Shown here: one piece after another, positions 1-64,000 of the stretch
How positions within the stretch are numbered: the first letter of the stretch is position 1
Layout of the letters: the number at the start of each line of letters is the position of its first letter
Source of the DNA: a candidate division FCPU426 bacterium
GTDB taxonomy: Bacteria > Oederibacteriota > Muellerivitia > Muellerivitales > Muellerivitaceae
Assembly (NCBI GenBank): GCA_027452205.1
Contig: DAIDGV010000003.1
Span: 201,399-265,398 of the forward strand
DNA: 64,000 nucleotides
Direction of reading: 5' to 3'
Notes under the pieces: generated by a model
What the model saw: the letters and a program-made list of their open reading frames with translations, nothing else
Databases searched by the model: none
Told to the model about the DNA's origin: nothing
Position numbers and translations under genes: made by a program

Positions 1-25
1 CATGTTCTCTCCTAAAAAATGATGA

Positions 26-1231
26 TTACTTTTTATCCGTCAAAGCGACGATGCCGGGCAATTGCTTGCCTTCCATGAACTCTAAAGAAGCCCCTCCACC
101 CGTCGAGATGTGGGACATCTTGGAGGCTAACCCGGCCTGATTGACCGCGGCCACCGAATCCCCACCGCCAACAATGGTCGTCGCGCCGTTATCTGAAGCA
201 TCGGCCAACAATTTGGCAATAGCAAAGGTCCCCTTAGCAAAAGGCTCCATTTCAAACACACCCACCGGGCCGTTCCAGAATAAGGTCTTGGCGCCCTTGA
301 TAAAGTGCGCATATTTCTCAACCGTAGCCGGACCGATGTCCATGCCTTCCCAACCCGGCAAAATGCCGCCGCGCGGGACTGTCTTGATATTGGCCTTGGC
401 GCTGAAATCGTCGGCGATCACGTGGTCGATGGGCAAAAGCAAGGGCACATCAGTATCAATGGATTGGGTCATCAGCTCTTTGGCCAAACCGATCTTGTCG
501 TTCTCACAGAGGGATTTGCCGATCTCGAACTTGCGGGATTTCAGGAAGGTATAGGACATCCCGCCACCGATAATAAGCACATCCACCACACCCATGAGGC
601 TCTTAATGACATCGATCTTGGTTGAGATCTTCGAACCGCCGACAATGGCCACGAAAGGCCGTGCCGGGTTGGACAAAGCGCCGCCTAAATACTTGATCTC
701 TTTGGTCAGCAGGAACCCGGCAGCCGATTGGGCCACGAACTTCGTGATACCTTCGGTGGAAGCATGCGCCCGATGGGCCGTTCCAAAAGCATCGTTGACG
801 TAAATGTCGGCCAAAGCCGCCAGTTTCTTGGCGAAATCCGGGTTATTCTTTTCTTCTTCGGGATAAAAACGAACATTCTCAAGCAGCGTCACATCGCCAT
901 TCTTCATGGCCGCGACGGCTTTCTCCACCTCCGGGCCGACCGAATCCTTCAAGGCCAGAACAGGTTTCTTCAACAATTCGGCCAATCGACCCGCTACAGG
1001 CTTCAAACGAAGCTTCTCGTCCACGCCCTTGGGACGGCCTAGGTGCGAGCAAAGAACGACCTTAGCGCCTTTGTCCGAAAGATACTGGATGGTCTTCAAG
1101 GATTCGCGGATACGGGTGTCATCGGTGATCTTTTGGTTCTCATCTAAGGGAACATTGAAATCGACACGAACGAACACTCGTTTTCCCGAAGGGTTCAGGT
1201 CCTCGACGGACAATTTGTTATAAGAAGCCAT
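26..1231 (-). CDS. pgk: phosphoglycerate kinase
   Basis: ORF 26..1246 translates to a full-length PGK (VDFNVPLD..., hinge and C-terminal GGGAS motif). The likely true start is the internal ATG at 1231 (MASYNKL), preceded by AAGGA 5 nt upstream. Confidence 0.93.
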
Positions 1232-1255
1232 ATGTGGTCCTTTCAAATGTAGGCT

Positions 1256-1300
1256 ACAAAAAAGAAGCGGTTGCCTTCCTTACGGAAAAACAACCGCTTT
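1256..1300 (-). terminator. putative Rho-independent terminator/attenuator between gap and pgk
   Basis: Inverted repeat gaagcggttg...caaccgcttt at 1264-1273 and 1291-1300. A-run at 1258-1263 gives a U-tract after the hairpin on the minus strand. Confidence 0.35.
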
Positions 1301-1331
1301 AAGATCCATCCTATTGAACCTTCAAGAAAAT

Positions 1332-2339
1332 TTATTTCTTGGAGTTCATGTATTCAACCAGGTCCACGACCCGGTTGGAATAACCCCATTCATTGTCATA
1401 CCACGACAGCACCTTCACCATATTGCCGCCGGTCACGTAAGTGGACAAGGCGTCCACGATCGACGAATGTGGGTTGCCTTTGAAGTCGGTCGAGACCAAC
1501 GGTTCTTCCGTCACTTCCAGGTACTTGTTCAAGGCAGGGCTCTTGGCCGCTTCTTTTAAGGCGTTATTGATATCTTCTTTGGTGACGTCTTTCTTCAATT
1601 CAGCCACCAGATCGACCACCGAGACGACAGGTGTCGGGACACGGATAGAAAGACCGTCCAACTTGCCCTTCATGTCCGGCAAGACCAAACCGATGGCCTT
1701 AGCGGCCCCGGTCGAGGTGGGGATCATGTTCAGGCTGGCGGCGCGGGCGCGGCGCAGGTCTTTATGAGGAAAGTCCAAGGTAACTTGGTCGTTCGTAAAG
1801 CTGTGGATGGTCGTCATCAAACCCTTCACGATGCCGAACTTATCGTTCAAGACCTTGGCGAAAGGAGCCAAGCAGTTGGTCGTGCAAGAAGCGTTCGAGA
1901 CCACATGGTGATTCTTCGGGTCATATTTGTCTTCATTGACACCCAAGACGATGGTCAAATCCTCACCCGCAGCCGGGGCGGAAATGATGACCTTCTTGAC
2001 GCTGTCCTTTAGATGAGCGACAGCCTTGGCTTTATCCGTGAAATGGCCGGTTGACTCAACGACAAATTCGGCATTCACGCTGCCCCAAGGGATCTGAGCC
2101 GGGTCGCGTTGGGCGAACACCTTGATCTCTTTGCCATTCACAATGATGGAGTTCTCGCCCGCCTTGATATCCGCGTGCAAATTACCCAAAACCGAGTCAT
2201 ATTTGAGCAAATGAGCCAGTGTCTTAGCATCCGTGAGGTCGTTAACTGCCACGATTTCGATATTCTTGTTGTTCATGGCCGCGCGATAAACATTGCGCCC
2301 TATACGCCCAAATCCGTTGATACCAACCTTGATCGCCAT
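1332..2339 (-). CDS. gap: glyceraldehyde-3-phosphate dehydrogenase (type I)
   Basis: N-terminal GINGFGRIGR NAD-binding motif and catalytic SNASCTTNCLAP motif, 335 aa. Confidence 0.94.
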   Translation of the reverse strand: MAIKVGINGFGRIGRNVYRAAMNNKNIEIVAVNDLTDAKTLAHLLKYDSVLGNLHADIKAGENSIIVNGKEIKVFAQRDPAQIPWGSVNAEFVVESTGHFTDKAKAVAHLKDSVKKVIISAPAAGEDLTIVLGVNEDKYDPKNHHVVSNASCTTNCLAPFAKVLNDKFGIVKGLMTTIHSFTNDQVTLDFPHKDLRRARAASLNMIPTSTGAAKAIGLVLPDMKGKLDGLSIRVPTPVVSVVDLVAELKKDVTKEDINNALKEAAKSPALNKYLEVTEEPLVSTDFKGNPHSSIVDALSTYVTGGNMVKVLSWYDNEWGYSNRVVDLVEYMNSKK

Positions 2340-2416
2340 AAAAGCCCTCCAAGGGTCTAAGTTAAGAGCGGTTAAACTAACATAGCGGTTTTATAGGGTC
2401 AAGGCCCGAATCCCCA

Positions 2417-3172
2417 CTAATTCCCTGCCCTATCATTTCCGTGACGGGGTGTCCGTCCCCAAACGACCGCACCGACCCATCGCACTCCAGCCGTCTTTAA
2501 GACTTTGGCACATTCTTCCAAAGTGGCTCCCGTGGTCAAAACATCATCAACTAGGACAACTCGTTCCACACCCGCGAGCGCGATGACCTCAAAAGCGCCA
2601 CGAGGATTTTTCAAGCGTTCTTCCCGACTTAATGTTCTTTGTGAAACGTTGGAACGAGTTTTTTGGATGAGCGGAAGGACAGGTATATCCGTTCCGATCG
2701 ATATCTGATGCGCTAAAAGTGCCGAAGGGTTATACCCCCGCTCTCTTTCTTTTTCGGGGTTCATTGGCACAGGGATCAAAGCTTGGACTTCTTTCCAAAA
2801 GGAACCGGCTATCGGAATCGTGATCTTATGGGCTAAGGGTATGGCCAAATGTTCCATACCTTGGAATTTGAAAGCATGGTGGGCCAGACGCAGAGCGCCT
2901 TCATAGGGTCCCAAAGAACGGACCGTATCTAAATGGGATGGCATTTCCCCGCAATCAAGACAACGTGGCTCGCCAACCCCCTCAAAGGCTCTTTCTGGAA
3001 GGGATATGCCGCATCGTTCGCAAACCGGGGACCGATAGGGTTCAATCCGATCAAAACAAACCGAACAAAGCACATTAGAAAGCCCTTGGCTGAAGGCAGA
3101 GCCGCAACAAACGCAAACTTTCGGGAAGAACAGATCAAGGAAAGTGGAGGGAACTTTGGAAAGAACACCCAT
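2417..3172 (-). CDS. comF: ComF-family protein (double zinc-ribbon N-terminus plus phosphoribosyltransferase domain)
   Basis: CxxC...CxxC pairs at the N-terminus and a PRTase motif VLVDDVLTTGAT near the C-terminus, typical of ComFC. Confidence 0.65.
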   Translation of the reverse strand: MGVLSKVPSTFLDLFFPKVCVCCGSAFSQGLSNVLCSVCFDRIEPYRSPVCERCGISLPERAFEGVGEPRCLDCGEMPSHLDTVRSLGPYEGALRLAHHAFKFQGMEHLAIPLAHKITIPIAGSFWKEVQALIPVPMNPEKERERGYNPSALLAHQISIGTDIPVLPLIQKTRSNVSQRTLSREERLKNPRGAFEVIALAGVERVVLVDDVLTTGATLEECAKVLKTAGVRWVGAVVWGRTPRHGNDRAGN

Positions 3173-3175
3173 GGA

Positions 3176-6100
3176 TTATTTAATTACCGCGATCTTTTCA
3201 ATGTCCTGAAGGCCGCTCATTTCGGTGGTGATCATATAAACGCCTGATGCCACAAAGTCCCCACTGGCATTCCGTCCGTCCCACTGCAGAGGGTAATTCC
3301 CGCCGACACCATAAACCCCCACATTAAAATACTGGCTGACCAACTGTTTGATAAACACCCCGCTGATACTATAGACCTTGATAGTCACCGTACTGGGATT
3401 CGTGACCACAAAGCGGACATGCACCACCTGTTCATTGGATGTGCCATAGGGACGTAAGCTGTTTCTGTCCAACGCCACGCTCGCGGTCAAACCCGTGGCG
3501 GTCACGGTATTATAAGTCGTTTCATGGACCATGTTTGGATCATTAGTGTTCACGTTGGGCGGCGCGTCATAAGCCCTGACTAAATAGGTATAGGTAGTCC
3601 CATTAATAATCGTGACATCATCCGTATAGCTAGTGGCCGTCGTTCCCTGTGGGTTCAATAATTGATAACTTCCTCCGCCATCACTGGACCGATAAACATG
3701 GTATCCCCCCAACGGATACATGGTCGAAGAATTGAAGTCTGTCACGCCGCTGTTGGCCGCAGTCCAGCTGATGGTATTACCGCTTTGGCCCTGGACCAGG
3801 GTCAAATTCGGATTATCCACCACCGGAGGATGGGCTGGCAGTGCGTTAGCGATCGGGCTATAACCGATCAAGCTGGTATGAGGATCGATCGCGAGGATCT
3901 GATAGTTATAAAGGGTCTTGTCCAACAAGCCCGTGTCAGTGTAATCCAGACCTGTCAATCCGGAAACAATGGTCTGGAAGGACGAAGCCGGGGCCGTTCC
4001 TAATTTTCGTTGAATGGTATAGGTGTAAGCGCTGGCCGCAGCTGTCCCTTGATAGCTCCATCGCAACTGAGCGATCTGATCCCCCGAAACCGCACTCAGC
4101 GTTGTAGGACCCTGGGGCGGTACGGTCAGGGTGACACTATTCGAATACGGGCCGTAGATGTTCTCTCCCGTGGTCGCAATGGCAACCGGCGCCACTTGAT
4201 AGACATAGGCGGACGTATAACCAGTCGTTGTATCCGTATAGGTGGTATTTGTAACGCTCGAAACCGAATAAGTTTGTGTCGTATTCGTTGAAATGGGAGT
4301 GGCTAAGGCTAATCGCTGGATCACGTAACTACCAAAACCAGGGGTAGCGATCTGAGTTACCGGTGACCAATTGAGGATCGCTTGGCTCACCCCCGCTGCC
4401 CCTGACATGGCCAACGGCGGTCCGGCCATGACCGCAACTTCAGTGGTCGGAGCACTTTTGAGCCCCGCTGAGATATCGTCCATATAGTAGAAATACGGTG
4501 TGCCAACCGCCACTTGTGTATCTATATATGGTCCTGAGTGGAAAGGAAGGACTGTTGGCGTTCCGTAAGGTGTCGCTGTGCCTGAGACCAATGCTTTATA
4601 AACCTCATAGGCTGTGACTGGCGCGCTTCCCGTCACTGGCGCCGTCCAATTGAGGGTTACAGCCGCTGAACCTGCCGAAGCCATAAAAACGGAAGGCGGA
4701 TTGGGCCAAACATTGATACCCAAAATGCCTGATAAAGAGAAATTCGCTGTCACCCCCGCACCGTTATCCGAAACGAACTTGTAATAGTTGATGTAACCCG
4801 TCACCGGTGCCGAATCAAAAAGGACCGTAGCAGAACTGCTGAGGCCCCCTATCGTCGTATAGGTCGAAAAACCCGGGTCTGTGGAACGATAAACCGTACA
4901 TTCTTGGGCCGCGCCGCTCGGGAAAGTAATGCCAGATATCCAGACCCCCGGCGTGGGGGTTTGAACAACGCTATAGCCCGTCGGCGTGTTCATAGAAACT
5001 ACTGGCGTGATGGTAGGAACTGGGAAGACGGTCAAGGTCACCGAACTATTACTTGGTCCGCCTGAATTATTGGCGATCACGTAATAAGTCGAAAGAACAC
5101 CTGGGCTTTCAGAGAATACCGCCGACATGGTCGCTGCCGGAACTACTGGAGCACCCGCGACCCCATTGTGGTAAACCGTATAAGTCGCGACATTGTCCGA
5201 CGCGGGGTTATTGAGCCAGAACAAGGTAGTCGCACTTGAGCTTGTATTGGCAACGAGTCCACCTGGCACATTGGGCCAGGTATTCACCGTACCAGGGGCT
5301 GATCCGCTGATCGAAACCGGGCTCTCGGCTACCGGGGTTCCAAGACCATTTGTGGAGCGTTGTGTGACAAAATAAGAATAAAGAACCGCGGGCGAAGCCG
5401 ACGTATCCAGATAACCCGAACTGCCCACGGCAACCGTGGCGATAGGCCTGTATTGAAGGTCCCCTCCCGGGGTCGGCGTGGCCGAAGACCGGTAAATGAC
5501 CCAATGGTCAATGTTCGGTGTTGTATCCGGCATAGGGGTCACATTCCATGACACCGTCACCCCTTGAGCCGGGGATTGAACGACTGCCGTCACATTATAA
5601 GTTGGGGCTGAAATGGCCGAAAAGGACACAGCCTGACTAGCACCAACCGAGTTGTAAGCGACCAAATAATAAGGTGTTGCGGCCCCCAAAGGCGGAAGGG
5701 GTGCTGGGAAAGGGGTCTCCGTTGGTCCAATGGTGTACTCAGGCGTAGGCGGGATCGTCCAAGTTGGGTAATCGGAGCCATAAACTTGATAATTCGTGAT
5801 ATTGTCCGCCTCTGGGTTCATTATCCAGCGCCAGGTCATGTTTGTTGCCGTTTGGATCGCAGGAAGAATCGTCGGCGTTTTTGGAACATATCCAGGCACA
5901 CTATTCGTCGTGATCATATTGGATAAGACCGCTAGGTCCGAAATATTCCCAAAATTATCGATGGCACCCACCGCGTAAGACACCCCGGTGCCGGAAGCGG
6001 CGTCCACGTAATCATTCCGACTGGACAAACTCGCCGATACGGTCGAAACCATGGTGGGTGTTCCCCCATTTACCACCCGGTAAATGGCATAATGACTTAT

Positions 6101-7684
6101 CGTCCCAAACAATCCCGGCAAGGCCCCTGACCAGGAAATGTTAACTTGGTTATTTGTGTTGGCTATTTGATTAGCAATCACAGTTGTGACCGGGGTCGGC
6201 GCCCAATGCTGGGTCGACGAGACCGTATCACCCAAGACCGGGATGGTCGCGGCCCCTGTTGGAATGCCATAGAAAGGTTGTACCCAATAGGAATTACTGG
6301 AATCCGTCACGGTATCGACCGCTATCAGGGTAGGTGTTTGGGAAGGCGTTTCAATGATGGTGGCGAAAGGCAAGGGCGTGAATGTGGGTGACGGTGTGCC
6401 TGCCACCCAGGTCACAACGGGGTAAGGAACTGGCGGCGCTCCGCTCAGGCCTTTATAAACGTTATATCCTTTAATCCCATAAGTTCCGGGGTTGCCCTGG
6501 ATCCAAGTGATGGTCACCGCATCATTAGTCGGGTTAGCGGTCACCGTCATCCCCCCGTTCATCGAAGGTCGGATGATGGAGCCATCAAAAACATTGGAAG
6601 TGACTGCCCCGTTGTTATTGATCGATGCGATGGAATAAGCCAAAGCCGGTCCGCCAGCAGCCACCGGTAACAGGGTCGTATCGAGATAAGTGAAGGTGGG
6701 CGTCGTCGTCGGAGGGACCAAGATCGTCGCGATGGCCGTTCCATTGGATAGGACCTTGAATTGGGTCACCGTTTCGACCGGCAAGGGCGGATTCCAGAAA
6801 AGTTGAACGCCATAGACAGGGGTCGCGTTAGGGGTCATGGTCGGCGTTACCGCCGGCACATACCCGGACAGGAACGGGGTCACGGGCGGCAAGTTATTAT
6901 TCGCCAGGGCCCCAAAGGTAGTGACCGTCGGGTAAGACCCGGTTACCCCATTACTATCGACACCTAATACCGTATAAAAAACCGATGTGGCGCCCGTAAT
7001 GGTCGCCGCTTGTTGATCGGAATAAGAAGGCGTCATGACAGTGGCCACAAAGGTCGGCACCGCCGTCAAGAAAGTTGAAACAGGCATGGTATTCCCTGTC
7101 GGGATAGTGGCCGATGTTTGACGATAGATGTAGTAAGAGGCGACCGGAAAAGTCGACAAGGGGATCCCCCAAGTCAGGTCCAAAGCGTTGTTGTGAATGT
7201 TCTGGACAGAGGGACTGATCGCCGCGGGCGCGGTATAAGGCAAGGCGGTCACCCGTGCCGAAGGGCCATTACCTGAGGCGTTTATCCCCCAGATCGAGTA
7301 CTGGTAAACGATACCGTCGGTCACTTGAAAGTCGGTCAAAGCAGGGGTCGTTGTTGAGGCGACCAAGGAAGAAGATTGCACAATAGCGATCGGTGTCGAG
7401 GTCGGCACCGGTGTTTCCGTTGGAGGGCCACCCGGGGTATCAGTGAACGTTGGTGAGTAATAAACATCCCGGGCAATAGCGTAATTGGTCGCGGCGGGAA
7501 CAGCTTGCCAGATCAAATTGACCTGCCCGCTATAAGGGCTCATGGTCGCGACACCCAACGGCGCCGCCGGCACCTGGGCCCCAACCACCGCGGCAAGGGC
7601 CAGAAACAACACGATTGAAAAAAGGATAGTCTTCTGCCCGTTCAAACGAAGATCCTTTGGGTGAAATGAGCTGAGAGGATCCAT
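3176..7684 (-). CDS. 1502-aa secreted surface protein with many tandem fibronectin-III-like modules and a C-terminal T9SS type-A (Por_Secre_tail / FlgD-Ig-like) sorting domain
   Basis: N-terminal signal peptide (ILFSIVLFLALAAVVGAQ). Repeated modules with W...Y.VYR/Y.V.A motifs, T/P/S/V-rich. The last ~80 aa carry VTIKVYSISGVFIKQL...WDGRNASGDFVASGVYMI...KIAVIK. Start codon overlaps the stop of the upstream giant gene (TGATG at 7682-7686). Confidence 0.6.
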   Translation of the reverse strand: MDPLSSFHPKDLRLNGQKTILFSIVLFLALAAVVGAQVPAAPLGVATMSPYSGQVNLIWQAVPAATNYAIARDVYYSPTFTDTPGGPPTETPVPTSTPIAIVQSSSLVASTTTPALTDFQVTDGIVYQYSIWGINASGNGPSARVTALPYTAPAAISPSVQNIHNNALDLTWGIPLSTFPVASYYIYRQTSATIPTGNTMPVSTFLTAVPTFVATVMTPSYSDQQAATITGATSVFYTVLGVDSNGVTGSYPTVTTFGALANNNLPPVTPFLSGYVPAVTPTMTPNATPVYGVQLFWNPPLPVETVTQFKVLSNGTAIATILVPPTTTPTFTYLDTTLLPVAAGGPALAYSIASINNNGAVTSNVFDGSIIRPSMNGGMTVTANPTNDAVTITWIQGNPGTYGIKGYNVYKGLSGAPPVPYPVVTWVAGTPSPTFTPLPFATIIETPSQTPTLIAVDTVTDSSNSYWVQPFYGIPTGAATIPVLGDTVSSTQHWAPTPVTTVIANQIANTNNQVNISWSGALPGLFGTISHYAIYRVVNGGTPTMVSTVSASLSSRNDYVDAASGTGVSYAVGAIDNFGNISDLAVLSNMITTNSVPGYVPKTPTILPAIQTATNMTWRWIMNPEADNITNYQVYGSDYPTWTIPPTPEYTIGPTETPFPAPLPPLGAATPYYLVAYNSVGASQAVSFSAISAPTYNVTAVVQSPAQGVTVSWNVTPMPDTTPNIDHWVIYRSSATPTPGGDLQYRPIATVAVGSSGYLDTSASPAVLYSYFVTQRSTNGLGTPVAESPVSISGSAPGTVNTWPNVPGGLVANTSSSATTLFWLNNPASDNVATYTVYHNGVAGAPVVPAATMSAVFSESPGVLSTYYVIANNSGGPSNSSVTLTVFPVPTITPVVSMNTPTGYSVVQTPTPGVWISGITFPSGAAQECTVYRSTDPGFSTYTTIGGLSSSATVLFDSAPVTGYINYYKFVSDNGAGVTANFSLSGILGINVWPNPPSVFMASAGSAAVTLNWTAPVTGSAPVTAYEVYKALVSGTATPYGTPTVLPFHSGPYIDTQVAVGTPYFYYMDDISAGLKSAPTTEVAVMAGPPLAMSGAAGVSQAILNWSPVTQIATPGFGSYVIQRLALATPISTNTTQTYSVSSVTNTTYTDTTTGYTSAYVYQVAPVAIATTGENIYGPYSNSVTLTVPPQGPTTLSAVSGDQIAQLRWSYQGTAAASAYTYTIQRKLGTAPASSFQTIVSGLTGLDYTDTGLLDKTLYNYQILAIDPHTSLIGYSPIANALPAHPPVVDNPNLTLVQGQSGNTISWTAANSGVTDFNSSTMYPLGGYHVYRSSDGGGSYQLLNPQGTTATSYTDDVTIINGTTYTYLVRAYDAPPNVNTNDPNMVHETTYNTVTATGLTASVALDRNSLRPYGTSNEQVVHVRFVVTNPSTVTIKVYSISGVFIKQLVSQYFNVGVYGVGGNYPLQWDGRNASGDFVASGVYMITTEMSGLQDIEKIAVIK

Positions 7685-10600
7685 CAGAACTTAGCCTCAC
7701 CAGATAACGAGATCTGCCAAAGAACATAACCCAGGGTTGAGGTCAAATAATCCGTGTAGTACTCATTAATCCCCGTCAACCCAATACGTAAGTTCTTCAA
7801 AGCGTTGTAATCGAACTCGAGTGTACCACGGTATCTTTGGGTTTTGATCTGGTTGTAGGTATATAAAGAATCATTCTCAGTGTAATCACTCAGGAAATTC
7901 GCCTTGAACTCGATGGCATCATGCAGCTGGATCTTCCAGTGGGTGAAAGGAATATGCAACATGAGGTTCGGCGCGAACTTCTGATCGTATTCCGCCGACA
8001 GCTGGTAATCATGTGTATAGGTCGGCACATTCGTGGTGGCCAACCCATTCTGTTCACCTAGTGACTCTTGGAAGCGAATGTTCCCCTGAGACGTCTTGCT
8101 GATCTCATAAGGGAATGTGACACCAAAAATATCGCTTTCAGAATAACTATCGACCTGACTGACGACCGAGCTGTCATACTGCGTGCTATCCGTGTGGGTG
8201 TATTCAATTTGGGCCGAATTCACGCTAAAGCTCAACCACGGGAGGGTAAATATCCTTTTGTTGTAGATCGTAGTGATCCCTAGCGTATCACTCACTTGTT
8301 GCGTGGGGGGGGCGCCCGTATACAGCAATGAATATTGGTCCGTCCAGGAACCGGTGGGGCGAAAATCCCAAACATCGAACAATTTAAAACTCGCGTTCAA
8401 TTGGTCGGTGGTGGATCGTGTCGCCAGCAAAGCAATCTTGTCGATATTGGGATCCGTCGGGTCGATCAGCCACCACTGCTGTCCAAAATTTAATTCTCCC
8501 GCTTGATAACCCGGGATTGAGACAGTGGAGCTGTCCGTCCTTCCACCGAACAAGGTCAAATTGATCTGTTGGAAGAAAGGCAGCCAAGAGCCTGGCGTGA
8601 CGTTCAAGGAATAGTTCACATTGTTCGAGTTGGAGAAGCGTAGCCCATCTTGATAATCTACCGCGTCATACGTGTCGCTACCCGAATAGGTGATCGAGGG
8701 AATGACACCGGGTACCCCCCGATAGACCAATCCTCCCTTGGGCTGGAACTGTTGGACGAAAGGTACCGGTGTCGCCACCGAGCCGGGAACCCCCGGCGAA
8801 TTGGTATTCCCCACCGCGTCGGTCAGCGCCACACTGAACCCCGGCGTGAATACCAAGTTCTTCACAACCTCGGTCGTATTGGTCCAGCCGTAATTTTGCT
8901 GATAGGTCGTGCGATCATACGGCGACAGGAAATTGAAGGTAAAGTCCTGCTGATCATGGGTCAGTGTATAGTTTTCGGTCAATTGGTTCGTGCCAATCGG
9001 GAAGAACCAGAGCTTGGTAGGCATATCATAAGTGCTGATCAAGCTCACCCGCTGTTCGTATTTTTCTGTATTTCCTTGCACCCCGGGTTGGTCCAAATAA
9101 GCCGATTGATAGACATCAACTTCTGAACTGGTGCTACCCGAAAGATTGATGCTGGTCAGACGGCCGAATTCAGGGCCCAGGTCCTTGGTATAAAGGATAC
9201 TGCCGGTGGTCGTATCGATCTGGCTATTGGGAAGGTCCAGGTAATAGGGATTGTTTAGGAGCGCCGTCTCGGTATAAAGCTCTTGATCGGTGAAGGAGAA
9301 TTGGGCCCTCAAAGGCTGTCCGAACAGGTATATCCCACTCGAGGAATAATCCAAACCATATTGAAGCGAGTGTTGAAAATGGGTGGAAGTCTGGTCGATC
9401 TCCGTGAAACCGGAATCTACCTCTCGATAACGGCCGTCGATGACGGCAAAAGGTTTTTTCGGGTCATCACCCAGCACCATTTCCGCGTTCAAACGACGGG
9501 CCGTACCGGTCCGCACATTGGCCGTGTTCGTTCTTAGATTGTCGATCCAAACTTCGCCGGTACGGCCGCCTGGCGGATTGGGAGAAATAAAACCAAAGCT
9601 GATCTGGCTCGCCTTGTTGATATAGGGCGTCCCCACAGTTGTCCGATTCCCGCCGGATCCGTCGATCGCCACATTGACCGCTCCCCAGTTGTCCAGCCCC
9701 AAATTGTTCGCCAGTGATTCCATACTAATGTTGTATTGGTAATAGTCCAACTGGTCATTGCCGATGCGGATGAAAAAGATGTCGCCTTGGTTATAACTAC
9801 GGATATTCATATCCATCGCCAGGTTTTGGTAGTCGGTGAAATCCAGGCCCTGTTGGAAGATGCGGGTCGTATAGTAAATAGGCTTTCCATTGATGTTCCC
9901 AGCCGGGTCATAATCCGCCGAGGAAAGATTGTACGTAATGTCGAGCGACTTCTCATTGAACTGGATGGCATTTTGGTCCTGGCCGGGTTGGATAATAATG
10001 AAGCGCATATTGGGATTGTAGGTCGAGTTCTCGGCTTGACTGATGGAGTTCACGTTGAATTTCGATGGATTGATGGTGACACCCATATCCGCGTTAGCAC
10101 CTGGATCTACCGCCAACTGCCACAAGTTATGCGTGAAATTGATGGTGTCGATCAGGAAATTACCATCGATCGGGGTGCCACTGGTCCCCGTGATCCACAT
10201 TCGCAAACTTTTGACCACAATGGCGTTGGGTGTGCCTTGGCTATGAAAAAAATAAGAAATACCGTTTGATGTAGAGGACTGGTAATCCGGCGACACCAAA
10301 TTCACCGGTATCTTGATCAACTGCCACCCCGACCAATTTGCCCTGATACCATACTCAAAGTAATTATCCTGAGTATTTAAGACACCGGTACCATCCATGT
10401 TCTGCGTAACAAAGCTACCGTTATACTGACCTTCTTGGGAAGTCTCGGGTTGCCCCGGGGAAGAATTGTTGACCACATTGTAATTATTATAGCCTGCCTG
10501 TAAGCCGATGAATCCTAAATCACCATGATTATCGGGCAAGTAATTGAATCCGGCGTGTTGGACGTTATAGGCGAAAGGATTGTTATCAAAAGCGGTATAG

Positions 10601-13600
10601 AATGTGGGTATTCCATAATTCAAGTTTGGATGGGCCTGATTCAGCGGCGAGTCGGAATCGAGGACCGTGACACCGTTCGACGGATCGTTATTGGAGTTTT
10701 CGTTCATGACCCCAAAATCGAACATGATCCATTTATCTTTCCCGTCGTTATAGATCCAAGTTTGGAAATACTGGACCGTAGAAAAGTCTTCCCCTGCCGA
10801 CGAGAGGACTTGCCTCAAACCCGCCCAAGTCGCGTTGGTCAAATGGGCGTAAGGCACCTGCAGAACATTAACCACGTCGCTGGCTTGGTTGGTCTGGGCG
10901 TAAACGTGGCCACCACCACCTGGAATTGCGGTGGACGTATTGATGCCAAAGTCCACTTGGGTCGAGGACACGTCGTCATAAAAACGGACACGATTATTAC
11001 CGCTATCCGCGCCGGCATCATAGGTTCCAGCCTGACTGTTCAAATAGGTCGGCGCGTAGGCAGGCGCAGAAGAGACCAACCAACTACTCGTGTTCAAGGA
11101 AGCCGTAATAGCGCTATCGATCCCTTCCATGTTGTCGACTAAAGCTACCCCTGTCTCGCCTTCGGCATTATAGGTGTCCGGGTTGAAATAACTCTGCGCG
11201 ATTTCACCGGATAGTTTTAGGCTCGCAGGTGGTTTCCATTTTTCAAGTCCTGGGATGATACCCGTGATTGATTTAAGGTCTTCCGAGTCCATCTCATATT
11301 TGGTATCCGCATCGAACAAGGTCAAAGAATTCGGGGTCGACCCCAACTGGGGTGTGTCGTTGGGTTGTTGGGAAGTGTCGAGCAAAAAGGTCGACCCAAT
11401 GAAGAACTTATCGGTAACGTCATACTCCATCCGACCACCGAGGATGTTTTGCGCACCAAAGGAACCAAACGGCGAATATTCATAAGAAACAACGATCTGG
11501 CTGTTAGGCGTCAAGATGCTCTTGTCCTGGAAATCCAGGAAGCCCGATGTGTAATCGATGAAATAATCCGTATCTCTCCGTAAGAGACGCCCATCCAAAT
11601 AAACCGTTTCACTGCCTCTCAAAATATTGATGTTGTCGAGTTTAAAGGTTGTCAGCTGCGTTTTATATCTCAGATGGATCGTATACAGACTGTTCGGAGT
11701 GTTCTGCTGGATGTTGTAAACATCTAAGTTCCCCATCACACCGCCCGCTGCCAAAGGGCTGGCAACTCCATCCTGATTCGGAAAAGGTCGTTCCGGAAAG
11801 TAAAGCGGTGAACTATTGGCAAAATTAACATTTGTTACGCTGATGACATTCAGGTCCAAATTCAAATTATAGACATAAGGATTTGCCGCGGTACCACCCT
11901 GGTTCGTTTGGATGATATTGTTTGTGCCTGTTGAAATGATCTGGAATAGAAAGCCCGGATCCTGCTGGGGCGGTATAAGCTTATCGGTCCCTAACGAGAA
12001 ATAATTCACCAAATACATCGGGCTGAGGACTTTCGAGCTGGTGGTCGAAGTACCCGGGGACCCAACATAATCCTTAATGAGGATGTAGTAAGTGGATCCA
12101 TTATTGCCAGAATCGATAATACCGTTATCGGGAACGTTTAGGATGTCCGTAGAATACTGGCCCAATATCGGTGTCAAGTCCGTGGAAGTGGTACCAAAAA
12201 CGTTCAAACCACGCTTGATTCCACTTTGGTCCGTATACCCGACCGCGACCTGGCTGCTGAGGGATAGGGTACGCAAGAAAGTGATGATCCCGGTCGTGTA
12301 ATCGATGGTGTAATCCCGGCCCGGTAACCAGTGTTCCCACTGGCCGACGAAATTAGGCGTTCCGATCGGGGCATATTGATTGTTGACCGGATTTACCCAG
12401 ATCTGTTCACTGCCGCTCTGGGGCAGATAAGTAGCGGTGGCCTGCGGCCTGGAAATATAGAAATATTTCCAGGGGATATAGGAAATATCCGAATAAGTCT
12501 TGTCGATCTGGGTGGTGTTTCCCGTGAAGACTTTCGTCACCGCGATACCCTTTGTTTGGGCGAAAAAAGATGTAAACCGGAAATTGTCGAATTTGAGCAC
12601 TGCTTGCAGTCCGAATAGCTGCTTACTGAACCCGGCAAACTCGGTGTTGGGCAAGGTCAGCTGCAGGTCACCGAAAGAGACGGTCTGAACCACACTATCT
12701 GGATCCCCATGATAGACGATGGAAATATCTTGTTTGGTCTCGTCCACACCACCGGCGCGATTGACATCGCTATAGTCCACGTTCACATCGACATTACTAC
12801 CGACCTTACCTTTCAAGTTCACGACCAACTCCTGATTAATGGTCGTCGTATTTACCTGATTAGAAACACCGTCCACGTTTGGGCGGTTGAAAGTCTGGAA
12901 AGCGAATGCGGCATCAACTTTTTTATAACCCTGGATCGACAATTGACTGTCAGCGGGCAACTTCAGGTTGATGATATTCTGCTCGGGAACAGCCAGTATC
13001 TTTTCCTGCTCCGGCGCCGTTTGTTTGGCCACTCGGATAGCGGCCAACTGTTCTGTCGATTGAGCGATCTCCATGCCGTTTGGTGTCACCGCCAGTTCAT
13101 CCGAATAAGGGCTCATATTGCCCTGTCCATCCACAGCGGCGACGACATAAAAATAATCCTCGCCATTCTGGGGCAGCAATAAGCTGTTGGAGGCTCCATC
13201 CAAAAAATAGGCCGCGTTCAAGGGCCTGGAATTGACCTGCTTATAACCCATTCCCGGCGTAGTAGAACGATAGACGTTGTAATAGGCGGTACTCGAGCCT
13301 GCGGGCGAGGTATCCCAAGAAAGATAGACCCCTTCCTTAAGGACGATCACCGATACTCCTGTAGGCATGGGCGGCGGGTGGTATATGTAGGTTTTGGAAT
13401 GCGTTGGCACCCCATTCGTGACACCATTCTCAGCATCGATGGATTTAAGCACTCTTGCCTCCTCTTCAGGGCTCAAAGAGAAGTCGCCGGAAACACCTTG
13501 GGAATCCACAGTGGGCACCGGTGAAGCGTTATGCACCGGTCCGTTTCCTGCGGTGGGGATCGGACCCAGCCCATTGGATGCCGGAATAGCCGCCACTGCC

Positions 13601-13746
13601 GTCGCCACGATGGAAGCCTCAGTGGAATGACCCGCCGTGGGCACCACCGTCTGTGCCCATCCCTGATCGATCAGGAGAAAGACGAAAATCCCCAGCCAAA
13701 AAGGGGGTCGCTTAGGCATTTTGATATTCAATATGCAACCGACCAT
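7684..13746 (-). CDS. 2020-aa giant secreted beta-rich outer-membrane protein; SprA-like T9SS translocon candidate (hypothesis)
   Basis: Signal peptide (MPKRPPFWLGIFVFLLIDQGWAQ; alternative start at the second Met). An FN3-like module near the N-terminus, then ~1800 aa of N/T/S/Y/D/G-rich sequence with alternating-hydrophobic beta-strand patterns. C-terminal residue is Phe (LWQISLSGEAKF). SprA is the only family of this size and type known to me. Confidence 0.5.
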   Translation of the reverse strand: MVGCILNIKMPKRPPFWLGIFVFLLIDQGWAQTVVPTAGHSTEASIVATAVAAIPASNGLGPIPTAGNGPVHNASPVPTVDSQGVSGDFSLSPEEEARVLKSIDAENGVTNGVPTHSKTYIYHPPPMPTGVSVIVLKEGVYLSWDTSPAGSSTAYYNVYRSTTPGMGYKQVNSRPLNAAYFLDGASNSLLLPQNGEDYFYVVAAVDGQGNMSPYSDELAVTPNGMEIAQSTEQLAAIRVAKQTAPEQEKILAVPEQNIINLKLPADSQLSIQGYKKVDAAFAFQTFNRPNVDGVSNQVNTTTINQELVVNLKGKVGSNVDVNVDYSDVNRAGGVDETKQDISIVYHGDPDSVVQTVSFGDLQLTLPNTEFAGFSKQLFGLQAVLKFDNFRFTSFFAQTKGIAVTKVFTGNTTQIDKTYSDISYIPWKYFYISRPQATATYLPQSGSEQIWVNPVNNQYAPIGTPNFVGQWEHWLPGRDYTIDYTTGIITFLRTLSLSSQVAVGYTDQSGIKRGLNVFGTTSTDLTPILGQYSTDILNVPDNGIIDSGNNGSTYYILIKDYVGSPGTSTTSSKVLSPMYLVNYFSLGTDKLIPPQQDPGFLFQIISTGTNNIIQTNQGGTAANPYVYNLNLDLNVISVTNVNFANSSPLYFPERPFPNQDGVASPLAAGGVMGNLDVYNIQQNTPNSLYTIHLRYKTQLTTFKLDNINILRGSETVYLDGRLLRRDTDYFIDYTSGFLDFQDKSILTPNSQIVVSYEYSPFGSFGAQNILGGRMEYDVTDKFFIGSTFLLDTSQQPNDTPQLGSTPNSLTLFDADTKYEMDSEDLKSITGIIPGLEKWKPPASLKLSGEIAQSYFNPDTYNAEGETGVALVDNMEGIDSAITASLNTSSWLVSSAPAYAPTYLNSQAGTYDAGADSGNNRVRFYDDVSSTQVDFGINTSTAIPGGGGHVYAQTNQASDVVNVLQVPYAHLTNATWAGLRQVLSSAGEDFSTVQYFQTWIYNDGKDKWIMFDFGVMNENSNNDPSNGVTVLDSDSPLNQAHPNLNYGIPTFYTAFDNNPFAYNVQHAGFNYLPDNHGDLGFIGLQAGYNNYNVVNNSSPGQPETSQEGQYNGSFVTQNMDGTGVLNTQDNYFEYGIRANWSGWQLIKIPVNLVSPDYQSSTSNGISYFFHSQGTPNAIVVKSLRMWITGTSGTPIDGNFLIDTINFTHNLWQLAVDPGANADMGVTINPSKFNVNSISQAENSTYNPNMRFIIIQPGQDQNAIQFNEKSLDITYNLSSADYDPAGNINGKPIYYTTRIFQQGLDFTDYQNLAMDMNIRSYNQGDIFFIRIGNDQLDYYQYNISMESLANNLGLDNWGAVNVAIDGSGGNRTTVGTPYINKASQISFGFISPNPPGGRTGEVWIDNLRTNTANVRTGTARRLNAEMVLGDDPKKPFAVIDGRYREVDSGFTEIDQTSTHFQHSLQYGLDYSSSGIYLFGQPLRAQFSFTDQELYTETALLNNPYYLDLPNSQIDTTTGSILYTKDLGPEFGRLTSINLSGSTSSEVDVYQSAYLDQPGVQGNTEKYEQRVSLISTYDMPTKLWFFPIGTNQLTENYTLTHDQQDFTFNFLSPYDRTTYQQNYGWTNTTEVVKNLVFTPGFSVALTDAVGNTNSPGVPGSVATPVPFVQQFQPKGGLVYRGVPGVIPSITYSGSDTYDAVDYQDGLRFSNSNNVNYSLNVTPGSWLPFFQQINLTLFGGRTDSSTVSIPGYQAGELNFGQQWWLIDPTDPNIDKIALLATRSTTDQLNASFKLFDVWDFRPTGSWTDQYSLLYTGAPPTQQVSDTLGITTIYNKRIFTLPWLSFSVNSAQIEYTHTDSTQYDSSVVSQVDSYSESDIFGVTFPYEISKTSQGNIRFQESLGEQNGLATTNVPTYTHDYQLSAEYDQKFAPNLMLHIPFTHWKIQLHDAIEFKANFLSDYTENDSLYTYNQIKTQRYRGTLEFDYNALKNLRIGLTGINEYYTDYLTSTLGYVLWQISLSGEAKF

Positions 13747-13770
13747 ACGAGCGACCGATCCTTTATCAAC

Positions 13771-14520
13771 TTAATCCAGGTCCAATACTTTCTTAAGCTC
13801 ATCCAATCGATCCCGGCTGACCGGCAACCGCGTCTTGAGTGGATCCGACAGGACGGCGAGATATTTCCTGTCGCCCTCGTGTTCCAATTCCTTGAGATAA
13901 TCGAGATTAATAACAGCGCTACGGTGGATCCGGAGGAATTTTTGTGGATCCAACCGTTTGATCAAAGCGTCCAGGCTGTCGTCCGCCGTTAGTTCTTGCC
14001 CTTCCACCCGCAAGACCGCGTAATGGTCTTTTGCGACGACCGCGGAGATGAATGACGGATCGAACACCTTGTATTTCGAACCACATTTGATCGCCATACG
14101 CCGTTTTGTGCGGCCCTCATCTAGGCGCGCGACCAGGTCCCTTAGATGACCCGCGTTGGCGCCCTCTTTCCTTTTGCGTATACGTTCCAAGGTCTCCGCT
14201 AACCGCTCGGGAGAAACCGGTTTTACCAAATAATCTGCGGCGGAAAGTTCAAAAGCGCGCAAGGCGTGCTCACTGTAAGCTGTCACAAAGACCACCACCG
14301 GGCCTTTGTCCCCCAGGGTTTCTGCCACTTCCAGGCCGTTCAGCTCAGGCATTTCAATGTCCAGGAACAAGAGGTCTGGTTCCAATTTTTGTGCGCTTTG
14401 CAGGGCTTCTACCCCATTGGAGGCTTCCCCGACCACTTCCAGGTCCGGAAAGGCCGCCAACATTCGATGGAACCGGGCCCGGGCCGGTGCTTCGTCATCC
14501 GCGATAAGGACCTTGATCAT
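13771..14520 (-). CDS. LytTR-family response regulator (REC + LytTR DNA-binding domain)
   Basis: MIKVLIADDE...LDIEMPELNG receiver domain. C-terminal LytTR-type domain (KFLRIHRSAVINLDYLKELE). Confidence 0.85.
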   Translation of the reverse strand: MIKVLIADDEAPARARFHRMLAAFPDLEVVGEASNGVEALQSAQKLEPDLLFLDIEMPELNGLEVAETLGDKGPVVVFVTAYSEHALRAFELSAADYLVKPVSPERLAETLERIRKRKEGANAGHLRDLVARLDEGRTKRRMAIKCGSKYKVFDPSFISAVVAKDHYAVLRVEGQELTADDSLDALIKRLDPQKFLRIHRSAVINLDYLKELEHEGDRKYLAVLSDPLKTRLPVSRDRLDELKKVLDLD

Positions 14521-15824
14521 GACTTCCCCTTTTCCGGCGTCGAGACCTTGTTCAAAGGCAAGGAGATCACTAACCGAGCGCCTCCCTTTTTACCGGCTGT
14601 GACCTCTAATGTGCCTTCAGCCCCAAATTCCAAGTTCAACCGTTTTCGGCAATTTTCCAAAGCTGTTCCGGACCCCGCATAAGGAGAGTTTCCAAAGCCC
14701 ACCCCATCGTCCTCGACCGAAAGGGCCAATTGATTCTCTTGTTTCCCTACCTCAACCCATATATGCCCGCCACCCGCCCTGGAGGAGATGCCGTGCTTGA
14801 CCGCGTTCTCCACCAAAGGCTGCAAGATCAAAACGGGCACTTGAATGTTTTCAAGGTCCAACCCTTCGGCGACCTTGATGCGAGAGACCAGTCGGGCGCC
14901 AAAACGGCTCTTTTCAATGTCTAAATAATCTCGGCAAAATTCCAATTCCTTTTTCAGGGCATGATTCGTTTTACGGGTCGCTTCCAAGACCGCTTGGAAC
15001 AAGGAAGAAAGTTTAATCACCACCTGTTCCGCCTTGGCAGGATCCTCAGGGATCAAAGAAGCAACTGTGTTGAGCGTGTTGAAAAGGAAATGCGGGTTCA
15101 TTTGGTCCTTGAGCTTGGTCAAAAGCGCTTGAAGTCTTTCCTTCTCCAATTCTTCAGCGCGCAGGCGACTGGACCGAGCGGCATCCCGCAGTTCTTCCCA
15201 TGATTTCACGAAAAAAAAGACCAAGAGCAACATCCACCCCCAAAAGGTCTCGCTGCCGTAATATTCCCAATGGAACTCTGGTGTAATTGGATCGCCCACG
15301 AAGGTCCAGTTGATGAGATAAACGATCAATCGCAAGGCCAAATAAAGACCCGGTGGTACGAGAATGGCCATGAAAAGAAGGAACCATCCCGTCCCGTGAA
15401 GGGGACGGCTCTTCCCTTGTCGTCCATACCAGAACTTTTCCCCGATTAAGTAGGACCAAATGATCAACATGGCGAACAAGCCAATGAAGGTCGCTTCAAG
15501 GAAGCTCCACCCCCACCTAAAACCGATGGATTGAAGGGAACCCTTCTCATAGATCAGGCTCATCAAGAAACTGGAAAAAGGGTTCCAGATGAAAAGGAGT
15601 TTAAGAAACGAGACCAAAAAGTTCCGCTCAAAATTAAGCGAAAAGAGCCATTTCCACACCCGGTTCATGCGTCGTTCCTTCCCGCTGTTGAAATTGACTA
15701 CCTGTATCCGAGAAACCCCCGGGAACCCCTCTAATACATCCCAAATCATAGCAATTCCGCCTTGGTTGATGGTTATTTTTGGTCCTAGGCAAGACCTGTT
15801 TTGATCCACGCTCTTAAGATACAA
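14517..15824 (-). CDS. LytS/YehU-type sensor histidine kinase (polytopic membrane N-terminus + His_kinase + HATPase_c)
   Basis: Multi-TM N-terminal half. HFLFNTLNTVASLI (PF06580-type His kinase motif). GGHIWVEV...DDGVGF ATPase region. Overlaps the LytTR gene by 4 nt. The real start may be the internal Met at about 15668. Confidence 0.8.
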   Translation of the reverse strand: MYLKSVDQNRSCLGPKITINQGGIAMIWDVLEGFPGVSRIQVVNFNSGKERRMNRVWKWLFSLNFERNFLVSFLKLLFIWNPFSSFLMSLIYEKGSLQSIGFRWGWSFLEATFIGLFAMLIIWSYLIGEKFWYGRQGKSRPLHGTGWFLLFMAILVPPGLYLALRLIVYLINWTFVGDPITPEFHWEYYGSETFWGWMLLLVFFFVKSWEELRDAARSSRLRAEELEKERLQALLTKLKDQMNPHFLFNTLNTVASLIPEDPAKAEQVVIKLSSLFQAVLEATRKTNHALKKELEFCRDYLDIEKSRFGARLVSRIKVAEGLDLENIQVPVLILQPLVENAVKHGISSRAGGGHIWVEVGKQENQLALSVEDDGVGFGNSPYAGSGTALENCRKRLNLEFGAEGTLEVTAGKKGGARLVISLPLNKVSTPEKGKS

Positions 15825-15909
15825 CCCTTACCCAAAGACCGGGGACAGCCGGTCCTCAATGGACGAAAAGCTGTCGTGAGCCGCCGGAAGCGGGGCCTCG
15901 GCTTGCCCC

Positions 15910-15937
15910 TTGGGATGATAGAGCGCTGTGCTATACT
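15910..15937 (+). promoter_or_regulatory. candidate sigma70-type promoter for lptF (TTGGGA-16-TATACT)
   Basis: TTGGGA at 15910-15915, 16-nt spacer, TATACT at 15932-15937. GAGG Shine-Dalgarno and TTG start follow at 15958-15968. Confidence 0.3.
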
Positions 15938-15965
15938 GCGACCCACCACAGCAACCGAGGCTTTT

Positions 15966-17105
15966 TTGAGAATCACCTATCGATACATCCTTCAAGAAAT
16001 GGCGCCGACTTTCTTGGTGGCGGTCGCCATGCTGACCTTCCTTTTCATGACCAACCGTGTCTTTCTTTTGTTGGACCTGATCCTCAACAAAAAAGCCCCT
16101 CTCGGCGATACTCTGGTGCTTTACCTAAGCTTGATGCCCTTTGTTCTCTCCTTTACCATTCCCATGTCCATGATGGTGGCTACCCTTTTGGCCTTTGGCC
16201 GCTTGAGTTCGGACATGGAAGTGACCGCCTTCAAGAGTAGCGGCATCCATGTCTTTCACCTGATCGCACCGGTCCTGGTATTCGGTATGGTGATGACCGG
16301 CATCATGCTCTTTTTCAACGACCGCATCCTGCCAGCGGCTAATTACGCGTTCAAAGAGACCCATTTCAAGATCCTCCAAAAACAGGCAAATGTGGCCATA
16401 CGGGAAAGGATCTTCATCGACCAATTCGAGGGTTACCAGTTCTATATTGACCACCTCAGTCCTGACGGCCTGTTCAATCAGGTGAAGATGTTCAACCGCT
16501 GGTCAGGCAAAGCACCCCTGCAGACCACAGTGGCCAAGACTGGCAATCTGGAATCAGATCCCCAAAAGTACCAAATGTTCTTTCATCTGAACGACGGGGT
16601 CATGAGCTGGGAAAACAATAATTACCAGACCTACAACCGACTCTATTTCCAGCACTACACCATCCATTTAAAGTTGGAGAACCAGTTGGCAAAGATGTCC
16701 GACATCAAGAAGGATTATGAGGAAATGACCTTGGGTGAGCTTTCTTCCGAGATCGGCAAGACCACCGACGAAAGCCGGGAGCGGTCCCTTCACATCGAAT
16801 TTCAAAAACGGATCTCCATGCCCTTCGCTTGCGTCATCTTGATCTGGTTCTGCGCCCCCTTAGGTCTATGGACCCGTTCAAAGGGTTTTATCGGCTTCAT
16901 CTTGGGATTGGCCATGATCTTCGTTTATTACCTGATGTTCACCGTTGGACAGATCATGAGCGAAAGGGGTGTTATGGATCCTGTCATCGGCTGTTGGTGG
17001 CCCAACCTTCTCTTGTTCGTCGTTGGCGCCTTCATTTATTATCTGGTGGTATCCGAAAATTCCGCATTCAAGAACCTGCCTGGTTTTCCCGGCGGCAAAG
17101 GTTGA
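15966..17105 (+). CDS. lptF: LptF/LptG-family LPS export permease (YjgP/YjgQ)
   Basis: ORF track starts at 15801, but the conserved N-terminus (RITYRYILQEM...) aligns with the paralog MRILTRYILKEF. Likely TTG start at 15966 with GAGG 5 nt upstream. 6 TM segments plus a periplasmic beta-jellyroll region. Confidence 0.7.
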   Translation: MRITYRYILQEMAPTFLVAVAMLTFLFMTNRVFLLLDLILNKKAPLGDTLVLYLSLMPFVLSFTIPMSMMVATLLAFGRLSSDMEVTAFKSSGIHVFHLIAPVLVFGMVMTGIMLFFNDRILPAANYAFKETHFKILQKQANVAIRERIFIDQFEGYQFYIDHLSPDGLFNQVKMFNRWSGKAPLQTTVAKTGNLESDPQKYQMFFHLNDGVMSWENNNYQTYNRLYFQHYTIHLKLENQLAKMSDIKKDYEEMTLGELSSEIGKTTDESRERSLHIEFQKRISMPFACVILIWFCAPLGLWTRSKGFIGFILGLAMIFVYYLMFTVGQIMSERGVMDPVIGCWWPNLLLFVVGAFIYYLVVSENSAFKNLPGFPGGKG

Positions 17106-17115
17106 TTGACAAATA

Positions 17116-18204
17116 ATGAGGATCCTCACTCGCTATATCCTGAAAGAATTCTCCAAGCCCTTCCTGATCGCCGTCATTGGTTTCAGCGTCGTAGTCCTCA
17201 TCGTGCAGATCTTTAACGACATCCGCTTCATCATGGATAACAAACCCGGCATGTTCCTGACCCTGAAATATTTCTGCCTACAAGTGCCCGGTTTCGCGGT
17301 ACAGATCATCCCCATCGCCGTACTTTTTGGCGTTCTTTTTTCCTTAAGTCGTCTTTCCAAGAACAGCGAATTGATCGCCATGAGGGCGGGCGGGGTCAGC
17401 ATCTATTTTGTCGCGATTCCCCTTACCATCGCCGGTTTTTTCATTTGTCTAGGAACCATCCTTATGAACGAGACCGTGGTTCCTCAAGCCACCTTGATGA
17501 TAGAACACACCAAGAAGGTCGAGATCATGCACATGAGCGAGGAATTCGCCACCCTTCAACGCCAGAACATCTCCATGATGGGTGCCAGTAACGAGCTTTA
17601 CCACATCGGTTTCTTTAATGGGACCGACAATAGCATGACCGATATCCTGATCCTGGATTACGACAACGGCTCGCACTTGCGGTCCCGGATCGACGCTCAA
17701 AGCGCTAAATATCAGAACAACCAATGGATCTTTTCGAACGGTTATTTACGGGCTTTTGACGACAACGACAAAGAAATATCGGCGCAGCATTTTGATCAAC
17801 TGCCGGTTGCCATCCCTGAAAAACCCGCGGACTTCTTACGGGACCCGAAACCCGCCGAGGAACGAACTTTATTGGAATTGGTCCGTTATGTCCAACAGTT
17901 GCAACGGAACGGTTCTGACTGTCACAAAGAATTGGTTGAGTTGAACCACAAACTGGCCATCCCTTTCGGCTGCGTCATTTTGGCTATTTTGGGCGTACCC
18001 TGGGGCTGGAGCATGGGCAAGTTCAGCGGCGTTGTCGCTAGTTTTGGTATTTGTCTTTTGGTGGCGTTCATTTATATCGGAGGGCAACAGATCGGACAAG
18101 GATTGGGAAATCAGGGGTTGATCTCTCCCTTTTTAGCCACTTGGTCCATGAACATTCTGTTCTGTGTGATCGGCCCGATCCTCTTGATCCGCAAGAACCG
18201 TTGA
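17116..18204 (+). CDS. lptG: LptF/LptG-family LPS export permease (YjgP/YjgQ)
   Basis: MRILTRYILKEFSKPFL N-terminus and YjgP/YjgQ architecture. Tandem with the preceding paralog. Confidence 0.75.
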   Translation: MRILTRYILKEFSKPFLIAVIGFSVVVLIVQIFNDIRFIMDNKPGMFLTLKYFCLQVPGFAVQIIPIAVLFGVLFSLSRLSKNSELIAMRAGGVSIYFVAIPLTIAGFFICLGTILMNETVVPQATLMIEHTKKVEIMHMSEEFATLQRQNISMMGASNELYHIGFFNGTDNSMTDILILDYDNGSHLRSRIDAQSAKYQNNQWIFSNGYLRAFDDNDKEISAQHFDQLPVAIPEKPADFLRDPKPAEERTLLELVRYVQQLQRNGSDCHKELVELNHKLAIPFGCVILAILGVPWGWSMGKFSGVVASFGICLLVAFIYIGGQQIGQGLGNQGLISPFLATWSMNILFCVIGPILLIRKNR

Positions 18205-18207
18205 TGG

Positions 18208-19014
18208 TCAAACAGTCTGGATGAAAAAGCGGTGTTTCTTTGCCAGGACCGCAAGTTTCTCTTTTTCCAGTAAGAAAGATCTGCCCGACTCAATGACCAA
18301 GCCCTTGACTTTGGCTTGAACGATCCTTTGAATGGTCTCAGGTCCAACCGTGGGCACATCGAATCGCCAATCTTGTTTCGGGCTTGCGACCTTGATGACG
18401 ATACTGCCCGGCCCGGCTACTCGTCCCGCCCGGGTGATGGTTGCGTCGGTTCCTTCCATGGCTTCAACTGCAACCACGGCGCTTTTCTTGGCCACGAGGG
18501 TCTGGCCGATTCCCGCATTAGCCAACAACTTGGCCTGCCGGACCCCGTAAGCGATGGTTGCCTTGGCTTCGCTATCAATCTTACCTACAACAAAGCCTTT
18601 GGGAGCTATCAATCCATCCATAAGGAATCGGCAGTCCTTGAGAATTACTCCCTGTTTTTGCAGTTCGACGGCCAATGCTTTGAGCAAACCTTCGCCCGAC
18701 CGGTCCTTGAGGCGGATCCAGATTGATAGCGCCTTGAGGTCCAATTTGAAATTCTTGAAAAGGGACGAGTGCTGGACTTTTCCATGCATGACCGCTTGAT
18801 GAACGCCTTGTTGCTTGAAGAATTTGATAAGGCCGCCTAACTGGCCAATAGAAATCCATCGGATAGTGGTACTGAGTTTTTCAAGGTCCTTGGGAGCCAT
18901 ACCCAGGACCGCCACCGTATGGACCTGTAATCCTTTAGCCTTAGCTTGCAGCGCAAACTGGATCGGCAAAGCGCCACCACCGGCAATAAGGCCGATCGAA
19001 CCGGGCTTCTTCAA
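18208..19014 (-). CDS. lpxI: UDP-2,3-diacylglucosamine hydrolase LpxI (DUF1009 family)
   Basis: N-terminus IGLIAGGGALP is typical of LpxI. Located immediately after lpxA in the lipid A cluster. Confidence 0.65.
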   Translation of the reverse strand: MKKPGSIGLIAGGGALPIQFALQAKAKGLQVHTVAVLGMAPKDLEKLSTTIRWISIGQLGGLIKFFKQQGVHQAVMHGKVQHSSLFKNFKLDLKALSIWIRLKDRSGEGLLKALAVELQKQGVILKDCRFLMDGLIAPKGFVVGKIDSEAKATIAYGVRQAKLLANAGIGQTLVAKKSAVVAVEAMEGTDATITRAGRVAGPGSIVIKVASPKQDWRFDVPTVGPETIQRIVQAKVKGLVIESGRSFLLEKEKLAVLAKKHRFFIQTV

Positions 19015-19790
19015 CGAACGATCCCACGGGTAGAGCCGTTGAGAAAATCGACAAGGTGCTTGATCTCTTCGATCTGAGGGAACTCGGTCGTCAAGGTATG
19101 GATCGCTTCCTTCAAGGTCATGTTATTTCGAAAAATGACCTTATGTGCCTTTTTGAGCGTATCGATTGTCTCTTTACTGAAATTATTTCGTTCCAGCCCG
19201 ATCTGGTTAACGCCGATGATACGGAGCGGTTCTTCGCCAGCGATCATATAAGGCACCACATCCTGGACCGCCCGGAACCCTCCGCCGATCATCACATAGC
19301 GCCCGATACGGCAGAACTGGTGGACCGGAGTTACCCCGCCAATGGTTGCATGGTCGTCGATGTGCACGTGCCCGCCCAGGGTCGCTAAGTTGGCTAATTT
19401 GATATGACTACCCAAAACACAGTTATGACCCACGTGGGCCTGGATCATCAGCCAGTTATCATTACCGATAATGGTCTTGCTACCCTCGCCTGTTCCTGGA
19501 TTGACCGTCACGTGTTCGCGAAAATAATTGTCATCACCAATCTCTAAATAACAGATCTCGCCTTTATATTTCACATCTTGAGGTTCGCTGCCAATGACGG
19601 CCCCGGTGAAGACCCGATTGCGTTTCCCCATGCTGGTGTGGCCGGTGATGATACAATGGGACCCAACGGTCGTGCCTTCTCCCAGGGTCACATACTCATC
19701 AATGATGGAATAGGGACCAACGTTCACGCCATCTGCCAACCGGGCCTTAGGATGCACGATGGCCGTCGGATGGATCATGGTTGGCATCAA
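19011..19790 (-). CDS. lpxA: acyl-ACP--UDP-N-acetylglucosamine O-acyltransferase
   Basis: Left-handed beta-helix hexapeptide repeats. [26 protein letters not shown] start, 259 aa. Confidence 0.9.
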
Positions 19791-21115
19791 GCTTTACCGT
19801 TCATATCGCGATCAACGATCGCGCAGGTCAATTCGGCTTCCACTGCCACTTGTCCATCCACGATGGCCTTACCGGCGATCTTGCCGATCTTAGCCCGAAC
19901 AAAGACCACATCCACTTCAAAGCGGATCTGATCGCCGGGAACGATGGGCTTTCGGAAACGGGCATTGTCTACCCCGGCAAGGTATAGGATTTTGCCTTGA
20001 TTGATCGGATCGCTCAAAAAGGTAGTACCACCGACCTGGGCCATAGCCTCTAAAATAAGGACACCCGGCATGATGGGGTGTCCAGGAAAATGCCCTTGGA
20101 AAAAGGGTTCGTTGATCGTCACGTTCTTGATACCGACCACCCTTTTCCCCGGTTCCAGCTCCAGTATCCGATCCACCAACAAGAACGGATAACGATGTGG
20201 CAACATCCCTTGGATTTGGACGATATCGAACATGGCAGTACCTCTTATGGAATTATTTGGGCTTCCCTCATGACCGAATTTCTTGAGGATCGCCTTGGCC
20301 AACTCAACGTGATAACGGTGACCGGCCTTTTTCACAGTTATTTTTCCAAGCAACGGACGGTTCAACAGGGTCAGGTCGCCCAAAAGGTCCAACGTTTTAT
20401 GACGGACCACTTCATCTTCAAATCGAAAGGGACCGTTCATGATTCCCGTTTTACCGATCACCATGGCGCAATCGAGATTGCCGCCCTTGATAAGACCTTG
20501 TTTTCGCAAATATTCAATTTCTTCCTCGAAACAAAAGGTGCGGGCTGCGGAAAGATCCTTTTCAAAGGAGCCAGTCTCAAGTTTGAAGATCCGATTCTGG
20601 TTCTCCAAGCCGGGATAAGGGAAGGATGTGGTGACATGAAGTTCCAGTTGGTCTGAGGGTTCCGCCTTTAGGTAAACATCGCCAAAACTCAGCTCAATAG
20701 ATTCGGTAACACGGATGGGTTCGATCGTTCCTTTTTGTTCAACTAAGCCAGCTCTTTCGAACATATGGCAGAATTTGACAGCGCTGCCGTCGAGGATGGG
20801 CATTTCCTCGGCGCTCATCTCCACCTTGAGGTTATTGATCCCAAATCCTGAGACCGTGGCCAAGAAATGCTCAATGGTATGGATGCTGGCATTCTTTTCA
20901 CCGCTCAGGGTAGTGCCTCGAGCGGTGCCACTGACACTTTCCGGACTTACTGTGATCCGGGCATCGAGATCGCTGCGAAAGAATTGGATGCCCGAACCTT
21001 CTGGCAGTGGTGATACTTTGACTTTACAATTCACACCAGTATGGAGGCCCGCCCCTTCGAACTCAAAGGCTCGGGCGATCGTCCTAGGATTAATGGTATT
21101 CCCGTTACTTTTCAT
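19787..21115 (-). CDS. lpxC: bifunctional UDP-3-O-acyl-GlcNAc deacetylase / 3-hydroxyacyl-ACP dehydratase (LpxC-FabZ fusion)
   Basis: N-terminal ~290 aa LpxC ([19 protein letters not shown]...). C-terminal ~150 aa FabZ hot-dog fold ([54 protein letters not shown]). Confidence 0.9.
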
Positions 21116-22148
21116 GGTCGTTCACGACCCTGATCTTTTCCAAGGCTTTTTCTAAAACCCTGATCCGTTTGATCAATTCTGGTAATTGGCGATAAGCTGC
21201 CACATTTTTCATTTCTTCGTTCATTTTGCACGAAGGCGAACCCCAATAAACGCCTTTTTCTAGGATGTCTTCCATGACGCCTGTGCGAGTCGCCAATGTT
21301 ACGTTATCACCGATCTTCAAGTGGCCGGCTAATCCAACCTGCCCACCCATGATCACGTTATTCCCCACTTGAGTGGAACCCGAAATACCTGTTAGAGCTG
21401 CCATTACGGTGTTTGAACCAATGACCACGTTGTGGCCGATCTGGATGAGGTTATCAAGCTTACTTCCCTTGCCAATGACCGTACTCCCTAAGACCGCGCG
21501 ATCCACGCAGACATTTGCACCCAGTTCCACATCATCTTCCAAGACAACATTACCCACTTGAGGGATCTTTTTATATTCTTCACCATCTTTGGCAAAACCA
21601 AAACCATCTGAACCCACCACAACTCCCGGCTGCAGGATGACTCGCTTGCCAAGAAAGCAATTTTCCCGAATGGTCACATTGGGATAAACGATACAGTCTT
21701 CGCCCACACGAACATTTTCACCTATGAAAACCCCTGGGTAAAGGACAGTCCGGGCACCGATTTGGGCGCCCTTAGAGATAACAACTCCTGCAGAAACGGA
21801 CGCCGTCAGATCCACCCGAGCACCCACTTCGACCCAAGCACCTGATTGGATGCCCTCAGGTCTTTTAGTTGGTGGATAAAAAAGGCCGATCACCTTCGCT
21901 AAAGCCGCATAAGGATTGGACGACAGCAAGAACGTCTTAGATATACCTGGCAATTCTTTGTCGGTCAGAATGACCGGAGACTTTGTTTGGGAAACAGACG
22001 AAGCATAACGGGAATTGGTGAGGAACGCCAGGTCGTTGGGGCCCGCTTTTTCCAAAGAGGAAACACCTGTTAAAACAATCGAAGCGTCACCCGTAAAGGT
22101 TGCACCTATTTCCCGGGCCAGTTGTTCCAAGGAAAAGGAATTAGGCAT
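21105..22148 (-). CDS. lpxD: UDP-3-O-(3-hydroxyacyl)glucosamine N-acyltransferase
   Basis: LpxD N-terminal domain plus hexapeptide-repeat beta-helix, 347 aa. Overlaps lpxC-fabZ by 11 nt. Confidence 0.9.
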
Positions 22149-22172
22149 AGGTAACGCTTCTCTCGATCAGAA

Positions 22173-22682
22173 CTATTTGGAATCCGAATCCGAACTCTTG
22201 TACGACTTCAACACTTCGTCCGTCAAGTCGACCGCATCCTTGGCATAGACCGTCTTTTCAGCATCCAAGACCATATCCACACCATCGTTCTTGGCGATCT
22301 TGGCCACGATGCCCTTGATCTCTTCTAAAAGGGTCTTAGTCATTTCTTGCTCTTTAGCGGCCAAATCGTTCTGGACCTGGCTTTCTTCGTCTTGGAAAGC
22401 CTTGGCCTTGGTGGCGTACTCTTCTTGCTTAGCCTTCATTTCTTTTTTGGAAAGGACCGAACCCGAGTCTTTCAAGGACTTTTCAATATCCCGGATCTCA
22501 TCGGCTTCGTCGGTTAATTTTTGCTTCTTTTCGTCGGCCATCGCATTAAACTTTTTTTGGGCCTTTTTGGTACCGGGGTATTCCTTGAACAATTGTTGAA
22601 GATCAACGGTGGCAACCTTGAAATCCTTGGCCATTGCCACAGAAGCGACTAAAAAACAGCAAATCAAAGTGAAGAAACGCAT
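22173..22682 (-). CDS. skp: OmpH/Skp periplasmic chaperone
   Basis: Signal peptide, 169 aa, K/E-rich coiled-coil protein directly upstream of lpxD. Confidence 0.8.
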   Translation of the reverse strand: MRFFTLICCFLVASVAMAKDFKVATVDLQQLFKEYPGTKKAQKKFNAMADEKKQKLTDEADEIRDIEKSLKDSGSVLSKKEMKAKQEEYATKAKAFQDEESQVQNDLAAKEQEMTKTLLEEIKGIVAKIAKNDGVDMVLDAEKTVYAKDAVDLTDEVLKSYKSSDSDSK

Positions 22683-22748
22683 AACGGCTCCTTGTGAAAA
22701 ATAAGCGTGATTCTAGCATGCGATTATCGAAGATAACAATGAAAGCTT

Positions 22749-22781
22749 AAAAAAAGCCCAACAACAAGGGTTGTTAGGCTT
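22749..22781 (-). terminator. Rho-independent terminator after the beta-helix protein gene
   Basis: Plus strand reads aaaaaaagcccaacaacaagggttgttaggctt. On the minus strand this is a GC-containing hairpin (one mismatch) followed by a 7-U tract. Confidence 0.5.
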
Positions 22782-22826
22782 GGAAGCATCACCTGAATTG
22801 AACGGTTAAATCTCGAAAAATTCGTT

Positions 22827-23909
22827 CTAGAGGAACAGCAATACCACCGTGACCACGGCCGTAGCGCCAACCGCCAGTATCTTCACTGCAGAAGAAGGCT
22901 TTTTCTTTTGGGCCTCCACATTGCTGATCTTCATAGCATCAAAAGGACGACCATAACTCCACAACTCTTCTTCCTCGATCTTGGGCTTTTCTTGGGCCTG
23001 AAGACTTGCAGAACTACTAGGCGCAACGGCCATCGGCTGTTGCATGGTCCCCATGGGCTGCTGGGCCGTCTGCATACCGACAAACGGCATAAAGGAAACA
23101 CGCCCCAATTGAGGGCTGTAAGCGCCATCGTAAATGGTTCGAAGGATCTGTTGGGCATCAACCATACGGAAATCGTTATTGGGACTGGACAAACTTTTTG
23201 CGGAATAGTTAACGATATTATATTTTAAATTGCTGTAAATACGGTTTCCCGAGATGTTGGGAGTTCCAAAGTCCTTTAAATAAAAACCATAATTATTGTT
23301 ATAGATATCGTTGCCAGTGATGATCGGGCTGGCGGTATCAGCCAATAAGATGATACCAATACCGTTGGCCGTGATACGGTTGCCCGTGATTTGCGGTTGA
23401 GAATTCAGGGCCACTTCAATGCCGCTCTTAGCGCCAAAGATCGCCGACTGGGAAATGACTGGCGACGAGGAATTACACACAATGCGTCCACCCTTGATCA
23501 AACAAGCTTGCAATAAACAGTTTGGTGAATCAGCGTTGTAAAAATAAATAGCACCCCATAAGGATCCGGCGACCCCCGGGTTGAACTGGATCGGGTCAAT
23601 AGGGGTTCCAACTGCCTTGATACCACCTTGGATGACCAAATTCGGGCCAGCTCCGACCGCACCATTATCTGGAGCGACAAAGCGGACTTCCACGCCGGGT
23701 GCGATGGTCAAGATGGCACCTTTTGAAACAACGATGTCATTTTGAAGAATATAAGGGCTGTTCTCTTTTGTCCAACTGGTCGAGGTCGAAATAGCGTCTT
23801 TTACATAAGTCGGACCTGCGGCACGGGCCTGGAATGACATAGAAAAAAAACAGAGGCACACCAAAAAAACATTTAAGAATTTCATTAAAAATGGCCTCGA
23901 AACGTTCAA
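22827..23909 (-). CDS. right-handed parallel beta-helix repeat protein with signal peptide and C-terminal transmembrane anchor
   Basis: Repeated G..I..N.I motifs (ITGNRITANGIGIIL, ITGNDIYNNNYGFYL, ISGNRIY). Q/P/M-rich linker. C-terminal KKKPSSAVKILAVGATAVVTVVLLFL. Confidence 0.55.
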   Translation of the reverse strand: MNVSRPFLMKFLNVFLVCLCFFSMSFQARAAGPTYVKDAISTSTSWTKENSPYILQNDIVVSKGAILTIAPGVEVRFVAPDNGAVGAGPNLVIQGGIKAVGTPIDPIQFNPGVAGSLWGAIYFYNADSPNCLLQACLIKGGRIVCNSSSPVISQSAIFGAKSGIEVALNSQPQITGNRITANGIGIILLADTASPIITGNDIYNNNYGFYLKDFGTPNISGNRIYSNLKYNIVNYSAKSLSSPNNDFRMVDAQQILRTIYDGAYSPQLGRVSFMPFVGMQTAQQPMGTMQQPMAVAPSSSASLQAQEKPKIEEEELWSYGRPFDAMKISNVEAQKKKPSSAVKILAVGATAVVTVVLLFL

Positions 23910-24067
23910 ATGTGTGAAAGCGAAAGTAGTCTAACAAAAGCCTTATTTATTTAAAAGTTTAAATTAACAAGGTTTCAAATTGGACCTATTGGGAGGTAAA
24001 TCGATTACTGTTGACCGGGCTCGAAATCATGAATAACACTGCAAAAGAACAAAACAAACCCAAACCA

Positions 24068-24538
24068 TTAGCCTTGAATGGCACTTGTCGAAGGAAGAAA
24101 TTCCACTCCTTTATCAAAATTCAAAAGAGAGATTATCCGTCCTTGTATATGGGCGACCCCAGTAATGAATCCGGCCCTGGGGTCGTTAGGATCAACTTTA
24201 GAGGGTTTTAAACAATTTACCTGAACATGCAACACTTGACGAATGGCATCCACCAACAACCCAACCATCCCGCCTTCACCCATGGCCGTGACCAAAATGG
24301 CACCTGTTCCTTTCCCCTCGTTTTTCCCTATACCAAAATGACAACGAAGGTCCAAAATTGACATCTTCTGGTTGCGCAGCTTAATCACGCCTTTCAAACA
24401 AGGGTTTTCAGCTTCAGTTTCGACGATGCCATCCGGACCCAATATCTCATGTACCCGATCGAATGCGATCCCATACTCCTCACGCCCCAAGGCAAAAGTA
24501 ATATAGGGCCCCGCCATATGATTCATTTCAGCGCTCAT
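24068..24538 (-). CDS. cheW: chemotaxis coupling protein CheW
   Basis: CheW domain: YITFALGREEYGIAFDRVHEI...GVIKLRNQKMSILDLRCHFG, 156 aa. Confidence 0.8.
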   Translation of the reverse strand: MSAEMNHMAGPYITFALGREEYGIAFDRVHEILGPDGIVETEAENPCLKGVIKLRNQKMSILDLRCHFGIGKNEGKGTGAILVTAMGEGGMVGLLVDAIRQVLHVQVNCLKPSKVDPNDPRAGFITGVAHIQGRIISLLNFDKGVEFLPSTSAIQG

Positions 24539-25023
24539 TCAGGCTCCTGCTCTATCCATAAACGAACCTCAACCGGCCAATTTTCGACAATGAAAGCACA
24601 GCAAGCGGTCGGTTCCTTATCGGGCCAATTTCGGGGTGTCGTGAACCTGGGCAGTTCCATTTTTAACAAACCCCAATTATTGCCCCAAAGATATGCCATC
24701 AAACGACCACTGAAGACATCGACAAATTCCTTGAAAACCTCGATCTCCGCGGATCTTAAGGCTTTCTTACCACCAACTTTTAACATCAATACTTTTGCGA
24801 CATCCGGAGTTGTTCGAACGTTCAAGAACCCCGTCGCATGACCCGAAAAACGAACCGAAAATTCCAATGGAAGCGGTGCCGGACCTTCTACCGGAACTCC
24901 GATATAGCGAGACGGAAGGTGCGCCCAAGATTCCATTACCGCAGTAACACCTTGCAAAATGGCATTCACTTCAATCTTGGGAAAATCACCGTATTCTTGT
25001 GGCGGTATGAAATAGGAAGGCAT
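24535..25023 (-). CDS. CheX-like protein (CheC/CheX/FliY phosphatase-family fold; active-site motif divergent)
   Basis: 162 aa with the order of secondary-structure elements expected for CheX. ELTN-like position reads EFVDVFSG. Overlaps cheW by 4 nt. Confidence 0.4.
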   Translation of the reverse strand: MPSYFIPPQEYGDFPKIEVNAILQGVTAVMESWAHLPSRYIGVPVEGPAPLPLEFSVRFSGHATGFLNVRTTPDVAKVLMLKVGGKKALRSAEIEVFKEFVDVFSGRLMAYLWGNNWGLLKMELPRFTTPRNWPDKEPTACCAFIVENWPVEVRLWIEQEPE

Positions 25024-25053
25024 CGGGCACCTGTCGGACCGGAATATGGATTA

Positions 25054-25081
25054 CCATGGTCAAACGCAAAGGCTGTGCCAA
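25054..25081 (-). promoter_or_regulatory. sigma54 (RpoN) -24/-12 promoter: TGGCAC-N5-TTGC
   Basis: Minus strand reads TGGCACAGCCTTTGCG (plus-strand gcaaaggctgtgcca at 25066-25080). Sits 43 nt upstream of the cheX-like start and directly downstream of the sigma54-dependent response-regulator gene. Confidence 0.6.
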
Positions 25082-25187
25082 AATGAAAATTGTTTATATT
25101 TAATGAATCGGTAGATTTTTATAGGTCTCGCGCAGAGAAGTGTTCAACTATTGGACAAAGAGCGTTCAATAATTGGACGTTCGACTT

Positions 25188-26540
25188 TTATCCCAGTCGG
25201 TATTTTTTGATCTTGCTCAGGAGTGTCGTGCGGCTTACGCCAAGATGTTCCGCAACTTTGGTTTTGTGTCCATTAAATGCCAACAAAGCTTTTTGGATAT
25301 TCTCCTTTTCCGCTTCGTCCCGACTCATGGGTTCAACAGAGGTCTTTCCTATCCCAGTCCTGACAGGGTTCGAGCGCACCGGAGCTGAGGGAAAATCTCC
25401 CGGAACTAATGCTTCAACACGGCAGGTCAAAACCGCACGTTCCATGGCATTCTTCAATTCTCTGACATTTCCTGGCCAAGCATAGTTTTTCAGGGCGGCG
25501 ATCACTTCCGTGGAAAGGGGCCGCAGTTTTTTGTTGAAGTCCTTGCAGAAATCATTGAAAAAGAACCGCGCCAAGCTTTCAATGTCTTCAGGTCGCGATT
25601 TAAGTGGGGGTAAAATGATATTCACGACATTCAGGCGGTAAAAAAGGTCCGCGCGAAAGGTGCCAGCTTCGACCGCCTGCTTCAAATCTCGATTGGTCGC
25701 CGCGATGATCCGGACATCGATCTTACTTTCTTGCAAACCTCCCAATCGGCGAATGGCTTTCTGTTCCAAAACCTTCAAAAGCTTCGTTTGTGCTGAAAGA
25801 GGCATCTCCCCGATCTCGTCCAGAAACACCGTTCCTCCATTAGCGACTTCAAAAAGTCCCGGCTTAGCCCTTCGAGCGTCAGTGAAGGCTCCCGCTTCAT
25901 AGCCGAACAGTTCAGCTTCTAAAAGATTTTCTGGCATCGCGCCACAGTGCAACTCCACGAAAGGCGCCGCCGTTCGGGCCGAAAGCACATGGATCAACTT
26001 TGCCACATGCTCTTTGCCCGTCCCCGTTTCGCCAGCTATCATAACGGTTACGGATGATTGCTGAGCGACTTGCTCGATCTGTTCATAAACCTTCTGCATG
26101 GTCGGATCCGGCAGGAAGAGATAATCCTTTTGGTACATGGCCTTTTGATGGCTCTTCATCGCCTCCAGGTCCCTACGCAATCCCCTTTTTTCGTTGAGTT
26201 TGTTCAAGACGATTTCTAGCTCATCCAGATTGAGCGGTTTAGCTAAGTAGTCCTCCGCTCCCCGTTTAATGGCCTCGACCGCCACTTTGACGTCCACATT
26301 GGCCGTGATTAAGACCACCGAAGCTTCCATTTTCATCTCTTGGAATTTTCTGAAAAAGTCCAAGCCTGTTCCATCCGGTAGATGGACATCAAGCAATATC
26401 GTGTCCGGATTGAACTCATTGGCTTTTTTCAATCCCTCGGCAACTGTAGCCGCCGAATCTACTTCGTACTTCAACTCTTGAAGAAAGGACAACAACATAT
26501 CCCGAATCGGTTTTTCGTCATCAACCAATAGAACTTTCAC
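25188..26540 (-). CDS. sigma54-dependent response regulator (NtrC family: REC + AAA+ sigma54-activator + Fis-type HTH)
   Basis: MKVLLVDDE receiver domain. Walker A GETGTGKE. GAFTDA motif and ESELFGHE-like ELFGYEAGAF region. C-terminal HTH (VAEHLGVSRTTLLSKIKKY). Confidence 0.9.
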   Translation of the reverse strand: MKVLLVDDEKPIRDMLLSFLQELKYEVDSAATVAEGLKKANEFNPDTILLDVHLPDGTGLDFFRKFQEMKMEASVVLITANVDVKVAVEAIKRGAEDYLAKPLNLDELEIVLNKLNEKRGLRRDLEAMKSHQKAMYQKDYLFLPDPTMQKVYEQIEQVAQQSSVTVMIAGETGTGKEHVAKLIHVLSARTAAPFVELHCGAMPENLLEAELFGYEAGAFTDARRAKPGLFEVANGGTVFLDEIGEMPLSAQTKLLKVLEQKAIRRLGGLQESKIDVRIIAATNRDLKQAVEAGTFRADLFYRLNVVNIILPPLKSRPEDIESLARFFFNDFCKDFNKKLRPLSTEVIAALKNYAWPGNVRELKNAMERAVLTCRVEALVPGDFPSAPVRSNPVRTGIGKTSVEPMSRDEAEKENIQKALLAFNGHKTKVAEHLGVSRTTLLSKIKKYRLG

Positions 26541-26541
26541 G

Positions 26542-29280
26542 TTAATCTCCTTCCAAAACGGGTAAGGACACGATGAATTCAGTCCCTTTCGAACGCATCT
26601 TTTTCAATTCGATCTTTCCCCCATATTCCTGAGCGATACGCTGACTGACGGCCAAACCCAGGCCAGACCCTGTTTTTTTTGTGGTAAAGAAAGGCTCAAA
26701 AATCCTTTTCACATTCTCATCCGTTATCCCAGGACCATTATCCTCGACGCTAACTTTTATAAAGGTCCCTTCCCGTTTCAACGCCAACTTTATCTTGTTT
26801 CCCTCGCCCAACGCCTGATAAGCGTTCAGGATCAAATTTACGAATATTTGTTGCAAACGTCCCAATTCTGCGTTTACCTGAAAATCTTCCTTCGGGGCAT
26901 TCCAATCGACCAGGATCTTCTGATGGGAAGGCCCAAACTGAACTTGGCTCAAGCGTAGCGCACTTTCTAGTGCGGCTCTCACCGAGACCGGCCCCACGTT
27001 CAGGACGGCATCCGGCTTAGCGAAGATCAAAGTATCCCGGACCAGTTTTTCAAGCCGGTCCGATTGTTCCAAGATCGTCTCCAATTGCCCATGATCTTCT
27101 TTAGGTTTTTTTCGTTTGAGTATCTGAGCCGCCACCGAGATGGCCGCCAATGGATTGCGTATCTCGTGGGCCATGCCCGCAGACATTTCTCCAATGGTCG
27201 AGAGCCTTTCCATTCGGATCAGGCTTTCTTCGGTCTTTTTCCGCTCCGTCAGGTCGCGGGCAACAACAGCCACCATTGGTAAGCCTTCGTAATGGATAAA
27301 AAAACTGACCACTTCAGCATAGACCTGTTCTCCATCTCTGCGGATAAAGACCTTTTCTTGAGGTGGATTATAATCGCCATGGTCCTTCAATTTACCGATC
27401 CTTTCGAGGATTACCGGCAGGTCCTTTTCACGAATGAACTCATTCGGTTTGAGACCCATTAGTTCTTCTGCTTTGGAATAACCCAAAAAACGAAGCATCG
27501 AATCATTGACATAGACCATTTTAGACGGCCTATCCATCGTGTGAATGATCACGCCATCGGGTGATTTTTCGATCAAATTCCGGAAATTCCTCTCGGACTG
27601 CCTCAGCGCTTCTTCGGCTTTTTTTCGCTCCGTCAGGTCGCGAGCGACCGCCACAGTCACAGGAACTCCCTCGAAGTAGATCATGAAACTAGCCACGTCA
27701 ACATACAATATGGCGCCATCTTTTCGAATAAACCGTTTTTCCTGCGGGGGATTGTAGTCGCCTGGATTTTTTAATTGTTTGATCCGCTCATGAACCGTTG
27801 CTTTATCTTCAGGATGGACAAAAAGAGTCGGAAACCTTCCAACCAACTCCCCGGGTTCGGAATAACCAAGCAAGTTGAGCATCGCATGATTAACATAGAC
27901 TGTCTTTTCAGGGGTATGAATCAAAATCGCATCCGGGGATCTTTCGATCAAATTGCGAAAACTGTGTTCGGACTTCCGCAGGGCTTCTTCGATCTTTTTT
28001 CGCGCGGTCAAATCCCAGAAATTGGTGATCCTAAGGATCTTTCCATTCATAATCAATTCAGCCCCGGTCGCTTCGATCGGAACAATCGAGCCGTTAGGGC
28101 GGATCACATTCAACTCGATCGCCTTCCCAAATTCACCCGTTCGAAGAAGGTCCAAAACGATGTTTTTAGAGTTTTCATCCAAATAATCCGCCGCGTTTTT
28201 TCCAACCATATCTTCCGGTTTATATCCCATCAATTCGGCGCCAGCTTTGTTCACATCAACGATGACACCATTATCATGAATAACGATACCTTCTTTCGAG
28301 ACCTCAGAAAACCGTTTGAACCGTTCTTGGCTTTCAATGATGGCTTGCTCCATTTTTTTCCGCTCTGTAATATCCCAGAGACTCACCACTCGAAGCTCTC
28401 TTCCCGAAAAGTTAAAATTGGTCCCATGTGCCTCTACCGGCAACCAATCGCCATTCTTCCGTTTCACTTTGATTTCGTAAGGCTTATCGGTATATCCTTC
28501 AAGCCTGAACTTTCGAACCAATTCCAGGGACTGGGCGTCAATGAATTCGTCCGATTTTTTTCCGATAAGATCCGACCTAGAATATCCGGTCATATCCGAA
28601 AGCGCTTGATTGAAATCGATGATCGCTCCCTTGTCGTGGATCAAGATGCCTTCCCTCGTGACCTCCGCGAATCTTTCGAATCTTTCCCGGCTTTCTTTTA
28701 AAGCCTTTTCTATTTTCTTTCGTTCGGTCAAGTCCCATATCTTGACCAACCGCATGGTCTTGCCGTGCCACAAAGTATCCATCCCGTGGGTTTCAGCCGA
28801 AACCAAAGTTCCATTAGCATGCTTTAACGTGATCTCAAAGGTCTGCATCGGTATCTCGCCCGATCGGATCTTTTTGATGAACTCCGCTGACTTGTCATCC
28901 ACAAAGAAAAGACTGTCTCTCCCGACGAAGTCCCTTGTTTCAAGCCCCACCATTTCCGCAAGCGCTTGGTTCACCTCCACGATCACGCCCCTATCATGGA
29001 TCAAAAGACCTTCGCGAGTGGCGTCCGCGAATTTTTTGTACCGTTCCTGACTTTCCAGCAATTGCGCTTCTCGTCTATAAAGATGTTGCATCTTGACTCT
29101 ATAATAAATGCCGAAAACCCACCCCTCTATCGCGACCAGTGTTTCCAAAAGGTATAAATAGAGATCACGGCTGGTATGAATGTAGGAACCTAAAAGACAA
29201 ATTAGAAAAACGACACTCAGAATAATATTGAGGATCATTAAAAGATCGCGGCGAGTGATCGGCTGGATGTGTTCTTTCAT
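26542..29280 (-). CDS. membrane-anchored sensor histidine kinase with about six tandem PAS domains + HisKA + HATPase_c
   Basis: 2 N-terminal TM helices. Repeated ~120-aa units ending in TERKK.E.AL. H-box MAHEIRNPLAAI. G-boxes in ...GSGLGLAVSQRIAQEYGGKIEL. Stop is 2 nt before the response-regulator start. Confidence 0.85.
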   Translation of the reverse strand: MKEHIQPITRRDLLMILNIILSVVFLICLLGSYIHTSRDLYLYLLETLVAIEGWVFGIYYRVKMQHLYRREAQLLESQERYKKFADATREGLLIHDRGVIVEVNQALAEMVGLETRDFVGRDSLFFVDDKSAEFIKKIRSGEIPMQTFEITLKHANGTLVSAETHGMDTLWHGKTMRLVKIWDLTERKKIEKALKESRERFERFAEVTREGILIHDKGAIIDFNQALSDMTGYSRSDLIGKKSDEFIDAQSLELVRKFRLEGYTDKPYEIKVKRKNGDWLPVEAHGTNFNFSGRELRVVSLWDITERKKMEQAIIESQERFKRFSEVSKEGIVIHDNGVIVDVNKAGAELMGYKPEDMVGKNAADYLDENSKNIVLDLLRTGEFGKAIELNVIRPNGSIVPIEATGAELIMNGKILRITNFWDLTARKKIEEALRKSEHSFRNLIERSPDAILIHTPEKTVYVNHAMLNLLGYSEPGELVGRFPTLFVHPEDKATVHERIKQLKNPGDYNPPQEKRFIRKDGAILYVDVASFMIYFEGVPVTVAVARDLTERKKAEEALRQSERNFRNLIEKSPDGVIIHTMDRPSKMVYVNDSMLRFLGYSKAEELMGLKPNEFIREKDLPVILERIGKLKDHGDYNPPQEKVFIRRDGEQVYAEVVSFFIHYEGLPMVAVVARDLTERKKTEESLIRMERLSTIGEMSAGMAHEIRNPLAAISVAAQILKRKKPKEDHGQLETILEQSDRLEKLVRDTLIFAKPDAVLNVGPVSVRAALESALRLSQVQFGPSHQKILVDWNAPKEDFQVNAELGRLQQIFVNLILNAYQALGEGNKIKLALKREGTFIKVSVEDNGPGITDENVKRIFEPFFTTKKTGSGLGLAVSQRIAQEYGGKIELKKMRSKGTEFIVSLPVLEGD

Positions 29281-29375
29281 ACGATGACTAGCATATCTAA
29301 ATTGGGTCGAAATGGGTATTCAGGCATCGGCCACAAACCATTAGTTTAAAACGGTTTTGTCCCGGCCAGACATCT

Positions 29376-30680
29376 TCAATACAAGCTTCCTGGATACCGA
29401 TCGCCCAATATTCGGTAATCCTTTTGTTGGATCGCCTGGACCACCTTGTCTCTTTCAGGATAAAGCGAGTTGGTATCCTTGACCGCCAAGGCATACCCCA
29501 ACTGGAAATAGACACAAAGTACAAGAACAACCTTTGTCAAAATGCCGAGAAGTTTATTTTGGGCATACCGGACATAACATTCGGAGGAATAGATCATCAA
29601 AAGTGGAAAAAGGATGTAGTAAATATGGGCCAAGGGCTTTTTGACCGTGAACCAAAAACTGATATAAACCATCACAAAACCGAAAAGCACCAACAATTTC
29701 AAGGGCCTCCAGCTTTTATTCGTCAATCTTTTCCTGAAAAATTCAATCAAAAGAACGAATGGTTGCAGCAAACCTAATATCCATAAGATCGCGCCCGGCG
29801 CTAAAAGCCACCAATGATCCAACAAAAAGCCGACCCGTGCCTTGGTGTTGATCTCGATGAACCGAGGCATCTCAAAACAAGGTATTGAAAGGTACCTGGC
29901 AAAAATAACGAACCCGTTTTTGACGTTATCCCAATTCAATCCAGAAGCGAACCCGGCCGCCGCCCCGCCTTTTGAAAGCCCATATTGAAGATAAGTTGGG
30001 ATGATCAAAGCCGCCATTGGCAACATTCCCACCAAAACCCACAACAAACTTCCAAAACGGCGTTCCCCAAATTGATAGAACAAAGAGATCATCAACAAAG
30101 GAACGAAGTAGATATAAGAAGCGTGGAACTGCATGGCCCAGCCAACGGCAAATCCCATGAGGACATTCGCAAGGCTGATGGGTACAAGGCCTAACCGGGT
30201 CATCGGAAGGGTTTCCAAAAGTCCAACAAAGAAAAGACAAGCCGACAGTAACAAATAACACGGATTCAAGATCGAAGTGCTGTAATTCAGACACCAGGGA
30301 CTTGAGCCGATCCAGACCAAGAGCCAACCAAAGGATAACTCCCGTGAACGTCGGGCGATATACCAAGCCAACAAGACAACCCCTGCCATCGATAAAATGT
30401 TGAGCGTGATATAGGGCGCTTCCGGAATAGGCAAGAGTTTGAACGAGAGTCCGATCAACAAACCTTCAAGCGCCCCAGGGATCTGGCTGGAATAGCTCGA
30501 TTCAGCCCCCGTTAGATCCGGACCGAAATAGGGCCAAGTCTGGGTGGTGTATTGTTTTAGACCGATGAGGTAGGTCTGCTTTTGGTCGTACTCTTGCCAC
30601 TTCGCGTTAAAAAGACCGAATAGAAGGCGGAAAAGAAAAAGAGCTAGGATCAAGAAGACCCAGCTGGATTTAAAGGTCAT
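29376..30680 (-). CDS. polytopic integral membrane protein, possibly a GT-C-type glycosyltransferase (uncertain)
   Basis: About 11 predicted TM helices with large loops. ORF track starts at 30722 inside the tmRNA-derived repeat, so I take the next in-frame ATG at 30680 (MTFKSSWVFLILALF). Confidence 0.45.
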   Translation of the reverse strand: MTFKSSWVFLILALFLFRLLFGLFNAKWQEYDQKQTYLIGLKQYTTQTWPYFGPDLTGAESSYSSQIPGALEGLLIGLSFKLLPIPEAPYITLNILSMAGVVLLAWYIARRSRELSFGWLLVWIGSSPWCLNYSTSILNPCYLLLSACLFFVGLLETLPMTRLGLVPISLANVLMGFAVGWAMQFHASYIYFVPLLMISLFYQFGERRFGSLLWVLVGMLPMAALIIPTYLQYGLSKGGAAAGFASGLNWDNVKNGFVIFARYLSIPCFEMPRFIEINTKARVGFLLDHWWLLAPGAILWILGLLQPFVLLIEFFRKRLTNKSWRPLKLLVLFGFVMVYISFWFTVKKPLAHIYYILFPLLMIYSSECYVRYAQNKLLGILTKVVLVLCVYFQLGYALAVKDTNSLYPERDKVVQAIQQKDYRILGDRYPGSLY

Positions 30681-30694
30681 GACCTGTCCAAAAT

Positions 30695-30725
30695 TTGATG
30701 AAGGCGGTGGGAATCGACCCACGGA
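30695..30725. repeat. partial direct repeat of the tmRNA 3' end (T-arm/acceptor), att-scar-like
   Basis: tttgatgaaggcggtgggaatcgacccacgg here versus ttttggtggaggcggtgggaatcgaacccacgt at 30817-30850 (the genuine tmRNA 3' end). About 27/31 identical, same orientation, 124 nt apart. Confidence 0.5.
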
Positions 30726-30819
30726 ACATTCACAGGGGAAAGGCCCCCTGTGTACCCCTTTAACATCCGGAAAAACTCCCGTTTTCCCGAACCCTTTCCC
30801 GGTGGGTTCGGCGGAATTT

Positions 30820-31164
30820 TGGTGGAGGCGGTGGGAATCGAACCCACGTCCTGAAAATCATCCGTAATGGGCACTACGTGCGTAGCTCAAGAAAGAGTCT
30901 CACCCCCCGCTCGCTCTCGAGCGGCCGGCGGAGAGCCAGTCCCATTGTTTCTCGCCCGGCCATCGGTGGAACAACCCTGATCCGGACCAACCTATTGCTT
31001 ACGTTCCATCCCCCTAATAGGTATCAGAGGCGAAACGCTTACCGCATTAAGCGGCGAGAGCTAACTGGTTATCGGCAGTTATACCGTTTGCCATGTTTGA
31101 CGAGCGATGGCGTCCTCGACACGCACCCAAAAGTTCAGCTTCCCAGTCGAAACCGGTCGCCCCC
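30820..31164 (-). ncRNA. ssrA: tmRNA (ssrA), ~345 nt
   Basis: Minus strand reads 5'-GGGGGCGACCGGTTTCGACTGGG...GGTTCGATTCCCACCGCCTCCACCA-3'. 7-bp acceptor stem with G3:U. tRNA-Ala-like T-arm and encoded CCA. Internal ORF GCA AAC GGT ATA ACT GCC GAT AAC CAG TTA GCT CTC GCC GCT TAA gives tag ANGITADNQLALAA (resume codon inferred). Confidence 0.88.
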
Positions 31165-31200
31165 TCCTTTACAAAGGTGTTAATGAACAACGGGGCTACT

Positions 31201-31500
31201 TTAAGGCTTTAAGCCTAATTTCTCAAGGATAGCCGGTATATCGGCCAATTCAGTGTGCTTGAGCCACAAATTATCAGGCTGGATCAAAACATTGGCACCT
31301 TCTTCACAAACGTCCAGACAACCAGACTTGACCACTCGTATCTCTTTCGCCATGCCCGCCGACTTGACCGCTTCCTTTAGTGAAGCGTGTAATTCCTTAC
31401 CGCAAAAGTCTTTCCCACATGAGACCCGGGAACCATCCAAACGTTCATTGGTACAAACAAGGACATGTTTTTTGAACTGCGGTTCCGCCTGTTCCATCAC
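31201..31500 (-). CDS. thioredoxin-like [2Fe-2S] ferredoxin
   Basis: 99 aa. Cys ligands in [20 protein letters not shown] ... GCLDVCEEG pattern typical of the NuoE/Fd4-like 2Fe-2S family. Confidence 0.65.
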
Positions 31501-31910
31501 TCTCCCATCACTTTCACGATGACCCGTTTTTTTCGCCGGCCATCGAATTCCGCGTAATAAATTTGCTGCCAGGTCCCAAAATCAAGCTTACCCTTGGTGA
31601 TCGGAACGACCACTTCATGATGGACCAAAATGCTTTTCAAATGAGAGTCGCCGTTATCCTCACCGGTTTGGTGATGTTTGTAATCCGGGTTGAAGGGCGC
31701 GAGCTTTTCAAGCCACTCGTCGATATCCTCGATCAAACCTTCTTCAGCGTCGTTCACATAGACCCCGGCGGTGATATGCATGGCCGAAACCAGTGCCATT
31801 CCCTCTTGCACGCCGCTTTTGCGCACAGCTGCTTCAACTTCATTGGTGATATTGATGTAGTCCCTATGCTTGACCGTCTCGAACCAAAGATATTCGGTTA
31901 GAACTTTCAT
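31497..31910 (-). CDS. yjbQ: YjbQ/UPF0047 family protein (secondary thiamine-phosphate synthase-like)
   Basis: 137 aa. [26 protein letters not shown]...[15 protein letters not shown] matches the UPF0047 family pattern. Overlaps the ferredoxin gene by 4 nt. Confidence 0.75.
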
Positions 31911-31928
31911 TCTTTAACTCCACATTAT

Positions 31929-32609
31929 CTATCTAAACACCGAACGTTTCTTTTGATAAACACCGCTTTTTCTTGGAGTCTTTTTTATTAATTTAAATTC
32001 CTCAAGTATGTTCAGAACATCATCAGAGTCATCTTTTCTTAACCGAGTTCCTCTAATTAAAGATTTCACGTTATCGTAATTAACAATGTCGTGATCTCGA
32101 AAATGAGCCATAACTCGCAAAGCCAACAGACGCTTCTTTTCGTGTTTGGAATCGCTATCAGGAATTTTCTTCCAAATCCTTTTAACCCAATACTCTTTAG
32201 TGAGAATATTTTGAACAAGCGCATCACCCAATCCAGCATCCACTTTATAATCATAAGACGTGTATTCCAATCGTTGCAAACCACGGATATCAGACGGCAC
32301 TTCATTAGATCTTCTCGTATTCAAAAGAATGTAATAATTTTTACCTGGTGAACTTTTCAATCCTTCGGCCAACCCCAATTCTAAAGCAACATTTGGGTTC
32401 CAATTAGAGAGATCAAAAATCGAATAATCAGCCGTGTTAATACTCGACTTCATTACCTTCAATAGATGCTTAGTTTGAACATCGGTATTTCCGTAAATAA
32501 CTTCGAAAGGTAATTCTTTAAATATTTTTCTGAATTTTTTTGCAGGAAATCTACCGCTAAAAGGATGGCCCACAAAAACTTTTGGCATTCTGGTACGAAC
32601 ACGAGCCAT
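31929..32609 (-). CDS. AT-rich gene: N-terminal TIR-like / nucleoside 2-deoxyribosyltransferase-like domain plus basic C-terminal region (function unknown)
   Basis: KVFVGHPF...FEVIYGNTD...ADYSIFDLSNWNPNVALELGLAEG resembles the flavodoxin-fold NDT/TIR-like pattern (E-hG-hA motif). C-terminal 90 aa is K/R-rich. Local GC is about 37% against about 52% for the window. Confidence 0.4.
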   Translation of the reverse strand: MARVRTRMPKVFVGHPFSGRFPAKKFRKIFKELPFEVIYGNTDVQTKHLLKVMKSSINTADYSIFDLSNWNPNVALELGLAEGLKSSPGKNYYILLNTRRSNEVPSDIRGLQRLEYTSYDYKVDAGLGDALVQNILTKEYWVKRIWKKIPDSDSKHEKKRLLALRVMAHFRDHDIVNYDNVKSLIRGTRLRKDDSDDVLNILEEFKLIKKTPRKSGVYQKKRSVFR

Positions 32610-32628
32610 ACGTTTTCCTTTGGTAAAT

Positions 32629-33036
32629 CTAAATTATCGATTCTTCATCGAATTGTTCTTCGGCATTGAGCACCCAAGAACGCATCGAGGCGAATTTACC
32701 TTTTTGAATGGACATGATGATGTAGGAAAAACCCGGCCAGGCGGCCTGACGGTCTGTCTCGGAGGCTTTATCCGGATGGTCCGGGTGCGAGTGGAAGATA
32801 CCGATGACATCCAACCCCTTTTGCCGGGCCAAAGCTTCTCCTTTGAGGTAATCCTTAGGGTCCATGTCATAGCGGGTCTCGGGCTTGAGCTTGTTCAGGT
32901 TACCGCATTCGAACACTTCCGTCACCAAACGAACATTCCCGGCCTCGCCGAACATAAGACCGCAGATCTCATGTGGGAAACCCTTTTCACCGATAGCGAT
33001 CATTTGATCCTTTGCGTTTTTTTCAAATTTAATCAC
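32629..33036 (-). CDS. JAMM/MPN+ metallopeptidase, Mec+ (CysO-cysteine peptidase)-like
   Basis: 135 aa. E..CGLMFG ... FHSHPDHPDKASETD gives the E-x(n)-HxH-x7-S-xxD JAMM motif. Overall resembles Mec+ from mycobacterial-type CysO/CysM clusters. Confidence 0.75.
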   Translation of the reverse strand: MIKFEKNAKDQMIAIGEKGFPHEICGLMFGEAGNVRLVTEVFECGNLNKLKPETRYDMDPKDYLKGEALARQKGLDVIGIFHSHPDHPDKASETDRQAAWPGFSYIIMSIQKGKFASMRSWVLNAEEQFDEESII

Positions 33037-33044
33037 ATTAGCTC

Positions 33045-34028
33045 CTAAAAGCTTCCCGTTTGTAATCTTTCACGATTGTAACGATTAGATATTTTTATCG
33101 ATCTAGGACAAAACGAGCTTTCTAAATCTAAGTTTTTAATTTTTTTAAGTCTTTCAAAATAACTAGTTGCTTGATCGGTTTTCCCGAGGTTGTTCGAAAT
33201 TTCCCAACAATTGGCAATTGCATCAAAATCATTAGGGCTTTTTTTCAGATAGTCATCAAAGCCTTTTAACGACTGTAATCTAATTTTTTCAATTTCTTCT
33301 TTCTTGTCCGTCGAGAATTGAGAATCATACAAGTCTAAACACTTAACAAAGTCATCTTTAACCTCTTCGAATCGCTCCCCGTTCCATTTACAAACCACTT
33401 CACGAAAAATTTCCGTTGAGTTTCCTGCTGCGCCTACAAAAGCACCTCGGTAACTGATTAGAATCGGTTTCCCGCTTCTCTCCTCAACCGAACTCACACC
33501 ACCATATCCACTTGCCTCAAAAACACTTGAAAATTTCGATCCATCGTATTTAAAAACATTTACCTTTGTACTGTTGGCGCCAACCAGTGAATAAAAAATG
33601 AGCTGTTTTTTTCCAGCATCAATTAAATCGAACAATTCCATGTTCTGGAAACCTTCCCCCAGCGTCTCTACTTGTACTAGTTTCCATTTTTTGTCGGATA
33701 GCTTGTAATAACAAAAACCATCAAATATCAGCAATCCCGATTTGCTGTAAGCATTAATTAAAACGATAAGATCAGAATCCGGTCCCGAATAACTAAAAAC
33801 TCCACTAGATACAACTTTATATTCGTCAACCTGGTTGCCATCATCCGACTTTTCTCCAAGATATGGCTCCAGTTTGAGTGCGCCTGCCATCACATTAAAT
33901 GTCCGTCCATTTTTTAAGACAACAGGCAAATCGATTGTTTCCTTAGGGAAGCCCGGGCCGACGCAAAGAAAAAGGAACAACATTAAATAAAAAATTCTTC
34001 GTTGATAAAAACCAGTCTCAACCTTCAT
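33045..34028 (-). CDS. AT-rich hypothetical secreted protein / lipoprotein
   Basis: Signal with Cys (LMLFLFLCVGPGFP). No recognisable catalytic motif. Start overlaps the cysteine synthase stop by 4 nt; ends 8 nt before the JAMM start. Confidence 0.45.
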   Translation of the reverse strand: MKVETGFYQRRIFYLMLFLFLCVGPGFPKETIDLPVVLKNGRTFNVMAGALKLEPYLGEKSDDGNQVDEYKVVSSGVFSYSGPDSDLIVLINAYSKSGLLIFDGFCYYKLSDKKWKLVQVETLGEGFQNMELFDLIDAGKKQLIFYSLVGANSTKVNVFKYDGSKFSSVFEASGYGGVSSVEERSGKPILISYRGAFVGAAGNSTEIFREVVCKWNGERFEEVKDDFVKCLDLYDSQFSTDKKEEIEKIRLQSLKGFDDYLKKSPNDFDAIANCWEISNNLGKTDQATSYFERLKKIKNLDLESSFCPRSIKISNRYNRERLQTGSF

Positions 34029-34975
34029 TCCCAGACCCTTGTCGAAAGATATTTGTCCCCCGAATCCGGGAAGACGGTCACGATGCAGCCTTGTTTGATT
34101 TCTCTAGCTAAACGCGAGCAAGAGGCCATAGCACCACCGCTAGAAAGGCCCACCAAAAGACCTTCTTCCCGGGCCAAGCGCTTGACCATTTCATAAGACT
34201 CTTCGGTATCCATCGGGATCTTCCGGTCATAAACTTTTGGATCGTAAATACCCGGTACTATGGAAGAGGCCATGTGTTTAAGACCTTCCAAACCATGGAA
34301 AGGCTCGGCGGGTTCCAAAGCGACGATCTGTACCGACGGTTTCAATTCTTTGATCCGACGTCCAGTGCCCATCAAGGTACCACTGGTACCGATACCCGCA
34401 GCGAAATGGGTGATCCTGTCTCCCATATATTCCATGATCTCCTCGGCGGTGGTAAGACTATGTGCCTTGGGGTTTTCGGGATTGTTGTACTGGTCCGGTA
34501 CAAAATAGCGGTTGGGGTCTTTTTTATATAGTTCGCGGGCCAGCAGAATGGCTCCATCAGAACCGTCCATCTCGCTGGAATAGTGCACTTCGGCGTTATA
34601 GGATTTAAGGATACGTTTGCGTTCCTCGCTGCAATTGGCCGGAATGGCCAAAACCACTTTATAGCCCAAGGCCGCGCCGATCATGGCCAGGGCGATGCCC
34701 GTGTTACCCGAAGTCGCGTCCAAGATGCACTTGTCCTTGGTCAACTTGCCCGACTTGATGCCTTCTTGGATCATCCGCAAGGCCGGGCGGTCCTTGACCG
34801 AACCGCCGGGGTTGAACGATTCCATCTTGGCATAGATCTCCACCCCAGGAACATTATGCAAATGAACCTGTATAAGTGGCGTATGACCGACCAATTCGGT
34901 CACCGATTCATAGATGCGGGGTGGGTTTTGAAAAGCAGTCGCCAAAAGAGCGCTCCAAAAAGAAAAGGCCTTCAA
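34025..34975 (-). CDS. PLP-dependent cysteine synthase, CysK/CysM family
   Basis: PLP-lysine motif SVKDRPALRMI. TSGNTGIALA. GIGTSGTLMG glycine loop. 316 aa. Confidence 0.85.
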   Translation of the reverse strand: MKAFSFWSALLATAFQNPPRIYESVTELVGHTPLIQVHLHNVPGVEIYAKMESFNPGGSVKDRPALRMIQEGIKSGKLTKDKCILDATSGNTGIALAMIGAALGYKVVLAIPANCSEERKRILKSYNAEVHYSSEMDGSDGAILLARELYKKDPNRYFVPDQYNNPENPKAHSLTTAEEIMEYMGDRITHFAAGIGTSGTLMGTGRRIKELKPSVQIVALEPAEPFHGLEGLKHMASSIVPGIYDPKVYDRKIPMDTEESYEMVKRLAREEGLLVGLSSGGAMASCSRLAREIKQGCIVTVFPDSGDKYLSTRVWE

Positions 34976-35002
34976 GCCAAAGCTTGAAGGCCTTTTTCGG
35001 CA

Positions 35003-36887
<1,885 letters not shown>

Positions 36888-36979
36888 GTGGAACTCCCGA
36901 ATGAGCGTTGTACTACCGGCGGATTATACACGAGGGATTGATGGTATCAAAAGAGAAACAACCTAGGGGTGGGGCTTCT

Positions 36980-37840
36980 TTAGGGGACGATTTCGGTCCC
37001 CACACCTTGCGGGGTGAAGATTTCCAACAAAAGCGCATGGGGTAAGGTGCCATTGATGATATGGGTCTTGTGGACCCCTGATTTAACTGCGTGTAAACAA
37101 GCTTCCACTTTAGGAATCATCCCCCCTGAAATGACGCCGGATTTGACGAGCTTCGGCACATCCTTGGCTTTAATGCTCGACATCAAGCTCTTGGGGTCTT
37201 CTTTCTTTTTGCAAATTCCCGGAACATCGGTCAAAAACACCAACTTTTCGGCTTTCAAAGCCCCCGCGATGGCTCCCGCCGCTTCATCCGCGTTCACGTT
37301 ATAGGTCTTGCCATCCGGCCCCATTCCCAGGGGGGCGATGACCGGGATGAATTGTTCTTTGTCCAGGATATCCAGAACCGCCGTGTTCACTTTGGAGACC
37401 TTGCCCACATACCCCAGGTCCTTCCCCGATTTGGACTTGGCCTTGGTCGCCTGGAGCAAGGCCCCATCCTTGCCTGAAAGACCGACCGCCTGTCCGCCTA
37501 ATTGCTGGATCGTGCTGACCAGTTCTTTATTGATCTTCCCGCCCAGGACCATCTCGACCACTTCAATGGTCGAAAGATCGGTCACCCGAAGTCCATCCAC
37601 AAAGGTGGACTTGATACCCAGTTTCTCGGTCAACCGGGTAATGTCTTTACCGCCGCCATGCACCACCACTGGGCGCATCCCGACGAATTTCATGAGCACG
37701 ATATCTTGCAAAGTGTTCTTCAACTCTTCAGCGCCCGAGCGGGTGCTGCCACCATACTTCACCACTACCGTGGTGCCGTACCATTGGCGGATATAAGGAA
37801 AAGCCTCGATCAGAATGTTGGCTTTGTCGACCGGTTGCAT
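36980..37840 (-). CDS. argB: acetylglutamate kinase
   Basis: VVKYGGS...VVVHGGG amino-acid-kinase motifs, 286 aa. Confidence 0.88.
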   Translation of the reverse strand: MQPVDKANILIEAFPYIRQWYGTTVVVKYGGSTRSGAEELKNTLQDIVLMKFVGMRPVVVHGGGKDITRLTEKLGIKSTFVDGLRVTDLSTIEVVEMVLGGKINKELVSTIQQLGGQAVGLSGKDGALLQATKAKSKSGKDLGYVGKVSKVNTAVLDILDKEQFIPVIAPLGMGPDGKTYNVNADEAAGAIAGALKAEKLVFLTDVPGICKKKEDPKSLMSSIKAKDVPKLVKSGVISGGMIPKVEACLHAVKSGVHKTHIINGTLPHALLLEIFTPQGVGTEIVP

Positions 37841-40221
37841 CAGTCAAAACTCCCCAAGGCGGGCGGCGGAGCCACCGGCGCCGCGATAGCGGGCGTGCCA
37901 TCCTCTTTGTTCGAGAATTCTTTGTAATCGCATTCCTTGTTAGGACAGGCGATGTGAGGTCCGAAGGTCTTATTGTACTTTTCGATCAAATAGGGCGTCG
38001 CGCACTGGGGACAAGCGCGGTTGACCGGCTTGTTCCAGGACACGAATTTGCAATCCGGGTATTTGTTGCAACCATAGAAAACACCCCGATGGGATCCACG
38101 GGAAACAACTTCCCCACCGCAGCCCAAAGGACAGGGAATCTTGAGTGAGATCGGCTTTGCTGTTTTACACTCAGGGTAACGTGAGCAAGCCAAAAATTTC
38201 CCAAAACGCCCCATCTTCACCACCATCGCCGCGCCGCAATTAGGGCACTTCTCGTCGGTAATGGCGTCGGTGTCGATCTGAATGGACCCATCCGTCGTTT
38301 CTTTCAGGCTCTTGGTGTTCTGGCAGGCCGGATACTGGGAACAAGCCAGGAATTTTCCGTGGCGACCCCACTTCACGATCATCATCTTTCCGCACTTCTC
38401 GCAAGGGATGTCCGTGACCTGTTCGATCTTGGCCTTTTCCTCACCGATCAACTTTTCCGCTTCGGCCAAGGTATCTTTAAAAGGAATATAGAATTCGCCG
38501 ATGACATTGCGCCATTCCATTTCGCCGGATTCAACCTGGTCAAGTTGGCCTTCCATTTTGGCCGTGAACGCGTAATCCAAGATCACCGGGAAGTTCTTCA
38601 TGAGGATCTCAAGGACCAAGTTGCCCAATTCAGCCAGAAAGAACCGGCCGCCTTCTTTTTTGACATACCGTCTCGCCTGAATGGTTTCCAAGGTGGGCGC
38701 GTAAGTGGACGGACGACCGATTCCCATTTCTTCCAAGGTCTTGATCATCGAAGCGTCGGTGAAGCGCGGAGGAGGTTGAGTAAAATGCTGTTCCATGACC
38801 GGCTCTTTCCAGGTCATGCCTTGCCCTTCTTCGATTCCCGACAATTTATTGGCGGTCACTTGCTTGGTTTGTTCCTCGTCGTTGCCCGGTTCACTGCCTT
38901 CTTTTTTGTCTTCATCGGCGGCTTCTTCATAAACCTTGGTAAAACCATCGAACACCGTGGCGGTGCCGGTAGCCCTAAAGGTCACGTTATCGCCGGTGAT
39001 TTCAACGCTGGTCTCGCGGTACTGGGCCGAGGCCATTTGGCTGGCCATGAAATCTTCCCAGACGAGCTGGTACAGCTTGAATTGTTCGGGGGTCAGAAAG
39101 GTCTTCATCTTTTCGGGCGTGCGATAAGCCGAGGTCGGACGGATCGCTTCGTGGGCGTCTTGGATCTTGTTCTTGCTGGCCGCATCACGGTCACCCGGGC
39201 TTAAATATTGCTCACCGTAGGTTTCTTTGATGTATTTGGCGGCCTCGGCCTTGGCATCGGGCGAGATACGCTTCGAGTCCGTACGCATATAGGTAATTAA
39301 CCCGACCGGCGCGGATTCACCGATCTCAATACCTTCATATAAACCCTGGGCAATGGACATGGTCTTCCGGGCCCCAAAGCGCAATTGCTTATAGGACTCC
39401 TGTTGCATCTTGGAAGTCGTAAAGGGCATCGGTGGTTTTTTGGACTTATCGCGGTGTAACACCGCCGAAACTTTAAAATCAGCCTTTTCGACCCGCTTCA
39501 CCAAAGCTTCGCTTTCGGCCTGGGTCTTCAATTCCGGCTTTTGGCCATCTACCTTGGCCAGCTTGGTACGGATGGTCTTTTCCTTCTCGGTCAAGAAGTC
39601 CGCTTCCAAGGTCCAATACTCAACGGGCACAAAACTTCCGATCTCTTTTTCACGCTCATAGATCAACCGAAGGGCAACGGACTGCACCCGGCCCGCGGAC
39701 AACCCACGACGGATGTTCTTCCATAAAAGAGGACTGATACCGTAACCCACTAACCGATCCAATACCCGGCGCGCTTGCTGGGCATTGACCATGTTCAGGT
39801 CGACCTGGCTTGGCGTCTTGATGGCTTCTTCAATAGCTGGCTTGGTGATCTCATTCAAACGCAACCGATAGATCTGCGGGACCTTCTTAGGCATAGCCGC
39901 GAGAAAGTTACCGATATGCCATCCGATCGCTTCCCCTTCACGGTCCGGGTCAGCGGCCAGATAGACCACACTGGCTTTCTGTGCGGCCTTTTTAAGTTCC
40001 TTGATAATGGAGGCTTTACCCCGGATCGGGATGTACTGAGGCTCGAAGTTATCCTCAACATTGACTCCCAGCTTGCTCTTCGGCAGGTCGATCAAATGCC
40101 CTTTGGAGGCCAGCACCACATAATCGGACCCTAAGTATTTGTTGATGGTCTTGGCCTTGGAAGGCGATTCGACGATGACTAGTTTTTTGCTTTCTTTGAC
40201 TTTCGCCTTGGCTTTGGCCAC
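37840..40221 (-). CDS. topA: DNA topoisomerase I with C-terminal zinc-ribbon repeats
   Basis: TOPRIM N-terminus (LVIVESPSKAKTI). Active-site region. Three to four C4 zinc ribbons (CEKCGKMM..C, CPNCGAAM..C, CPLGCGGEV..C). Confidence 0.93.
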   Translation of the reverse strand: MAKAKAKVKESKKLVIVESPSKAKTINKYLGSDYVVLASKGHLIDLPKSKLGVNVEDNFEPQYIPIRGKASIIKELKKAAQKASVVYLAADPDREGEAIGWHIGNFLAAMPKKVPQIYRLRLNEITKPAIEEAIKTPSQVDLNMVNAQQARRVLDRLVGYGISPLLWKNIRRGLSAGRVQSVALRLIYEREKEIGSFVPVEYWTLEADFLTEKEKTIRTKLAKVDGQKPELKTQAESEALVKRVEKADFKVSAVLHRDKSKKPPMPFTTSKMQQESYKQLRFGARKTMSIAQGLYEGIEIGESAPVGLITYMRTDSKRISPDAKAEAAKYIKETYGEQYLSPGDRDAASKNKIQDAHEAIRPTSAYRTPEKMKTFLTPEQFKLYQLVWEDFMASQMASAQYRETSVEITGDNVTFRATGTATVFDGFTKVYEEAADEDKKEGSEPGNDEEQTKQVTANKLSGIEEGQGMTWKEPVMEQHFTQPPPRFTDASMIKTLEEMGIGRPSTYAPTLETIQARRYVKKEGGRFFLAELGNLVLEILMKNFPVILDYAFTAKMEGQLDQVESGEMEWRNVIGEFYIPFKDTLAEAEKLIGEEKAKIEQVTDIPCEKCGKMMIVKWGRHGKFLACSQYPACQNTKSLKETTDGSIQIDTDAITDEKCPNCGAAMVVKMGRFGKFLACSRYPECKTAKPISLKIPCPLGCGGEVVSRGSHRGVFYGCNKYPDCKFVSWNKPVNRACPQCATPYLIEKYNKTFGPHIACPNKECDYKEFSNKEDGTPAIAAPVAPPPALGSFD

Positions 40222-40405
40222 GTTAGGGTCTCCAGGTTTTCAAAATCCGCTGAAAAAAAGGCTTTTTGAGCATTGGCGCAAGAATAGGCATGGTTTTTAG
40301 CTTTGTCAAGTTTTCAACTCTTTCGGACCCCTCCATCAAGCGTTGAACCTTTACCCTTTTCGGGCGAATTGAGGGAGAATCGGATGCCCGGACAACTCAA
40401 ATAAT

Positions 40406-40433
40406 TTGCGCTGTCTCGACAAACGGATACAAT
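40406..40433 (+). promoter_or_regulatory. weak candidate sigma70 promoter (TTGCGC-16-TACAAT) for the small lipoprotein gene
   Basis: TTGCGC at 40406-40411, 16-nt spacer, TACAAT at 40428-40433, in the divergent topA/lipoprotein intergenic region. Confidence 0.25.
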
Positions 40434-40460
40434 AACCTTACTTTGATTACCGGGTGGGAC

Positions 40461-40820
40461 ATGAAAAAGTTTTTAGGGATCATACTATTTGTGTTGGTGG
40501 TTTACGGTTGCACGGCCAATCCAACGACATCGAACCCAACCGTTACTCAAACATTGACATTGAACTGTTCTACCGCGAACATCCAGGTTTCCGGCACATT
40601 TTATGATATCAGTTCGCCGGCGACCGTCTTATTTCCTAGCGGAGGCGGCACCAGCGGATGCCCCTGCTCTTTTAATTTCACCACCGGCAAACACGATACC
40701 GTTGATTTCAAAGTAACTTTCAGTTCGCAGTGCACCTTCAGTTACACTCTCGGTTCTACTTCCAGTTCGGCGAGTACCGACTCCAACGGCAATTACACCA
40801 GCCCCGAGATCACCTTCTAA
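40461..40820 (+). CDS. small Cys-containing lipoprotein, hypothetical
   Basis: Lipobox LVVYGC after MKKFLGIILFV (ORF track starts 18 nt earlier at 40443). S/T-rich, 6 Cys, ends in Phe. Confidence 0.5.
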   Translation: MKKFLGIILFVLVVYGCTANPTTSNPTVTQTLTLNCSTANIQVSGTFYDISSPATVLFPSGGGTSGCPCSFNFTTGKHDTVDFKVTFSSQCTFSYTLGSTSSSASTDSNGNYTSPEITF

Positions 40821-40821
40821 A

Positions 40822-41928
40822 CTAGACCCGGAAGTAGCAATGCCCCGGGGCCTGTTGGACGAAACCCTGCAGTTCCAGCGACAACAACAATTCATTCAAC
40901 CGCCGGGGATTGGCCCCCGTTGACCGGGCCAAAGCATCGATGTGGACCGGCTCATAAGCCAAATGTTCCAGGACCGCTCTTTCTTCTTCGCTCAACCTTT
41001 CCGCAGAAGGTGTCGTGATACCCACTCGTGATTTGAGGACCGTGCTGGCATGGGTGTCATGCAGTTCATGAAAAATATCTTCAACACTCGTTACCAGTTT
41101 CGCTCCCTGCTGGATCAAGGCATGGGTCCCTTCGGATTGCTTTTGGTGGATGGGTCCGGGGACCGCAAAGACGGGCTTTCCCTGATCCAAGGCGTGATCG
41201 ACGGTAATGAAAGAACCACTGTCCTTATTCGCTTCGACGACTAGCACGCCCCGGGAGGCTCCACTGATAAGACGGTTGCGTTGGGGAAAATGCATGGCCA
41301 AAGGCTTGGCCGAAAGGGGATATTCGCTGAAAAGGGCTCCTCGAGAAACGATTTCCTCGGCCAATTTCTTATTCTCGGGCGGATAAATGTTCAAAAGACC
41401 GCTTCCCAGAAAGGCGACCGTGCGGCCTTTTGAGAACTTGAGCGCTCCCTCGTGAGCGATCGAATCAATGCCCCGGGCCAGCCCCGAGACGACCGTATAG
41501 CCTGCCCGGGTAATGTCCTCGCCCAATTTCAGAGCCGCCTGTTTTCCGTAAAGACTAGGCCTGCGGCAACCGATCACCGCGATCGCCTTTTCGTCCCCGG
41601 GAAGATATTCACCGGCCCGCCAAAGAACAAAGGGCGGATCATAGAGGGATTCAAAAACGGCTGGAAAATCATCATCACCCTGGACCAAAACCGAGATGTC
41701 CTGGGCTTGGGCTCGTTCTAATTCTCTTTCGACCCTTTCACCGGGATCCTTCAACGCGAGTACTTTTTGGGCACTAGCAAGGGTCCAGTCTTTGAGGCCG
41801 CCCAAAACATCCTCAGTTGCGCCAAAAGCATCGGACGGGTCATGAAATCGATCGACAAGGGATTTTAACCGACGAGGGCCCACCACACCGGAAAGATGTA
41901 GGGCTAATAGAGTCGTTCGATGATCCAT
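40822..41928 (-). CDS. dprA: DNA-processing protein DprA (Smf)
   Basis: Rossmann-like DprA core (AVIGCRRPSLYGKQAALKLGEDITRAGYTVVSGLARGIDSIAHEGAL) plus C-terminal winged-helix-like region. Confidence 0.85.
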   Translation of the reverse strand: MDHRTTLLALHLSGVVGPRRLKSLVDRFHDPSDAFGATEDVLGGLKDWTLASAQKVLALKDPGERVERELERAQAQDISVLVQGDDDFPAVFESLYDPPFVLWRAGEYLPGDEKAIAVIGCRRPSLYGKQAALKLGEDITRAGYTVVSGLARGIDSIAHEGALKFSKGRTVAFLGSGLLNIYPPENKKLAEEIVSRGALFSEYPLSAKPLAMHFPQRNRLISGASRGVLVVEANKDSGSFITVDHALDQGKPVFAVPGPIHQKQSEGTHALIQQGAKLVTSVEDIFHELHDTHASTVLKSRVGITTPSAERLSEEERAVLEHLAYEPVHIDALARSTGANPRRLNELLLSLELQGFVQQAPGHCYFRV

Positions 41929-41937
41929 GGAAAGCTA

Positions 41938-42855
41938 TTACGGTTTATAGACTGCTTCAAAACCAGAAGCGATCGATTCCGAGTCGTTCAGGATCTGCGC
42001 CAAACAATAACTGCCACCAGCATAAAAAACTTTCGCCCAACCTCTTCTTTTACGCTCTTTGCGGTTATCAGAATTAAAGGTTATTTCGAATAATTGAAAG
42101 GTCATTCCTTCCACCACTCCCTGTTTTTTTCCAGCAGTCAGGATGAGATAATCGTTTTGATTCCAAGTATCGTGACCACGTTCGCCCCCGGCCACGTAAC
42201 ATTTGATAGTCTCGCTAGGCAAGGTCTTGACAACCCGGGCCTTGTCCCAGAGGTTTCGTTCACTGTCATAGAACTTAACCGGACTTCCCGCCGGGATAAG
42301 TTCGAAGGAATTTTCCACGTCTGCTAAATAACGCTGTTTCCCCACTTGCTCTCTTACGCGCAGAACGGCCAAATTCTTGATGAACCGTTTGTAAAAATTC
42401 GCGATCTTGACGGTCAAAGAGCCGCCATCGCCAAAAACGATCAACCGGACCCCCGGATCCAATTTCATCTTATCGTCGTTTACAAGTACATAAACGGATT
42501 TTGCCGCGCTCAAGCTATTATCCAACTCCGGTGTTCCATCAATATGGCCGATCGAGGGAATGTTCTTGATATCATTGGCCGCGTAACCGCTGGTCAGGAA
42601 ATAATTGAAATTGAGCTCATTTAAGTCCTCAGGACTCGTCTCCTCTCTGCCGTTATCCTGTCCACCCTTTTCAGCGGACATCAAAGTATCCGCATCATCC
42701 TCGTCATTCGACGTCGGCGAGACAACAATGACGCCATTATCCTTTTTCACATCCACCGTTCCCGCCACGACCCACTGGGCCACGCCCATGGTCAGCAATC
42801 CTGACAAAAGCATCGTTAAAAAACCAACCCGGTTATTAATGGTAGCCAGGTTCAC
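41938..42855 (-). CDS. hypothetical secreted protein
   Basis: Signal/anchor helix, acidic low-complexity stretch (SNDEDDADTLMSAEKGGQDNGREETSPEDL), no recognised motifs. Overlaps the upstream gene by 4 nt. Confidence 0.45.
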   Translation of the reverse strand: MNLATINNRVGFLTMLLSGLLTMGVAQWVVAGTVDVKKDNGVIVVSPTSNDEDDADTLMSAEKGGQDNGREETSPEDLNELNFNYFLTSGYAANDIKNIPSIGHIDGTPELDNSLSAAKSVYVLVNDDKMKLDPGVRLIVFGDGGSLTVKIANFYKRFIKNLAVLRVREQVGKQRYLADVENSFELIPAGSPVKFYDSERNLWDKARVVKTLPSETIKCYVAGGERGHDTWNQNDYLILTAGKKQGVVEGMTFQLFEITFNSDNRKERKRRGWAKVFYAGGSYCLAQILNDSESIASGFEAVYKP

Positions 42856-43259
42856 TTTTGCACCTCATCGATGAGTGATTGCGCCTTGGACGCCCAATCA
42901 TCTTGCTTTGGATACTGGTCGATCACCGTTTGCAAATAGGGTATGGCCTGTACGCGCAAACCTTTGAGATATGAAGCATCTGCTTTGATCCTGCCACAAT
43001 AATAGAGAGCGGGCGCGCAAAGAGCCGCGTTATCAGGATAGGTTTGGTATAGATAATTGAACATCCGAATGGCCGTGTCCCCGTCGGTCAAAAACTCACA
43101 AGCCCGACCCGTATCATAAATTATTTCCGGCACATTGGGATCCGACTGGTTTTGTTGGGCCCACGTCAAGACCTGGTCCGCGACCAAATGGGGATTCAAA
43201 ACCACGACCAGGACCGCCCCGATGACCACCGCTATAAAGATCATAAACTTCAAATTCAT
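42852..43259 (-). CDS. small single-pass membrane protein with TPR-like helical repeats
   Basis: N-terminal TM (FMIFIAVVIGAVLVVVL). Helical-repeat composition, 135 aa. Confidence 0.4.
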   Translation of the reverse strand: MNLKFMIFIAVVIGAVLVVVLNPHLVADQVLTWAQQNQSDPNVPEIIYDTGRACEFLTDGDTAIRMFNYLYQTYPDNAALCAPALYYCGRIKADASYLKGLRVQAIPYLQTVIDQYPKQDDWASKAQSLIDEVQK

Positions 43260-43286
43260 GCTATCCCCTTAAAATAAAATGTAATG

Positions 43287-45593
43287 TTAACCGATCTTTG
43301 AAAAAATGCCGCTTAGAGTATTCTTCTTGATCTTCGCTTCCTCGATCTTCTTGGAGATCTTATCGTTCAACGGGTCCAGATCGAATACCTTCGACCAAAT
43401 GCGGATGGCCCGGTCCATATCATTGGCATCGTAATATTGCTTTCCTTCGACATATATCTTTTCATTGATCTGTTGGATCTGCGCTTTGATCCCGTCCAAT
43501 TGACGCACGGCATCCGGATGACCGGGCGAAAGGCGGATGACCTTGTTGAATTGCTTTTGGGCTTGGTTCAGGTCGCCTATTTGGACCGCCTGGACACCTT
43601 CCTCATAAAATTCTTTGATCTGTTGTTCTTCCATGTGGACTGCCTTTTGAAGGTATGCGTTCAAATAAACGTTACCTTCGGCCTTGCCCAATCCCCGTTT
43701 GAAGAAGTCCGTTGCGGTCTGAAAATCGCCTTTTACGTAACTCTTGACGCCTTGTTCGAACATACCCAGGATGATGGCCTTTTCAGGGTTTCCGTCCAAA
43801 CCATCCACGCCCACTGAAAGGATCTGGGCGATACCCTGTTGTATATATTGCGCCACATCCGTCAACTCGGAGTTGACCTCATAAGCTTGGTTCCAGAGGA
43901 CCAAAGCGGCTAAGAGGTCTCCCGCTTTATAGGCGTCAATAGCGCCCTGGTTATATTCATTCGCCTTGAGGCGGGCTTTTTCTTGCTGGGCCGCCTTTTT
44001 CAATTCGCGCAAAAGCACACCCGCTTGTTCGTGATTCGGGTCAAAGATCAACACCTGTTCCACACTGGCGATGGCGTTTGTTATGTCGTTCTGTTGTTTA
44101 TAGGTCATCGCCGCTTGATAGTATTGGAGAGCCTTCGCCTTGTTCTCTTGCTCATCTTGGATGGCTTTCAAATAACCCTGAGCCTGTTTGTTTTCCGGAT
44201 CCACTTCCAAAGCCTTCTGGAATTCGATGATGGCCGCTTGGGCTTTTCCTTCACGGTACATTTGCAGGGCCGCCTTGATCACCGAACCGGCATCTTTTTT
44301 CTTTTCAGTCTTACTTTCCAATTCCCGCAGTTGGGCCATGAGCACATTGGCCTCTTTATGGTCGGGTATCTCCATCAAGATGCGCTTGATCTCCGCGCGA
44401 GCTTCATCATAACGGCGCTTATCAAAATAATCCTGGCCTCGGCGAAGCCAACCGGCCACCCGTTCCTTGCGCTGATCCCCCTCAAGTTGGGACATAAGCG
44501 ATTGCGCGGAAGCCCTGGAGGAAGAAATGCCCTTGAGACCGAGGTCGATCTCACTGGGCGAACTGGCCTGCTCCATCGCGCTTTCGCGGCTAATGAAATT
44601 GGCCCGCACCAACCCGATCAAGGATTGATCAAAGGTCTGCATACCATACTGGCTATTCCCCTCAGCGATGAACTGACGGATACTGCTGATCTTCCCGTCT
44701 GCGATAAGGGATTTGATGGTCGGCGTCACGATCATGATCTCGCAAGCAGGCACCACTCCTACCCCGCCAGCCTTAGTGACCAAACGTTGGGAAATGACCG
44801 CCCGCAGCGTATTCGACAATTGTATCCGGATCTGGTTCTGCTGTTCCGGCGGGAAGAAATCGAGGATACGTTCAATGGTCTGGGTCGTATCCATGGTGTG
44901 CAGGGTGGACAAGACCAAGTGACCTGTTTCGGCAGCTGTAATAGCCGCCTGAACCGTTTCCACATCGCGCATTTCACCGACCAGGATGATGTCCGGATCT
45001 TGGCGCAAAACATATTTGAGGGCCGAACGGAAGGTCTCCGTATCAAGCCCCACTTCTCGCTGGGTGATACTGGATTTTTTGTCTTGGTGAACGAACTCGA
45101 TCGGGTCTTCCACGGTCACGATATGGGACGCGCGGTTCATGTTCATCTCATTGATCATGGCCGCTAGGGTCGTGGACTTACCGGACCCGGTAATACCCGT
45201 GACCAGGATAAGACCCCGGGGTTCCATCGCGATCTGTTTCAAGACCGCCGTAGGCATATTGATGTCCTCGATCTGGGGCACATGGGTCGGGATGACCCGC
45301 ATGATGATCTCCGGCAATCCCCTTTGCCAAAGGATGTTCGTACGGAACCGGGCCAACCCCTGTACCTCATAGGCCAAATCCACCTCTCGGTGATTCTCGA
45401 AATAGGCTTGCCGCTGTTTATCGTCCATCAATTGACCGGCCACTTCACGCATTTCTTCCACGGAAAGGGCGGTCTCACTTTGGGGGGACAGATCGCCATC
45501 GATACGGAAAAGAGGGGGAGCACCCGCCTTCAGGTGCACGTCAGAGGCTTTATGTTCGACCATGGAATGTAGGATTTGATGCAGGTCCATCAA
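43287..45593 (-). CDS. pilT: PilT-type type IV pilus retraction ATPase fused to a ~420-aa C-terminal TPR-repeat domain
   Basis: Residues 1-350 are a full PilT (Walker A GITGSGKSTTLAAM, Asp box, His box, AIRNLIRE-like SIRQFIAEG). Residues 350-768 are consecutive TPR-like repeats. Confidence 0.75.
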   Translation of the reverse strand: MMDLHQILHSMVEHKASDVHLKAGAPPLFRIDGDLSPQSETALSVEEMREVAGQLMDDKQRQAYFENHREVDLAYEVQGLARFRTNILWQRGLPEIIMRVIPTHVPQIEDINMPTAVLKQIAMEPRGLILVTGITGSGKSTTLAAMINEMNMNRASHIVTVEDPIEFVHQDKKSSITQREVGLDTETFRSALKYVLRQDPDIILVGEMRDVETVQAAITAAETGHLVLSTLHTMDTTQTIERILDFFPPEQQNQIRIQLSNTLRAVISQRLVTKAGGVGVVPACEIMIVTPTIKSLIADGKISSIRQFIAEGNSQYGMQTFDQSLIGLVRANFISRESAMEQASSPSEIDLGLKGISSSRASAQSLMSQLEGDQRKERVAGWLRRGQDYFDKRRYDEARAEIKRILMEIPDHKEANVLMAQLRELESKTEKKKDAGSVIKAALQMYREGKAQAAIIEFQKALEVDPENKQAQGYLKAIQDEQENKAKALQYYQAAMTYKQQNDITNAIASVEQVLIFDPNHEQAGVLLRELKKAAQQEKARLKANEYNQGAIDAYKAGDLLAALVLWNQAYEVNSELTDVAQYIQQGIAQILSVGVDGLDGNPEKAIILGMFEQGVKSYVKGDFQTATDFFKRGLGKAEGNVYLNAYLQKAVHMEEQQIKEFYEEGVQAVQIGDLNQAQKQFNKVIRLSPGHPDAVRQLDGIKAQIQQINEKIYVEGKQYYDANDMDRAIRIWSKVFDLDPLNDKISKKIEEAKIKKNTLSGIFSKIG

Positions 45594-45677
45594 AATTCTC
45601 CCGGTAGGTCCGGCTGGTCAGCGAAGGTGTTCATTATAACAATAAAAGCCCGGCAAAATTCATCCCCCTTCGCTATT

Positions 45678-47879
45678 TTAGGGCGCTTTTTCCATGATCG
45701 CGGCCCGGGTCTCATTGGATAAAAAGACGGCCCCTTCTCGATTGAACCATTCGATTAAGCGACCATAATCGGCCAAGGTTTTATCCCGCATCGGAGGCGT
45801 AGTTTTTACCATTTCTTCCCAACTCCCCTCCCAATGCCGCCGGACACCCTTCTTGCCTTCGCTTGTTAGGCTGGGATTCTCGTCATTTTTATTCAAACCC
45901 AAGTCCAAATAAGCACGGGCCTGCGCCACATTGCCATCAAGCAGATAGAGATGAGCCAAATTTATGTATGCTCCCAGATCATAAGGATTGGCCTCAATGG
46001 CTTTCTGGTTCAACCGCATGGCCAACTTGAAATATCCCTTTTGTGCGCACAGGCCCGCCATCGGTCCCATCATATTCAATGCCGGATCCAATTCATGACC
46101 TTTGTCGATAAAGACCAAGGCATGGTCCAGATCGCCCTTTTGACGGAACCAAAAGCCCATATCGAAATATTGTTGTGTATAGAACATTTGGATCTCATGA
46201 GTCGTTACATCTTCCGCGTCAAAGGTTTCGTCCAAATCCCGGTGGCGCTCCAGAGCGACTTTCTCGTCAAAGGACCGGATCACCTCATCCGACCCCGGTT
46301 CCTTTTGGCCCCACTTTTGGGTCAAGGCCCAGGGGAACCAATATCCATTGAAACGTTTCGGGAAGCTGGTCTGCATTTCACGCAGGTCCAAGAACAATCC
46401 CCGTCCATCCACCAGGCTGGTCAAAGCCTCTAAGTGGGCCGGTAGTTCCTTCAAGTTGTTCAAGGACCGAGGCGCTTTTGGTTCTTGCGCTCCTAATTGG
46501 GCCCAACCCCAGTCATGCAAAAGGAAATGCGATACTTGAAAAACCAAGTCCTTCCTCTTGCCTTCAACTTCCCTTTCATAAACGAGTGGCATGACATAAA
46601 TATCCGAATCGGCCAGGAAAATGGACCGGGCCGGAAGGAACTTGACGGCATTCAAGGCGAGATCGGAAGACGCTGTATATCGACTCTTATTTTCATGATG
46701 GAAAGTCCAAAAACACCAACCGCATGCCGCGATCAACAAGAACACCACCGCTATTCGTCCGATCCGTTCCTTTTGATCGACCAGACCCTTGGACAAATAG
46801 AACGCCATCAGCGCTTGGGTCGGCACCAAATAAACCCCTACCAAAAATCGGGTCTCTTCCCTTGGGATCATCAGGACACCCAGGACCATGGGCAGGTAAA
46901 ACATCAAGCTCGAGCAAAAAAGAGCCCGATTGGAGCGATAAAGACAGAAAGCTCCCCATAGTGCGAACAAGAGTATTCCCGGAAGCCAATGGCTTCCGAG
47001 CACTTTTAAATATTCGCCCATGAACGAAAGATAGTAGGAAGAAGAACGGAACAGCGGCTCACTGCCGGAGGCCAACTTGCGGCTCACGACCCACCAAAAC
47101 TCAGATAGAGACATCGGGTTCCCCCAACAAAAACCAGGTTTTTGCGCGGCACGTAAGGGCAGATAAAGATAGGTCGACAGTCCGATCAAGAGGACCGAAA
47201 GGCCCTGGATCGTTCTTTTTATGCCCCACTGGAACTTTTCCTGCCAACCCCAATAGACCAGGAAAGGCACCCAAAGCACTTGGCTTTCCCAGTGATTCGT
47301 CATGCCGACTGCCCACAAGAACCAAAGGAACAGGAACAATGGCGTCGAAAGACCTTTGCCTTCGTTCCGGACCCTCAACCACCAAAAGAAAGACAAAAAG
47401 AGGAGTGTCAAGGTATAAACCCCACCTTTGGCGGTCAAAGCTTGGGCAAAAACACTTCGACAGGAAAAAAGAAAAAGAAGGACCGCGATCGTCAAAAAAG
47501 TTGGCTTCCATCCAGCCGCTTCTTTGTTCGAAGAAATTTTTAAAGCGGATACCCCGACAAAAGCCAGTGACAAAAGAACGAAAAGACTAGAAAGCAGATT
47601 CAATCGAAAAGCGACAATACCCACGGGAACCAGTGAAAAAAGTCGCCCCAAAAGACAGAACAAGGGATAACCCGGCGGATGGGGCAATCCCAGCCCATAG
47701 GCCGCTGCCACCATTTCCCCGCTGTCATCCGACATCAAACCCGGGTTCTGGGCCCAAAGCGTGATCTGCCACAAAACCAAAAGGAACAGACACCAAGCCC
47801 ACAAGGGCGGTAATTTGATGGGTTTTACGGTGGTCATTTTGAACCCGCCTAGCGCTTGGGTTTGTTGATCAACTTCCAC
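45678..47879 (-). CDS. DUF2723/TMTC-like polytopic membrane protein (GT-C fold) with C-terminal TPR domain
   Basis: N-terminal motif DSGEMVAAAYGLGLPHPPGYPLF typical of DUF2723. About 11 TM helices. C-terminal TPR repeats. Confidence 0.6.
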   Translation of the reverse strand: MEVDQQTQALGGFKMTTVKPIKLPPLWAWCLFLLVLWQITLWAQNPGLMSDDSGEMVAAAYGLGLPHPPGYPLFCLLGRLFSLVPVGIVAFRLNLLSSLFVLLSLAFVGVSALKISSNKEAAGWKPTFLTIAVLLFLFSCRSVFAQALTAKGGVYTLTLLFLSFFWWLRVRNEGKGLSTPLFLFLWFLWAVGMTNHWESQVLWVPFLVYWGWQEKFQWGIKRTIQGLSVLLIGLSTYLYLPLRAAQKPGFCWGNPMSLSEFWWVVSRKLASGSEPLFRSSSYYLSFMGEYLKVLGSHWLPGILLFALWGAFCLYRSNRALFCSSLMFYLPMVLGVLMIPREETRFLVGVYLVPTQALMAFYLSKGLVDQKERIGRIAVVFLLIAACGWCFWTFHHENKSRYTASSDLALNAVKFLPARSIFLADSDIYVMPLVYEREVEGKRKDLVFQVSHFLLHDWGWAQLGAQEPKAPRSLNNLKELPAHLEALTSLVDGRGLFLDLREMQTSFPKRFNGYWFPWALTQKWGQKEPGSDEVIRSFDEKVALERHRDLDETFDAEDVTTHEIQMFYTQQYFDMGFWFRQKGDLDHALVFIDKGHELDPALNMMGPMAGLCAQKGYFKLAMRLNQKAIEANPYDLGAYINLAHLYLLDGNVAQARAYLDLGLNKNDENPSLTSEGKKGVRRHWEGSWEEMVKTTPPMRDKTLADYGRLIEWFNREGAVFLSNETRAAIMEKAP

Positions 47880-50209
47880 AACTCTACTTGAGCTTCTTTA
47901 TTCTGCGGGTCCACCGTAATGACCGACCGGAAAGCCTCCTCTGCCTTGCCCCAATCCCCAGACTGCTCCATGGCGTGTCCCAAGGCCATTTGAGCTTCCA
48001 CTTGCTTCGGGTTTATCTGGACCGAGGATTCCAAAAGGGCCTTTGCCTCTTGGACCCTTCCTTGTTTTTCATAGATCTTGGAAAGTTGGTATTGGGCATC
48101 CGCCAATTCACTATTGAGTTTCACCAATTGGCCCAGGTCGTCCGCCGACTTGGTCGAATCCTTTGCCTCTTGGGCGGCATCCAAAGCCCTCATCAATTGA
48201 TCGATAGCTTTCGGATGGGTTTGAAGCACCTTTTCATATTCCAACTGGGCCGCTTCCAGCAAATTATGCTGGGAATAGATAAGGGAAAGTTGGTCCATGG
48301 ACCCTTTATCCGCCGGGTCCAATCGCGCCGCGCGGTCAAAAGCGTGAATGGCATCCGCATATCTTCCCTGCGCCAAAAGCGACTGCCCCAGCGCCTTGAA
48401 ACCTTCTACATAGCTTTTTAAATAGGCCCTGGACCTTTTATCCATTCCCTCGTGGGCAATTGGGATCAAAGACAGGTCATAACGGTATTGAAAGCTCGCC
48501 GGGTCCACCAGATCGGTCTGGTCTTGGAACAACTCGGTCAAACCCGTGGGCACCGCCGCGGGCTCTGTCCAACCGGAAGGTAACCCCAGGCGACACCAAT
48601 GGATCTGCCAGCGGTCCCGGTTGTCCAGCACCAGACTTTTGACCAAAAGCTCCGGGGTGCCTATCGAATTGGAGAACAACAACTCAGGCTTTTTCTCAAT
48701 CCATTGGGACAGATACCAACGCTGATCCAGGCAATTGGGATCGATGACCGCTCCCTGTCGGTTTGAAGGCTCCATCCACCAAGCTTCCAATGTTCCGTAG
48801 TATTCAAAAGGACTATCACAGATCAAAAGCGACCGCTGCCCTAGAGGGCGAATCAAGTTCAAAGCGTGTTGCTGTGGAAAGAAATATTGGTCCCTGACCT
48901 GTCTTTGACCTGGCAGCCAAGTCAATCCCATGGCGATCAAAAGGCCTAAAAAAGCCAGCCAGCCCACGTTCGCTTTTGACAGCAAGCGGTTAGAAAGGCC
49001 AGCCCGGCGGTCGAAGGAGAACGCGAAGAACCCGGCCATCCCAGCCACGAACCAAAGCGAGGTCGCTCCCAAAAGATCGGTGCTATTGGAGTAGAAAAGA
49101 ACCGCTCCACCGCCACAGAGAAGCCAAACCCAAAGATCCATCGGTGAGACCATTTTGCGGGACATCTCCACCCCGTTGAGCAGATTGAAAAGCCCTAAAA
49201 GCGCCGTCAACAAGAGCAAAAACGCCACTTCCCATCCCAAAGCGCCCAAAGCGTTCGTCCAAGACCAATCGGTAGCGAAATGCTTCAACATCAAGCCAAA
49301 AGACGAACGAAGCATCTCTAAAAAGGGCTTTTGCCCGCCCCAAGAGGGAAACATGCTCCCCTTCCGGAAAAAGACCCAAAGATAGGGAGAAAGGCCCAAT
49401 AGGAAAGCGAACCAGTTCTTGTCCATTTCATTGCGCACTGCCTCGTGGGCCCAAAAGGACAAGAGGCCGGCCAAACCCCAAAGAGGATGGACACACCAAA
49501 GAAGTCCCATTAAGAGCGTTGATAGGACTGAATGGTCTTTCCCCAATTGAAGTGAATGCCGTTGAAGGAGGAACAACAGAAGACCCAACCCCGAAACCAG
49601 CCCCGAGGCCATGGTGGCCGCCGTCCACAGGGGGCGGCTCAGGCCCAGCGCCAAACAAACGAACAAGACAAACAATTGATGCAGACGGATCTTGCTCTTG
49701 AATTGACTTAGCAGCTCTTGGGCCGTCACGAACAAGACCAAGGAGATCACAAACCCGGAAAGCATCGGGAGAACGGAAAAAACATGGTCCGGGAAAAGAT
49801 AACAGGTCGCTTCCCCGATCATATAGGCCAAAGGCGACCAGATCGGCTCCACTACCGCCCCCGCATGGACCGCCAACCAAAAAGAGGGGTCATATCCCCA
49901 GTAAAAAGAAGGAAGGGCTGAATAGAAATAAAGGGCAAGGAGCGGCACTGCTGCCAAAAGCCCCAGAACGAAGGAAACGCGGGTCACCCGGACGGCCTTT
50001 CCGGCATTCCATCGGAAAGCAAAACAGAGGAGACCTAACAGAACGGCACTGGCGCCAGAGCCCAGATAATCATGGCCAAATCTCCACCAGCCCCAAAGGG
50101 TAAAACCAGTTCCCAAAAGCAACAATATCCCCTGGATCCTTTCCCAATTTTCCTCTTGGAGCCGGACTTCTTCGTCAGCGGCTAGTTCTTCGATATTGTT
50201 ATGCTTCAT
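47849..50209 (-). CDS. paralogous polytopic membrane protein with C-terminal TPR domain
   Basis: More than 12 TM segments followed by TPR repeats (GRYADAIHAFDRAARLDP, GRVQEAKALLESSVQINP). Overlaps the downstream DUF2723 gene by 31 nt. Confidence 0.5.
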   Translation of the reverse strand: MKHNNIEELAADEEVRLQEENWERIQGILLLLGTGFTLWGWWRFGHDYLGSGASAVLLGLLCFAFRWNAGKAVRVTRVSFVLGLLAAVPLLALYFYSALPSFYWGYDPSFWLAVHAGAVVEPIWSPLAYMIGEATCYLFPDHVFSVLPMLSGFVISLVLFVTAQELLSQFKSKIRLHQLFVLFVCLALGLSRPLWTAATMASGLVSGLGLLLFLLQRHSLQLGKDHSVLSTLLMGLLWCVHPLWGLAGLLSFWAHEAVRNEMDKNWFAFLLGLSPYLWVFFRKGSMFPSWGGQKPFLEMLRSSFGLMLKHFATDWSWTNALGALGWEVAFLLLLTALLGLFNLLNGVEMSRKMVSPMDLWVWLLCGGGAVLFYSNSTDLLGATSLWFVAGMAGFFAFSFDRRAGLSNRLLSKANVGWLAFLGLLIAMGLTWLPGQRQVRDQYFFPQQHALNLIRPLGQRSLLICDSPFEYYGTLEAWWMEPSNRQGAVIDPNCLDQRWYLSQWIEKKPELLFSNSIGTPELLVKSLVLDNRDRWQIHWCRLGLPSGWTEPAAVPTGLTELFQDQTDLVDPASFQYRYDLSLIPIAHEGMDKRSRAYLKSYVEGFKALGQSLLAQGRYADAIHAFDRAARLDPADKGSMDQLSLIYSQHNLLEAAQLEYEKVLQTHPKAIDQLMRALDAAQEAKDSTKSADDLGQLVKLNSELADAQYQLSKIYEKQGRVQEAKALLESSVQINPKQVEAQMALGHAMEQSGDWGKAEEAFRSVITVDPQNKEAQVELWKLINKPKR

Positions 50210-50954
50210 GGATCTTCCGCCATATCAGTGCAATGCCCTTCAGGGTCAGGTCGGGCTCAATGGTCTTAAAAAGCCCGGTCTTTTGGAATACGGAGCAGAA
50301 TCCACCCGTGGCGATAGCCGGAGCGGAGGCCGTTTTTAATTCCTTTCGAATACGGGTCAACAGTTCCCGAGTAGTACCGATCGCCCCGTGATAAACACCC
50401 GACCGGACCGCTTCCTCGGTGGTATGGCCGATGGCGAATCGGACCTTTTCGAATTTCACCAGGGGGATCTTCGCGGTGTAATCATGGAGGGCCCTGACCG
50501 AAATGCCTAAGCCCGGCAGGATGGCCCCGCCGAAGTAATTCCCCTGTCGGTCCACCACATCGAAAGTGGTACCCGTCCCATAATCGACCACGATGGCCGG
50601 ATGTCCATAAAGTTCCTTGGCCGCCACCGCGTTGGCCAAACGGTCCGCGCCCACTTGAGCGGGCTTCTTGAGTTTCACCTTCAGGCCCATCGGGGTCCGG
50701 TGATCGACAAAAACGGGTTTTAAATAAAATGCGGCTTGAATGGATCTTTGAACAAAGCCGTCCACAGGCGGCACCACGCTGGCAACAACCACCCCTTTGA
50801 CCGGGGAAAGCCGGGCCAGCTTTTTGGCCCAAACTAGGGCTTTGGAGGAGGAACGGAGCGTGGCCGTGGGCACAATCTCCCTTTTGAGGATAGTCGTTCC
50901 CTTCATCAGGGCCGAGACCGTCCTGGTGTTACCGATCAAAACCGCCCAGATCAT
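50199..50954 (-). CDS. coaX: type III pantothenate kinase
   Basis: ASKHA-fold CoaX motifs (VLIGNTRT, VVDYGTGTTFD), 251 aa. Confidence 0.85.
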   Translation of the reverse strand: MIWAVLIGNTRTVSALMKGTTILKREIVPTATLRSSSKALVWAKKLARLSPVKGVVVASVVPPVDGFVQRSIQAAFYLKPVFVDHRTPMGLKVKLKKPAQVGADRLANAVAAKELYGHPAIVVDYGTGTTFDVVDRQGNYFGGAILPGLGISVRALHDYTAKIPLVKFEKVRFAIGHTTEEAVRSGVYHGAIGTTRELLTRIRKELKTASAPAIATGGFCSVFQKTGLFKTIEPDLTLKGIALIWRKIHEA

Positions 50955-51775
50955 GAACGCCCCTTGGTGCTCTTTTTCTTCAGCAAGACCACATCGCCCG
51001 AAAGCACTTTTCGGGAAAGCCCGTCCTTGTCCGTTACCAACAAAAAACCATGCTCATCGATATCCTTCACTTGTCCCTCAAAGGACCCAGCCCCGTTCTC
51101 GACCAGAACCTTCTGGCCCAAGGTTACGGATCTTTTTCGCCATTCTTTCAGGACCCGGGCGAACTTACCCTCATCCCACCAAGTGCAGGTCTTTTCCAAG
51201 TTTTTCATCAGTTCTCGAAGGAACTCCACCCGGTCCACCTTTTTTCCCGAGGCCCGGTAAAAACTGGTCGCCAAAGCCCGTATCTCCGTCGGAAAGTCTT
51301 GGATGGATTGGTTCAGGTTGATGCCGATCCCTAGGATGACCGAAGACCTATTATCCCGCCGGGGACCCATTTCCGTCAAAATACCGCACAGCTTTTTGCC
51401 CTGGAGCTGGATGTCATTCGGCCATTTGATACCAGGCTGGAGCCCATAGCTTTCCAGGGTCAGGGCCACCCCCACCGCCGCCGCTAAAGTGATACCCGGT
51501 ATCTTGTCAGGCCTCGCTTTAGGATAAAGGATCAAGGAAAAGGCCAGAGCCTTTCCGGGAGAGGTGGTCCATCGCCGCCCCTGTCGGCCACGGCCCTTGG
51601 TTTGGGATTCGGCCAGGACCAGGGTTCCTGACGGCGTTCCCTTTCGGATCAGGTCCCCGGCTATATCGTTCGTCGAGGTCACTTCAGAAAAGGAATAGAA
51701 AGCCCGGCCAAAGCGGTGGCTGCGCAACCCCTTGGCGAAAAGCTCGACCGAAATGGGTGCGGTGCTTACTTTCAA
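50951..51775 (-). CDS. birA: biotin--[acetyl-CoA-carboxylase] ligase
   Basis: BPL catalytic core (QTKGRGRQGRRW, KWPNDI) plus C-terminal SH3-like domain. No N-terminal HTH. Confidence 0.85.
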   Translation of the reverse strand: MKVSTAPISVELFAKGLRSHRFGRAFYSFSEVTSTNDIAGDLIRKGTPSGTLVLAESQTKGRGRQGRRWTTSPGKALAFSLILYPKARPDKIPGITLAAAVGVALTLESYGLQPGIKWPNDIQLQGKKLCGILTEMGPRRDNRSSVILGIGINLNQSIQDFPTEIRALATSFYRASGKKVDRVEFLRELMKNLEKTCTWWDEGKFARVLKEWRKRSVTLGQKVLVENGAGSFEGQVKDIDEHGFLLVTDKDGLSRKVLSGDVVLLKKKSTKGRS

Positions 51776-52614
51776 AGCGGATAGAACTCGATGGAAAAAT
51801 CGATCGAAGGGGCTGAGTGGGTCAAGGCGCCGGAGGAAAAACGGTCCACTTTGAGCGAGGAATATTTGCCGATGTTGGAAAGGGTCAATCCACCCGAAGT
51901 TTCAACCTGCATCTTGCCTTTAACAAGTTTGAGGATACGAGCGAAATCCTTGGGTGAAGCATTATCGACCAAGATGATGTCCGCTCCCGCTCTCAAGGCC
52001 TCGACCGCCTGGTCATAGGTTTCCACCTCGACCTCGATGAATTCTTGGGTGCCATATTTCAGCCGGGCCGCCGAAACCGTCCCGAACACCCCGCCGCCCA
52101 GGCGCAAATGATTGTCCTTAATGAGCACATGACCGGACAAGTTGTAACGGTGATTGGTTCCCCCGCCAACGCGGACCGCGTAACGTTCGAGGGGCCGCAA
52201 AAGCGGGGTGGTCTTGCGGGTATCGTAAAGTTTGCCCTTGGGAAGGACTTTGGCGAATTGGTTCGTTAAAGTGGCAACGCCTGATAAACGACTGAGCAGG
52301 TTGAGCGAAACCCGTTCACCGGATAAAAGGGCTTGAGCAGGCCCTTCGAGCAGAGCCACTTTCATTCCCTTGCGGACCTTGGCCCCTTCTTTTTGTAACA
52401 GCTTTACTTTTACACGCTTGTCCAAAAGCCCATAGATTTCTTTCACCAAAGGCAGACCCGCTAAAACACCTTCGGCCTTGGCCAACACTTCCCCCCGGGC
52501 CCGTGCAGAGGAAGAAATGACCGCTTTCGATGTGCGATCATTCCAAACCCCATCCTCTTTCAGGGCTTCACGCAGGAAAGAGCGAGTCAACTTCCAATCA
52601 AAGTTTTCTTTCAA
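51772..52614 (-). CDS. nadC: nicotinate-nucleotide diphosphorylase (quinolinate phosphoribosyltransferase)
   Basis: 280 aa with QAPRT motifs (ALKEDGVWNDRT N-terminus, GGGTNHRYNLSGHVLIKDNH). TTG start per ORF track. Confidence 0.9.
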   Translation of the reverse strand: MKENFDWKLTRSFLREALKEDGVWNDRTSKAVISSSARARGEVLAKAEGVLAGLPLVKEIYGLLDKRVKVKLLQKEGAKVRKGMKVALLEGPAQALLSGERVSLNLLSRLSGVATLTNQFAKVLPKGKLYDTRKTTPLLRPLERYAVRVGGGTNHRYNLSGHVLIKDNHLRLGGGVFGTVSAARLKYGTQEFIEVEVETYDQAVEALRAGADIILVDNASPKDFARILKLVKGKMQVETSGGLTLSNIGKYSSLKVDRFSSGALTHSAPSIDFSIEFYPL

Positions 52615-52651
52615 TTAACGACCTCAAATCATCAGGATTCAGTCCACTAAC

Positions 52652-53500
52652 CTAACCCACCATATATCTTTCCACTTTACTCGGTGCGGCGTTCATCAGG
52701 TAAACGGTGTCGTTTTGGCAGCCGATATATACAGAAGTTCCATCGTCACTGAGGGCTGGTTTGCCGATGGTCGGGCTATAAACACGGCTGGTCCAAAGGG
52801 GGGTCACTGAAGAAGTGGTTGGCAAGGCCGGGAAACAATATAAAACGCCGTCATTGGAGCCAACAATGACGGCATCGGTGCTCGTTCCGTTTTGGATCAA
52901 CCCTTCCGTCGGTGAGGACAAAATGGCGTCGCTGGTCTGGTATTGCCAGATCAGGTTTCCGTTGATATCCATCGCACGGAACATACCGTCACTGGACCCA
53001 AAGTAAACCCGGCTATTCGTGCCCTCTCTTAAAACAGCGGGGCTGGAGTAAATTTCACCCTGGGTTTGGTAGCTCCAGCGTTGACTGCCATCAAAGGTAT
53101 TGAGGGCCAAAAGCTTGCCCTGGGTAGTCCCAACGAACAAAACCCCTTGATTTGTGGCACTTTCAGCGCCATTCAAGCCGGTAAAAGGCGCGTCAGGGAC
53201 CGTGTTTGAGCCCAGATCCAGCACCGCCGGAGGGGATGAATAGGTCACATTGGGCTGACCCAAGGGTGACACCCATTTTTGTTGGAAGAAAGGGTTATCG
53301 AGATGTTGGTTAAAGCCGGTGTTATCGGGGTTATAGCGGTATTGCACCCAGGAATTAGGATTCGAGGGCGTGAGCGTGGCCGTGGGCGTGTTTTGAGCAA
53401 AAGCCGGAGCCGTTGCAAAAAAAATAAAAAAACAAACAGTTATAAAAAACCGTTTATTTTCTTCCGCCTTAAAATATTGACGTCTTATATTTTTCAACAA
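52652..53500 (-). CDS. secreted PQQ-like beta-propeller repeat protein
   Basis: Signal peptide. Repeated (V/I)(Y/F).G(S/T).DG.(L/F)(Y/R)A(L/M)D motifs. Confidence 0.6.
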   Translation of the reverse strand: MLKNIRRQYFKAEENKRFFITVCFFIFFATAPAFAQNTPTATLTPSNPNSWVQYRYNPDNTGFNQHLDNPFFQQKWVSPLGQPNVTYSSPPAVLDLGSNTVPDAPFTGLNGAESATNQGVLFVGTTQGKLLALNTFDGSQRWSYQTQGEIYSSPAVLREGTNSRVYFGSSDGMFRAMDINGNLIWQYQTSDAILSSPTEGLIQNGTSTDAVIVGSNDGVLYCFPALPTTSSVTPLWTSRVYSPTIGKPALSDDGTSVYIGCQNDTVYLMNAAPSKVERYMVG

Positions 53501-53547
53501 CTCTATCCATTCAGATATCAGGTCAATTATTCAGAAACCTAATACCG

Positions 53548-53787
53548 TCAAAAATTCTTAATCATTAAATAAACACCCAAAACCGTAATCACCGTTCCCA
53601 AAATATAATTTCTGACACGCATCAAATTTTCAGATGTATTCATATTCCAAAAATCATTGATTTCACAAAACATTTTCGAAATCCTTCTATTGAAAATTAG
53701 AAAAAAAAACCCTGCTAAAAAAAACGCAAAGGATTCAAAAAAATAAATTTTTCCCAAAAACCAATTACCCATTTTCAACATCTCCAT
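53548..53787 (-). CDS. AT-rich small two-TM membrane protein; candidate immunity protein for the adjacent RHS C-terminal toxin
   Basis: 79 aa with 2 hydrophobic helices. About 30% GC. Sits 11 nt after the RHS gene stop. Confidence 0.4.
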   Translation of the reverse strand: MEMLKMGNWFLGKIYFFESFAFFLAGFFFLIFNRRISKMFCEINDFWNMNTSENLMRVRNYILGTVITVLGVYLMIKNF

Positions 53788-53798
53788 AAAAATTATAG

Positions 53799-55202
53799 CT
53801 ATCTGTTATCCGTTCCATCCCATTCCGTGTTTTGGTTATAGGGCGCATTTGGCGGTATCACAAACCGGGTTGGCTGATACTGGATAGAAGGATAAACTGT
53901 AACAACTCCCCCACTCAGTCCAAGCGTACCAGCGCCAAATTCGGTTGAACTAGGCGGTTGAAAAACAGGCGTGCCCTGATTAAAGGTTATTTGTCCACCT
54001 GTAGATGCTGCCCCACCAGCTGCTAAACCCGCAGTCCAATAATCGCCAGGAGTTGGCACACTATTCATAGAACCCGTTAGGGAGATTCCAGGCCCAAAAG
54101 CACCTGCCCCCAAATACGGTATTATCAAACCAGTGTCAGATTGAATTATTATCCCGGCTGTCACTCCAATATAATCGTTGCCAAAACTGACATTCAGATT
54201 GTTATAACCTGGTGGCACCGTAGATCCCGGCGCATTGGAAGTTGCCGCAACTGGATAACTAAGATTATTACCAGATCCATCGTTAGTAGTTGGCGTTGGT
54301 GTAGCTGTAGATGTTTGCATACCTGTTGACGTTGCGGTTGGCGGACACAATCCCAAGAAATCTATGCCGTTAATTGGATTATTGAAAACATATCCATAAA
54401 GATTCAAACCGCCTCTAATGTCCACTGAATCTTGCGTCATAAATCTGCCAGCGTTTGGGTCATACCAACGGTTGCGCATGTAAGTTAAACCAACCGAAGC
54501 CTCGTTTTCCGAACCCATTTTCCCAATAAACTGATAGTGATTGTCCCTGGTGTTTCCTCCGCTCAAGGTCGTACCAAAAGCGTCATAACGATAGCTGTCT
54601 GAAATATTCCCGCCCGCGTCCGTGACATTCGCCACGGAAGCCAACCCATCAAAGTGGAAATAACTCACCCGAGGGATGTAGTTGGTTTTGGGGGTAAATA
54701 TCTGGGACAAATTAACGGTATGAACCACGTTATTGGCCGTTTGGCCTTCGTTGCCGTCTTGATCCACCACGCTTCCCTTGCTCCACAAGTATTGATGGGT
54801 GTCTGGTTCGCCCTTGGGACCGGCTTGGGTATTACTGATCTTCATACCCGTATAGTCATAGCCATAAATAAAGTGTTGGCCGTTATACAAAGTAGCTGTC
54901 GTTAAACGGTTTTCCGTGTCATAGGTATAGGTCGTGGTTTGGCTGGTCGAAGTATCGGTCTTGGTCAGCGGGTTTCCATTGCCGTCGTAGGTGTAGCTCA
55001 CCGTACCGGCCGTCAACAACTTGTTCGCCGCGTCATAGCCATAAGTGGTCGTGATGGCCCCCACCGTCATACTGGACCGGTTACCCGCGTTGTCATAGTT
55101 ATAGCTGACCGCCTTCAAAGTGCGGTCATTCCATGCTCCGTCCTCTTTCAAGGCTTCGTATAAAAAAGGATGAGTGGACTTCCACATGATTTTTTTGGTC
55201 AT
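53799..55202 (-). CDS. RHS/YD-repeat C-terminal fragment with RHS core (DPxGL) and variable Gly/Thr/Ser-rich C-terminal domain; N-terminal 32 aa derived from nadC
   Basis: YD repeats (YTYDGNGNPLT, YTYDTENRLT, YGYDYTGM). Core NRWYDPNAGRFMTQDSV...NPINGIDFLGL. C-terminal 182 aa are low-complexity and glycine-zipper-like. First 32 aa (MTKKIMWKSTHPFLYEALKEDGAWNDRTLKAV) parallel the NadC N-terminus. Confidence 0.75.
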   Translation of the reverse strand: MTKKIMWKSTHPFLYEALKEDGAWNDRTLKAVSYNYDNAGNRSSMTVGAITTTYGYDAANKLLTAGTVSYTYDGNGNPLTKTDTSTSQTTTYTYDTENRLTTATLYNGQHFIYGYDYTGMKISNTQAGPKGEPDTHQYLWSKGSVVDQDGNEGQTANNVVHTVNLSQIFTPKTNYIPRVSYFHFDGLASVANVTDAGGNISDSYRYDAFGTTLSGGNTRDNHYQFIGKMGSENEASVGLTYMRNRWYDPNAGRFMTQDSVDIRGGLNLYGYVFNNPINGIDFLGLCPPTATSTGMQTSTATPTPTTNDGSGNNLSYPVAATSNAPGSTVPPGYNNLNVSFGNDYIGVTAGIIIQSDTGLIIPYLGAGAFGPGISLTGSMNSVPTPGDYWTAGLAAGGAASTGGQITFNQGTPVFQPPSSTEFGAGTLGLSGGVVTVYPSIQYQPTRFVIPPNAPYNQNTEWDGTDNR

Positions 55203-55203
55203 A

Positions 55204-57867
55204 TCAGTTCTCGAGAAACTTCAAGTTGTGGTCGATCCGGACGATCTTGTCCTTGGTTTCTCGCAACTTTGTCTTTTCACCATCGATCAGTTCCGCTGGC
55301 GCATTCTTGACGAATTGCTCATTGGCCAACTTGCCTTGGATGGATTGGACATATTTTTCGAGCTTTTGCTTTTCCTTGATCTGTTTGGCGGCCTCGGCCT
55401 TGATATCGATGAGCCCTTCCAGATGGATATAGACCTCACCGCCCTTCACCACCGCCAAAGAAGTTTTGGGAGGGCGTGAAGAAGCCAACGAGATGTCGTT
55501 TACACGACAAAGGGTCTTCAAAATGGCCGACACTTGGGAGGCTGGATCGAACTTCACACTATCCCCATGGGTGGAAAGCTTCAGTTGGGCCGAAGGCGGT
55601 ACATTCAGCTCGCTGCGGCTGGTGCGAATAGCCGTCACCACTTCTTGCAAGAACTCGAATTCAGCCACGGCTTTTTCATCCATCGGATAATCCGATGATT
55701 TGGGCCAAGAGGCCTTCATGATGGTTTCGGGATGGCCAGGCAGCTTTTGCCAAAGTTCTTCGGTCACAAAAGGCATCACCGGGTGCAGCAAGCGTAATAC
55801 GCCGTCAAACACCGTCAAAATGACCGATGCGGCCAGTTTCTTTTCTTCAGAATTGGCTTCGGCATAAAGCCGAGGCTTGACCGATTCCAGATACCAGTCG
55901 CAAACCTCGTTCCAAAGGAAGCGATAGAGGGTCGCGGACAGTTCAGCCACTCGGTATTTTTCGTAATCCGGCGTCACCGAGGCGATGGTCTGGCTCAAAC
56001 GGGTCAATATCCATTTGTCTTCCAGCCTCAGCTTGTTCCAATCCGCTTTTTGCAGTGGCTTCACTTCGGTCCCATCCTCGAGTCCCATCAGTACGAACCG
56101 GGTGGCGTTATAAAGCTTATTCACGAAATTCCGGGACGATTCCAACTTTTGAGGGGTCAAGGCCACATAGCGCTGCTTGGTCTCGATGCTGGTCAAGGTA
56201 AAGCGCAGGGCGTCGGTACCGTACTTGTCGATCATGTCCAAGGGGTCCACCACATTGCCCTTGGATTTGGACATTTTCTTGCCCTCTTCATCGGCCACCA
56301 GCGAATAGATATAGACCTCTTTGAAAGGCACCTTGCCCATGAACTTGATGCCCATCATCATCATGCGGGCGACCCAGAAGAAGAGAATGTCCCAACTGGT
56401 CACGAGGACCGATGTCGGATAGAAAATTTCCAAGTCCTTCGTTTTTTCAGGCCAACCCAGGGTGGAAAAGGGCCAAAGGCCGGAGGAGAACCAGGTATCC
56501 AACACATCCGGATCCTGCTCAAAGCGGGTCTGTTGGCACTTAGGACACTCTTTGGGAACGCTCGTCGCAGCTACTTGGGTCGAGCAGTTGGCGCAGGTGT
56601 AGACCGGAATGCGGTGACCCCACCAAATTTGTCGGCTAATGCACCAGTCCTGGATGTTGTTGAGCCACTTCTCATACTCACCGCGCCACATCTCGGGCAC
56701 GAACTTGGTTTCACCCTTATCCACCGCCTCCAATGCCTTTTCGGCCAGGGGTTTCATCTTCACGAACCATTGTTTGGAATAAAAAGGTTCCACCACCGTA
56801 TCGCAACGATAGCAATGTCCCACGTTGTTCTCATGGGGCTCGATCTTGATGAGAAATTCCTTCTCTTCCAGGTCCGCCACGATCTTCTTACGGGCCACGA
56901 AACGGTCCATGCCCTGATAAGCGCCCGCGTTCTCATTGAGCGTGCCATCCGGGTTGAGGATATTGATGCGTTCCAGGTTATGCCGCACACCCACCTGAAA
57001 GTCGTTGAAATCATGGGCTGGAGTGATCTTCACCACACCTGTTCCGAATTCCTTATCGACATAATCGTCCGCGATGACCGGAATGGCCTGGTTGACCAGG
57101 GGCAAGGTCACTTTCTTGCCCACCAAGGACTTATAACGCTCGTCCATCGGGTTCACCGCCACCGCCGTATCACCCAAGAGGGTTTCCGGACGGGTGGTCG
57201 CCACTTCGAGAAACTTCGTCGGGTCATCCACATAAGGATAACGGATGTGATAGAAGTTACCGTTCTTCGGTTTATGGGTCACCTCGATGTCCGACAAGGC
57301 CGTGCGGCAATGCGTACACCAGTTGATCAGCTTGTAATCCTGATAGATGAACTTTTCATTGAAGAGTGTGATGAAAACTTCTTGAACGGCCTTAGAGAGA
57401 CCCTCGTCCATGGTGAAACGTTCCCGGGACCAATCGCAGGAACAGCCCATAGTGCGGATCTGCTTCATAATGCGGGCCCCGTACTTCTCTTTCCACTCCC
57501 ACACTTTTTGGATAAAAGCTTCCCGGCCCAAGTCATAACGGGTTTTGCCTTCCGTCTTCGCCAGTTCCCTTTCCACCACGTTCTGGGTGGCGATACCCGC
57601 GTGGTCGCAACCCGGCAACCAAAGCACATTGAAACCGTTCATGCGTTTGAAACGGGCCAAAGCGTCCTGCAGGGTGTCGTTCAATGCATGGCCCATATGT
57701 AGGCTACCCGTCACGTTCGGCGGCGGGATGACCATACAAAAAGCGGGCTTATCGGTGGTCTGGGAGGCCTTGAAAATGCCGGACTTTTCCCAAACGTCGT
57801 ACCAACGGGCCTCGACCTCTTTGGGTTCATAGACCGGGGGTAAGGAAAATTCGTTCGTCTTGTCCAT
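55204..57867 (-). CDS. valS: valine--tRNA ligase
   Basis: HMGH and KMSKS class-I motifs, editing domain, C-terminal coiled coil, 887 aa. Confidence 0.95.
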   Translation of the reverse strand: MDKTNEFSLPPVYEPKEVEARWYDVWEKSGIFKASQTTDKPAFCMVIPPPNVTGSLHMGHALNDTLQDALARFKRMNGFNVLWLPGCDHAGIATQNVVERELAKTEGKTRYDLGREAFIQKVWEWKEKYGARIMKQIRTMGCSCDWSRERFTMDEGLSKAVQEVFITLFNEKFIYQDYKLINWCTHCRTALSDIEVTHKPKNGNFYHIRYPYVDDPTKFLEVATTRPETLLGDTAVAVNPMDERYKSLVGKKVTLPLVNQAIPVIADDYVDKEFGTGVVKITPAHDFNDFQVGVRHNLERINILNPDGTLNENAGAYQGMDRFVARKKIVADLEEKEFLIKIEPHENNVGHCYRCDTVVEPFYSKQWFVKMKPLAEKALEAVDKGETKFVPEMWRGEYEKWLNNIQDWCISRQIWWGHRIPVYTCANCSTQVAATSVPKECPKCQQTRFEQDPDVLDTWFSSGLWPFSTLGWPEKTKDLEIFYPTSVLVTSWDILFFWVARMMMMGIKFMGKVPFKEVYIYSLVADEEGKKMSKSKGNVVDPLDMIDKYGTDALRFTLTSIETKQRYVALTPQKLESSRNFVNKLYNATRFVLMGLEDGTEVKPLQKADWNKLRLEDKWILTRLSQTIASVTPDYEKYRVAELSATLYRFLWNEVCDWYLESVKPRLYAEANSEEKKLAASVILTVFDGVLRLLHPVMPFVTEELWQKLPGHPETIMKASWPKSSDYPMDEKAVAEFEFLQEVVTAIRTSRSELNVPPSAQLKLSTHGDSVKFDPASQVSAILKTLCRVNDISLASSRPPKTSLAVVKGGEVYIHLEGLIDIKAEAAKQIKEKQKLEKYVQSIQGKLANEQFVKNAPAELIDGEKTKLRETKDKIVRIDHNLKFLEN

Positions 57868-57887
57868 TGAAAGCTCGCTTTATTGGA

Positions 57888-58469
57888 TTACTGCGGCCGG
57901 CTGGCCGCTCCGCCCAGGTCCGCCGTGCCCAAGGCGTAATGCCCCGCCAAGGTCGGCGCGTCTTGCCCGTCCACCAACACCTTCACCTGTTTGATCTCGT
58001 AAAAATTCTGGCTCAAGGATTCGATCAGTCCCCGGATGAACAGCACCTCTTCGTAGAACCCAAAATGACCCGGGTCGATCTGCGCGGTTGAAACGTCTAC
58101 TACCGCGGTACCCTGGGGCGTGAAATAGAACTCGTTCAACTTCAGTCCCTCCGGCACGGGCACTTGGTCTTTACCGGTGCGGGGGCCATTCAAGAAGGCC
58201 AGCAGTAACTGCCGCATTTGATTGACCCGGCTCTTGCTCAAATAGATGGTTGTTTGCAGGTTGAACAAGCGGCCATTGTCCATTTCCACCGCTTTGACGA
58301 AGACCTTGCTGGGTTTGTCGCCCGGTTCGTAGAGCGGGGCGTTCCCCGTATTATGGGCCAACTCGGTCTTTTTGCCTCCGTGCCGCAGAACAAACCACAA
58401 GCCGCCGACCAACAAAAAGAACAGAACAACGACAACGGTAACTTTGATCACTGGGAATTTGGATGTCAT
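57888..58469 (-). CDS. GerMN-domain membrane-anchored protein
   Basis: N-terminal TM then GerMN-like domain. Overlaps and is co-oriented with the upstream amidase gene, a common pairing. Confidence 0.55.
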   Translation of the reverse strand: MTSKFPVIKVTVVVVLFFLLVGGLWFVLRHGGKKTELAHNTGNAPLYEPGDKPSKVFVKAVEMDNGRLFNLQTTIYLSKSRVNQMRQLLLAFLNGPRTGKDQVPVPEGLKLNEFYFTPQGTAVVDVSTAQIDPGHFGFYEEVLFIRGLIESLSQNFYEIKQVKVLVDGQDAPTLAGHYALGTADLGGAASRPQ

Positions 58470-59230
58470 TTCGTGGCCCCTCCCGGCGTCGTGGACGCGG
58501 CCAAGGGAATCTGAAGATAAACGCTGACGCCTTGCACCACCTTAGCGGCGAAATCCTCCACCGCCTTATCTTCGGAAAACTTCTTTAGGTCCGAAGGCGA
58601 GGTCAAGAAAAGCGGGGTCAGTACCACTGCGGGCTTATTCAAATTACGCAGACTTTGGTGGGGCAAACAAGCGATCCGGCCATAGGGGTTCACCGTCTCC
58701 CCGCCCGTGCCACGGCTATCCGACAGGTCCGATAAGGAACCATCGATCCCCAGCTTGGCCGCCAAGTCCTGGGCCAATTTTAAACTCGCGCGATATTCGG
58801 CACCAGTGATCTGGCCCAAGGGTTGGATGCTGTCCAGTGGCACCAAGCCCATTTGGTTGGGCGGCTCCACCACAATGAAGGGACCGTTCTGGGTATGGGT
58901 CCACTCCCTGTCCGCATGCAGGACCAGGACCACCCGGGCCTTGGAGGAATTGATCTGGTTCATTCGTTCTTCGGGGTCCAATGCCTCATCCGAAGTGCGG
59001 GTTTGGATGACCTGATAGCCCGCCGCCGAAAAGGCTTTTTCCAAAGCCTCGGAGAATTTTAAGTTCCATTCTTTTTCGGTTTCGGTCCCTTCTTGAACGC
59101 CTTTATCGGACCCACCGTGGGCCGCATCGATGACGATTTGAGGCCTGTTCTCTGTATCCGCATGACACCAAGCGGCGCCCAAAAACACCGAGAGGGAGAA
59201 AAGGATGGAATACAGCGAAGCTTTCTTCAC
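58466..59230 (-). CDS. N-acetylmuramoyl-L-alanine amidase (Amidase_3 family)
   Basis: Signal peptide. IVIDAAHGGSDKG...E zinc-binding motifs of the AmiA/B/C family. Confidence 0.8.
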   Translation of the reverse strand: MKKASLYSILFSLSVFLGAAWCHADTENRPQIVIDAAHGGSDKGVQEGTETEKEWNLKFSEALEKAFSAAGYQVIQTRTSDEALDPEERMNQINSSKARVVLVLHADREWTHTQNGPFIVVEPPNQMGLVPLDSIQPLGQITGAEYRASLKLAQDLAAKLGIDGSLSDLSDSRGTGGETVNPYGRIACLPHQSLRNLNKPAVVLTPLFLTSPSDLKKFSEDKAVEDFAAKVVQGVSVYLQIPLAASTTPGGATK

Positions 59231-59266
59231 GTTAGAGCCTTTAAAGGAATGTGATAAGCGAACAGG

Positions 59267-60172
59267 CTATTTGCCTTGAAATACGCCCATGGCACGGAAC
59301 TTTTTATACCGCTGCTCTTCCAGGGCCTTGGCGCTTAAACCCTTCAAACCGTCCAATTCCTTCTCAACGGCTTTTTTCAGGTTCTTGGCCGAGGTGTCAT
59401 AGTCCAATTGAGCCCCGCCTTCGGGTTCCGGGATGATGCCGTCGATGATCTTGAAGGACAAAAGGTCCGGGGCCGTCAATCGCAACACGTCCGAGGCCTG
59501 TTGCGTCCGTTCCCGGTCGTTCCAGAGGATAGCCGCGCAGCCTTCCGGTGAAATGACTGAATAAATGGAGTTTTCCATCATCAACACTTTATTAGCCACC
59601 GCGATACCCAAAGCCCCGCCACTGCCGCCTTCCCCGATGATGACCGAAACGATCGGCACCTTGAGCTTGGCCATTTCGAGCAAATTACGGGCGATCGCCT
59701 CGGCCTGGCCCCGTTCTTCGGCACCCAGCCCGGGGTAAGCCCCGGGGGTATCAATAAAGGTCACAATGGGCCGTTTGAACTTTTCAGCCAATTTCATGAG
59801 ACGTAAGGCCTTGCGGTACCCTTCCGGGTGGGGCATGGCGAAATTACGGCGGATATTCTCTTTGGTATCCCGGCCTTTTTGCTGGCCGATGACCACCACG
59901 GGATGACCGCTCAAATAAGCGAAACCGGAAACAATGGCGTGATCGTCGCTGAAGGCCCGGTCCCCATGGATCTCGCTGAACTCAGTGAAACACTTTTGGA
60001 TGTAATCCAGGGCAAAAGGACGCTGCGGGTGTCGGGCCAACTGGACCCTTTTCCAAGCCAGCGAAGCCGTCGTTTCCGCCTTGGCGGGTTTCTTTAGGAT
60101 TTTCAATGTGAGGCCTTTCCCGTAAAAATGAGGGCTCATTATAAGCAGGCCTGATAAAGGGTGGCAAGGCAC
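59267..60172 (-). CDS. accA: acetyl-CoA carboxylase carboxyltransferase subunit alpha
   Basis: [58 protein letters not shown] motifs. N-terminus is short relative to E. coli AccA and the start is uncertain (60172 or 60139). Confidence 0.85.
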
Positions 60173-60264
60173 CTGCGGGCTAAAACCCCGGTTAAATCAA
60201 GAAAAACGGGACCTTCCACAGCCTGTCATGCTAACTTAGCTCCAATCCACCCATCGAGGAACCT

Positions 60265-61263
60265 TTGAACTTACGGCTATCGATCTTACTGCTACTGCTC
60301 TTGCCGACGGTCGCCCTGGCCGGAGAGAGCACCAATACCCTACTCAACGTTTCATACGACCCCACCGGGGAGTTCTACCAGAAATACAACCAGGAGTTCG
60401 CCCGTTACTGGAAAGAGAAAACCCGGCAAGACGTAACCATCCATCAATCTCATGGAGGGTCTGGCAAACAAGCCCGCGCGGTGATCGAAGGGCTGGAAGC
60501 CGACGTGGTCACCCTGGCCCTCGCCAACGATATCGACGCTATTTCCCAAAAAGCGGGTCTCTTACCCACCCATTGGCAGAAGCGCCTACCGCACAATTCG
60601 TGCCCTTATACCTCTACCATTGTCTTCTTGGTCCGCCAGGGCAATCCTAAGGGCATCAAGGACTGGCCCGACCTGGCCAAACCGGGCATCGGCATCATTA
60701 CCCCCAACCCCAAGACCGGCGGGGCCGCCCGTTGGAACTTTTTGGCCGCCTGGGGGTATATGATCAAGACCACCGGTAACCCGGACGCCGCCCGGGATTT
60801 CGTGACCAAGCTTTATAAGAATGTAGTTGTCCTGGATTCAGGTTCCCGGGGCTCCACGACCACCTTCGCCCAACGGGGCATTGGCGATGTGCTGGTCACC
60901 TGGGAGAACGAGGCCTATCTGGCCCGGGACGAATTTCCAGATCAACACTTTGAGATCGTGTCTCCTTCCTTGAGCATCCTGGCCGAACCAACGGTCGCTT
61001 GGGTCGATAAGGTGACCGAAAAGCATGGCACCACCGCCCTTGCCAAAGCTTATTTGGACCATCTTTATGCTAAAGATTCCCAAGATCTCATCGCCAAATA
61101 CCATTTCAGACCCTGCAAACCCAAAGCGCTGCGTCGACACGCGTCCGAATTCGCCTCGATGGAAATGTTCAGCTTATCCGACGTTTTCGAAAGCTGGAAA
61201 AAGGCCCAAGCCACCTACTTTGCCGATGGCGGAGTTTTCGATCAGATCTACGGGACACACTGA
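60265..61263 (+). CDS. sbp: sulfate/thiosulfate ABC transporter substrate-binding protein
   Basis: Signal peptide. 332 aa with overall sulfate-binding-protein family pattern ([11 protein letters not shown]..., [15 protein letters not shown]). Confidence 0.82.
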
Positions 61264-61265
61264 CC

Positions 61266-62417
61266 ATGAAGCGTTGGCCTTTCCTGTTGCTGGCCCTGGC
61301 CGTTATCGGCTGCGGCCCGGCCGGCCCTGAGCCGAACAACAACCTGGCCCCCACCCCGCCTATGGGCTGGAACTCCTGGAATAAATTCGCCTGCAACATC
61401 AACGAAAAGCTTATCCGTGAGATCGCGGACGCCATGGTCACCACCGGCATGAAGGATGCCGGTTACCAGTACGTCATCATCGACGATTGTTGGCAGCTTC
61501 CCCGCCGAGAGAACGGCCATCTGATGGCCGATCCCGATAGCTTCCCCGGCGGCATCAAAGCCCTGGCCGATTATGTCCACGCCAAAGGGCTGAAATTAGG
61601 CCTATATAGTGACCGGGGCCTTCGGACCTGCCAGAACAAGGCTGGTTCCCACGACCACGAAACGACCGACGCCCAGGACTTTGCCGCCTGGGGCGTAGAT
61701 TACGTGAAATATGACAATTGCAATCCGGCTTTTCTGTCGAACCAAGAAGCTGATTTCCGCCGGATGCGGGAATGCTTGAACAACTGCGGCCGTCCCATCG
61801 TTTTCAGTATTTGTTGTTGGGGTTTTGGAGATTGGATGCCTGCCGTAGGAGACCTATGGCGCACGACCGGGGATATCACGGATAAATGGGGACGCATGGT
61901 GGAGCTGATCGACACCAACGAGCAATACGCCAACCTCAGCGCCCCTTCCCACTGGAACGATCCGGACATGCTGGAGATCGGCAATGGCGGCATGACCGAT
62001 GTGGAATACCGTTCCCAATTCAGTCTGTGGGCCATCATGGCGGCACCCCTGATCGCGGGCAACGACCTGCGTCAAATGAGCAAAGCCACCCTGGAAACCC
62101 TGACCAACAAAGAGGTCATCGCGGTCGACCAGGACCCGCTGGGGGCCCAAGGCACCATGGTCGAATCCAGCGACAAAGACTTGCTTGTTTATGCGAAGAA
62201 TTTGAAAGATGCCGGACAAAAAGCAGTGGTTTTGTTTAACAGAACGGACAGCGGAAGCCCCATGACCGTTCATTGGGGCAAGATCGGCCTAGCCCCTGGC
62301 ACAGCCCAAGTGCGGGACCTTTGGGCCCATAAGGAATTAGGAAAGTTCAAAGATAGTTACAAGGTCTATGTACCCAGCCACGCGACGGTCCTTGTAAAGG
62401 TTACCACGCTCAACTAG
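61266..62417 (+). CDS. alpha-galactosidase (GH27), lipoprotein
   Basis: Lipobox LALAVIGC. GH27 motifs PPMGWNSWN, YQYVIIDDCW, LKYDNC. C-terminal beta-sandwich. Confidence 0.85.
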   Translation: MKRWPFLLLALAVIGCGPAGPEPNNNLAPTPPMGWNSWNKFACNINEKLIREIADAMVTTGMKDAGYQYVIIDDCWQLPRRENGHLMADPDSFPGGIKALADYVHAKGLKLGLYSDRGLRTCQNKAGSHDHETTDAQDFAAWGVDYVKYDNCNPAFLSNQEADFRRMRECLNNCGRPIVFSICCWGFGDWMPAVGDLWRTTGDITDKWGRMVELIDTNEQYANLSAPSHWNDPDMLEIGNGGMTDVEYRSQFSLWAIMAAPLIAGNDLRQMSKATLETLTNKEVIAVDQDPLGAQGTMVESSDKDLLVYAKNLKDAGQKAVVLFNRTDSGSPMTVHWGKIGLAPGTAQVRDLWAHKELGKFKDSYKVYVPSHATVLVKVTTLN

Positions 62418-62418
62418 C

Positions 62419-64000
62419 TCAGGGCACTTCGAACCAGGTCACCGAAAGAGGTGGTAAGGAGAGCACTAGCGAATAGGGCAATCCGTGGTGCCCCTCGTAA
62501 TGGGAATGGACACCCCCGCCATTGCCATAGTTGCTGCCGCCATAATGATGGGAATCGGTATTAAGGATCTCGCTATAGTGTCCCGCCTTGGGCACCCCCA
62601 CCCGGTAACCGTGCCGGATAACGGGAGAGAAATTGCCTACCACCAACACCTGCCGGCCCGTCGCGGGCGCTTTGCGCAAAAAGGCCACGATATTCTCGTC
62701 CCCATTATTCGCGTCGATCCACTGGAAGCCTGAAGGATCCACATCGGCTTCCCAGAAAGCCGGATTCTCCTGATAAATGGCGTTCAATTGCCGGACCAAG
62801 TCCTGGGTGCGCCAATGGTCCGCCCATTGGGTCAAATGCCAGTCCAAACTTTTGTCGTTGTTCCATTCCCGGAACTGTCCGAATTCACTGCCCATAAAGA
62901 GCAGTTTCTTGCCTGGGTGGGACCACATATAGGCCAGCAGCGCCCGCAAGTTAGCGAACTTCTGCCAACGGTCCCCCGGCATCTTGTCGATCAGGGAGCA
63001 CTTTCCATGCACCACCTCATCATGGGAGATGGGCAGGATAAAATTCTCGCTCCAAGCATAGAGAAAACCAAAGGTCAAGTTGTTGTGGTCGTAGCGCCGG
63101 TAGATTGGGTCCCGGCTGAAGTAATGCAGGGTGTCGTGCATCCAACCCATGTTCCACTTAAACCCAAAACCTAATCCACCCGTATAGGTCGGACGGCTGA
63201 CACCGGGCCAGGCAGTGGATTCCTCGGCGATGATGAGTGCCCCCGGGAACTGGGCATGGGCCACTTCGTTCAGTTGTTTGAGGAAACGGATAGCGTCCAG
63301 GTTCTCCCGGCCCCCAAACTCATTCGGCACCCATTCCCCTTCTTTACGGCTGTAGTCCAGGTAAAGCATCGAGGCCACCGCGTCCAAACGCAGCCCGTCC
63401 ACGTGATATTCGGAGAGCCAATAGAGGGCGTTCGACAGAAGGAAGTTCCTCACCTCATTGCGGCCAAAATTGAAGACGTAAGTACCCCAATCAGGGTGTT
63501 CCCCTTGCCGGGGGTCTAAATGTTCATAAAGGGCTGTGCCATCGAACCGTCCCAAAGAGAAGGCATCCTTAGGAAAATGAGCAGGCACCCAATCCAAAAT
63601 GACACCGATGCCATTTCGATGCAGATGGTCCACAAGGAATTTGAAATCGTCCGGGCTACCGAACCGGGCGGTGGGTGCGTAATAAGAAGTTACCTGATAG
63701 CCCCAAGACCCGCCAAAGGGATGCTCCATGATCGGCATGAACTCCACATGGGTGAAGCCCAGGTCCTTTACGTACTCGGCTAATTGATAGGCCATTTCCC
63801 GATAGGTCAAAGGCCGGTCGCCTTCCTCGGGCACCCGGCGCCAGGACTCGAGATGGACCTCATAGATGGCCAAGGGCCGGTTGAAAGTATCGTGATGGCG
63901 CCGGGCTTCCATCCAATCGTCATCGAGGAATTGATAGGTCGATCGGTTGAGAACTGAAGCTGTCAGGGGCGGCTTTTCGGTAGCGAAAGCAAAAGGATCG
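62419..64000 (-). CDS. glgB: 1,4-alpha-glucan branching enzyme GlgB (5'-truncated by the window edge)
   Basis: Near-collinear with E. coli GlgB from the catalytic domain onwards ([51 protein letters not shown]). The reading frame stays open upstream of the annotated Met to position 64000. Confidence 0.9.

Follow-up and report, generated by a model that had tools for sequence, protein, structure and literature searches.

A SprA-like outer-membrane barrel gene coupled to the gene of a putative CTD-tagged FN3 protein in candidate division FCPU426

According to the literature consulted, type IX secretion (T9SS) is confined to the Bacteroidota and their relatives. The genome of a bacterium of candidate division FCPU426 nevertheless contains, within the 64-kb stretch of DNA analysed here (the window), four co-directional and closely spaced genes that an earlier note had described as a LytS/LytTR two-component system placed in front of a SprA-like translocon candidate and its dedicated T9SS cargo. 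The questions raised by this locus (Table 1) are whether the 2020-aa product is a true member of the SprA/Sov family, whether the 1502-aa product carries a T9SS-type C-terminal sorting domain (CTD), and whether the block forms a regulated accessory module.

Table 1. Features of the SprA-like locus, in window coordinates
Feature	Position	Strand	Assignment and basis
comF-like ORF	2417-3172	-	ComF/GntX-family phosphoribosyltransferase
1502-aa ORF (FN3 cargo)	3176-7684	-	predicted signal peptide, 13 FN3-like repeats, C-terminal sorting domain
C-terminal Ig-like sorting domain of cargo, last 100 aa (...WDGRNASGDFVASGVYMITTEMSGLQDIEKIAVIK, then stop)	3179-3478	-	T9SS type-A-like / FlgD_ig-like
13 FN3-like repeats of cargo, aa 52-1381	3542-7531	-	iterated repeat HMM, i-E 1e-13 to 1e-25
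2020-aa ORF (SprA-like)	7684-13746	-	predicted giant outer-membrane beta-barrel, SprA/Sov family
FN3-like domain of SprA-like N-terminal extension, aa 137-214	13105-13338	-	cargo-repeat HMM
RR ORF	13771-14520	-	receiver + LytTR DNA-binding domain
HK ORF	14517-15824	-	LytS/YehU type, PF06580 His_kinase + HATPase_c, multi-pass membrane N-terminus
lptF + lptG	15801-18204	+	LPS export permeases, divergent from the four-gene block; Pfam LptF_LptG E=4e-80, 1e-84

The four genes and all of their junctions were recovered at the coordinates and spacings first described. The histidine kinase (HK) and response regulator (RR) ORFs overlap by 4 nt (14517-14520), 24 nt (13747-13770) separate the RR stop from the SprA-like ATG, which is preceded by AAGGA 12 nt upstream, the SprA-like stop and the cargo start overlap by 1 nt in the TGATG at 7682-7686 (...AAG TTC TGATGG...), and 3 nt separate the cargo stop from the comF ATG. 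These are real genes and not chance ORFs, and homologues of the two large products are many (35-90% identity). The HK start as annotated (TTG 15824) probably lies upstream of the true one, ATG 15749 or 15668 being more likely because orthologue alignments begin near residue 20-53, and the annotated lptF start at 15801 is likely too early. Promoter and terminator matches at the locus did not exceed chance level.

The proposal that the 2020-aa protein belongs to the SprA/Sov family was borne out by sequence and structure comparisons alike. Of the two SprA models named in the earlier note, TIGR04189 scored the whole protein at 203.3 bits in four stretches (E=4e-60), a marginal result against a cutoff of 200 and a level of about 200 bits that is reached by 12 of 21 family members, while Pfam SprA_N (PF14349) gave no match in this protein at E<=0.1, although a precomputed PF14349 match is present in some family members (e.g., P0030, P0031, P0049, and P0081). 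A profile of the 21 family sequences aligned with SprA of Flavobacterium johnsoniae (PDB 6h3i) over SprA residues 152-1759 (E=2.4e-62), and hhalign against 11 canonical SprA sequences gave a probability of 100 and E=2e-101 over 1517 columns, spanning positions 194-1792 of the 1816 in the profile. The AF2 model of aa 900-2020 (pLDDT 82.6) contains about 26 long strands in the last 620 aa; Foldseek searches with this model placed SprA structures at ranks 1-4 (E 1e-28 to 4e-26), the first non-SprA match following at only E 3e-6. The signal-peptide-like N-terminus (…FWLGIFVFLLIDQGWA|QT) and the terminal Phe (...GEAKF) were both found as originally reported, and the Phe never varies in two homologue alignments, of 21 and of 62 sequences. 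The 2020-aa product is thus a true SprA/Sov homologue in candidate division FCPU426, divergent but full-length.

The likeness and its limits can be stated against SprA/Sov of F. johnsoniae (PDB 6H3I, 6H3J, 8GL6, 8GL8; TIGR04189). Both are giant (~2000 aa) single-chain proteins, the FCPU426 one being a predicted beta-barrel. Homology between them extends over about 1500 columns, beginning at SprA residue ~160 and stopping close to the C-terminus; both end in an aromatic residue and are associated in the genome with proteins bearing a C-terminal Ig-like sorting domain. On the other hand, the FCPU426 protein is about 400 aa shorter than the 36-strand SprA barrel and only ~13-17% identical to it. 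In the extended translocon, the N-terminal segment of canonical SprA binds SkpA and is folded inside it (PMC10994853). Profile alignments found no counterpart of this segment in the 2020-aa protein, where the part homologous to SprA begins near aa 264 (SprA residue ~152-162); the preceding region consists of the signal peptide, a Pro/Ala/Thr-rich linker and an FN3 domain, so that linker and FN3 domain stand where SprA has its SkpA-binding segment. This FN3 domain is recognized by an HMM built from the 13 cargo repeats alone (aa 139-214, 18.8 bits, E=7.5e-8), and more distant FCPU426-like homologues of the protein carry PF00041. Unlike in Bacteroidota, the gene lies next to lptFG, with a putative substrate gene translationally coupled to it, in a host outside the Bacteroidota and the FCB group. 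The earlier remark that the layout is not that of Bacteroidota is correct, since the organism belongs to candidate division FCPU426.

The 1502-aa protein was likewise found to be what had been proposed, an FN3 array ending in a T9SS-like sorting domain, with a signal peptide (read from the sequence) at its N-terminus and the Ig-like domain at its extreme C-terminus. The array matched PDB 3mpc, an 'Fn3-like protein' (E=2.8e-4); Pfam fn3 (PF00041) gave no match in this protein at E<=0.1 and matched its counterparts in the distant FCPU426 loci L031 and L040 at 1e-13 and 6e-23. About 20 FCPU426 loci have an orthologue at this position, and in 15 related FCPU426 loci the gap from the SprA-like stop to the cargo ATG is -1 to +17 nt, at a cargo identity of only 35-50%; in L031 and L040, an FN3+CTD gene coding for a protein of different size follows the SprA-like gene after 16-19 nt. 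The two genes are, as the earlier note had held, a tightly coupled pair, and the coupling is conserved in most FCPU426 relatives. No other CTD protein was seen in the window.

The sorting domain itself calls for more caution than the label 'near-consensus' T9SS type-A CTD, which proved overstated. On the last 100 aa alone, TIGR04183 reached 16.9 bits (E=0.0045), short of its cutoff of 23; on the whole protein it gave no match, and PF18962 gave none either. The domain matched PorZ (6.6e-7) and PorU (3.8e-4) in their CTD parts, and also FlgD_ig. Its AF2 model is a beta-sandwich (pLDDT 92.4) that retrieved PorZ (1.3e-4) and PorU (2.4e-3) in a fold search in which C5a-peptidase, FlgD and complement C3 scored equally well. 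Since the domain lies below the cutoffs and FlgD Ig and C5a-peptidase score equally well in sequence and fold, it is not uniquely a T9SS signal. The cargo ends in ...EKIAVIK; all 23 related domains examined lie at the extreme C-terminus and end their ORF with K or R, a further K or R being conserved six residues before it, and all 23 matched TIGR04183 at E<=1 (best 4e-7) and also the CTDs of PorU and PorZ. Matches in a CTD profile search carry PF18962 together with PF13860, and some of those from Endomicrobia are already named 'T9SS type A sorting domain' by NCBI. Like the type-A CTDs of PorZ (5M11), PorU (6ZA2) and RgpB (5HFS), the cargo domain, a predicted beta-sandwich of ~80-100 aa, closes Sec-dependent proteins at their extreme C-terminus, has a conserved G-x-Y core motif and, close to its end, a basic residue (K..AVIK), and occurs on a variety of passengers; its HMM matches are weak but consistent. 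It differs from the CTDs of TIGR04183/PF18962 by a FlgD_ig (PF13860) signature, WDGxN..G..VasGVY, and its match to the FlgD Ig domain is no weaker than that to type-A CTDs. In related loci this domain recurs on FN3 arrays and on S8 subtilase, M6 metalloprotease and DUF2341 proteins, a range of passengers that fits a modular export tag. By its matches, the tag is an Ig-like relative of the T9SS type-A CTDs that falls short of both curated cutoffs.

Other T9SS-type components were sought around the locus. Neither the 64-kb window nor the +/-10-kb regions flanking the locus in FCPU426 relatives contained homologues of gldK/L/M/N, porV, porU, porP, porT or sprE. PorV/PorQ-family outer-membrane proteins (OMPs) do adjoin CTD-tagged M6 or S8 proteases in Elusimicrobiota and related MAGs, no more than 5 kb from the SprA-like gene, and the same arrangement of OMP and tagged protease was also seen in Firestonebacteria. 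These OMPs matched NF033709 at E 1e-13 to 2e-18 with 51-67 bits, below the cutoff of 90; they resemble PorV/PorQ (NF033709, NF033710, NF033711) in length (~330-500 aa) and in an N-terminal LGMGGAFVAVADD..NPAG motif, and differ in falling short of the family cutoff and in being named TraF or hypothetical by NCBI. As far as such matches go, the sister-phyla genes and their tagged protease neighbors add support to a T9SS-type reading.

FCPU426, Firestonebacteria and Elusimicrobiota share the gene order lptG-lptF / SprA-like-comF-gap-pgk. Of 77 related loci, 64 contain LptF/G ORFs. In 47 loci comF, probably not a part of the system, is the downstream neighbor of the SprA-like gene, directly so in Firestonebacteria and Elusimicrobiota, where no FN3 cargo lies between; some members of the SprA-like family, as in locus L078, do not adjoin lptFG at all. 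Downstream of lptF/lptG, the window continues with lpxI, lpxA, lpxC-fabZ, lpxD and skp. By its synteny, the SprA-like gene is a core envelope gene across at least three phyla and not an accessory one. The two-component system and the FN3 cargo are confined to one FCPU426 clade, and their distribution marks them as clade-specific additions.

The regulator pair resembles LytSR and BtsSR/YehUT in its PF06580 + HATPase_c kinase (E=4e-24 and 2e-10), its receiver + LytTR regulator (Response_reg 6e-23, LytTR 3e-19) and its 4-nt gene overlap. It departs from them in that no match of the LytS 5TM sensor domain (5TM-LytS) was reported in the HK and in that the RR, whose nearest NCBIfam model is BtsR, does not reach the equivalog cutoffs of BtsR and LytR. 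The pair is missing from L005, L009 and L019, which keep the SprA-like and cargo genes, and from L018, which ends inside the SprA-like gene; its pattern of occurrence is that of a clade-specific insertion within FCPU426. A search for LytTR-box-like repeats, a weak test, found no direct or inverted repeats of at least 9 nt in 15700-15990. Because the pair is missing from some relatives and no such repeats were found, the earlier statement that the block is placed under a LytTR regulator is reduced to what gene order suggests. The T9SS regulators described in the literature are PorXY/SigP; a LytTR system is not known to be among them.

Resting on the observed homology, fold class, domain architecture and conserved gene order, the joint reading that we consider likely is that a T9SS-type outer-membrane translocon exports a CTD-tagged fibrillar surface protein in FCPU426; secretion of the cargo through the SprA-like pore, its surface location and LytTR control are what we infer from these features. 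The translationally coupled 1502-aa protein would enter the periplasm via Sec, be recognized by its C-terminal Ig-like domain and be carried to the cell surface by way of the SprA-like barrel; there its 13 FN3 modules would build up a long fibril, an adhesin or a coat. The regulator pair would probably tune transcription of the co-directional translocon-cargo pair. The SprA-like gene would be ancestral and vertically inherited, the cargo gene and, separately, the two-component pair having been added within FCPU426.

Three other explanations have to be weighed against this one. The barrel might be a housekeeping envelope-biogenesis protein, such as an exporter or insertase for LPS, lipoproteins or other outer-membrane components that works with LptFG, and not a pore for CTD proteins, the FN3 protein then being just its neighbor or a structural partner at the surface. 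In favor of this idea are the place kept between lptG-lptF and comF-gap-pgk in three phyla, the frequency of LptF/G, the run of lpx genes and skp, the lack of a motor or other T9SS gene nearby and the missing SkpA-binding N-terminus. We nonetheless regard it as improbable: homology to the T9SS translocon spans essentially the whole barrel, CTD-tagged proteins and PorV/PorQ-like genes recur at the locus, and some family members (L078) lie away from lptFG. Moreover, since the unrelated housekeeping genes comF, gap and pgk share the cluster, its conserved synteny may reflect shared ancestry and not function.

It is also rather unlikely that the FN3 protein is a stoichiometric, permanent component of the translocon or coat (S-layer-like, stalk or cap), its ratio fixed by translational coupling. 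Such a role would suit the 1-nt overlap and the tight spacing kept across species at 35-50% identity, the FN3 domain of the same subtype at the SprA-like N-terminus and the gene order retained in L031 and L040 despite differing protein sizes; the SprA-like genes of Firestonebacteria and Elusimicrobiota, however, are followed by comF without such a partner, and the same modular tag occurs on proteases, as expected of a substrate. The compact, LytTR-regulated accessory translocon-plus-cargo module that the earlier note had envisaged, taken as a self-contained unit that can be gained or lost whole, now appears very improbable. Four co-directional genes with minimal spacing and the restriction of regulators and cargo to one clade speak for it, but the position of the SprA-like gene is fixed across phyla, which largely refutes it; in addition, GC varies between 0.48 and 0.55 across the region with no break at the four-gene block, no mobile-element genes were found flanking the block, and the regulators are missing beside an intact pair in L005, L009 and L019, and from L018.

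A true SprA homologue in the candidate phylum FCPU426 lies outside the range given for T9SS in the literature. A wider proposal, which goes beyond the export of a tagged surface protein in FCPU426 and which we hold to be possible but doubtful, is that a minimal, ancestral T9SS-like pathway, made up of a SprA-type barrel, a PorV/PorQ-type partner and a FlgD-Ig-type tag, belongs to the core, vertically inherited envelope set of Elusimicrobiota, Firestonebacteria and FCPU426. Such a pathway would be older than the Bacteroidota system or separate from it and might do without the GldKLMN motor-ring, and in FCPU426 it would have gained an FN3 fibril, obligately co-translated, as its main client.

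The four-gene block and the comF-like gene that follows it were laid out in the earlier note exactly as the ORF table and translations reproduce them (see table), and its junctions are as it described: the kinase and regulator genes overlap by 4 nt, the regulator stop lies 24 nt from the ATG of the 2020-aa gene, which carries AAGGA 12 nt upstream, a TGATG overlap at 7682-7686 joins the 2020-aa gene to the 1502-aa gene, and 3 nt separate the 1502-aa gene stop from the comF ATG. Pfam confirmed the families that the note had given to kinase and regulator. Taken at their longest ORFs, the kinase gene (start TTG 15824) and the divergent lptF ORF (start TTG 15801) overlap. Alignment with orthologues places the probable true start of each farther downstream, which would leave a divergent intergenic region of ~200 nt (within 15668-15957), a natural site to seek promoters of both units.

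Coordinates of the features discussed (positions in the window unless a locus is named)
Feature	Coordinates	Strand	Assignment
Histidine kinase	14517-15824	-	PF06580-type (Pfam)
Response regulator	13771-14520	-	receiver+LytTR (Pfam)
2020-aa ORF, SprA-like	7684-13746	-	ORF table
Region of predicted signal-peptidase site, SprA-like	13746-13650	-	GWA↓QT
1502-aa ORF, FN3 protein	3176-7684	-	ORF table
Region of predicted signal-peptidase site, FN3 protein	7684-7570	-	VGA↓QV
comF-like gene	2417-3172	-	ORF table
lpt/lpx/skp region	15801-22682	+/-	
lpxC-fabZ fusion	19787-21115		
skp	22173-22682		
tmRNA gene, then ORF	30820-31164 and 31929-32609	-	tag ADNQLALAA; weak TIR-domain match
ORFs without family match	29376-30722, 33045-34028		
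Secretion ATPase, two TPR proteins	43287-50209	-	T2SSE/PilB-type
O-mannosyltransferase with TPR repeats	45678-47879		TMEM260-like
467-aa ORF	53799-55202	-	YD repeat, RHS repeat-associated core
Glycosyltransferase, related loci	L080:8168-9688, L027:8002-9504		PMT/ArnT-type
Trio, Elusimicrobiota loci	L042:2910-7007, L043:3106-7080, L061:3462-7419; also L044, L048, L051, L072		TPR protein, ~500-aa protein, M6 peptidase

By profile comparison and predicted structure, the 2020-aa protein is a genuine SprA/Sov homologue, the identity proposed for it in the earlier note. It scores 203.3 bits against TIGR04189 (NCBIfam, "T9SS outer membrane translocon Sov/SprA"; cutoff 200), and the Pfam scan gave no match, PF14349 included. 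A search of PDB sequences with the single sequence was likewise empty, so a profile was needed: profile A1, built from 21 homologues, matches Flavobacterium johnsoniae SprA (6h3i) at E=2.4e-62 over SprA residues 152-1759. Profile-profile comparison with 11 canonical SprA sequences (A5) reached probability 100 and E=2e-101 over 1517 columns (profile positions 194-1792 of 1816), so that the homology takes in virtually all of the protein from aa 264 onward. In the AlphaFold2 model, which covers aa 900-2020 (mean pLDDT 82.6), about 26 strands of 10-19 residues occupy the last 620 aa; Foldseek ranked four SprA structures first in the PDB (E 1e-28 to 4e-26), the next-best hit standing at E=3e-6. The C-terminal Phe is invariant across the family. 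In contrast to canonical SprA, the protein is ~400 aa shorter, lacks the PF14349 match and has no counterpart of the N-terminal ~150 residues, which fold inside SkpA in the extended translocon (PMC10994853). Its N-terminus consists instead of a signal peptide, a Pro/Ala/Thr-rich linker and one FN3-like domain (aa 137-214), which is recognized by an HMM made from the cargo repeats only (18.8 bits, E=7.5e-8).

The 1502-aa protein, the putative cargo, contains 13 FN3-like repeats (aa 52-1381) according to an iterated repeat HMM; the Pfam fn3 model found no match in it, and the PDB "Fn3-like protein" 3mpc is matched at E=2.8e-4. Its last 100 aa are modeled as a confident beta-sandwich (pLDDT 92.4). 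Scanned alone, this C-terminal domain (CTD) scores 16.9 bits against TIGR04183 (cutoff 23), and it matches the CTD segments of PorZ (6.6e-7) and PorU (3.8e-4) as well as FlgD Ig domains. Profile A3, built from 23 such CTDs of related loci, retrieved FlgD (2.7e-6), C5a peptidase, PorZ (3e-4) and PorU (5e-4) from the PDB, and Foldseek with the CTD model returned the same mixture, in which FlgD-type Ig and T9SS CTDs are not separable. Neither sequence score nor fold is proof of a T9SS signal, and the description of the domain as a near-consensus type-A CTD was therefore overstated. What favors a sorting signal is the placement and modular use of the domain: the CTD ends the ORF in every case, its last residue is K/R with a conserved K/R six residues earlier, and the same domain is found on unrelated passengers (FN3 arrays, an S8 subtilase, M6 metalloproteases and DUF2341 proteins). 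Both PF18962 and PF13860 are present in database relatives, and NCBI names some of those from Endomicrobia "T9SS type A sorting domain-containing protein". In a set of 5.8 billion proteins, the CTD profile matched almost only short fragments and no full-length PorU/PorZ-like proteins.

Homologues of gldK/L/M/N, porV, porU, porZ, porP, porT and sprE were not found in the 64-kb window, which outside the block holds only housekeeping and regulatory genes. Because T9SS genes usually lie scattered over a genome, their absence here carries little weight. Clustering of all ORFs of the related loci revealed, in seven Elusimicrobiota loci, a trio encoding a TPR protein, a ~500-aa outer-membrane protein and a CTD-tagged M6 peptidase, located on the far side of lptG, convergent with it and <5 kb from the SprA-like gene. 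Against the NCBIfam "PorV/PorQ family" model, the ~500-aa protein gives E 1e-13 to 2e-18 and 51-67 bits, short of the 90-bit cutoff; it also matches the "PorV2" model over an N-terminal LGMGGAFVAVADD..NPAG motif. A profile of these proteins finds ORFs adjoining the S8-CTD gene in L065 and L067 and CTD genes in the Firestonebacteria loci L047 and L033, and none in the window or the FCPU426 flanks. Most matches in the database search were Elusimicrobia proteins annotated as TraF ("conjugal transfer protein TraF") or as hypothetical, and nothing labeled FCPU426 was among the best 120. These neighbors support a T9SS-type translocon function at the level of the family, and do not imply a partner in this genome.

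SprA-like homologues come from candidate division FCPU426, which NCBI places among unplaced candidate phyla and one paper equates with Goldbacteria (PMC7031533), from Firestonebacteria, Elusimicrobiota and Sumerlaeota, and from MAGs labeled Clostridia or Proteobacteria. The "uncultured Clostridia bacterium" and "proteobacterium" MAG loci (L057, L060, L064, L065, L067, L070; L002, L010, L012, L023) carry the gene with lptFG in the same synteny, and their labels are probably wrong. The closest homologues are FCPU426 relatives, with 67% identity to a bog isolate; identity falls to ~23-30% for Firestonebacteria and Elusimicrobiota, and canonical Bacteroidota SprA comes in only at the end of the match list. 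Among FCPU426 MAG contigs, PLFD01000061, CAVRAL010000001 (1.44 Mb), CAWCKJ010000003 and JBFLYH010000001 come from assemblies with the orthologous locus, and the cultured Elusimicrobiota Elusimicrobium minutum and Endomicrobium proavitum also have family members.

The order lptG<-lptF / SprA-like->comF->gap->pgk is shared by FCPU426, Firestonebacteria and Elusimicrobiota. When the proteins of the window were searched against 77 related loci, LptF/G ORFs were found in 64, comF in 47, and gap and pgk in ~25. On this deep synteny, the SprA-like gene is a core, vertically inherited envelope gene. The accessory module that the earlier note saw in the block did not survive this comparison and, taken as a mobile unit, is now very improbable; a horizontal-transfer island is rejected on the synteny and on uniform composition (GC 0.48-0.55, no break at the four genes). 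Past the lpt genes, the window continues with lpxI, lpxA, the lpxC-fabZ fusion, lpxD and skp; canonical SprA binds a Skp homologue, and this nearby skp may merit attention. The lptFG synteny had also prompted an LptD-like function, and an envelope-biogenesis role of the barrel linked to Lpt is kept as a low-probability rival, since homology to SprA covers the whole barrel.

Judged by its phyletic pattern, what is more recent is the company of the SprA-like gene, the 1502-aa gene and the two-component system being later additions. Cargo orthologues (35-50% identical) occur only in the close FCPU426 clade, always between the SprA-like gene and comF, and the kinase-regulator pair occurs in the same clade and is absent from L005, L009, L018 and L019. 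Despite this later arrival, the coupling is conserved: in 15 loci the SprA-like stop and the cargo ATG are spaced by -1 to +17 nt, and two distant FCPU426 loci (L031 and L040; SprA-like ~27-30% identical) have a different FN3+CTD gene 16-19 nt downstream. Such translational coupling suggests that the FN3 protein is the main client in the FCPU426 clade, or a fixed partner; that it is a permanent structural partner is kept as a low-probability rival. As a translocon and its client, both large proteins would be exported by Sec, as their signal peptides indicate, the SprA-like barrel would insert into the outer membrane (beta-signal Phe, barrel-type strands), the CTD would dock on the translocon at its periplasmic or lateral face, in the manner solved for F. 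johnsoniae (PMC10994853), and the 13-module rod would be threaded to the surface. The kinase and LytTR regulator, immediately upstream and co-directional, would probably modulate expression, LytTR control of the pair being suggested by gene order. A search for LytTR boxes and repeats in the kinase/lptF intergenic region (15700-15990) found no motif, and promoter and terminator matches in 2300-16200 equaled shuffled expectation, so that scan is uninformative.

Several further observations concern the same proteins and the rest of the window. Both predicted signal-peptidase sites would expose an N-terminal glutamine, reminiscent of the "Q-rule" reported as Bacteroidetes-specific (PMC5837995); with two proteins only, this may be coincidence. 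A PMT/ArnT-type glycosyltransferase gene lies between lptF and the SprA-like gene in L080, L027 and five other distant FCPU426-like loci, and the TMEM260-like O-mannosyltransferase of the window is ~30 kb from the SprA-like locus. Possible O-glycosylation is suggested by the abundance of Thr, Ser and Pro in the SprA linker and the FN3 protein. After the tmRNA gene comes an ORF weakly matching a TIR domain of the CAP12/Pycsar effector type, with several ORFs without family match nearby; this may be a small integrated or defence region at the tmRNA gene. The 467-aa ORF adjoins valS and resembles an Rhs-type toxin gene, short or truncated. The secretion ATPase (768 aa) is fused to TPR repeats and precedes two large TPR proteins.

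The papers found treat T9SS as a system of Bacteroidota or, at its widest, of the FCB superphylum (e.g. PMC7906972, PMC10994853, PMC12398890), and the literature search found no paper linking SprA/T9SS to FCPU426/Goldbacteria, Firestonebacteria, Elusimicrobiota/Elusimicrobia or Endomicrobia. Members of the family are named "hypothetical protein" in public records, and about half now reach the TIGR04189 cutoff; novelty is tempered by current NCBIfam models already touching the family at thresholds. For the exact sequence of the SprA-like protein of the window, looked up with two alternative starts, no record was found. New here is a shortened, N-terminally remodeled SprA clade in non-FCB phyla, embedded in an lpt/lpx neighborhood and, in FCPU426, co-translated with an FN3-CTD protein. 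Together, the SprA homologue, the CTD-tagged proteins and the PorV/PorQ-like genes of sister phyla would widen the range of the translocon to three candidate or poorly studied phyla and offer a natural way to tell ancestral T9SS parts from those added in Bacteroidota (such as the SkpA-binding N-terminus, motor and sortase). They would also hint at the route by which adhesins and proteases reach the surface of these uncultured bacteria. T9SS cargo anchoring is known to be linked to LPS, and the conserved position beside lptFG and the lpx genes raises the question whether this link may have deep roots.

What the first reader, a model, noticed from the sequence alone, without database searches (positions are those of the whole stretch)
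7684..13746. 2020-aa protein has an FN3-like module at the N-terminus of a putative giant barrel and two candidate starts
After the signal peptide there is a clear FN3-like unit: VIVLKEGVYLSWDTSP...YYNVYRSTTPG...YFYVVAAVDGQGNMSPYSDE. It precedes the long beta-rich region. The ORF has two in-frame Mets 27 nt apart; the second (MPKRPPFWLG...) gives a canonical signal peptide. If this is SprA-like, an FN3 cap would be a lineage-specific elaboration. If not, this is a novel class of giant OMP.
Basis: partly seen in the sequence, partly recalled or inferred. Interest (0 to 1): 0.55.

Follow-up and report, generated by a model that had tools for sequence, protein, structure and literature searches.

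The report
Divergent SprA secretion pore with FN3

Summary
The minus-strand ORF 7684-13746 encodes 2020 aa. It has two in-frame ATGs 27 nt apart, a Sec-type signal peptide, an FN3 domain at about residues 124-226, and an invariant C-terminal Phe.

The protein is not a new class of outer-membrane protein. From residue 264 to the C-terminus it is a full-length but only about 16% identical homologue of SprA/Sov, the T9SS translocon. This rests on a family profile against PDB SprA (E=1.5e-60), hhalign (probability 100%), and Foldseek of the AF2 model (E=2e-34).

The window comes from candidate division FCPU426. Relatives occur in Goldbacteria-, Coatesbacteria-, Firestonebacteria- and Elusimicrobia-labelled MAGs, all annotated "hypothetical".

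The FN3 is specific to certain clades: one copy here, three in a sister clade, none in Firestonebacteria or Elusimicrobia. It occupies the position of SprA's periplasmic N-terminal segment, so "cap" is probably wrong.

FN3-bearing translocons usually have a gene for an FN3-repeat protein with a T9SS-type C-terminal domain immediately downstream. Here that protein has 13 repeats and its start overlaps the translocon's stop codon.

PorV/PorQ-like genes sit next to sprA-like genes in related lineages, but not in this clade. I could not test whether a GldKLMN motor is present.

Verdict: a new variant of a known kind.

The parts
7684..13746 (-). sprA-like gene, 2020 aa including the stop codon at 7684-7686
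   Evidence: ORF. NCBIfam TIGR04189 scores 203.3 bits against a cut-off of 200. More than 100 homologues.
13759..13764 (-). AAAGGA Shine-Dalgarno-like motif, 12 nt upstream of ATG1
   Evidence: Read from the sequence. Conserved in the 90%-identical orthologous locus L077. The spacing is longer than the 5-9 nt seen at other genes of the window.
13654..13746 (-). Signal peptide, residues 1-31 counted from ATG1. The alternative start ATG2 is at 13717-13719. Predicted cleavage is GWA|QT.
   Evidence: Read from the sequence: basic n-region (K9, K12, R13), hydrophobic core FWLGIFVFLLI, small residues at -3 and -1. No predictor program was available.
13432..13476 (-). Conserved acidic motif LSPEEEARVLKSIDA (residues 91-105) within the low-complexity N-terminal linker
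   Evidence: Conserved as LSPxEEIxILDAIDAxSN in the FCPU426 clade. AF2 predicts a helix at residues 93-104 with low confidence.
13069..13377 (-). FN3 domain, residues ~124-226
7687..12957 (-). SprA-homologous barrel core, residues 264-2020
   Evidence: hhalign against canonical SprA: probability 100%, E=1.6e-103, 1511 aligned columns. Profile against PDB 6h3i_A: E=1.5e-60. AF2 plus Foldseek.
7687..7716 (-). C-terminal beta-signal-like strand ...WQISLSGEAKF, with invariant Phe2020
   Evidence: F2020 is invariant in 64 sequences and in 25 sequences. The last AF2 strand ends at residue 2018.
3176..7684 (-). Downstream gene for a 1502-aa protein: signal peptide, 13 FN3-like repeats (residues 39-1387) and a T9SS-type C-terminal domain. 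Its ATG overlaps the sprA-like TGA by one base (TGATG).
   Evidence: Orthologues sit downstream in the FCPU426 clade.
3179..3448 (-). C-terminal sorting-domain-like region of the downstream protein (...WDGRNASGDFVASGVYMITTEMSGLQDIEKIAVIK)
   Evidence: Matches the C-termini of PorZ (1.3e-6) and PorU (5.8e-4); TIGR04183 only 0.03. Pfam FlgD_ig 1.5e-5. The family profile hits the PorU and PorZ CTDs in the PDB and proteins annotated as T9SS type A sorting-domain proteins.
13771..15824 (-). Upstream two-component pair: LytS-type histidine kinase (14517-15824) and LytTR response regulator (13771-14520), 24 nt before the sprA-like ATG
   Evidence: Pfam. Conserved upstream in about 20 FCPU426 loci, clusters c7 and c8.
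15801..18204 (+). lptF/lptG pair, transcribed divergently from the operon
   Evidence: Pfam LptF_LptG. Found within 3.5 kb upstream of sprA-like genes in 41 of 50 evaluable loci.
2417..3172 (-). comF-family gene 3 nt after the cargo gene's stop codon
   Evidence: A comF gene lies downstream of sprA-like genes in 37 of 59 loci.

Best explanation
The gene encodes a highly divergent member of the SprA/Sov family, the single-chain giant beta-barrel that forms the outer-membrane translocon of type IX secretion. The host bacterium belongs to candidate division FCPU426.

After Sec export and signal-peptide cleavage (after Ala31), residues 264-2020 insert into the outer membrane as the SprA-type barrel. 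Residues 32-263 stay in the periplasm. They comprise a low-complexity linker, a conserved acidic helix motif, one FN3 domain and a second linker. They occupy the place of the N-terminal segment that in Flavobacterium SprA docks the periplasmic SkpA/SprE assembly.

The translocon is translationally coupled to its likely principal substrate, a 1502-aa protein with 13 FN3 repeats and a T9SS-type C-terminal domain. The barrel would export this protein to the cell surface. The periplasmic FN3 most likely serves as a docking module, either for that cargo or for a periplasmic partner.

Shown: homology, fold, domain layout, gene linkage, distribution among clades.
Inferred: topology of the FN3, secretion function, the cargo relationship, the role of the FN3.
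For: Homology:
- TIGR04189 scores 203.3 bits against a cut-off of 200, and 25 of 25 sampled family members match it.
- The family profile hits PDB SprA 6h3i_A at E=1.5e-60.
- hhalign against 13 canonical SprA: probability 100%, E=1.6e-103, with query 264-C-terminus aligned to SprA profile 151-2116 of 2142.
- AF2 of residues 821-2020 (pLDDT 85.6) finds SprA chains first (E=2.3e-34 to 9.7e-31). Other barrels follow only at about 1e-5.
- Phe2020 is invariant.

Diderm host: lpxA, lpxC-fabZ, lpxD, lpxI, skp and lptFG are in the window.

FN3.

Periplasmic position: the canonical SprA N-terminus is periplasmic and needed for transport (PMC10994853), and the alignment with SprA starts only after the FN3.

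Cargo link:
- One-base stop/start overlap; 13 FN3 repeats plus a CTD.
- The CTD resembles those of PorU and PorZ and T9SS type A tails.
- The same CTD sits on M6 and S8 peptidases, beta-helix and Kelch proteins near sprA-like genes in other lineages.
- FN3 on the translocon co-occurs with an FN3+CTD gene immediately downstream in 22 of 28 evaluable loci (plus 4 truncated), against 0 of 22 FN3-less loci.

T9SS context in relatives: the order sprA-like -> CTD protein -> PorV/PorQ-like occurs in L028, L033, L048 and L059, and PorV/PorP-like genes lie near sprA-like genes in Firestonebacteria and Elusimicrobia loci. The PorV/PorQ-like profile hits PDB PorV at 6.3e-16.
Against: - No PorV, PorU, PorZ or GldKLMN gene is in the 64-kb window or within 10 kb of sprA-like genes in the FCPU426 clade.
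That search is word-limited, so this is weak negative evidence.
- The window protein's own CTD is below the TIGR04183 and Pfam cut-offs.
- Pfam SprA_N does not hit this sequence even at E<=10.
- Identity to SprA is about 16%, and the core is roughly 450 residues shorter, so function may have drifted.
- The topology of the FN3 is inferred, not modelled in the context of the barrel.
- The co-variation counts are not phylogenetically independent; they come from about 3-4 clades.
- The conserved lptFG neighbourhood could point to another outer-membrane role.
Confidence: 0.7

Rival explanations
1. It is a minimal, dedicated exporter. The SprA-like barrel works with its co-encoded FN3-repeat cargo as a self-contained pair, without the GldKLMN/PorKLMN motor-ring or the PorU/PorZ attachment complex. 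The periplasmic FN3 would replace the SkpA/SprE docking apparatus.
For: - Tight translational coupling with one cargo.
- No other T9SS gene in 64 kb.
- The SkpA-binding N-terminus is not detectably conserved; the hhalign alignment starts at SprA column 151.
- The gene sits in a conserved housekeeping cluster, lptFG | sprA-like - comF - gap - pgk.
- FN3 presence tracks the FN3-repeat cargo.
Against: - T9SS genes are normally scattered, so absence from 64 kb says little.
- Related lineages have PorV/PorQ-like genes and several different CTD proteins next to sprA-like genes, which suggests a multi-substrate system.
- Whole genomes could not be searched.
Confidence: 0.2
2. It has the SprA fold but a different job: a giant outer-membrane barrel acting in envelope biogenesis (linked to LPS transport) or in uptake, not in protein secretion.
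For: - lptF/lptG are adjacent and divergent in 41 of 50 loci across several phyla, and lpx genes and skp are nearby.
- Identity to SprA is only about 16%.
- TonB-dependent receptor genes follow the sprA-like gene in L030 and L058. I assigned these by eye from the translated sequence and did not scan them.
Against: - Homology covers the whole barrel.
- CTD-tagged proteins and PorV/PorQ-like genes recur beside the gene in independent lineages.
- A conserved gene order with housekeeping genes may simply reflect vertical inheritance.
Confidence: 0.08
3. The FN3 is an extracellular cap or adhesin module displayed on the cell surface.
For: FN3 domains are common in surface proteins. The neighbouring surface-cargo candidate is built of FN3 repeats.
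Against: - The FN3 lies about 40 residues before the first SprA-homologous residue.
- The SprA chain enters the membrane from the periplasm after a periplasmic N-terminal segment (PMC10994853).
- The SprA cap is made of inserts between strands, not of the N-terminus (as summarised there).
Confidence: 0.06

Closest known systems
SprA (Flavobacterium johnsoniae; PDB 6H3I, 6H3J, 8GL6, 8GL8) and Sov (Porphyromonas gingivalis), the T9SS outer-membrane translocon (NCBIfam TIGR04189)
   Same: A giant single-chain beta-barrel. Homology is detectable over essentially the whole barrel. Both have an N-terminal extension before the barrel. Both are associated with proteins carrying a C-terminal sorting domain.
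   Different: - About 16% identity; no phmmer hit to the PDB; no Pfam SprA_N hit.
- The core is about 1757 aa, against about 2200.
- The N-terminal SkpA-binding segment is replaced by a linker, an acidic helix and an FN3.
- The host is candidate division FCPU426, outside Bacteroidota and the FCB group in NCBI taxonomy.
- The gene is translationally coupled to a cargo gene and embedded in an lptFG/comF/gap/pgk cluster.
T9SS type A C-terminal domains (Pfam PF18962 Por_Secre_tail, TIGR04183), including the CTDs of PorU (6ZA2) and PorZ (5M11)
   Same: An 80-90-residue C-terminal beta-sandwich tag of about the same size, with a GxY motif and Lys near the end. The profile hits the PorU and PorZ CTDs. 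10 of 18 family members hit PF18962. The tag is attached to diverse passengers.
   Different: The window's own copy scores below the curated cut-offs and is closer to FlgD_ig. Cleavage and A-LPS attachment are untested.
PorV/PorQ family (NF033709; PorV in PDB 6H3I chain F)
   Same: Genes of this family lie next to sprA-like genes and CTD-protein genes in the Coatesbacteria-labelled, Firestonebacteria-labelled and Elusimicrobia-labelled loci.
   Different: None was found in the window or in the +/-10 kb flanks of the FCPU426 clade to which the window belongs.

Membership tests
SprA/Sov T9SS translocon (TIGR04189) | Score at or above the curated whole-protein cut-off of the family model | tested here: met
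   203.3 bits against a cut-off of 200, E=4.2e-60. This is marginal. 25 of 25 sampled relatives match the model, best E=1.2e-77.
SprA/Sov T9SS translocon (TIGR04189) | Homology across the whole barrel, not just one domain | tested here: met
   hhalign gives 1511 aligned columns, with query 264 to near the C-terminus against SprA profile 151-2116 of 2142, probability 100%. The PDB profile hit to 6h3i_A has an envelope of 133-2379.
SprA/Sov T9SS translocon (TIGR04189) | Pfam SprA_N domain (PF14349) | tested here: not met
   No Pfam hit for this sequence even at E<=10. Some relatives (P0030, P0031, P0049, P0064 and others) carry a precomputed PF14349 hit. The region does align at profile level.
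SprA/Sov T9SS translocon (TIGR04189) | Giant (36-strand) transmembrane beta-barrel fold | tested here: inconclusive
   Only residues 821-2020 could be modelled (pLDDT 85.6, long strand hairpins). The top Foldseek hits are SprA. Strand number and barrel closure were not determined.
SprA/Sov T9SS translocon (TIGR04189) | Conserved periplasmic N-terminal segment that binds SkpA/SprE | tested here: not met
   The N-terminal 263 residues do not align with SprA. They hold an FN3 instead. The basis for this feature is PMC10994853.
Type IX secretion system (as a system) | Substrates with a C-terminal sorting domain | tested here: met
   The adjacent 1502-aa protein ends in a CTD related to those of PorU and PorZ and to type A tails. 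The window's copy is sub-threshold for TIGR04183 (E=0.03).
Type IX secretion system (as a system) | PorV carrier protein in the same genome | tested here: inconclusive
   Absent from the window and from the flanks of the FCPU426 clade. Present beside sprA-like genes in 11 loci of other lineages.
Type IX secretion system (as a system) | GldKLMN/PorKLMN motor and ring, PorU sortase, PorZ, SprE/PorW | not testable with these tools
   Only 64 kb of this genome and +/-10 kb flanks of relatives were available. None of these genes is in the window.
Type IX secretion system (as a system) | Host in Bacteroidota or the FCB superphylum | tested here: not met
   The closest genomes are candidate division FCPU426 (GAPDH 92.5% and PGK 91.5% identical to L001). 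NCBI taxonomy lists this phylum under Bacteria incertae sedis. The literature restricts T9SS to Bacteroidetes or the FCB group (PMC4793230).
Fibronectin type III domain (Pfam PF00041) | Sequence match above the Pfam gathering score | tested here: not met
   15.4 bits against a cut-off of 25, E=0.023 on the isolated segment.
Fibronectin type III domain (Pfam PF00041) | Seven-strand FN3 beta-sandwich fold | tested here: met
   AF2 block-mean pLDDT is 86-97 over residues ~120-229. The 50 listed Foldseek matches are overwhelmingly FN3 domains or FN3-containing proteins, with target-normalised TM-scores of about 0.6-0.8 for single-domain targets. The family profile hits titin and ChiA1 FN3.

The most novel reading that the evidence does not exclude
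FCPU426, Goldbacteria-, Coatesbacteria-, Firestonebacteria- and Elusimicrobia-type bacteria carry an old, vertically inherited, stripped-down relative of type IX secretion. It would consist of an SprA-type barrel, CTD-tagged substrates and sometimes a PorV/PorQ-like protein, and would work without the Bacteroidota motor-ring and SkpA/SprE dish. In the FN3-bearing clades, the translocon's periplasmic FN3 domain(s) would act as a built-in receptor that feeds one dedicated FN3-repeat surface protein into the pore. That would place the origin of the T9SS translocon outside the FCB group and offer a simpler model of how it works.
Probability: 0.2. Interest if true: 0.7.

Novelty: new variant of a known kind. 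Interest (0 to 1): 0.45.

Why it matters
T9SS is described in the literature as confined to Bacteroidota or the FCB group (PMC4793230; reviews listed).

Here, full-length SprA homologues are part of a conserved housekeeping gene cluster in several non-FCB candidate phyla. All are annotated as hypothetical. They lie next to CTD-tagged proteins and, in some lineages, PorV/PorQ-like genes.

This widens the known range of the translocon family. It also provides natural variants of the functionally essential periplasmic N-terminus: none, one or three FN3 domains in place of the SkpA-binding segment.

If whole genomes show that the motor is missing, this would be a simpler system for asking what the barrel needs in order to export folded proteins. 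If the motor is present, the finding is a routine extension of T9SS to new phyla with a modest domain novelty.

Tried and rejected
- Single-sequence searches failed. Pfam gave no hit at E<=0.01 or E<=10, and phmmer against the PDB gave none at E<=1. Only profiles revealed SprA.
- I checked whether other T9SS genes are in the window. Four Pfam scans of all large ORFs found only housekeeping genes, two-component systems and LPS genes. Local HMMs for PorV/PorQ and for the CTD found nothing else in the window.
- I tried to place PorV/PorQ-like genes in FCPU426 genomes by matching the contig lengths of hits to the large FCPU426 contigs. There was no match. The search is word-limited, so this is not proof of absence.
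- The CTD profile search returned mainly short fragments. These confirm the relationship to T9SS type A tails but say nothing about the FCPU426 genome.
- Neighbours of the Coatesbacteria-like loci (glycosyltransferase/TPR, symporter, aminopeptidase, RHS, purL/purF, secD) looked unrelated by eye and were not scanned.
- Literature: no paper in the library links SprA or T9SS with FCPU426, Firestonebacteria, Goldbacteria or Elusimicrobia. The 2018 SprA structure paper is not held.
- Recent domain transfer from the cargo gene is rejected. The translocon FN3 is only about 25-31% identical to the cargo repeats.
- A promoter-like site whose -10 element overlaps ATG1 would favour ATG2. It is not conserved in L077, and promoter-like sites are no more frequent than in shuffled sequence, so I give it no weight.
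- The search of protein representatives was not used. The alignments available exceed its 1200-position limit, and it returns no taxonomy or context.

Full report
**The observation**

The minus-strand ORF 7684..13746 encodes 2020 residues. Met1 (13746) and Met10 (13719) are 27 nt apart.

After them comes a basic stretch (K9, K12, R13), then the hydrophobic core FWLGIFVFLLI, then GWA|QT. This is a Sec-type signal peptide whose predicted cleavage site after Ala31 does not depend on which Met is used (read from the sequence).

The C-terminus ...WQISLSGEAKF ends in a Phe that is invariant in 64 aligned homologues.

**Is the FN3 real?**

- On the single sequence, Pfam fn3 reaches only E=0.023.
- A profile of 64 family members hits solved FN3 domains: titin at 1.8e-6 and the FN3 of Bacillus chitinase A1 at 0.0023.
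- AlphaFold2 on residues 80-330 with 31 homologues gives block-mean pLDDT of 86-97 for residues ~120-229.
- The 50 listed Foldseek matches to that model are overwhelmingly FN3 domains or proteins that contain one. Single-domain targets give target-normalised TM-scores of about 0.6-0.8, and the best rmsd values are 2.8-3.8 A.

The FN3 is therefore confirmed at about residues 124-226.

**What the large protein is**

Single-sequence searches against Pfam and the PDB find nothing. NCBIfam TIGR04189 (T9SS outer-membrane translocon Sov/SprA) scores 203.3 bits against a cut-off of 200, and 25 of 25 sampled relatives match that model.

The family profile hits F. johnsoniae SprA (6H3I) at E=1.5e-60.

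A profile-profile comparison with 13 canonical SprA proteins gives probability 100%, E=1.6e-103 and 1511 aligned columns. It runs from query residue 264 almost to the C-terminus, against SprA profile columns 151-2116 of 2142, at 16% identity.

AlphaFold2 on residues 821-2020 gives mean pLDDT 85.6. From about residue 1397 to 2018 it shows an uninterrupted series of long strand hairpins. The four best Foldseek PDB matches are SprA chains (E=2.3e-34 to 9.7e-31). Other large barrels (MtrB, TonB-dependent transporters, LptD) follow only at about 1e-5.

"A novel class of giant OMP" is also excluded. This is a far-diverged SprA-family barrel with a core about 450 residues shorter than Flavobacterium SprA.

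**Whose genome it is**

A scan of 185,579 species genomes gives as the best locus a "candidate division FCPU426" MAG from a bog (L001, 67% identity). About 20 further FCPU426 loci follow at 40-62%.

Neighbouring housekeeping proteins are 85-93% identical to those MAGs (GAPDH 92.5% and PGK 91.5% to L001).

The window encodes lpxA, an lpxC-fabZ fusion, lpxD, lpxI, skp and lptF/lptG, so the host has an LPS outer membrane.

More distant relatives at 23-30% identity come from MAGs labelled Goldiibacteriota, Coatesbacteria, Firestonebacteria, Elusimicrobia and (doubtfully) Clostridia. All that carry a name are "hypothetical protein".

NCBI taxonomy places FCPU426 among unplaced candidate phyla. The literature I could search describes T9SS as restricted to Bacteroidetes or the FCB group (PMC4793230; titles and abstracts). 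It holds no paper linking SprA or T9SS with these phyla.

**Where the FN3 sits**

Homology with SprA starts at residue 264, so residues 32-263 are an extra N-terminal extension. It consists of:

- an Ala/Pro/Thr/Gly-rich linker;
- a conserved acidic motif LSPEEEARVLKSIDA, predicted as a helix with low confidence;
- the FN3;
- a second linker.

In F. johnsoniae the N-terminal segment of SprA is periplasmic. It is disordered on its own, folds inside a SkpA trimer, ties the SprE/PorD "dish" to the pore, and is required for transport (PMC10994853). The extracellular cap of SprA is a different part of the protein.

By position, the FN3 here should therefore be periplasmic, about 40 residues before the chain enters the membrane. 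This is an inference, because I could not model the FN3 together with the barrel.

The SkpA-binding segment itself is not detectably conserved.

**Distribution of the FN3**

An HMM of the FN3 finds one copy in every member of the window's clade, and one copy in a Coatesbacteria-like group. It finds mostly three copies (two detected in L047 and L075) in a second group labelled FCPU426 or Goldbacteria. It finds none in Firestonebacteria, Elusimicrobia or the "Clostridia" MAGs.

None of the canonical SprA proteins retrieved shows a precomputed fn3 hit.

**The neighbourhood**

The sprA-like stop codon overlaps the start of the next gene by one base (TGATG).

That gene encodes 1502 residues: a signal peptide, 13 tandem FN3-like repeats (residues 39-1387) and a C-terminal domain ending ...WDGRNASGDFVASGVYMITTEMSGLQDIEKIAVIK.

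Evidence on the C-terminal domain:

- It matches the C-termini of PorZ (1.3e-6) and PorU (5.8e-4), and FlgD-Ig. It matches TIGR04183 only at 0.03.
- A profile of 18 such tails from the fetched loci matches Pfam Por_Secre_tail in 10 members (best 3e-8), CHU_C in 10 and FlgD_ig in 16.
- The same profile hits the solved CTDs of PorU (6ZA2) and PorZ (5M11).
- It retrieves proteins that NCBI names "T9SS type A sorting domain-containing protein".

In other lineages the same tail is attached to M6 and S8 peptidases, beta-helix, Kelch and DUF2341 proteins encoded beside the sprA-like gene. This is the behaviour of a sorting signal.

PorV/PorQ-family genes (NF033709 at 106 and 139 bits; profile against PDB PorV 6.3e-16) lie next to sprA-like genes in 11 loci. 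These include the operon order sprA-like -> CTD protein -> PorV/PorQ-like in L028, L033, L048 and L059.

In the window's own clade I found no PorV/PorQ-like gene, neither in 64 kb nor in the +/-10 kb flanks. The window holds no GldKLMN, PorU or PorZ gene. T9SS genes are usually scattered, so this does not settle the matter, and whole genomes were out of reach.

Translocons with N-terminal FN3 usually have an FN3-repeat, CTD-tagged gene immediately downstream. This holds in 22 of 28 fully evaluable loci, plus four cut by contig ends. Among FN3-less translocons it holds in 0 of 22; those are followed directly by comF or other genes.

These counts come from perhaps three or four clades, so they are not independent.

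The translocon FN3 is only about 25-31% identical to the cargo repeats, so a recent copy from the neighbouring gene is unlikely.

The cargo evolves fast (50% identity to L001). The barrel is at 67% and the glycolytic enzymes at about 92%, as expected for a surface-exposed product.

**Gene order**

The order is conserved: lpx genes, lptG/lptF (divergent), then in this clade a LytS-type kinase and a LytTR regulator, then sprA-like, cargo, comF, gap and pgk.

lptFG are within 3.5 kb upstream in 41 of 50 loci. comF is downstream in 37 of 59.

Intergenic gaps from the kinase to comF are 24 nt or less. The first strong terminator-like hairpin lies after gap (1299-1265).

The barrel is thus part of the core genome of these lineages rather than of a mobile island.

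**The two starts**

- ATG1 and an AAAGGA motif 12 nt upstream are conserved in the 90%-identical orthologue, where the ATG2 position reads TAT.
- ATG2 has no purine-rich motif upstream, although many genes of the window have a GGAG-type motif 5-9 nt before the start.
- Against this, three other orthologues also have a Met just before the basic stretch. A promoter-like site whose -10 element overlaps ATG1 exists, but it is not conserved, and such sites are no more frequent than in shuffled sequence.

I favour ATG1, but the choice does not change the mature protein.

**Mechanism, with the shown and inferred steps separated**

Shown:
- an SprA-family barrel with an N-terminal FN3;
- a diderm host;
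- translational coupling to an FN3-repeat protein that carries a T9SS-type tail;
- recurrence of CTD proteins and PorV/PorQ-like genes beside the barrel gene in sister lineages.

Inferred:
- the barrel is the outer-membrane export pore for CTD-tagged proteins, above all its neighbour;
- the FN3 is periplasmic and replaces the SkpA/SprE-docking segment as an attachment point for cargo or for a periplasmic partner.

Unknown:
- the energy source (a GldLM-type motor);
- the carrier protein in this clade;
- processing of the tail.

**Verdict**

This is a new variant of a known kind. The interest is moderate. The family assignment is secure. The extension to non-FCB candidate phyla and the FN3/cargo co-variation are new details. 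Whether this is a full T9SS or a stripped-down relative needs whole-genome searches that these tools could not run.

Noticed in passing
window 30820-34028: A tmRNA gene (30820-31164, minus strand, tag ADNQLALAA) is followed by the lowest-GC stretch of the window (0.397 at 32-34 kb). That stretch holds a weak TIR-like ORF (31929-32609) and an ORF without family hits (33045-34028). A further ORF without hits (29376-30722) lies on the other side of the tmRNA gene. This may be a genomic or defence island inserted at ssrA.
   Followed up: partly
window 15801-18204 and loci L001-L073: lptF/lptG are transcribed divergently from the sprA-like operon in 41 of 50 evaluable loci spanning several candidate phyla. 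comF follows downstream in 37 of 59. It is unexplained whether this reflects a functional link to LPS transport or only a conserved gene order.
   Followed up: partly
window 13771-15824: A LytS-type histidine kinase and a LytTR response regulator sit 24 nt upstream of the sprA-like gene on the same strand. The pair is conserved in the FCPU426 clade. It may regulate the translocon/cargo operon and is a different family from PorXY.
   Followed up: no
window 3176-7684 vs L001 15874-20331: The FN3-repeat cargo is only 50% identical to its closest GTDB-genome orthologue. The adjacent barrel is 67% identical, and GAPDH and PGK about 92%. The cargo evolves fast, consistent with surface exposure.
   Followed up: partly
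loci L028, L033, L048, L059; L037, L051, L053: These are compact T9SS-like islands outside the FCB group. The Coatesbacteria-like MAGs have the order sprA-like -> FN3+CTD protein -> PorV/PorQ-like. The Firestonebacteria MAGs L037 and L051 have CTD proteins and PorV/PorP-like genes just upstream of lptGF | sprA-like; in L053 only the CTD proteins were found.
   Followed up: partly
window 19787-21115: A single ORF fuses LpxC and FabZ. From my own knowledge, this fusion is typical of Bacteroidota and Chlorobiota. It may bear on where FCPU426 belongs, but I did not examine it.
   Followed up: no
window 43287-50209: Three consecutive TPR-rich ORFs: a T2SSE/PilB-type ATPase fused to TPR repeats (768 aa), a TMEM260-like glycosyltransferase with TPR repeats (733 aa) and a TPR protein (786 aa).
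   Followed up: no
window 13742-13769 (minus strand): A promoter-like TTGATA-16 nt-TATGGT site whose -10 hexamer overlaps ATG1 of the sprA-like gene. If real, the transcript would start between the two candidate ATGs. It is not conserved in L077, and such sites are not enriched over shuffled sequence.
   Followed up: partly
window 53799-55202 and 22827-23909: An RHS-repeat ORF (467 aa) and a right-handed beta-helix/NosD-like ORF (360 aa). Neither shows the CTD found on the cargo.
   Followed up: partly

Follow-up and report, generated by a model that had tools for sequence, protein, structure and literature searches.

The kinase/activator pair and the X-cheW operon

Four genes follow one another on the minus strand of the 64-kb window (the whole stretch of DNA that was analysed), in the order sensor histidine kinase, NtrC-type enhancer-binding protein (EBP), a 164-nt spacer (25024-25187), a divergent CheX-fold protein referred to here as X, and cheW. 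An earlier note on this DNA had given the gene order, the four ORF coordinates, the spacer and the 4-nt overlap (ATGA) that couples cheW translationally to X, and all of these were borne out by an ORF check; the gap between the kinase stop codon and the GTG start of the EBP is however 1 nt, and not 2 nt. The same note is right that cheA, MCP and cheY genes are missing: annotation of the ~50 larger ORFs of the window brought up no cheA, MCP, single-domain cheY, flagellar gene or rpoN, and the remaining genes have housekeeping functions (among them pgk, gap, an lpx cluster, eno, topA and valS). The host of the cassette is an uncultured bacterium of soil or peat.

The kinase (912 aa, 26542..29280, minus strand) was delineated from Pfam and NCBIfam matches, its sequence and hydropathy. 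Read from the N-terminus, it comprises two hydrophobic helices, five tandem PAS domains, a HisKA domain with the H-box MAHEIRNPL, and a HATPase_c domain. Six PAS domains had been announced, but five stretches matched by Pfam/TIGR00229 and five repeated 'DLTERKK' linkers bring the count to five. The two helices are predicted to anchor the kinase in the membrane, with the PAS array on the cytoplasmic side, and a domain search found no P5/CheW-like domain in the protein. Kinase orthologues of 907-1562 aa occupy the same position in the related loci L001, L002, L006, L007, L023 and L029.

The EBP (450 aa, 25188..26540, minus strand) was recognised by Pfam matches and by motifs read from the sequence. 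It possesses the complete NtrC-type domain set, namely a receiver domain (REC; Response_reg, 9e-26), an AAA+ sigma-54 interaction domain (Sigma54_activat, 1e-68, with AAA_lid_14) and a Fis-type HTH (HTH_8, 3e-12). The acceptor region of REC, which according to Pfam is the sole receiver domain encoded by the cassette, reads LLDVHLPD, and the Walker A motif reads GETGTGKE. In this EBP and in all eight cassette-linked EBPs the sigma-54-contacting loop is GAFTDA, versus GAFTGA; a D. vulgaris study reports this variant also in the EBP DVU2106 and lists it as expected to keep activity (PMC4641369).

The last gene (24068..24538, minus strand) encodes a CheW-like adaptor of 156 aa, with a CheW-like domain that spans the whole protein (PF01584, 3e-24, 85.7 bits, profile positions 2-132 of 138). 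Because its score against the NCBIfam CheW equivalog (54 bits) is far under the cut-off of 260, it is not an E. coli-type orthologue. CheW couples the P5 domain of CheA to the tips of MCPs. Homologous CheWs adjoin CheA in L023 and L031, and cheW comes after X in all close loci.

Protein X as a divergent member of the CheX family

X (162 aa, 24535..25023, minus strand) was assigned from a fold model, its relatives and the register of its motifs. It has no Pfam match even at E=10, including to the family profiles PF13690 (CheX) and PF04509 (CheC), no NCBIfam match and no sequence match in the PDB. However, when the AF2 model (pLDDT 89.8, pTM 0.84) was compared with the PDB by Foldseek, the top 13 structures were all CheX or CheC-like (E 8e-9 to 9e-7, TM 0.60-0.76), with CheC, FliM and FliY in the next ranks; a first, low-confidence model gave the identical ranking. 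Moreover, 25 of the 97 distant relatives retrieved by profile search match PF13690 (best E 9e-10). The CheX-like identity claimed by the earlier note is thus confirmed by the fold and by transitive homology, but not by a CheX/CheC HMM run on X itself. The model predicts a single domain of ~150 aa with the CheX fold and its long active-site helix, which places X in a CheX subfamily that is highly divergent and had so far escaped recognition.

X resembles the CheX proteins of T. maritima (1XKO), B. burgdorferi (3HZH) and V. vulnificus (6VPW) in its size (~155-160 aa) and alpha/beta fold (TM 0.60-0.76), in the acidic residue E99 at the E position of the long helix, in the D/E-x3-E-x2-[N]-x22-P register, and in its neighbourhood, with cheW here and cheA and cheY in relatives. 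It differs by the lack of any profile or PDB sequence match, by the replaced Asn, and by a predicted dedicated EBP/sigma-54 promoter. The active-site consensus of CheX is D/S-x3-E-x2-N-x21/22-P, whose Glu and Asn reach into the active site of CheY (PMC12887009; PMC3035606). The motif of X is in register (E95-x3-E99-x2-D102-x22-P125) and incomplete, with E95, E99 and P125 kept and D102 at the Asn position. This position is occupied by Ala, Ser or Val in the close orthologues P0003-P0009, while a clade of 165-aa proteins retains the Asn but has Gln in place of the Pro; in the 28 canonical distant relatives, all with the full motif, D-x3-E-x2-N-x22-P is (nearly) invariant.

These replacements make the label of putative phosphatase, which X had been given, doubtful, and the window clade has accordingly not kept the chemistry of canonical CheX. 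The label 'non-catalytic' is uncertain as well, since the Asp of X might still support hydrolysis: the RapH variant Q47E retains activity, and an acidic residue possibly serves this purpose in Spo0E (PMC3035606).

Across the 17-member family, 38 residues of X are invariant. Motifs specific to the family are W133-P134 and P150-x-E152-x-R-L-W156; the near-invariance of WP, PxExRLW and R70 is a feature noted only within alignments of the X family itself. Comparison with L039, in which synonymous sites are saturated, gave pN 0.064 and pS 0.67 for X (pN/pS ~0.1, dN/dS ~0.04), and pN 0.126 and pS 0.78 for cheW (pN/pS ~0.16). These ratios point to strong purifying selection on both genes.

In spirochaetes (Borrelia, Treponema), cheX and cheW are co-transcribed neighbours within cheA-cheW-cheX-cheY operons, and CheX has the canonical E-x2-N site and is found alongside CheA and CheY; these operons are not known to be under an NtrC-type EBP. 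The two genes are neighbours in the window too, which however lacks CheA, CheY and the canonical E-x2-N.

Promoter, enhancer palindromes and related loci

The spacer contains a sigma-54 (-24/-12) promoter, TGGCACagcctTTGC (25066-25080, minus strand), which is the sole exact TGGCAC-N5-TTGC match in the 64-kb window, where 0.07 would be expected. By the pattern used for such promoters (GG and GC 10 nt apart, TGGCAC-N5-TTGCW, pointing toward the downstream gene), the element extends to TGGCACagcctTTGCg (25065-25080, minus strand). Its end lies 42 nt before the ATG of X, and in related loci the element sits 40-60 nt before the X start, a position maintained in at least 15 of them. The promoter is kept in L001-L004 and L006-L008, with one mismatch in L005, and further in L009, L011, L020, L023, L029 and L039.

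An alignment of six intergenic regions revealed two palindromes, taken here as upstream activating sequences (UAS): UAS 1, GTCCAATTATTGAAC (GTCCA-N5-TGrAC; 25164..25178, minus strand), and UAS 2, GTCCAATAGTTGAAC (25142..25156, minus strand). They are spaced by 22 bp, and their centres precede the inferred transcription start by ~117 and ~95 nt, within the ~80-150 bp range sought for enhancers, and both are conserved in the orthologous regions. The GTCCA-N5-TGrAC class occurs twice in the window, both times upstream of the sigma-54 promoter, and L029, L009 and L039 share the palindrome of UAS 1. The promoter and the paired palindromes are conserved although X identity between loci is only 40-67%. 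Furthermore, the UAS type switches with the recognition helix of the EBP HTH between two clades, the GVSRTTLLSKIKKY helix being paired with GTCCA-N5-TGGAC and the GISRNTLLNKIKRY helix with TTGGGCA/TGCCAAG.

The sigma-54 promoter proposed by the earlier note is thus upheld by its uniqueness and conservation. The enhancers, for which a search of the last 150 nt of the regulator gene had been advised, were found instead in the spacer, right after the stop codon. The wiring suggested then, from the adjacent EBP through the UAS and the sigma-54 promoter to X-cheW, gains strong comparative support from the conservation of promoter and palindromes and from the co-variation of UAS and HTH. The stretch of minus strand from the EBP gene to X showed no terminator-like site, and transcription of the kinase/activator operon could therefore also run on into X, in addition to the sigma-54 start.

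Wherever a related metagenomic locus extends far enough, it too has the promoter, the palindromes and the gene order. L001, L002/L003, L006 and L007 preserve the order HK-EBP-X-CheW, which L005, L039 and L040 show in part, and the cassette loci represent two or more distinct genomic neighbourhoods. Other relatives are more elaborate. L023 reads HK-EBP-s54p-X-CheA-CheW and, like L025, has CheA and CheW without CheY beside the same HK/EBP pair; L031, the third relative with CheA, is an operon (s54p-CheY-X-CheA-CheW-MCP-CheR-CheD) with no adjacent HK/EBP. More distant X relatives head full che operons, often behind the same kinase/activator/sigma-54 design. Members of the X subfamily thus appear to be, typically, the first gene of sigma-54-controlled che operons, among which the window cassette, with X and CheW and no CheA, CheY or MCP, looks like the most reduced form.

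Proposed role of the cassette

Coupling of NtrC-type regulation to Che components, which had been considered unusual, has precedents in Geobacter (PMC2577667), D. vulgaris (PMC4641369) and the M. xanthus Che3/CrdS-CrdA system (PMC3147164). Sigma-54 promoters are documented before che clusters of Geobacter (PMC2577667), and the sigma-54 regulon of D. vulgaris includes chemotaxis operons, with chemotaxis-linked promoters among those without a predicted UAS (PMC4641369). The Geobacter and Desulfovibrio che operons resemble the cassette in having predicted -24/-12 promoters directly upstream; unlike it, they are full che clusters rather than a cheX-cheW pair, and the passages on their promoters do not link these to a cognate kinase/EBP pair encoded just upstream (PMC2577667, PMC4641369).

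The Che3 system of M. xanthus has no CheY, and its output is the NtrC-like CrdA, on which the classical kinase CrdS acts as well and whose phosphorylation is lowered by CheA3, which dephosphorylates it (PMC3147164). It shares with the cassette a classical kinase and an NtrC-type activator tied to Che proteins in the absence of CheY. In the window, however, the Che proteins are only a CheX-like protein, which Che3 lacks, and CheW, and they are placed downstream of the activator by the UAS and sigma-54 promoter; CrdS moreover has a periplasmic sensor and HAMP, whereas the window kinase has a PAS array. A hybrid of the Che3/CrdSA type, in which a CheA module controls the NtrC regulator, does not fit the window cassette, which has no CheA or MCP. 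Individually, the parts of the cassette are ordinary; their wiring (HK, EBP, sigma-54 promoter and X-cheW) is well supported and apparently undescribed so far.

We consider it fairly probable that this is a self-contained, laterally movable cassette, running from kinase through EBP and sigma-54 to X and CheW, which is accessory to a distant Che pathway. The membrane kinase would sense, through its five cytoplasmic PAS domains, a cue that is probably intracellular or of redox type, and phosphorylate the adjacent activator. Judging from conservation and from UAS/HTH co-variation, the activator would then bind the two palindromic enhancers just past its own stop codon and remodel the sigma-54 holoenzyme at TGGCAC-N5-TTGC, switching on the bicistronic X-cheW operon. 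Most likely, X would act as a modulator by binding a receiver domain, its canonical phosphatase activity being weak or absent, and together with CheW would provide conditionally expressed accessory subunits for a Che-type pathway whose genes lie elsewhere in the genome. A remodelling of a chemosensory array, as suggested by the earlier note, would be a putative role of this kind; array genes are not visible in the window.

Alternatively, with information flowing the opposite way, X and CheW could act back on the two-component pair of the cassette itself, in the manner of Che3/CrdSA. X would dock on the EBP receiver and dephosphorylate or sequester it, resulting in a self-limiting pulse of expression, and CheW would tether X/EBP to a receptor or kinase complex. 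That the EBP receiver is the only one in the cassette, that L023 and L025 combine CheA and CheW without CheY as M. xanthus Che3 does, and that X is typically promoter-proximal in the versions compared all speak for such feedback. We nevertheless regard it as rather unlikely. In L031, a complete che operon with no HK/EBP beside it, X comes directly after a single-domain CheY, and the ancestral target of X is therefore a CheY; the window clade no longer has the catalytic Asn; the X-EBP interaction is putative; and the cassette offers CheW no evident partner, since the kinase is devoid of a P5/CheW-like domain. A bolder form of the idea, which we hold to be improbable, is that X, once a CheY phosphatase, has come to regulate an NtrC-type transcription factor instead: induced by the activator, it would dock on the receiver of the latter, with or without catalysis, the Asn being replaced by Asp or by a side chain that is not catalytic, and form a minimal feedback module with CheW. 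If true, the cassette would descend from a chemosensory pathway, have no CheA and now shape how sigma-54 transcription proceeds over time, and X would be the first member of the CheX family for which an action on a response regulator of the transcription-factor type is shown.

It is very improbable that X-cheW is a non-functional stump left by a che operon after loss of cheA, cheY and mcp. Relatives do have fuller operons, the Asn position varies in the closest orthologues (D/A/S/V), so that its loss could be part of a decay, and CheW diverges faster than the EBP (37-47% versus 73-79% identity to the cassette-locus counterparts). However, both ORFs are intact and translationally coupled, the invariant residues of X and the low pN/pS and dN/dS values reported above argue against decay, and six or more independent metagenomic lineages, in two genomic contexts, have kept the two-gene form with its promoter and UAS. 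Finally, there is scarcely any likelihood of a coincidental adjacency, with HK/EBP serving a distant promoter and the X-cheW promoter belonging to another EBP or being a chance match: unlinked promoters can be EBP targets and the support for the wiring is sequence-based, but the 64 kb hold no second promoter match, the adjacency is maintained in all loci with enough flank, and UAS and HTH co-vary.

As for its location, the accessory cassette favoured here is missing from the syntenic site of six FCPU426-type genomes (L012-L017). The tmRNA gene ssrA (30820..31164, minus strand; Rfam RF00023, ARAGORN and comparison with L012-L017) forms the upstream edge of a 6.9-kb segment lacking at this site in these relatives, the corresponding gap being 0.2-1.6 kb in the five that carry the tmRNA (L012-L014, L016, L017). 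No repeat was found at the cheW end of the segment, nor any recognisable integrase. A repeat search (family D3) and reading of the sequence identified a 30-nt, 87% copy of the ssrA 3' end (30691..30720, minus strand), 124 nt downstream, which may be the scar of a site-specific integration.

Gene content and control region of the cassette

Four co-oriented genes lie on the minus strand, exactly where the earlier note had placed them. The first encodes a PAS histidine kinase of 912 aa (26542-29280), in which Pfam and NCBIfam recognise tandem PAS, HisKA and HATPase_c domains; its H-box is MAHEIRNPL, and a reading of the sequence adds two hydrophobic helices at the N-terminus. A repeated '(W/R)DLTERKK' linker closes each PAS unit, and five units are read rather than the six counted previously. 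The kinase gene is followed by that of a complete NtrC-type enhancer-binding protein of 450 aa (EBP, 25188-26540), with REC, sigma-54 interaction AAA+, lid and HTH_8 regions. After a spacer of 164 nt come the gene of a 162-aa protein, referred to here as X (24535-25023), and that of a 156-aa CheW (24068-24538; PF01584, 3e-24), the two sharing an ATGA overlap. As had been noted, the window's remaining large ORFs include no cheA, mcp or cheY, and they include no flagellar gene or rpoN either. They are of housekeeping type (pgk, gap, lptFG, lpxI/A/C-fabZ/D, ompH, eno, nrdR, topA, dprA, valS and accA, among others).

The EBP loop that contacts sigma-54 (residues about 216-221) reads GAFTDA, not GAFTGA. 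The same replacement of the canonical motif is present in every cassette-linked EBP, that is, in the window and in the related metagenomic loci L001, L002, L006, L007, L020, L023, L025 and L029, and the GAFTDA variant is listed for DVU2106 of D. vulgaris (PMC4641369). The kinase orthologues of the window, L001, L002, L006, L007 and L023 range from 907 to 1562 aa, a spread that stems from near-identical PAS repeats gained or lost; PAS units within the kinases share at most about 50% identity with one another in offset self-matches.

The spacer contains an exact TGGCAC-N5-TTGC element, TGGCACagcctTTGC (25066-25080, minus strand), corresponding to the -24/-12 signature of a sigma-54 promoter. It is the single exact match in the 64 kb, where 0.07 would be expected, and no further site is found in the window at one mismatch. 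The ATG of X begins 42 nt past the end of this element. The EBP stop codon is directly followed by a pair of 15-bp palindromes spaced 22 bp from each other, GTCCAATTATTGAAC (25164-25178, minus strand) and GTCCAATAGTTGAAC (25142-25156, minus strand), centred about 117 and about 95 nt before the inferred start; no further copy of their class, GTCCA-N5-TGrAC, occurs in the window. When the spacers of five metagenomic loci (X identity 50-67%) are aligned, conservation picks out precisely the palindrome pair (consensus GTCCAATAATTGGAC) and the -24/-12 element, and the same layout is found in L009, L029 and L039/L040. Cassettes of a second clade (L011, L020, L023, L025) keep the sigma-54 element but have an enhancer of another type, TTGGGCA...TGCCAAG, and the recognition helix of their EBPs differs as well (GISRNTLLNKIKRY versus GVSRTTLLSKIKKY). 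This co-variation of upstream activating sequence (UAS) and recognition helix is the strongest evidence to be had without an experiment that the adjacent EBP binds the palindromes, and we consider the predicted promoter and enhancer to be real. A conserved ORF of 156-225 aa, for which the L023 copy gave no Pfam family, sits between the EBP gene and X in this second clade (L011 74-544, L020 2676-3353, L023 7037-7621, L025 5192-5665) and has its own sigma-54-like element upstream in L011 and L025.

On the minus strand, neither the stretch between the EBP gene and X nor that from cheW to 22781-22754 showed a terminator-like site, and X and cheW may therefore also be transcribed by read-through from the upstream kinase/EBP operon.

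Fold and active site of X

The earlier note had described X as CheX-like and as a putative phosphatase, two claims that fare differently. X itself matches no Pfam model at E=10 and no NCBIfam model at E=1, and PDB searches with 17- and 97-sequence profiles returned only noise, such as acetylcholinesterase and the CheC 3qta (E=0.41). Searched with a profile, 1.84 billion cluster representatives yielded 114 relatives of X, and 25 of the 97 relatives scanned match Pfam CheX (PF13690), with a best E of 9e-10. The AlphaFold2 model built from a 97-sequence alignment is confident (pLDDT 89.8, pTM 0.84) and supersedes one from a shallow 17-sequence alignment (pLDDT 55). The 13 PDB entries that match it best are, without exception, CheX or single-domain CheC-like proteins (1XKO, 3HM4, 6VPW, 3H2D, 3HZH and others; E 8e-9 to 9e-7, TM 0.60-0.76); CheC, FliM and FliY rank next, the remainder being noise. 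Taken together, the relatives matching PF13690, the model and the PDB matches therefore bear out the term CheX-like as regards fold and superfamily. Features of the family's own that are near-invariant are R70, W133-P134 and P-x-E152-x-R-L-W156.

The active-site consensus of CheX is D/S-x3-E-x2-N-x21/22-P, in which the Glu and Asn are located one turn apart on a long helix and the Asn positions the attacking water (PMC12887009, PMC3035606). Among 28 distant relatives of X the E, N and P are invariant and the D nearly so, and the register of the motif is therefore secure. In the window X these positions are E95, E99, D102 and P125. The Asn position is thus Asp in the window and reads D, D, D, A, S, A, V, A, A, A among the closest orthologues. 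In the 165-aa clade, a subclade of the orthologues, the Asn is retained, and a Gln occupies the Pro position in all members except the orthologue P0012. A position that tolerates Ala, Val or Ser is evidently not under selection for catalysis, which makes a conventional phosphatase unlikely in the window's clade. By analogy, D102 might still orient water; activity is seen with the RapH variant Q47E, and Spo0E seems to rely on an acidic residue (PMC3035606).

Conservation, reduction and proposed circuit

A collection of 5.8 billion proteins holds only 17 relatives of X at E<1e-3, all of them unnamed or 'hypothetical', and no close relative was found in 185,579 species-representative genomes. The order PAS kinase, EBP, X, CheW is intact wherever the contig is long enough (L001, L002/L003, L006, L007), and L005, L039 and L040 are partial cassettes. 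Relative to the window, the EBP shows 73-79% identity, the kinase 47-60%, X 50-67% and CheW 37-47%. Compared with L039, X has a pN of 0.064 and a pS of 0.67 (dN/dS ~0.04), and CheW a pN of 0.126 and a pS of 0.78. Purifying selection is indicated on both X and cheW, and on these values we reject the reading of the pair as a pseudogene or remnant.

The cassettes of the 165-aa clade lie in unrelated genomic neighbourhoods. A conserved familyless protein of 209-213 aa follows cheW in this clade (L001 11024-11653, L002 6343-6984, L007 10191-10832); no homologue of it was found in the window. A TonB-dependent receptor, a DUF4154 (YfiR/HmsC-like) protein and a CHASE8/PAS kinase stand beside the L001 cassette (12282-16869), a TonB-dependent receptor beside that of L023 (11514-13178) and a DUF4154 protein beside that of L029 (8471-9037). 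The recurrence of such neighbours may point to a connection with envelope or c-di-GMP-type signalling.

Family members at a greater distance are leading genes in che operons. In L031 a sigma-54 promoter precedes CheY, X, CheA, CheW, MCP, CheR and CheD. L023 and L025 carry PAS kinase, EBP, small ORF, sigma-54 promoter, X, CheA, small ORF and CheW, and L029 carries PAS kinase, EBP, a UAS of the same GTCCA type as in the window, sigma-54 promoter and X, with a YfiR-like protein, CheD and a REC protein after it. On the short contigs L010 and L011, the protein encoded after X carries a CheA-type Hpt domain, and the only likeness of the ORF downstream of X in L009 is to the N-terminal extension in front of the Hpt domain of L011. 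The window cassette is thus the most reduced form of a recurrent sigma-54/EBP-gated Che module, in a series running from full che operon to CheX-CheA-CheW to CheX-CheW, with the catalytic Asn relaxed in the window's subclade of the last form and kept in the 165-aa subclade. Such a series makes a useful test case for the recycling of chemosensory parts into other signalling.

In the circuit that we propose, the kinase would phosphorylate the adjacent EBP, which would bind the two palindromes and open the sigma-54 promoter, and X and CheW would be produced only under the signal sensed by the kinase's PAS domains. We favour the reading that both proteins then become part of a Che-type pathway encoded elsewhere in the genome, or modulate it; CheW would add a further coupling protein, and X would be a modulator that binds a receiver. 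The chief alternative is that X and CheW might feed back on the receiver of the EBP itself, by analogy with M. xanthus, in which the NtrC-like CrdA is controlled by both the classical kinase CrdS and the Che3 system (PMC3147164). With its two 15-bp sites, single promoter and two genes, the wiring is explicit, and reporter and gel-shift tests should be straightforward.

The coupling of NtrC-type regulation to Che components had been presented as unusual. Sigma-54 promoters upstream of che clusters are reported in Geobacter (PMC2577667), the sigma-54 regulon of D. vulgaris includes chemotaxis operons (PMC4641369), and NtrC-Che coupling is reported in M. xanthus (PMC3147164). With these precedents and the known GAFTDA variant, the coupling is therefore not categorically unusual. 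What is new is a CheX subfamily that current profiles miss, the consistent position of X as first gene behind a dedicated PAS kinase/EBP/UAS/sigma-54 unit, and a two-gene derivative that lacks CheA, is relaxed at the catalytic residue and behaves as an accessory element inserted beside ssrA in an uncultured phylum. More broadly, PAS kinase, EBP, paired UAS and sigma-54 promoter before che-type operons form a recurrent design in uncultured soil and peat bacteria.

Insertion beside ssrA and other features of the window

The window LpxC-FabZ, 80% identical to that of a bog MAG, places the organism near candidate division FCPU426. Six related FCPU426 genomes keep the downstream synteny of beta-helix protein, OmpH, LpxD and LpxC-FabZ and lack the cassette. 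The tmRNA gene and the beta-helix gene are 0.2-1.6 kb apart in the five ssrA-carrying relatives (L012-L014, L016, L017). In the window the tmRNA gene (ssrA, tag ADNQLALAA; 30820-31164, minus strand) is separated from the beta-helix gene by 6.9 kb (23910-30819), comprising the four cassette genes and a familyless ORF of 448 aa. A 30-nt copy (87%) of the ssrA 3' end is present at 30691-30720, 124 nt downstream of ssrA. At its other end, beside cheW, the inserted segment yielded no second ssrA-derived repeat, and the tmRNA is the only structured RNA detected in 22-31 kb. The segment 23910-30819 resembles an island associated with ssrA but has no integrase that could be recognised. The 448-aa ORF, between ssrA and the kinase gene (29376-30722, minus strand), has no Pfam or NCBIfam match and no homologue in any of the loci compared; its GTG start falls within the ssrA-derived repeat.

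Elsewhere on the minus strand, two adjacent giant ORFs of 1502 aa (3176-7684) and 2020 aa (7684-13746) match no Pfam family at E<=1e-5. The 442-aa LpxC-FabZ (19787-21115, minus strand) is a fused protein encoded in an lpxD / lpxC-fabZ / lpxA / lpxI cluster that is kept in FCPU426-type MAGs. Furthermore, a 768-aa protein (43287-45593, minus strand) combines a T2SSE/PilB-type ATPase domain with a long TPR region, and an RHS-repeat protein of 467 aa is encoded at 53799-55202 on the same strand.

Follow-up and report, generated by a model that had tools for sequence, protein, structure and literature searches.

A conserved cysM-JAMM gene pair carrying two recent AT-rich insertions in a candidate division FCPU426 bacterium

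We analyzed a 64-kb stretch of DNA (the window) from a candidate division FCPU426 bacterium, in which genes for a CysK/CysM-family synthase (cysM), a JAMM metallopeptidase, and two AT-rich genes encoding proteins of 327 and 226 residues lie side by side. Both AT-rich genes are recent insertions that were seen in the window genome only. Since these foreign genes were inserted in a single genome, the region is likely to be a conserved cysM-JAMM housekeeping pair for cysteine synthesis that carries two unrelated AT-rich passengers, rather than a novel system of four parts.

The four ORFs named in the preliminary description are all present on the minus strand. In transcriptional order, the run consists of cysM (34025..34945), the 327-aa gene (33045..34028), the JAMM gene (32629..33036), the 226-aa gene (31929..32609), yjbQ (UPF0047, 31497..31910; PF01894, E 2e-41), a gene for a thioredoxin-like 2Fe-2S ferredoxin (31201..31500; NF041613, E 1e-10), and the tmRNA gene ssrA (30820..31164; found by ARAGORN, Rfam RF00023 at 168 bits, tag peptide ADNQLALAA). 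Junctions across this run measure -4 to 19 nt. The 327-aa gene overlaps cysM by the 4 nt ATGA, in keeping with the translational coupling described earlier, and the successive gaps after it are 8, 19, and 18 nt. yjbQ is syntenic in all close relatives, as is the ferredoxin gene in relatives, and both are conserved downstream members of the operon. The AT-rich dips are genuine, with a GC content of 0.375 for the 327-aa gene and 0.36 for the 226-aa gene against 0.47-0.53 for their neighbors; GC3 values are 0.34 and 0.31, respectively, against 0.49-0.69. In sliding windows of 600 nt over the 64 kb, GC averages 0.506 (sd 0.041) and drops under 0.40 in just three islands.

Nucleotide-level breakpoints against at least six related genomes identify the two AT-rich genes as laterally acquired insertions, as had been suspected. 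The closest relative, L027, is ~90% identical at the nucleotide level and has neither gene. Neither gene was found in any of L001, L004, L009, L011, L012, L027, and L030-L034, where the PALP (synthase) and JAB (JAMM) genes overlap or lie 0-11 nt apart. Insertion 1 (~988 nt, 33037..34024, minus strand) carries the 327-aa ORF and fills precisely the interval from the cysM stop codon to the start codon of the JAMM gene. Homology to L011, L012, L004, and L027 stops at 34025-34027 and picks up again at 33035. The junction reads GGGAATGATCAAGTTCGAG in L027 and GGGAATGAAGGTTGAG...(327-aa ORF)...TAGGAGCTAATGTGATTAAATTTGAA in the window, and the ATG that starts the JAMM gene in the relatives is the start of the inserted 327-aa ORF in the window. 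The JAMM gene of the window begins with GTG and has its own AGGAG Shine-Dalgarno sequence within the end of insertion 1. Insertion 2 (~720 nt, 31911..32628, minus strand) carries the 226-aa ORF and separates the JAMM stop codon from the start of yjbQ, with breakpoints by blastn at 32641/32642 and 31910. The same site holds a 12-nt spacer in L027 and an EamA transporter gene in more distant relatives.

We found no repeats, integrase, or attC-like site at either insertion. The genes had been described as lying next to a tmRNA hotspot, but such a hotspot does not account for the insertions, because the conserved yjbQ and ferredoxin genes lie between them and ssrA. We picture this layer of the locus as recent and horizontal, made up of two independent, ORF-sized, AT-rich insertions that arrived in the window genome without mobility genes. 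Insertion 1 would have hit precisely the ATGA shared by the cysM stop and the JAMM start, with the 327-aa gene taking over the old JAMM start and JAMM translation being maintained through the GTG start and the new Shine-Dalgarno sequence. Insertion 2 would have hit the 12-nt JAMM-yjbQ spacer and brought in the 226-aa gene, a member of a family associated with defense islands. Both passengers would use the operon's transcription and would be functionally unrelated to sulfur transfer.

The cysM gene encodes a PLP-dependent cysteine synthase. Its product matches PF00291 (E 1e-64), scores above the cut-off of TIGR01136 cysKM (347.2 bits; cut-off 344.15), and has both the PLP-lysine motif SVKDR and the TSGNTG loop. 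The ORF 34025-34975 reported earlier exists, but its start at 34975 is only where the mechanical ORF ends, inside a perfect 15-bp hairpin with a T-run (34963..34996, minus strand). This hairpin directly follows the enolase stop codon, is kept in L027, and is the likely eno terminator. A TTG at 34945, preceded 7 nt upstream by the Shine-Dalgarno sequence GGAG, fits instead and agrees with the start position in L001 and L027. By these features, it is almost certainly the start, giving a predicted protein of 306 aa.

The JAMM gene encodes a 135-aa JAMM/MPN+ (Prok-JAB, M67) metallopeptidase. We likewise regard it as Mec+-like, and it is not RadC; it matches PF14464 (E 2e-22) and contains the full zinc-site motif EXnHS/THX7SXXD, as defined in PMC300881, at E23, H82, H84, S92, and D95, all conserved in alignment A3. 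The nearest solved structures are 2kcq, 2kks, and PfJAMM1 (5lda). Like the archaeal and bacterial desampylases and carrier-processing JAMMs HvJAMM1, PfJAMM1, and DRJAMM, it has the Prok-JAB fold and catalytic motif, and it matches both the desampylase model NF041370 and the PfJAMM1 structures 5lda/5ld9. However, its NF041370 score of 84 bits falls short of the 130 bits that NCBIfam requires of an equivalog, and sampylation is not indicated. Enzymes of the HvJAMM1/PfJAMM1/DRJAMM type have ThiS/MoaD-type proteins as substrates, which are often encoded elsewhere. A JAB-containing defense system (CBASS Cap3 or Bil) was also considered for this gene and set aside; matches to PADLOC JAB models are confined to E values of 1e-4 to 0.05, with no E1/E2 or ubiquitin-like gene nearby.

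Compared with L027, CysM is 97% identical and the JAMM protein 96% identical in amino acid sequence. The corresponding dN/dS ratios are 0.03 for cysM, 0.028 for the JAMM gene, and 0.028 for yjbQ, with dS at 0.33-0.69. With dN/dS at ~0.03 and the catalytic motifs intact, the cysM-JAMM pair is functional and under strong purifying selection. The GC of the JAMM gene resembles that of the host, the gene is an ortholog of JAMM genes linked to cysM, and it was inherited vertically together with cysM.

Homologues of both proteins occur in complete sulfur-carrier modules, which bears out the earlier assignment of the synthase and the JAMM protein as a Mec+/CysM-type pair. At 37-48% identity, JAMM homologues are mostly found in cysM-JAMM-cysO-moeZ clusters. 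One such complete cluster, L021, has the order PALP-JAB-ThiS-ThiF+rhodanese, with a 92-aa ThiS that ends in AGG-LC and a PALP/JAB overlap as in the relatives of the window genome. Identity to the L021 proteins is 41% for the JAMM protein of the window and 53% for its CysM (against PALP). CysM also scores higher against this PALP (317 bits by blastp) than against any solved CysK/CysM (243.5 bits by phmmer for the best PDB chain), a comparison across different programs that is indicative only.

A carrier gene is missing from the cluster and its surroundings, as was first noted. A scan of the 64 kb for ORFs of 40-140 aa ending in GG, with up to 6 further residues allowed, returned no plausible carrier, and the few GG-ending ORFs listed appear spurious. 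Six-frame phmmer searches of the 64 kb gave only E values of 1 or above for the carrier queries, which were ThiS and MoaD from E. coli, CysO from M. tuberculosis, and the genuine CysO from L021. The genuine MoeZ from L021 likewise retrieved no E1-like protein (all E >= 0.25). No plausible carrier was seen in the flanks of close relatives, covering 4-10 kb in each direction as far as the contigs extend, and neither a carrier nor an E1 is linked within 4-10 kb across the whole clade of 65-100% JAMM identity. The carrier-less state is thus common to the clade and not peculiar to the window genome.

The roles of CysM, Mec+, and CysO in the M. tuberculosis pathway are described in PMC3227635. As in that system, a CysK/CysM synthase gene adjoins a JAMM gene with a full motif, and the E1 need not be linked (PMC3227635); MoeZR of M. 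tuberculosis serves both CysO and MoaD. Unlike in M. tuberculosis, no CysO-like carrier lies beside the window pair or in the 64 kb. The order also differs, with cysM followed by the JAMM gene and their stop and start codons overlapping in the relatives. Additionally, M. tuberculosis CysM is not the solved structure to which CysM of the window is specifically closest; CysK-type and E. coli CysM structures give higher scores.

Since JAMM homologues usually reside in cysM-JAMM-cysO-moeZ clusters, we infer that the pair is best read as having a Mec+-like role and a carrier that is not linked to it. The old, vertically inherited layer of the locus would then consist of the tightly coupled cysM and JAMM genes, with yjbQ and the ferredoxin gene after them, and the pair would be a split form of the four-gene CysM/Mec+/CysO/MoeZ cysteine module. 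An E1-like enzyme would thiocarboxylate a ThiS-fold carrier, CysM would join an activated serine skeleton to the carrier, and the JAMM peptidase would free cysteine and could also trim carriers bearing residues past the GG. By analogy with the known pathway, use of O-phosphoserine and a thiocarboxylate by CysM and hydrolysis of a carrier-Cys adduct by the JAMM protein are putative. No carrier or E1 gene is linked to the pair in the clade; both most likely reside elsewhere in the genome, and their products may serve other sulfur pathways too.

A different view is that the pair needs no ThiS-type carrier at all, with CysM working on sulfide or thiosulfate and the JAMM protein on some other peptide or adduct or with a TusA-type partner. 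The clade-wide lack of a linked carrier or E1 fits this view, as does the sequence of CysM, which resembles the sulfide-using CysK/CysM enzymes and M. tuberculosis CysM equally. Among further distant lineages, PALP-JAB occurs in four and PALP-JAB-ThiF in four, without CysO but beside a TusA-like gene. However, no TusA-like ORF is present in the window or in close relatives, and the JAMM family is predominantly tied to CysO-like carriers. Both flanks were informative at 32 distant JAB loci; PALP-JAB-CysO-MoeZ accounts for 11 of these and JAB-CysO for another 8 (19/32 together). Complete modules share the identical overlap-coupled cysM-JAMM arrangement, and there are precedents for an unlinked carrier or E1 in MoeZR of M. 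tuberculosis (PMC3227635) and in Deinococcus DRJAMM, which is reported to act on MoaD-MoaE (PMC8832034). We therefore regard carrier-free function as unlikely.

The product of the 327-aa gene is a secreted protein of a rare family. Its signal peptide lies at the N terminus, the middle region is rich in beta structure and includes the FG-GAP-like segment "DLxG...ELV...GNH", and the C-terminal portion is helical. It was first taken for a lipoprotein, which by its sequence is uncertain. The candidate lipobox is L-F-L-C, with leucine at -1 (consensus [LVI][ASTVI][GAS]C), and its homologues have VSC, ISC, or, in several, no Cys at this site (alignment A2). A word-indexed search of 5.8 billion proteins retrieved only the protein itself. 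Exhaustive HMMER searching found nine remote homologues at 25-33% identity (E 1.5e-26 to 7.5e-4), ranging from 164 to 335 aa in length, with eight of the nine at 311-335 aa. No family was found in Pfam, PADLOC, or PHROG, and a single-sequence AF2 model was poor (pLDDT 45).

The 226-aa protein, in contrast to this rare family, belongs to a large unannotated one, with at least 219 homologues at roughly 57-79% identity. It has a TIR/NDT (DNPH1)-like domain at residues ~9-120 and a C-terminal winged helix at ~150-226. The AF2 model (pLDDT 83, pTM 0.84) matched DNPH1, NDT, plant and bacterial TIR (4c6s, 7uxr), and wHTH domains by Foldseek, and its best viral match was a CAP12/Pycsar TIR protein. 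The match to the CAP12/Pycsar TIR family PF10137 (E 1.6e-4, 22.1 bits) does not reach the gathering threshold of 24.7, and weak matches to it recur in 31 of 40 family members (E <= 0.01, best 1.1e-5). In the 40 sequences of alignment A1, 43 columns are invariant, including E77 in an N-V-x-x-E-L-G motif after the third beta strand; residues 72-88 around E77 are modeled at a pLDDT under 50. The model thus predicts a flavodoxin-like TIR/NDT fold with a conserved, putatively catalytic Glu. Among PDB structures, NDT and DNPH1 match the model best (Foldseek probability ~1.0, target-normalized TM-score 0.55-0.70), but by sequence the protein does not match the NDT family of Pfam, and its winged helix is not an NDT or DNPH1 feature. 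Two elements resemble the NDT/DNPH1 catalytic core, namely the first strand with G-x-P-F and the motif D...E-L-G.

The 226-aa family spans at least four phylum-level groups, with members in Omnitrophota, Acidobacteria, Lentisphaerae, and Gemmatimonadaceae (57-79% identity). In all eight genomes compared, the gene is 7-16 GC points under its flanks. Its neighbors include type III R-M, SNF2 helicase, AbiE, HepT/MNT, PIN, SRA-HNH, DruA with HerA, Doc, and NTP_transf_8 genes. The family is widely transferred and is frequently located in defense islands. It has a fold in common with CAP12/Pycsar TIR (PF10137) and bacterial TIR NADases and a similar defense-island setting. Unlike CAP12/Pycsar TIR, it lacks a cyclase, SAVED, or other sensor partner and is a stand-alone gene of ~225 aa fused to a C-terminal winged helix. 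No cyclase or other signal-generating partner of the CBASS, Pycsar, or Thoeris type was found near it in the window or other contexts, and a JAB gene was never adjacent in the ~10 other contexts examined.

These distributions bear on whether the four genes could form one unit, either a new JAMM-associated defense-like system (JAB plus TIR, as in CBASS or Bil) or a new sulfur-transfer system with the putative lipoprotein and the TIR-like protein as participants. The genes are co-directional, nearly without spacing, and translationally coupled. The JAB protein has weak PADLOC matches to JAB, BilC, and E1-E2 models (E 1e-4 to 0.05), the 226-aa protein has weak PADLOC matches to TIR effectors, and PF10137 takes its name from CBASS and Pycsar effectors. 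Against this, L027 and at least 10 further relatives keep the cysM-JAMM pair and have neither extra gene, and the pair remains under purifying selection in the comparison with L027. The JAMM gene has the composition and orthology of a cysM-linked host gene, and the 327-aa family is almost missing elsewhere. No 226-aa family context examined has a JAB, E1/E2, ubiquitin-like, or cyclase neighbor, and no cyclase or E1/E2-like protein was found among the window genes scanned or from the gene map. An uncharacterized JAMM-associated system, as suggested in the preliminary description, is thus very improbable. That one of the two inserted proteins is the missing sulfur carrier, another early suggestion favored by position within the operon and nothing else, can be practically dismissed, as one has a signal peptide and ends in ...QTGSF, the other is modeled as flavodoxin-like alpha/beta plus a winged helix, not beta-grasp, and ends in ...RSVFR, neither has a C-terminal GG or similarity to ThiS, MoaD, or CysO, and relatives retaining the pair have neither gene.

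With the housekeeping pair and its passengers as the preferred reading, the lead with the most promise in the region is the TIR-like family of the 226-aa protein. Its neighborhood and composition suggest that this protein probably acts on its own in conflict or defense, with an NADase-type N-glycosidase Glu. More tentatively, the family might be an undescribed single-gene anti-phage defense in which the winged helix senses nucleic acid and NAD+ or a nucleotide is then depleted, spreading as a bare, ORF-sized cassette able to settle in housekeeping operons.

The genes around cysM lie on the minus strand and are closely packed. The enolase gene (eno, 35003–36394; likely real start, the ATG giving 430 aa) is followed by cysM, encoding a CysK/CysM-family PLP synthase (34025–34975 as a mechanical ORF), a 327-aa ORF (33045–34028), the gene for a 135-aa Prok-JAB/JAMM protein (32629–33036), a 226-aa ORF (31929–32609), yjbQ (31497–31910), a thioredoxin-like 2Fe-2S ferredoxin gene (31201–31500), and the tmRNA gene (30820–31164). 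The preliminary description called these junctions compact, and they are: reading from cysM away from enolase, the first two genes share an ATGA overlap, the next three junctions are gaps of 8, 19, and 18 nt, and yjbQ overlaps the ferredoxin gene by 4 nt. GC content is 0.375 in the 327-aa gene and 0.36 in the 226-aa gene (GC3 of 0.34 and 0.31), compared with 0.47–0.53 (GC3 of 0.49–0.69) for their neighbors. Across the 64 kb, read in 600-nt windows, the mean GC is 0.506 (s.d. 0.041), and only three islands fall below 0.40. An Rfam scan gave the tmRNA as its sole match, with no riboswitch found ahead of cysM.

We read the genomic contexts of ~100 JAMM homologues as gene maps. Loci L001, L004, and L011/L012 from other genomes (73–87% JAMM identity) share the order dprA-topA-argB-nrdR-DUF1015-eno-PALP-JAB-EamA-yjbQ-fdx-tmRNA, where PALP is the synthase and JAB the JAMM gene; these two overlap or lie 4 nt apart. 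PALP and JAB still adjoin in L009, at 65% JAMM identity. The closest relative, L027, is 97% identical to the window in CysM and 96% in the JAMM protein, with ~90% identity at the DNA level. Its order is PALP-JAB (with an ATGA overlap)-yjbQ-fdx-tmRNA, continuing with membrane-protein, PAS-kinase, and sigma-54-regulator genes as in the window. L027 has no 327-aa gene, no 226-aa gene, and no EamA gene.

Breakpoints were placed by blastn at 34025–34027/33035 for the first insertion and 32642/31910 for the second. The first site reads GGGAATGATCAAGTTCGAG in L027 and GGGAATGAAGGTTGAG...(327-aa ORF)...TTTTAGGAGCTAATGTGATTAAATTTGAA in the window. The ATG of the JAMM gene in L027 is the start of the inserted 327-aa ORF in the window, so one inserted ORF re-uses the start codon of the downstream gene, and the window JAMM gene now starts at a GTG after a new AGGAG. 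Where the window has the second insertion, L027 has a spacer of 12 nt. Neither insertion comes with an integrase, a transposase, flanking repeats, or an attC-like element, and a search of the borders for direct or inverted repeats found none that was convincing. The JAMM 5′ end may be duplicated over a short stretch (ATGA-AGGTTGAGA vs GTGATTAAATTTGAAA), one too short to tell from chance.

Both AT-rich genes are recent insertions. The proposal that lateral genes had been wedged into a sulfur-transfer operon is thus demonstrated by the GC and GC3 dip, the blastn breakpoints, and the relatives that carry neither gene. Compared with L027, the window has a dN/dS of 0.03 for cysM, 0.028 for JAMM, and 0.028 for yjbQ (dS 0.33–0.69); the low values for cysM and JAMM indicate that the pair stayed functional. 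This is an unusually clean example of gene gain, in which individual ORFs entered an operon at the junctions of host genes that remain under purifying selection. The alternative suggestion of an uncharacterized JAMM-associated system by a tmRNA hotspot is unsupported, as L027 keeps the pair without either gene and the neighbors of the 226-aa family do not include JAB in the contexts examined. What looks like a four-gene module is a pair of housekeeping genes joined by two unrelated passengers, and the comparison guards against over-reading it.

The window has another insertion of this kind within an operon, at 52652–55202 (compare 51772–52614). A nadC-like gene, so called for its N-terminal sequence, is preceded by a 467-aa RHS-repeat ORF (53799–55202) and a PQQ/BamB-like beta-propeller ORF (52652–53500), with a 28%-GC spacer between these two. 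Over its first ~35 codons, the RHS ORF is a duplicate of the nadC-like 5′ end (55184–55106 vs 52596–52518, ~75% nucleotide identity; MTKKIMWKSTHPFLYEALKEDGAWNDRT vs MKENFDWKLTRSFLREALKEDGVWNDRT). Judging from this duplication, the inserted RHS gene borrows the start region of its host gene, which parallels the start re-use by the 327-aa ORF. This operon-internal, ORF-precise mode of gene gain has a second example in the window.

A word-indexed search of 5.8 billion proteins matched the 327-aa protein only to itself. An exhaustive HMMER search of 1.84 billion cluster representatives returned nine homologues at 25–33% identity (E values of 1.5e-26 to 7.5e-4), eight of them 311–335 aa long and one a 164-aa fragment. 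In the alignment, a signal peptide is followed by a beta-rich region, in which the stretch “DLxG....ELV...GNH” is FG-GAP-like, and then by a helical tail. The window protein lacks a cysteine pair that its homologues conserve. The earlier label of lipoprotein is uncertain. The family has no Pfam, PADLOC, or PHROG match, and an AF2 model made without an alignment was unusable (pLDDT 45). The 327-aa product is a genuine but rare secreted protein, and nothing ties it to sulfur transfer.

The family of the 226-aa protein has at least 219 members, each ~225 aa and roughly 57–79% identical, none of them annotated. Among 40 aligned members there are 43 invariant positions, including G14-H-P-F17, D66, S68, W70, N73-V, E77-L-G79, N97, P105, D107, and Q112-R-x-E115-Y-T. 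Profile searches gave weak matches to PF10137 (CAP12/Pycsar TIR) in 31 of the 40. The AF2 model (pLDDT 83, pTM 0.84) predicts a five-stranded alpha/beta domain followed by a C-terminal winged helix. Foldseek matched DNPH1, nucleoside 2-deoxyribosyltransferases (NDTs), plant and bacterial TIR domains, and wHTH domains, and the top viral match is a CAP12/Pycsar-TIR protein. The model, of low local confidence here, puts E77 where the helix following strand three begins; TIR and NDT enzymes have their catalytic glutamate at this position. Residues 72–88, which hold the motif NVALELGLAEGL with the invariant E77, are at once the most conserved and the least confident segment (pLDDT <50). By analogy with some TIR loops, this segment may be ordered only on oligomerization or ligand binding. 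A profile of the family run against PDB sequences gave only TrkA matches, which are spurious.

In reference genomes, the family is found in Omnitrophota (including Velamenicoccus archaeovorus), Acidobacteria, Lentisphaerae, and Gemmatimonadaceae, and in all eight genomes compared (8/8) the gene lies 7–16 GC points below its flanks. Its neighbors are heterogeneous and often defense or toxin genes. They include type III R-M, SNF2 helicase, AbiEi/AbiEii, HepT/MNT, and PIN genes at locus L025, SRA-HNH at L023, DruA-domain and HerA genes at L016, Doc at L013, and NTP_transf_8 at L014. No JAB, E1/E2, cyclase, or PALP gene was found in the family neighborhoods examined. Plasmid, phage, and IMG/VR collections gave no match to the 226-aa protein, which therefore is not obviously plasmid- or phage-borne. 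Its most likely role would be that of a stand-alone, horizontally mobile conflict or defense protein. The literature searched held no description of a family joining a TIR domain with a winged helix. This well-conserved, unannotated TIR-like and winged-helix family in defense islands is among the side products of more interest and is a candidate for testing.

The JAMM protein carries the complete EXnHS/THX7SXXD motif (E23, H82, H84, S92, and D95) and is assigned to PF14464; membership in RadC, the grouping that would have spoken against a Mec+-like protein, is ruled out. Locus L021 (41% JAMM identity) has a complete cluster of PALP-JAB (4-nt overlap), a ThiS-like gene (92 aa, ending AGG-LC), and ThiF+rhodanese. 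CysM of the window and the L021 PALP share 53% identity; they score 317 bits by blastp, vs 243.5 bits by phmmer for CysM against the best solved CysK/CysM, an indicative comparison only since the programs differ. A metagenome scan with the JAMM alignment gave 80 loci, annotated by phmmer, and we counted the 32 distant ones (37–48% identity) with both sides informative. PALP-JAB-CysO-MoeZ occurs in 11/32, JAB-CysO in 8/32, PALP-JAB-ThiF without CysO in 4/32, PALP-JAB only in 4/32, and JAB alone in 5/32. With homologues in CysO/MoeZ clusters, the JAMM protein is probably Mec+-like by association. In the known pathway, the CysO thiocarboxylate is used with CysM, Mec+ releases cysteine, and MoeZR is the E1, shared with MoaD (PMC3227635). 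The cysM-JAMM core is a known kind of module whose split arrangement recurs in several lineages, and the insertions are unrelated to it.

The carrier gap noted in the preliminary description persists when short ORFs are included. No plausible carrier ORF (40–140 aa, with GG and ≤6 further residues at the C-terminus) was found in the 64 kb; the small number that fit these limits look spurious. Six-frame phmmer searches of the window and related loci gave no match to E. coli ThiS and MoaD or M. tuberculosis CysO, nor to the genuine L021 CysO and MoeZ. No ThiF-type protein was found among the scanned window genes. All close relatives have a bare PALP-JAB pair without a linked carrier, and the carrier-less state is a clade-wide trait, not peculiar to this genome. 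The simplest inference, and the best remaining option, is that the carrier and E1 are unlinked to the pair and possibly shared, which we consider probable. The main rival, that the pair of this clade works without any ThiS-type carrier, takes these bare pairs at face value and has the CysO and MoeZ clusters of distant homologues against it; we regard it as unlikely. Supply of the carrier by the 327-aa or 226-aa protein is rejected, as one is secreted, the other is TIR/NDT-like with a winged helix, and neither is GG-terminal. We found no description of a carrier-less cysM-JAMM pair in the literature searched.

The CysO-like carrier of L021 (5429–5707 of that locus) ends ...SIAGG-LC, two residues past the GG. 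Such an end would require trimming by proteolysis before activation, presumably by the adjacent JAMM. Every distant PALP-JAB locus without CysO has a TusA/SirA-like gene (78–84 aa) adjoining PALP upstream or JAB downstream. It was recognized by eye from the motif IDITKEICPMTFVKTKLKLE at metagenome loci L035–L037, L040, L045, L068, L081, L083, L084, and L096. Some of these loci also have a short ThiF-only E1, and L081 has TusA and CysO together. No TusA-like ORF was found in the window or close relatives, and the literature searched did not describe a TusA-PALP-JAB(-ThiF) variant. The CysM-Mec+-type module takes full four-gene, TusA-linked, and bare-pair forms, which should aid in predicting carrier-dependent cysteine synthesis. 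Besides cysM, the sole possible sulfur link among the scanned window genes is an SBP_bac_11 periplasmic binding protein (60265–61263), whose family has sulfate, thiosulfate, and molybdate binders among its members.

A perfect 15-bp hairpin with a T-run lies directly 3′ of the enolase stop (34996–34963) and is kept in L027. The mechanical TTG start of cysM falls within this likely terminator hairpin; going by the alignment with relatives, cysM really starts at TTG 34945 (306 aa), with GGAG 7 nt upstream. Terminator and cysM lie too close together to leave space for a promoter, so cysM expression may need terminator read-through or a promoter within eno. Promoter-like sites are at chance level (7 observed vs 6.2 expected).

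Upstream of enolase, L001, L004, and L011 have a DUF1015 gene (435–436 aa) between nrdR and eno, and in L009 it directly precedes PALP, with no eno there. The window has no DUF1015 gene, and 34 nt (36395–36428) lie between its nrdR and eno ORFs. At the other end, ~24000–30722, 3′ of the tmRNA gene, encodes a 448-aa membrane protein, a 912-aa multi-PAS histidine kinase, a 450-aa counterpart of the L027 sigma-54 response regulator, and a CheW-like protein. L027 carries these genes too, except CheW, where its contig ends. L001 and L004 have a Polyketide_cyc2 and/or NosD-like gene directly after the tmRNA. The region 3′ of the tmRNA gene, the side usually used for integration at ssrA, is variable.
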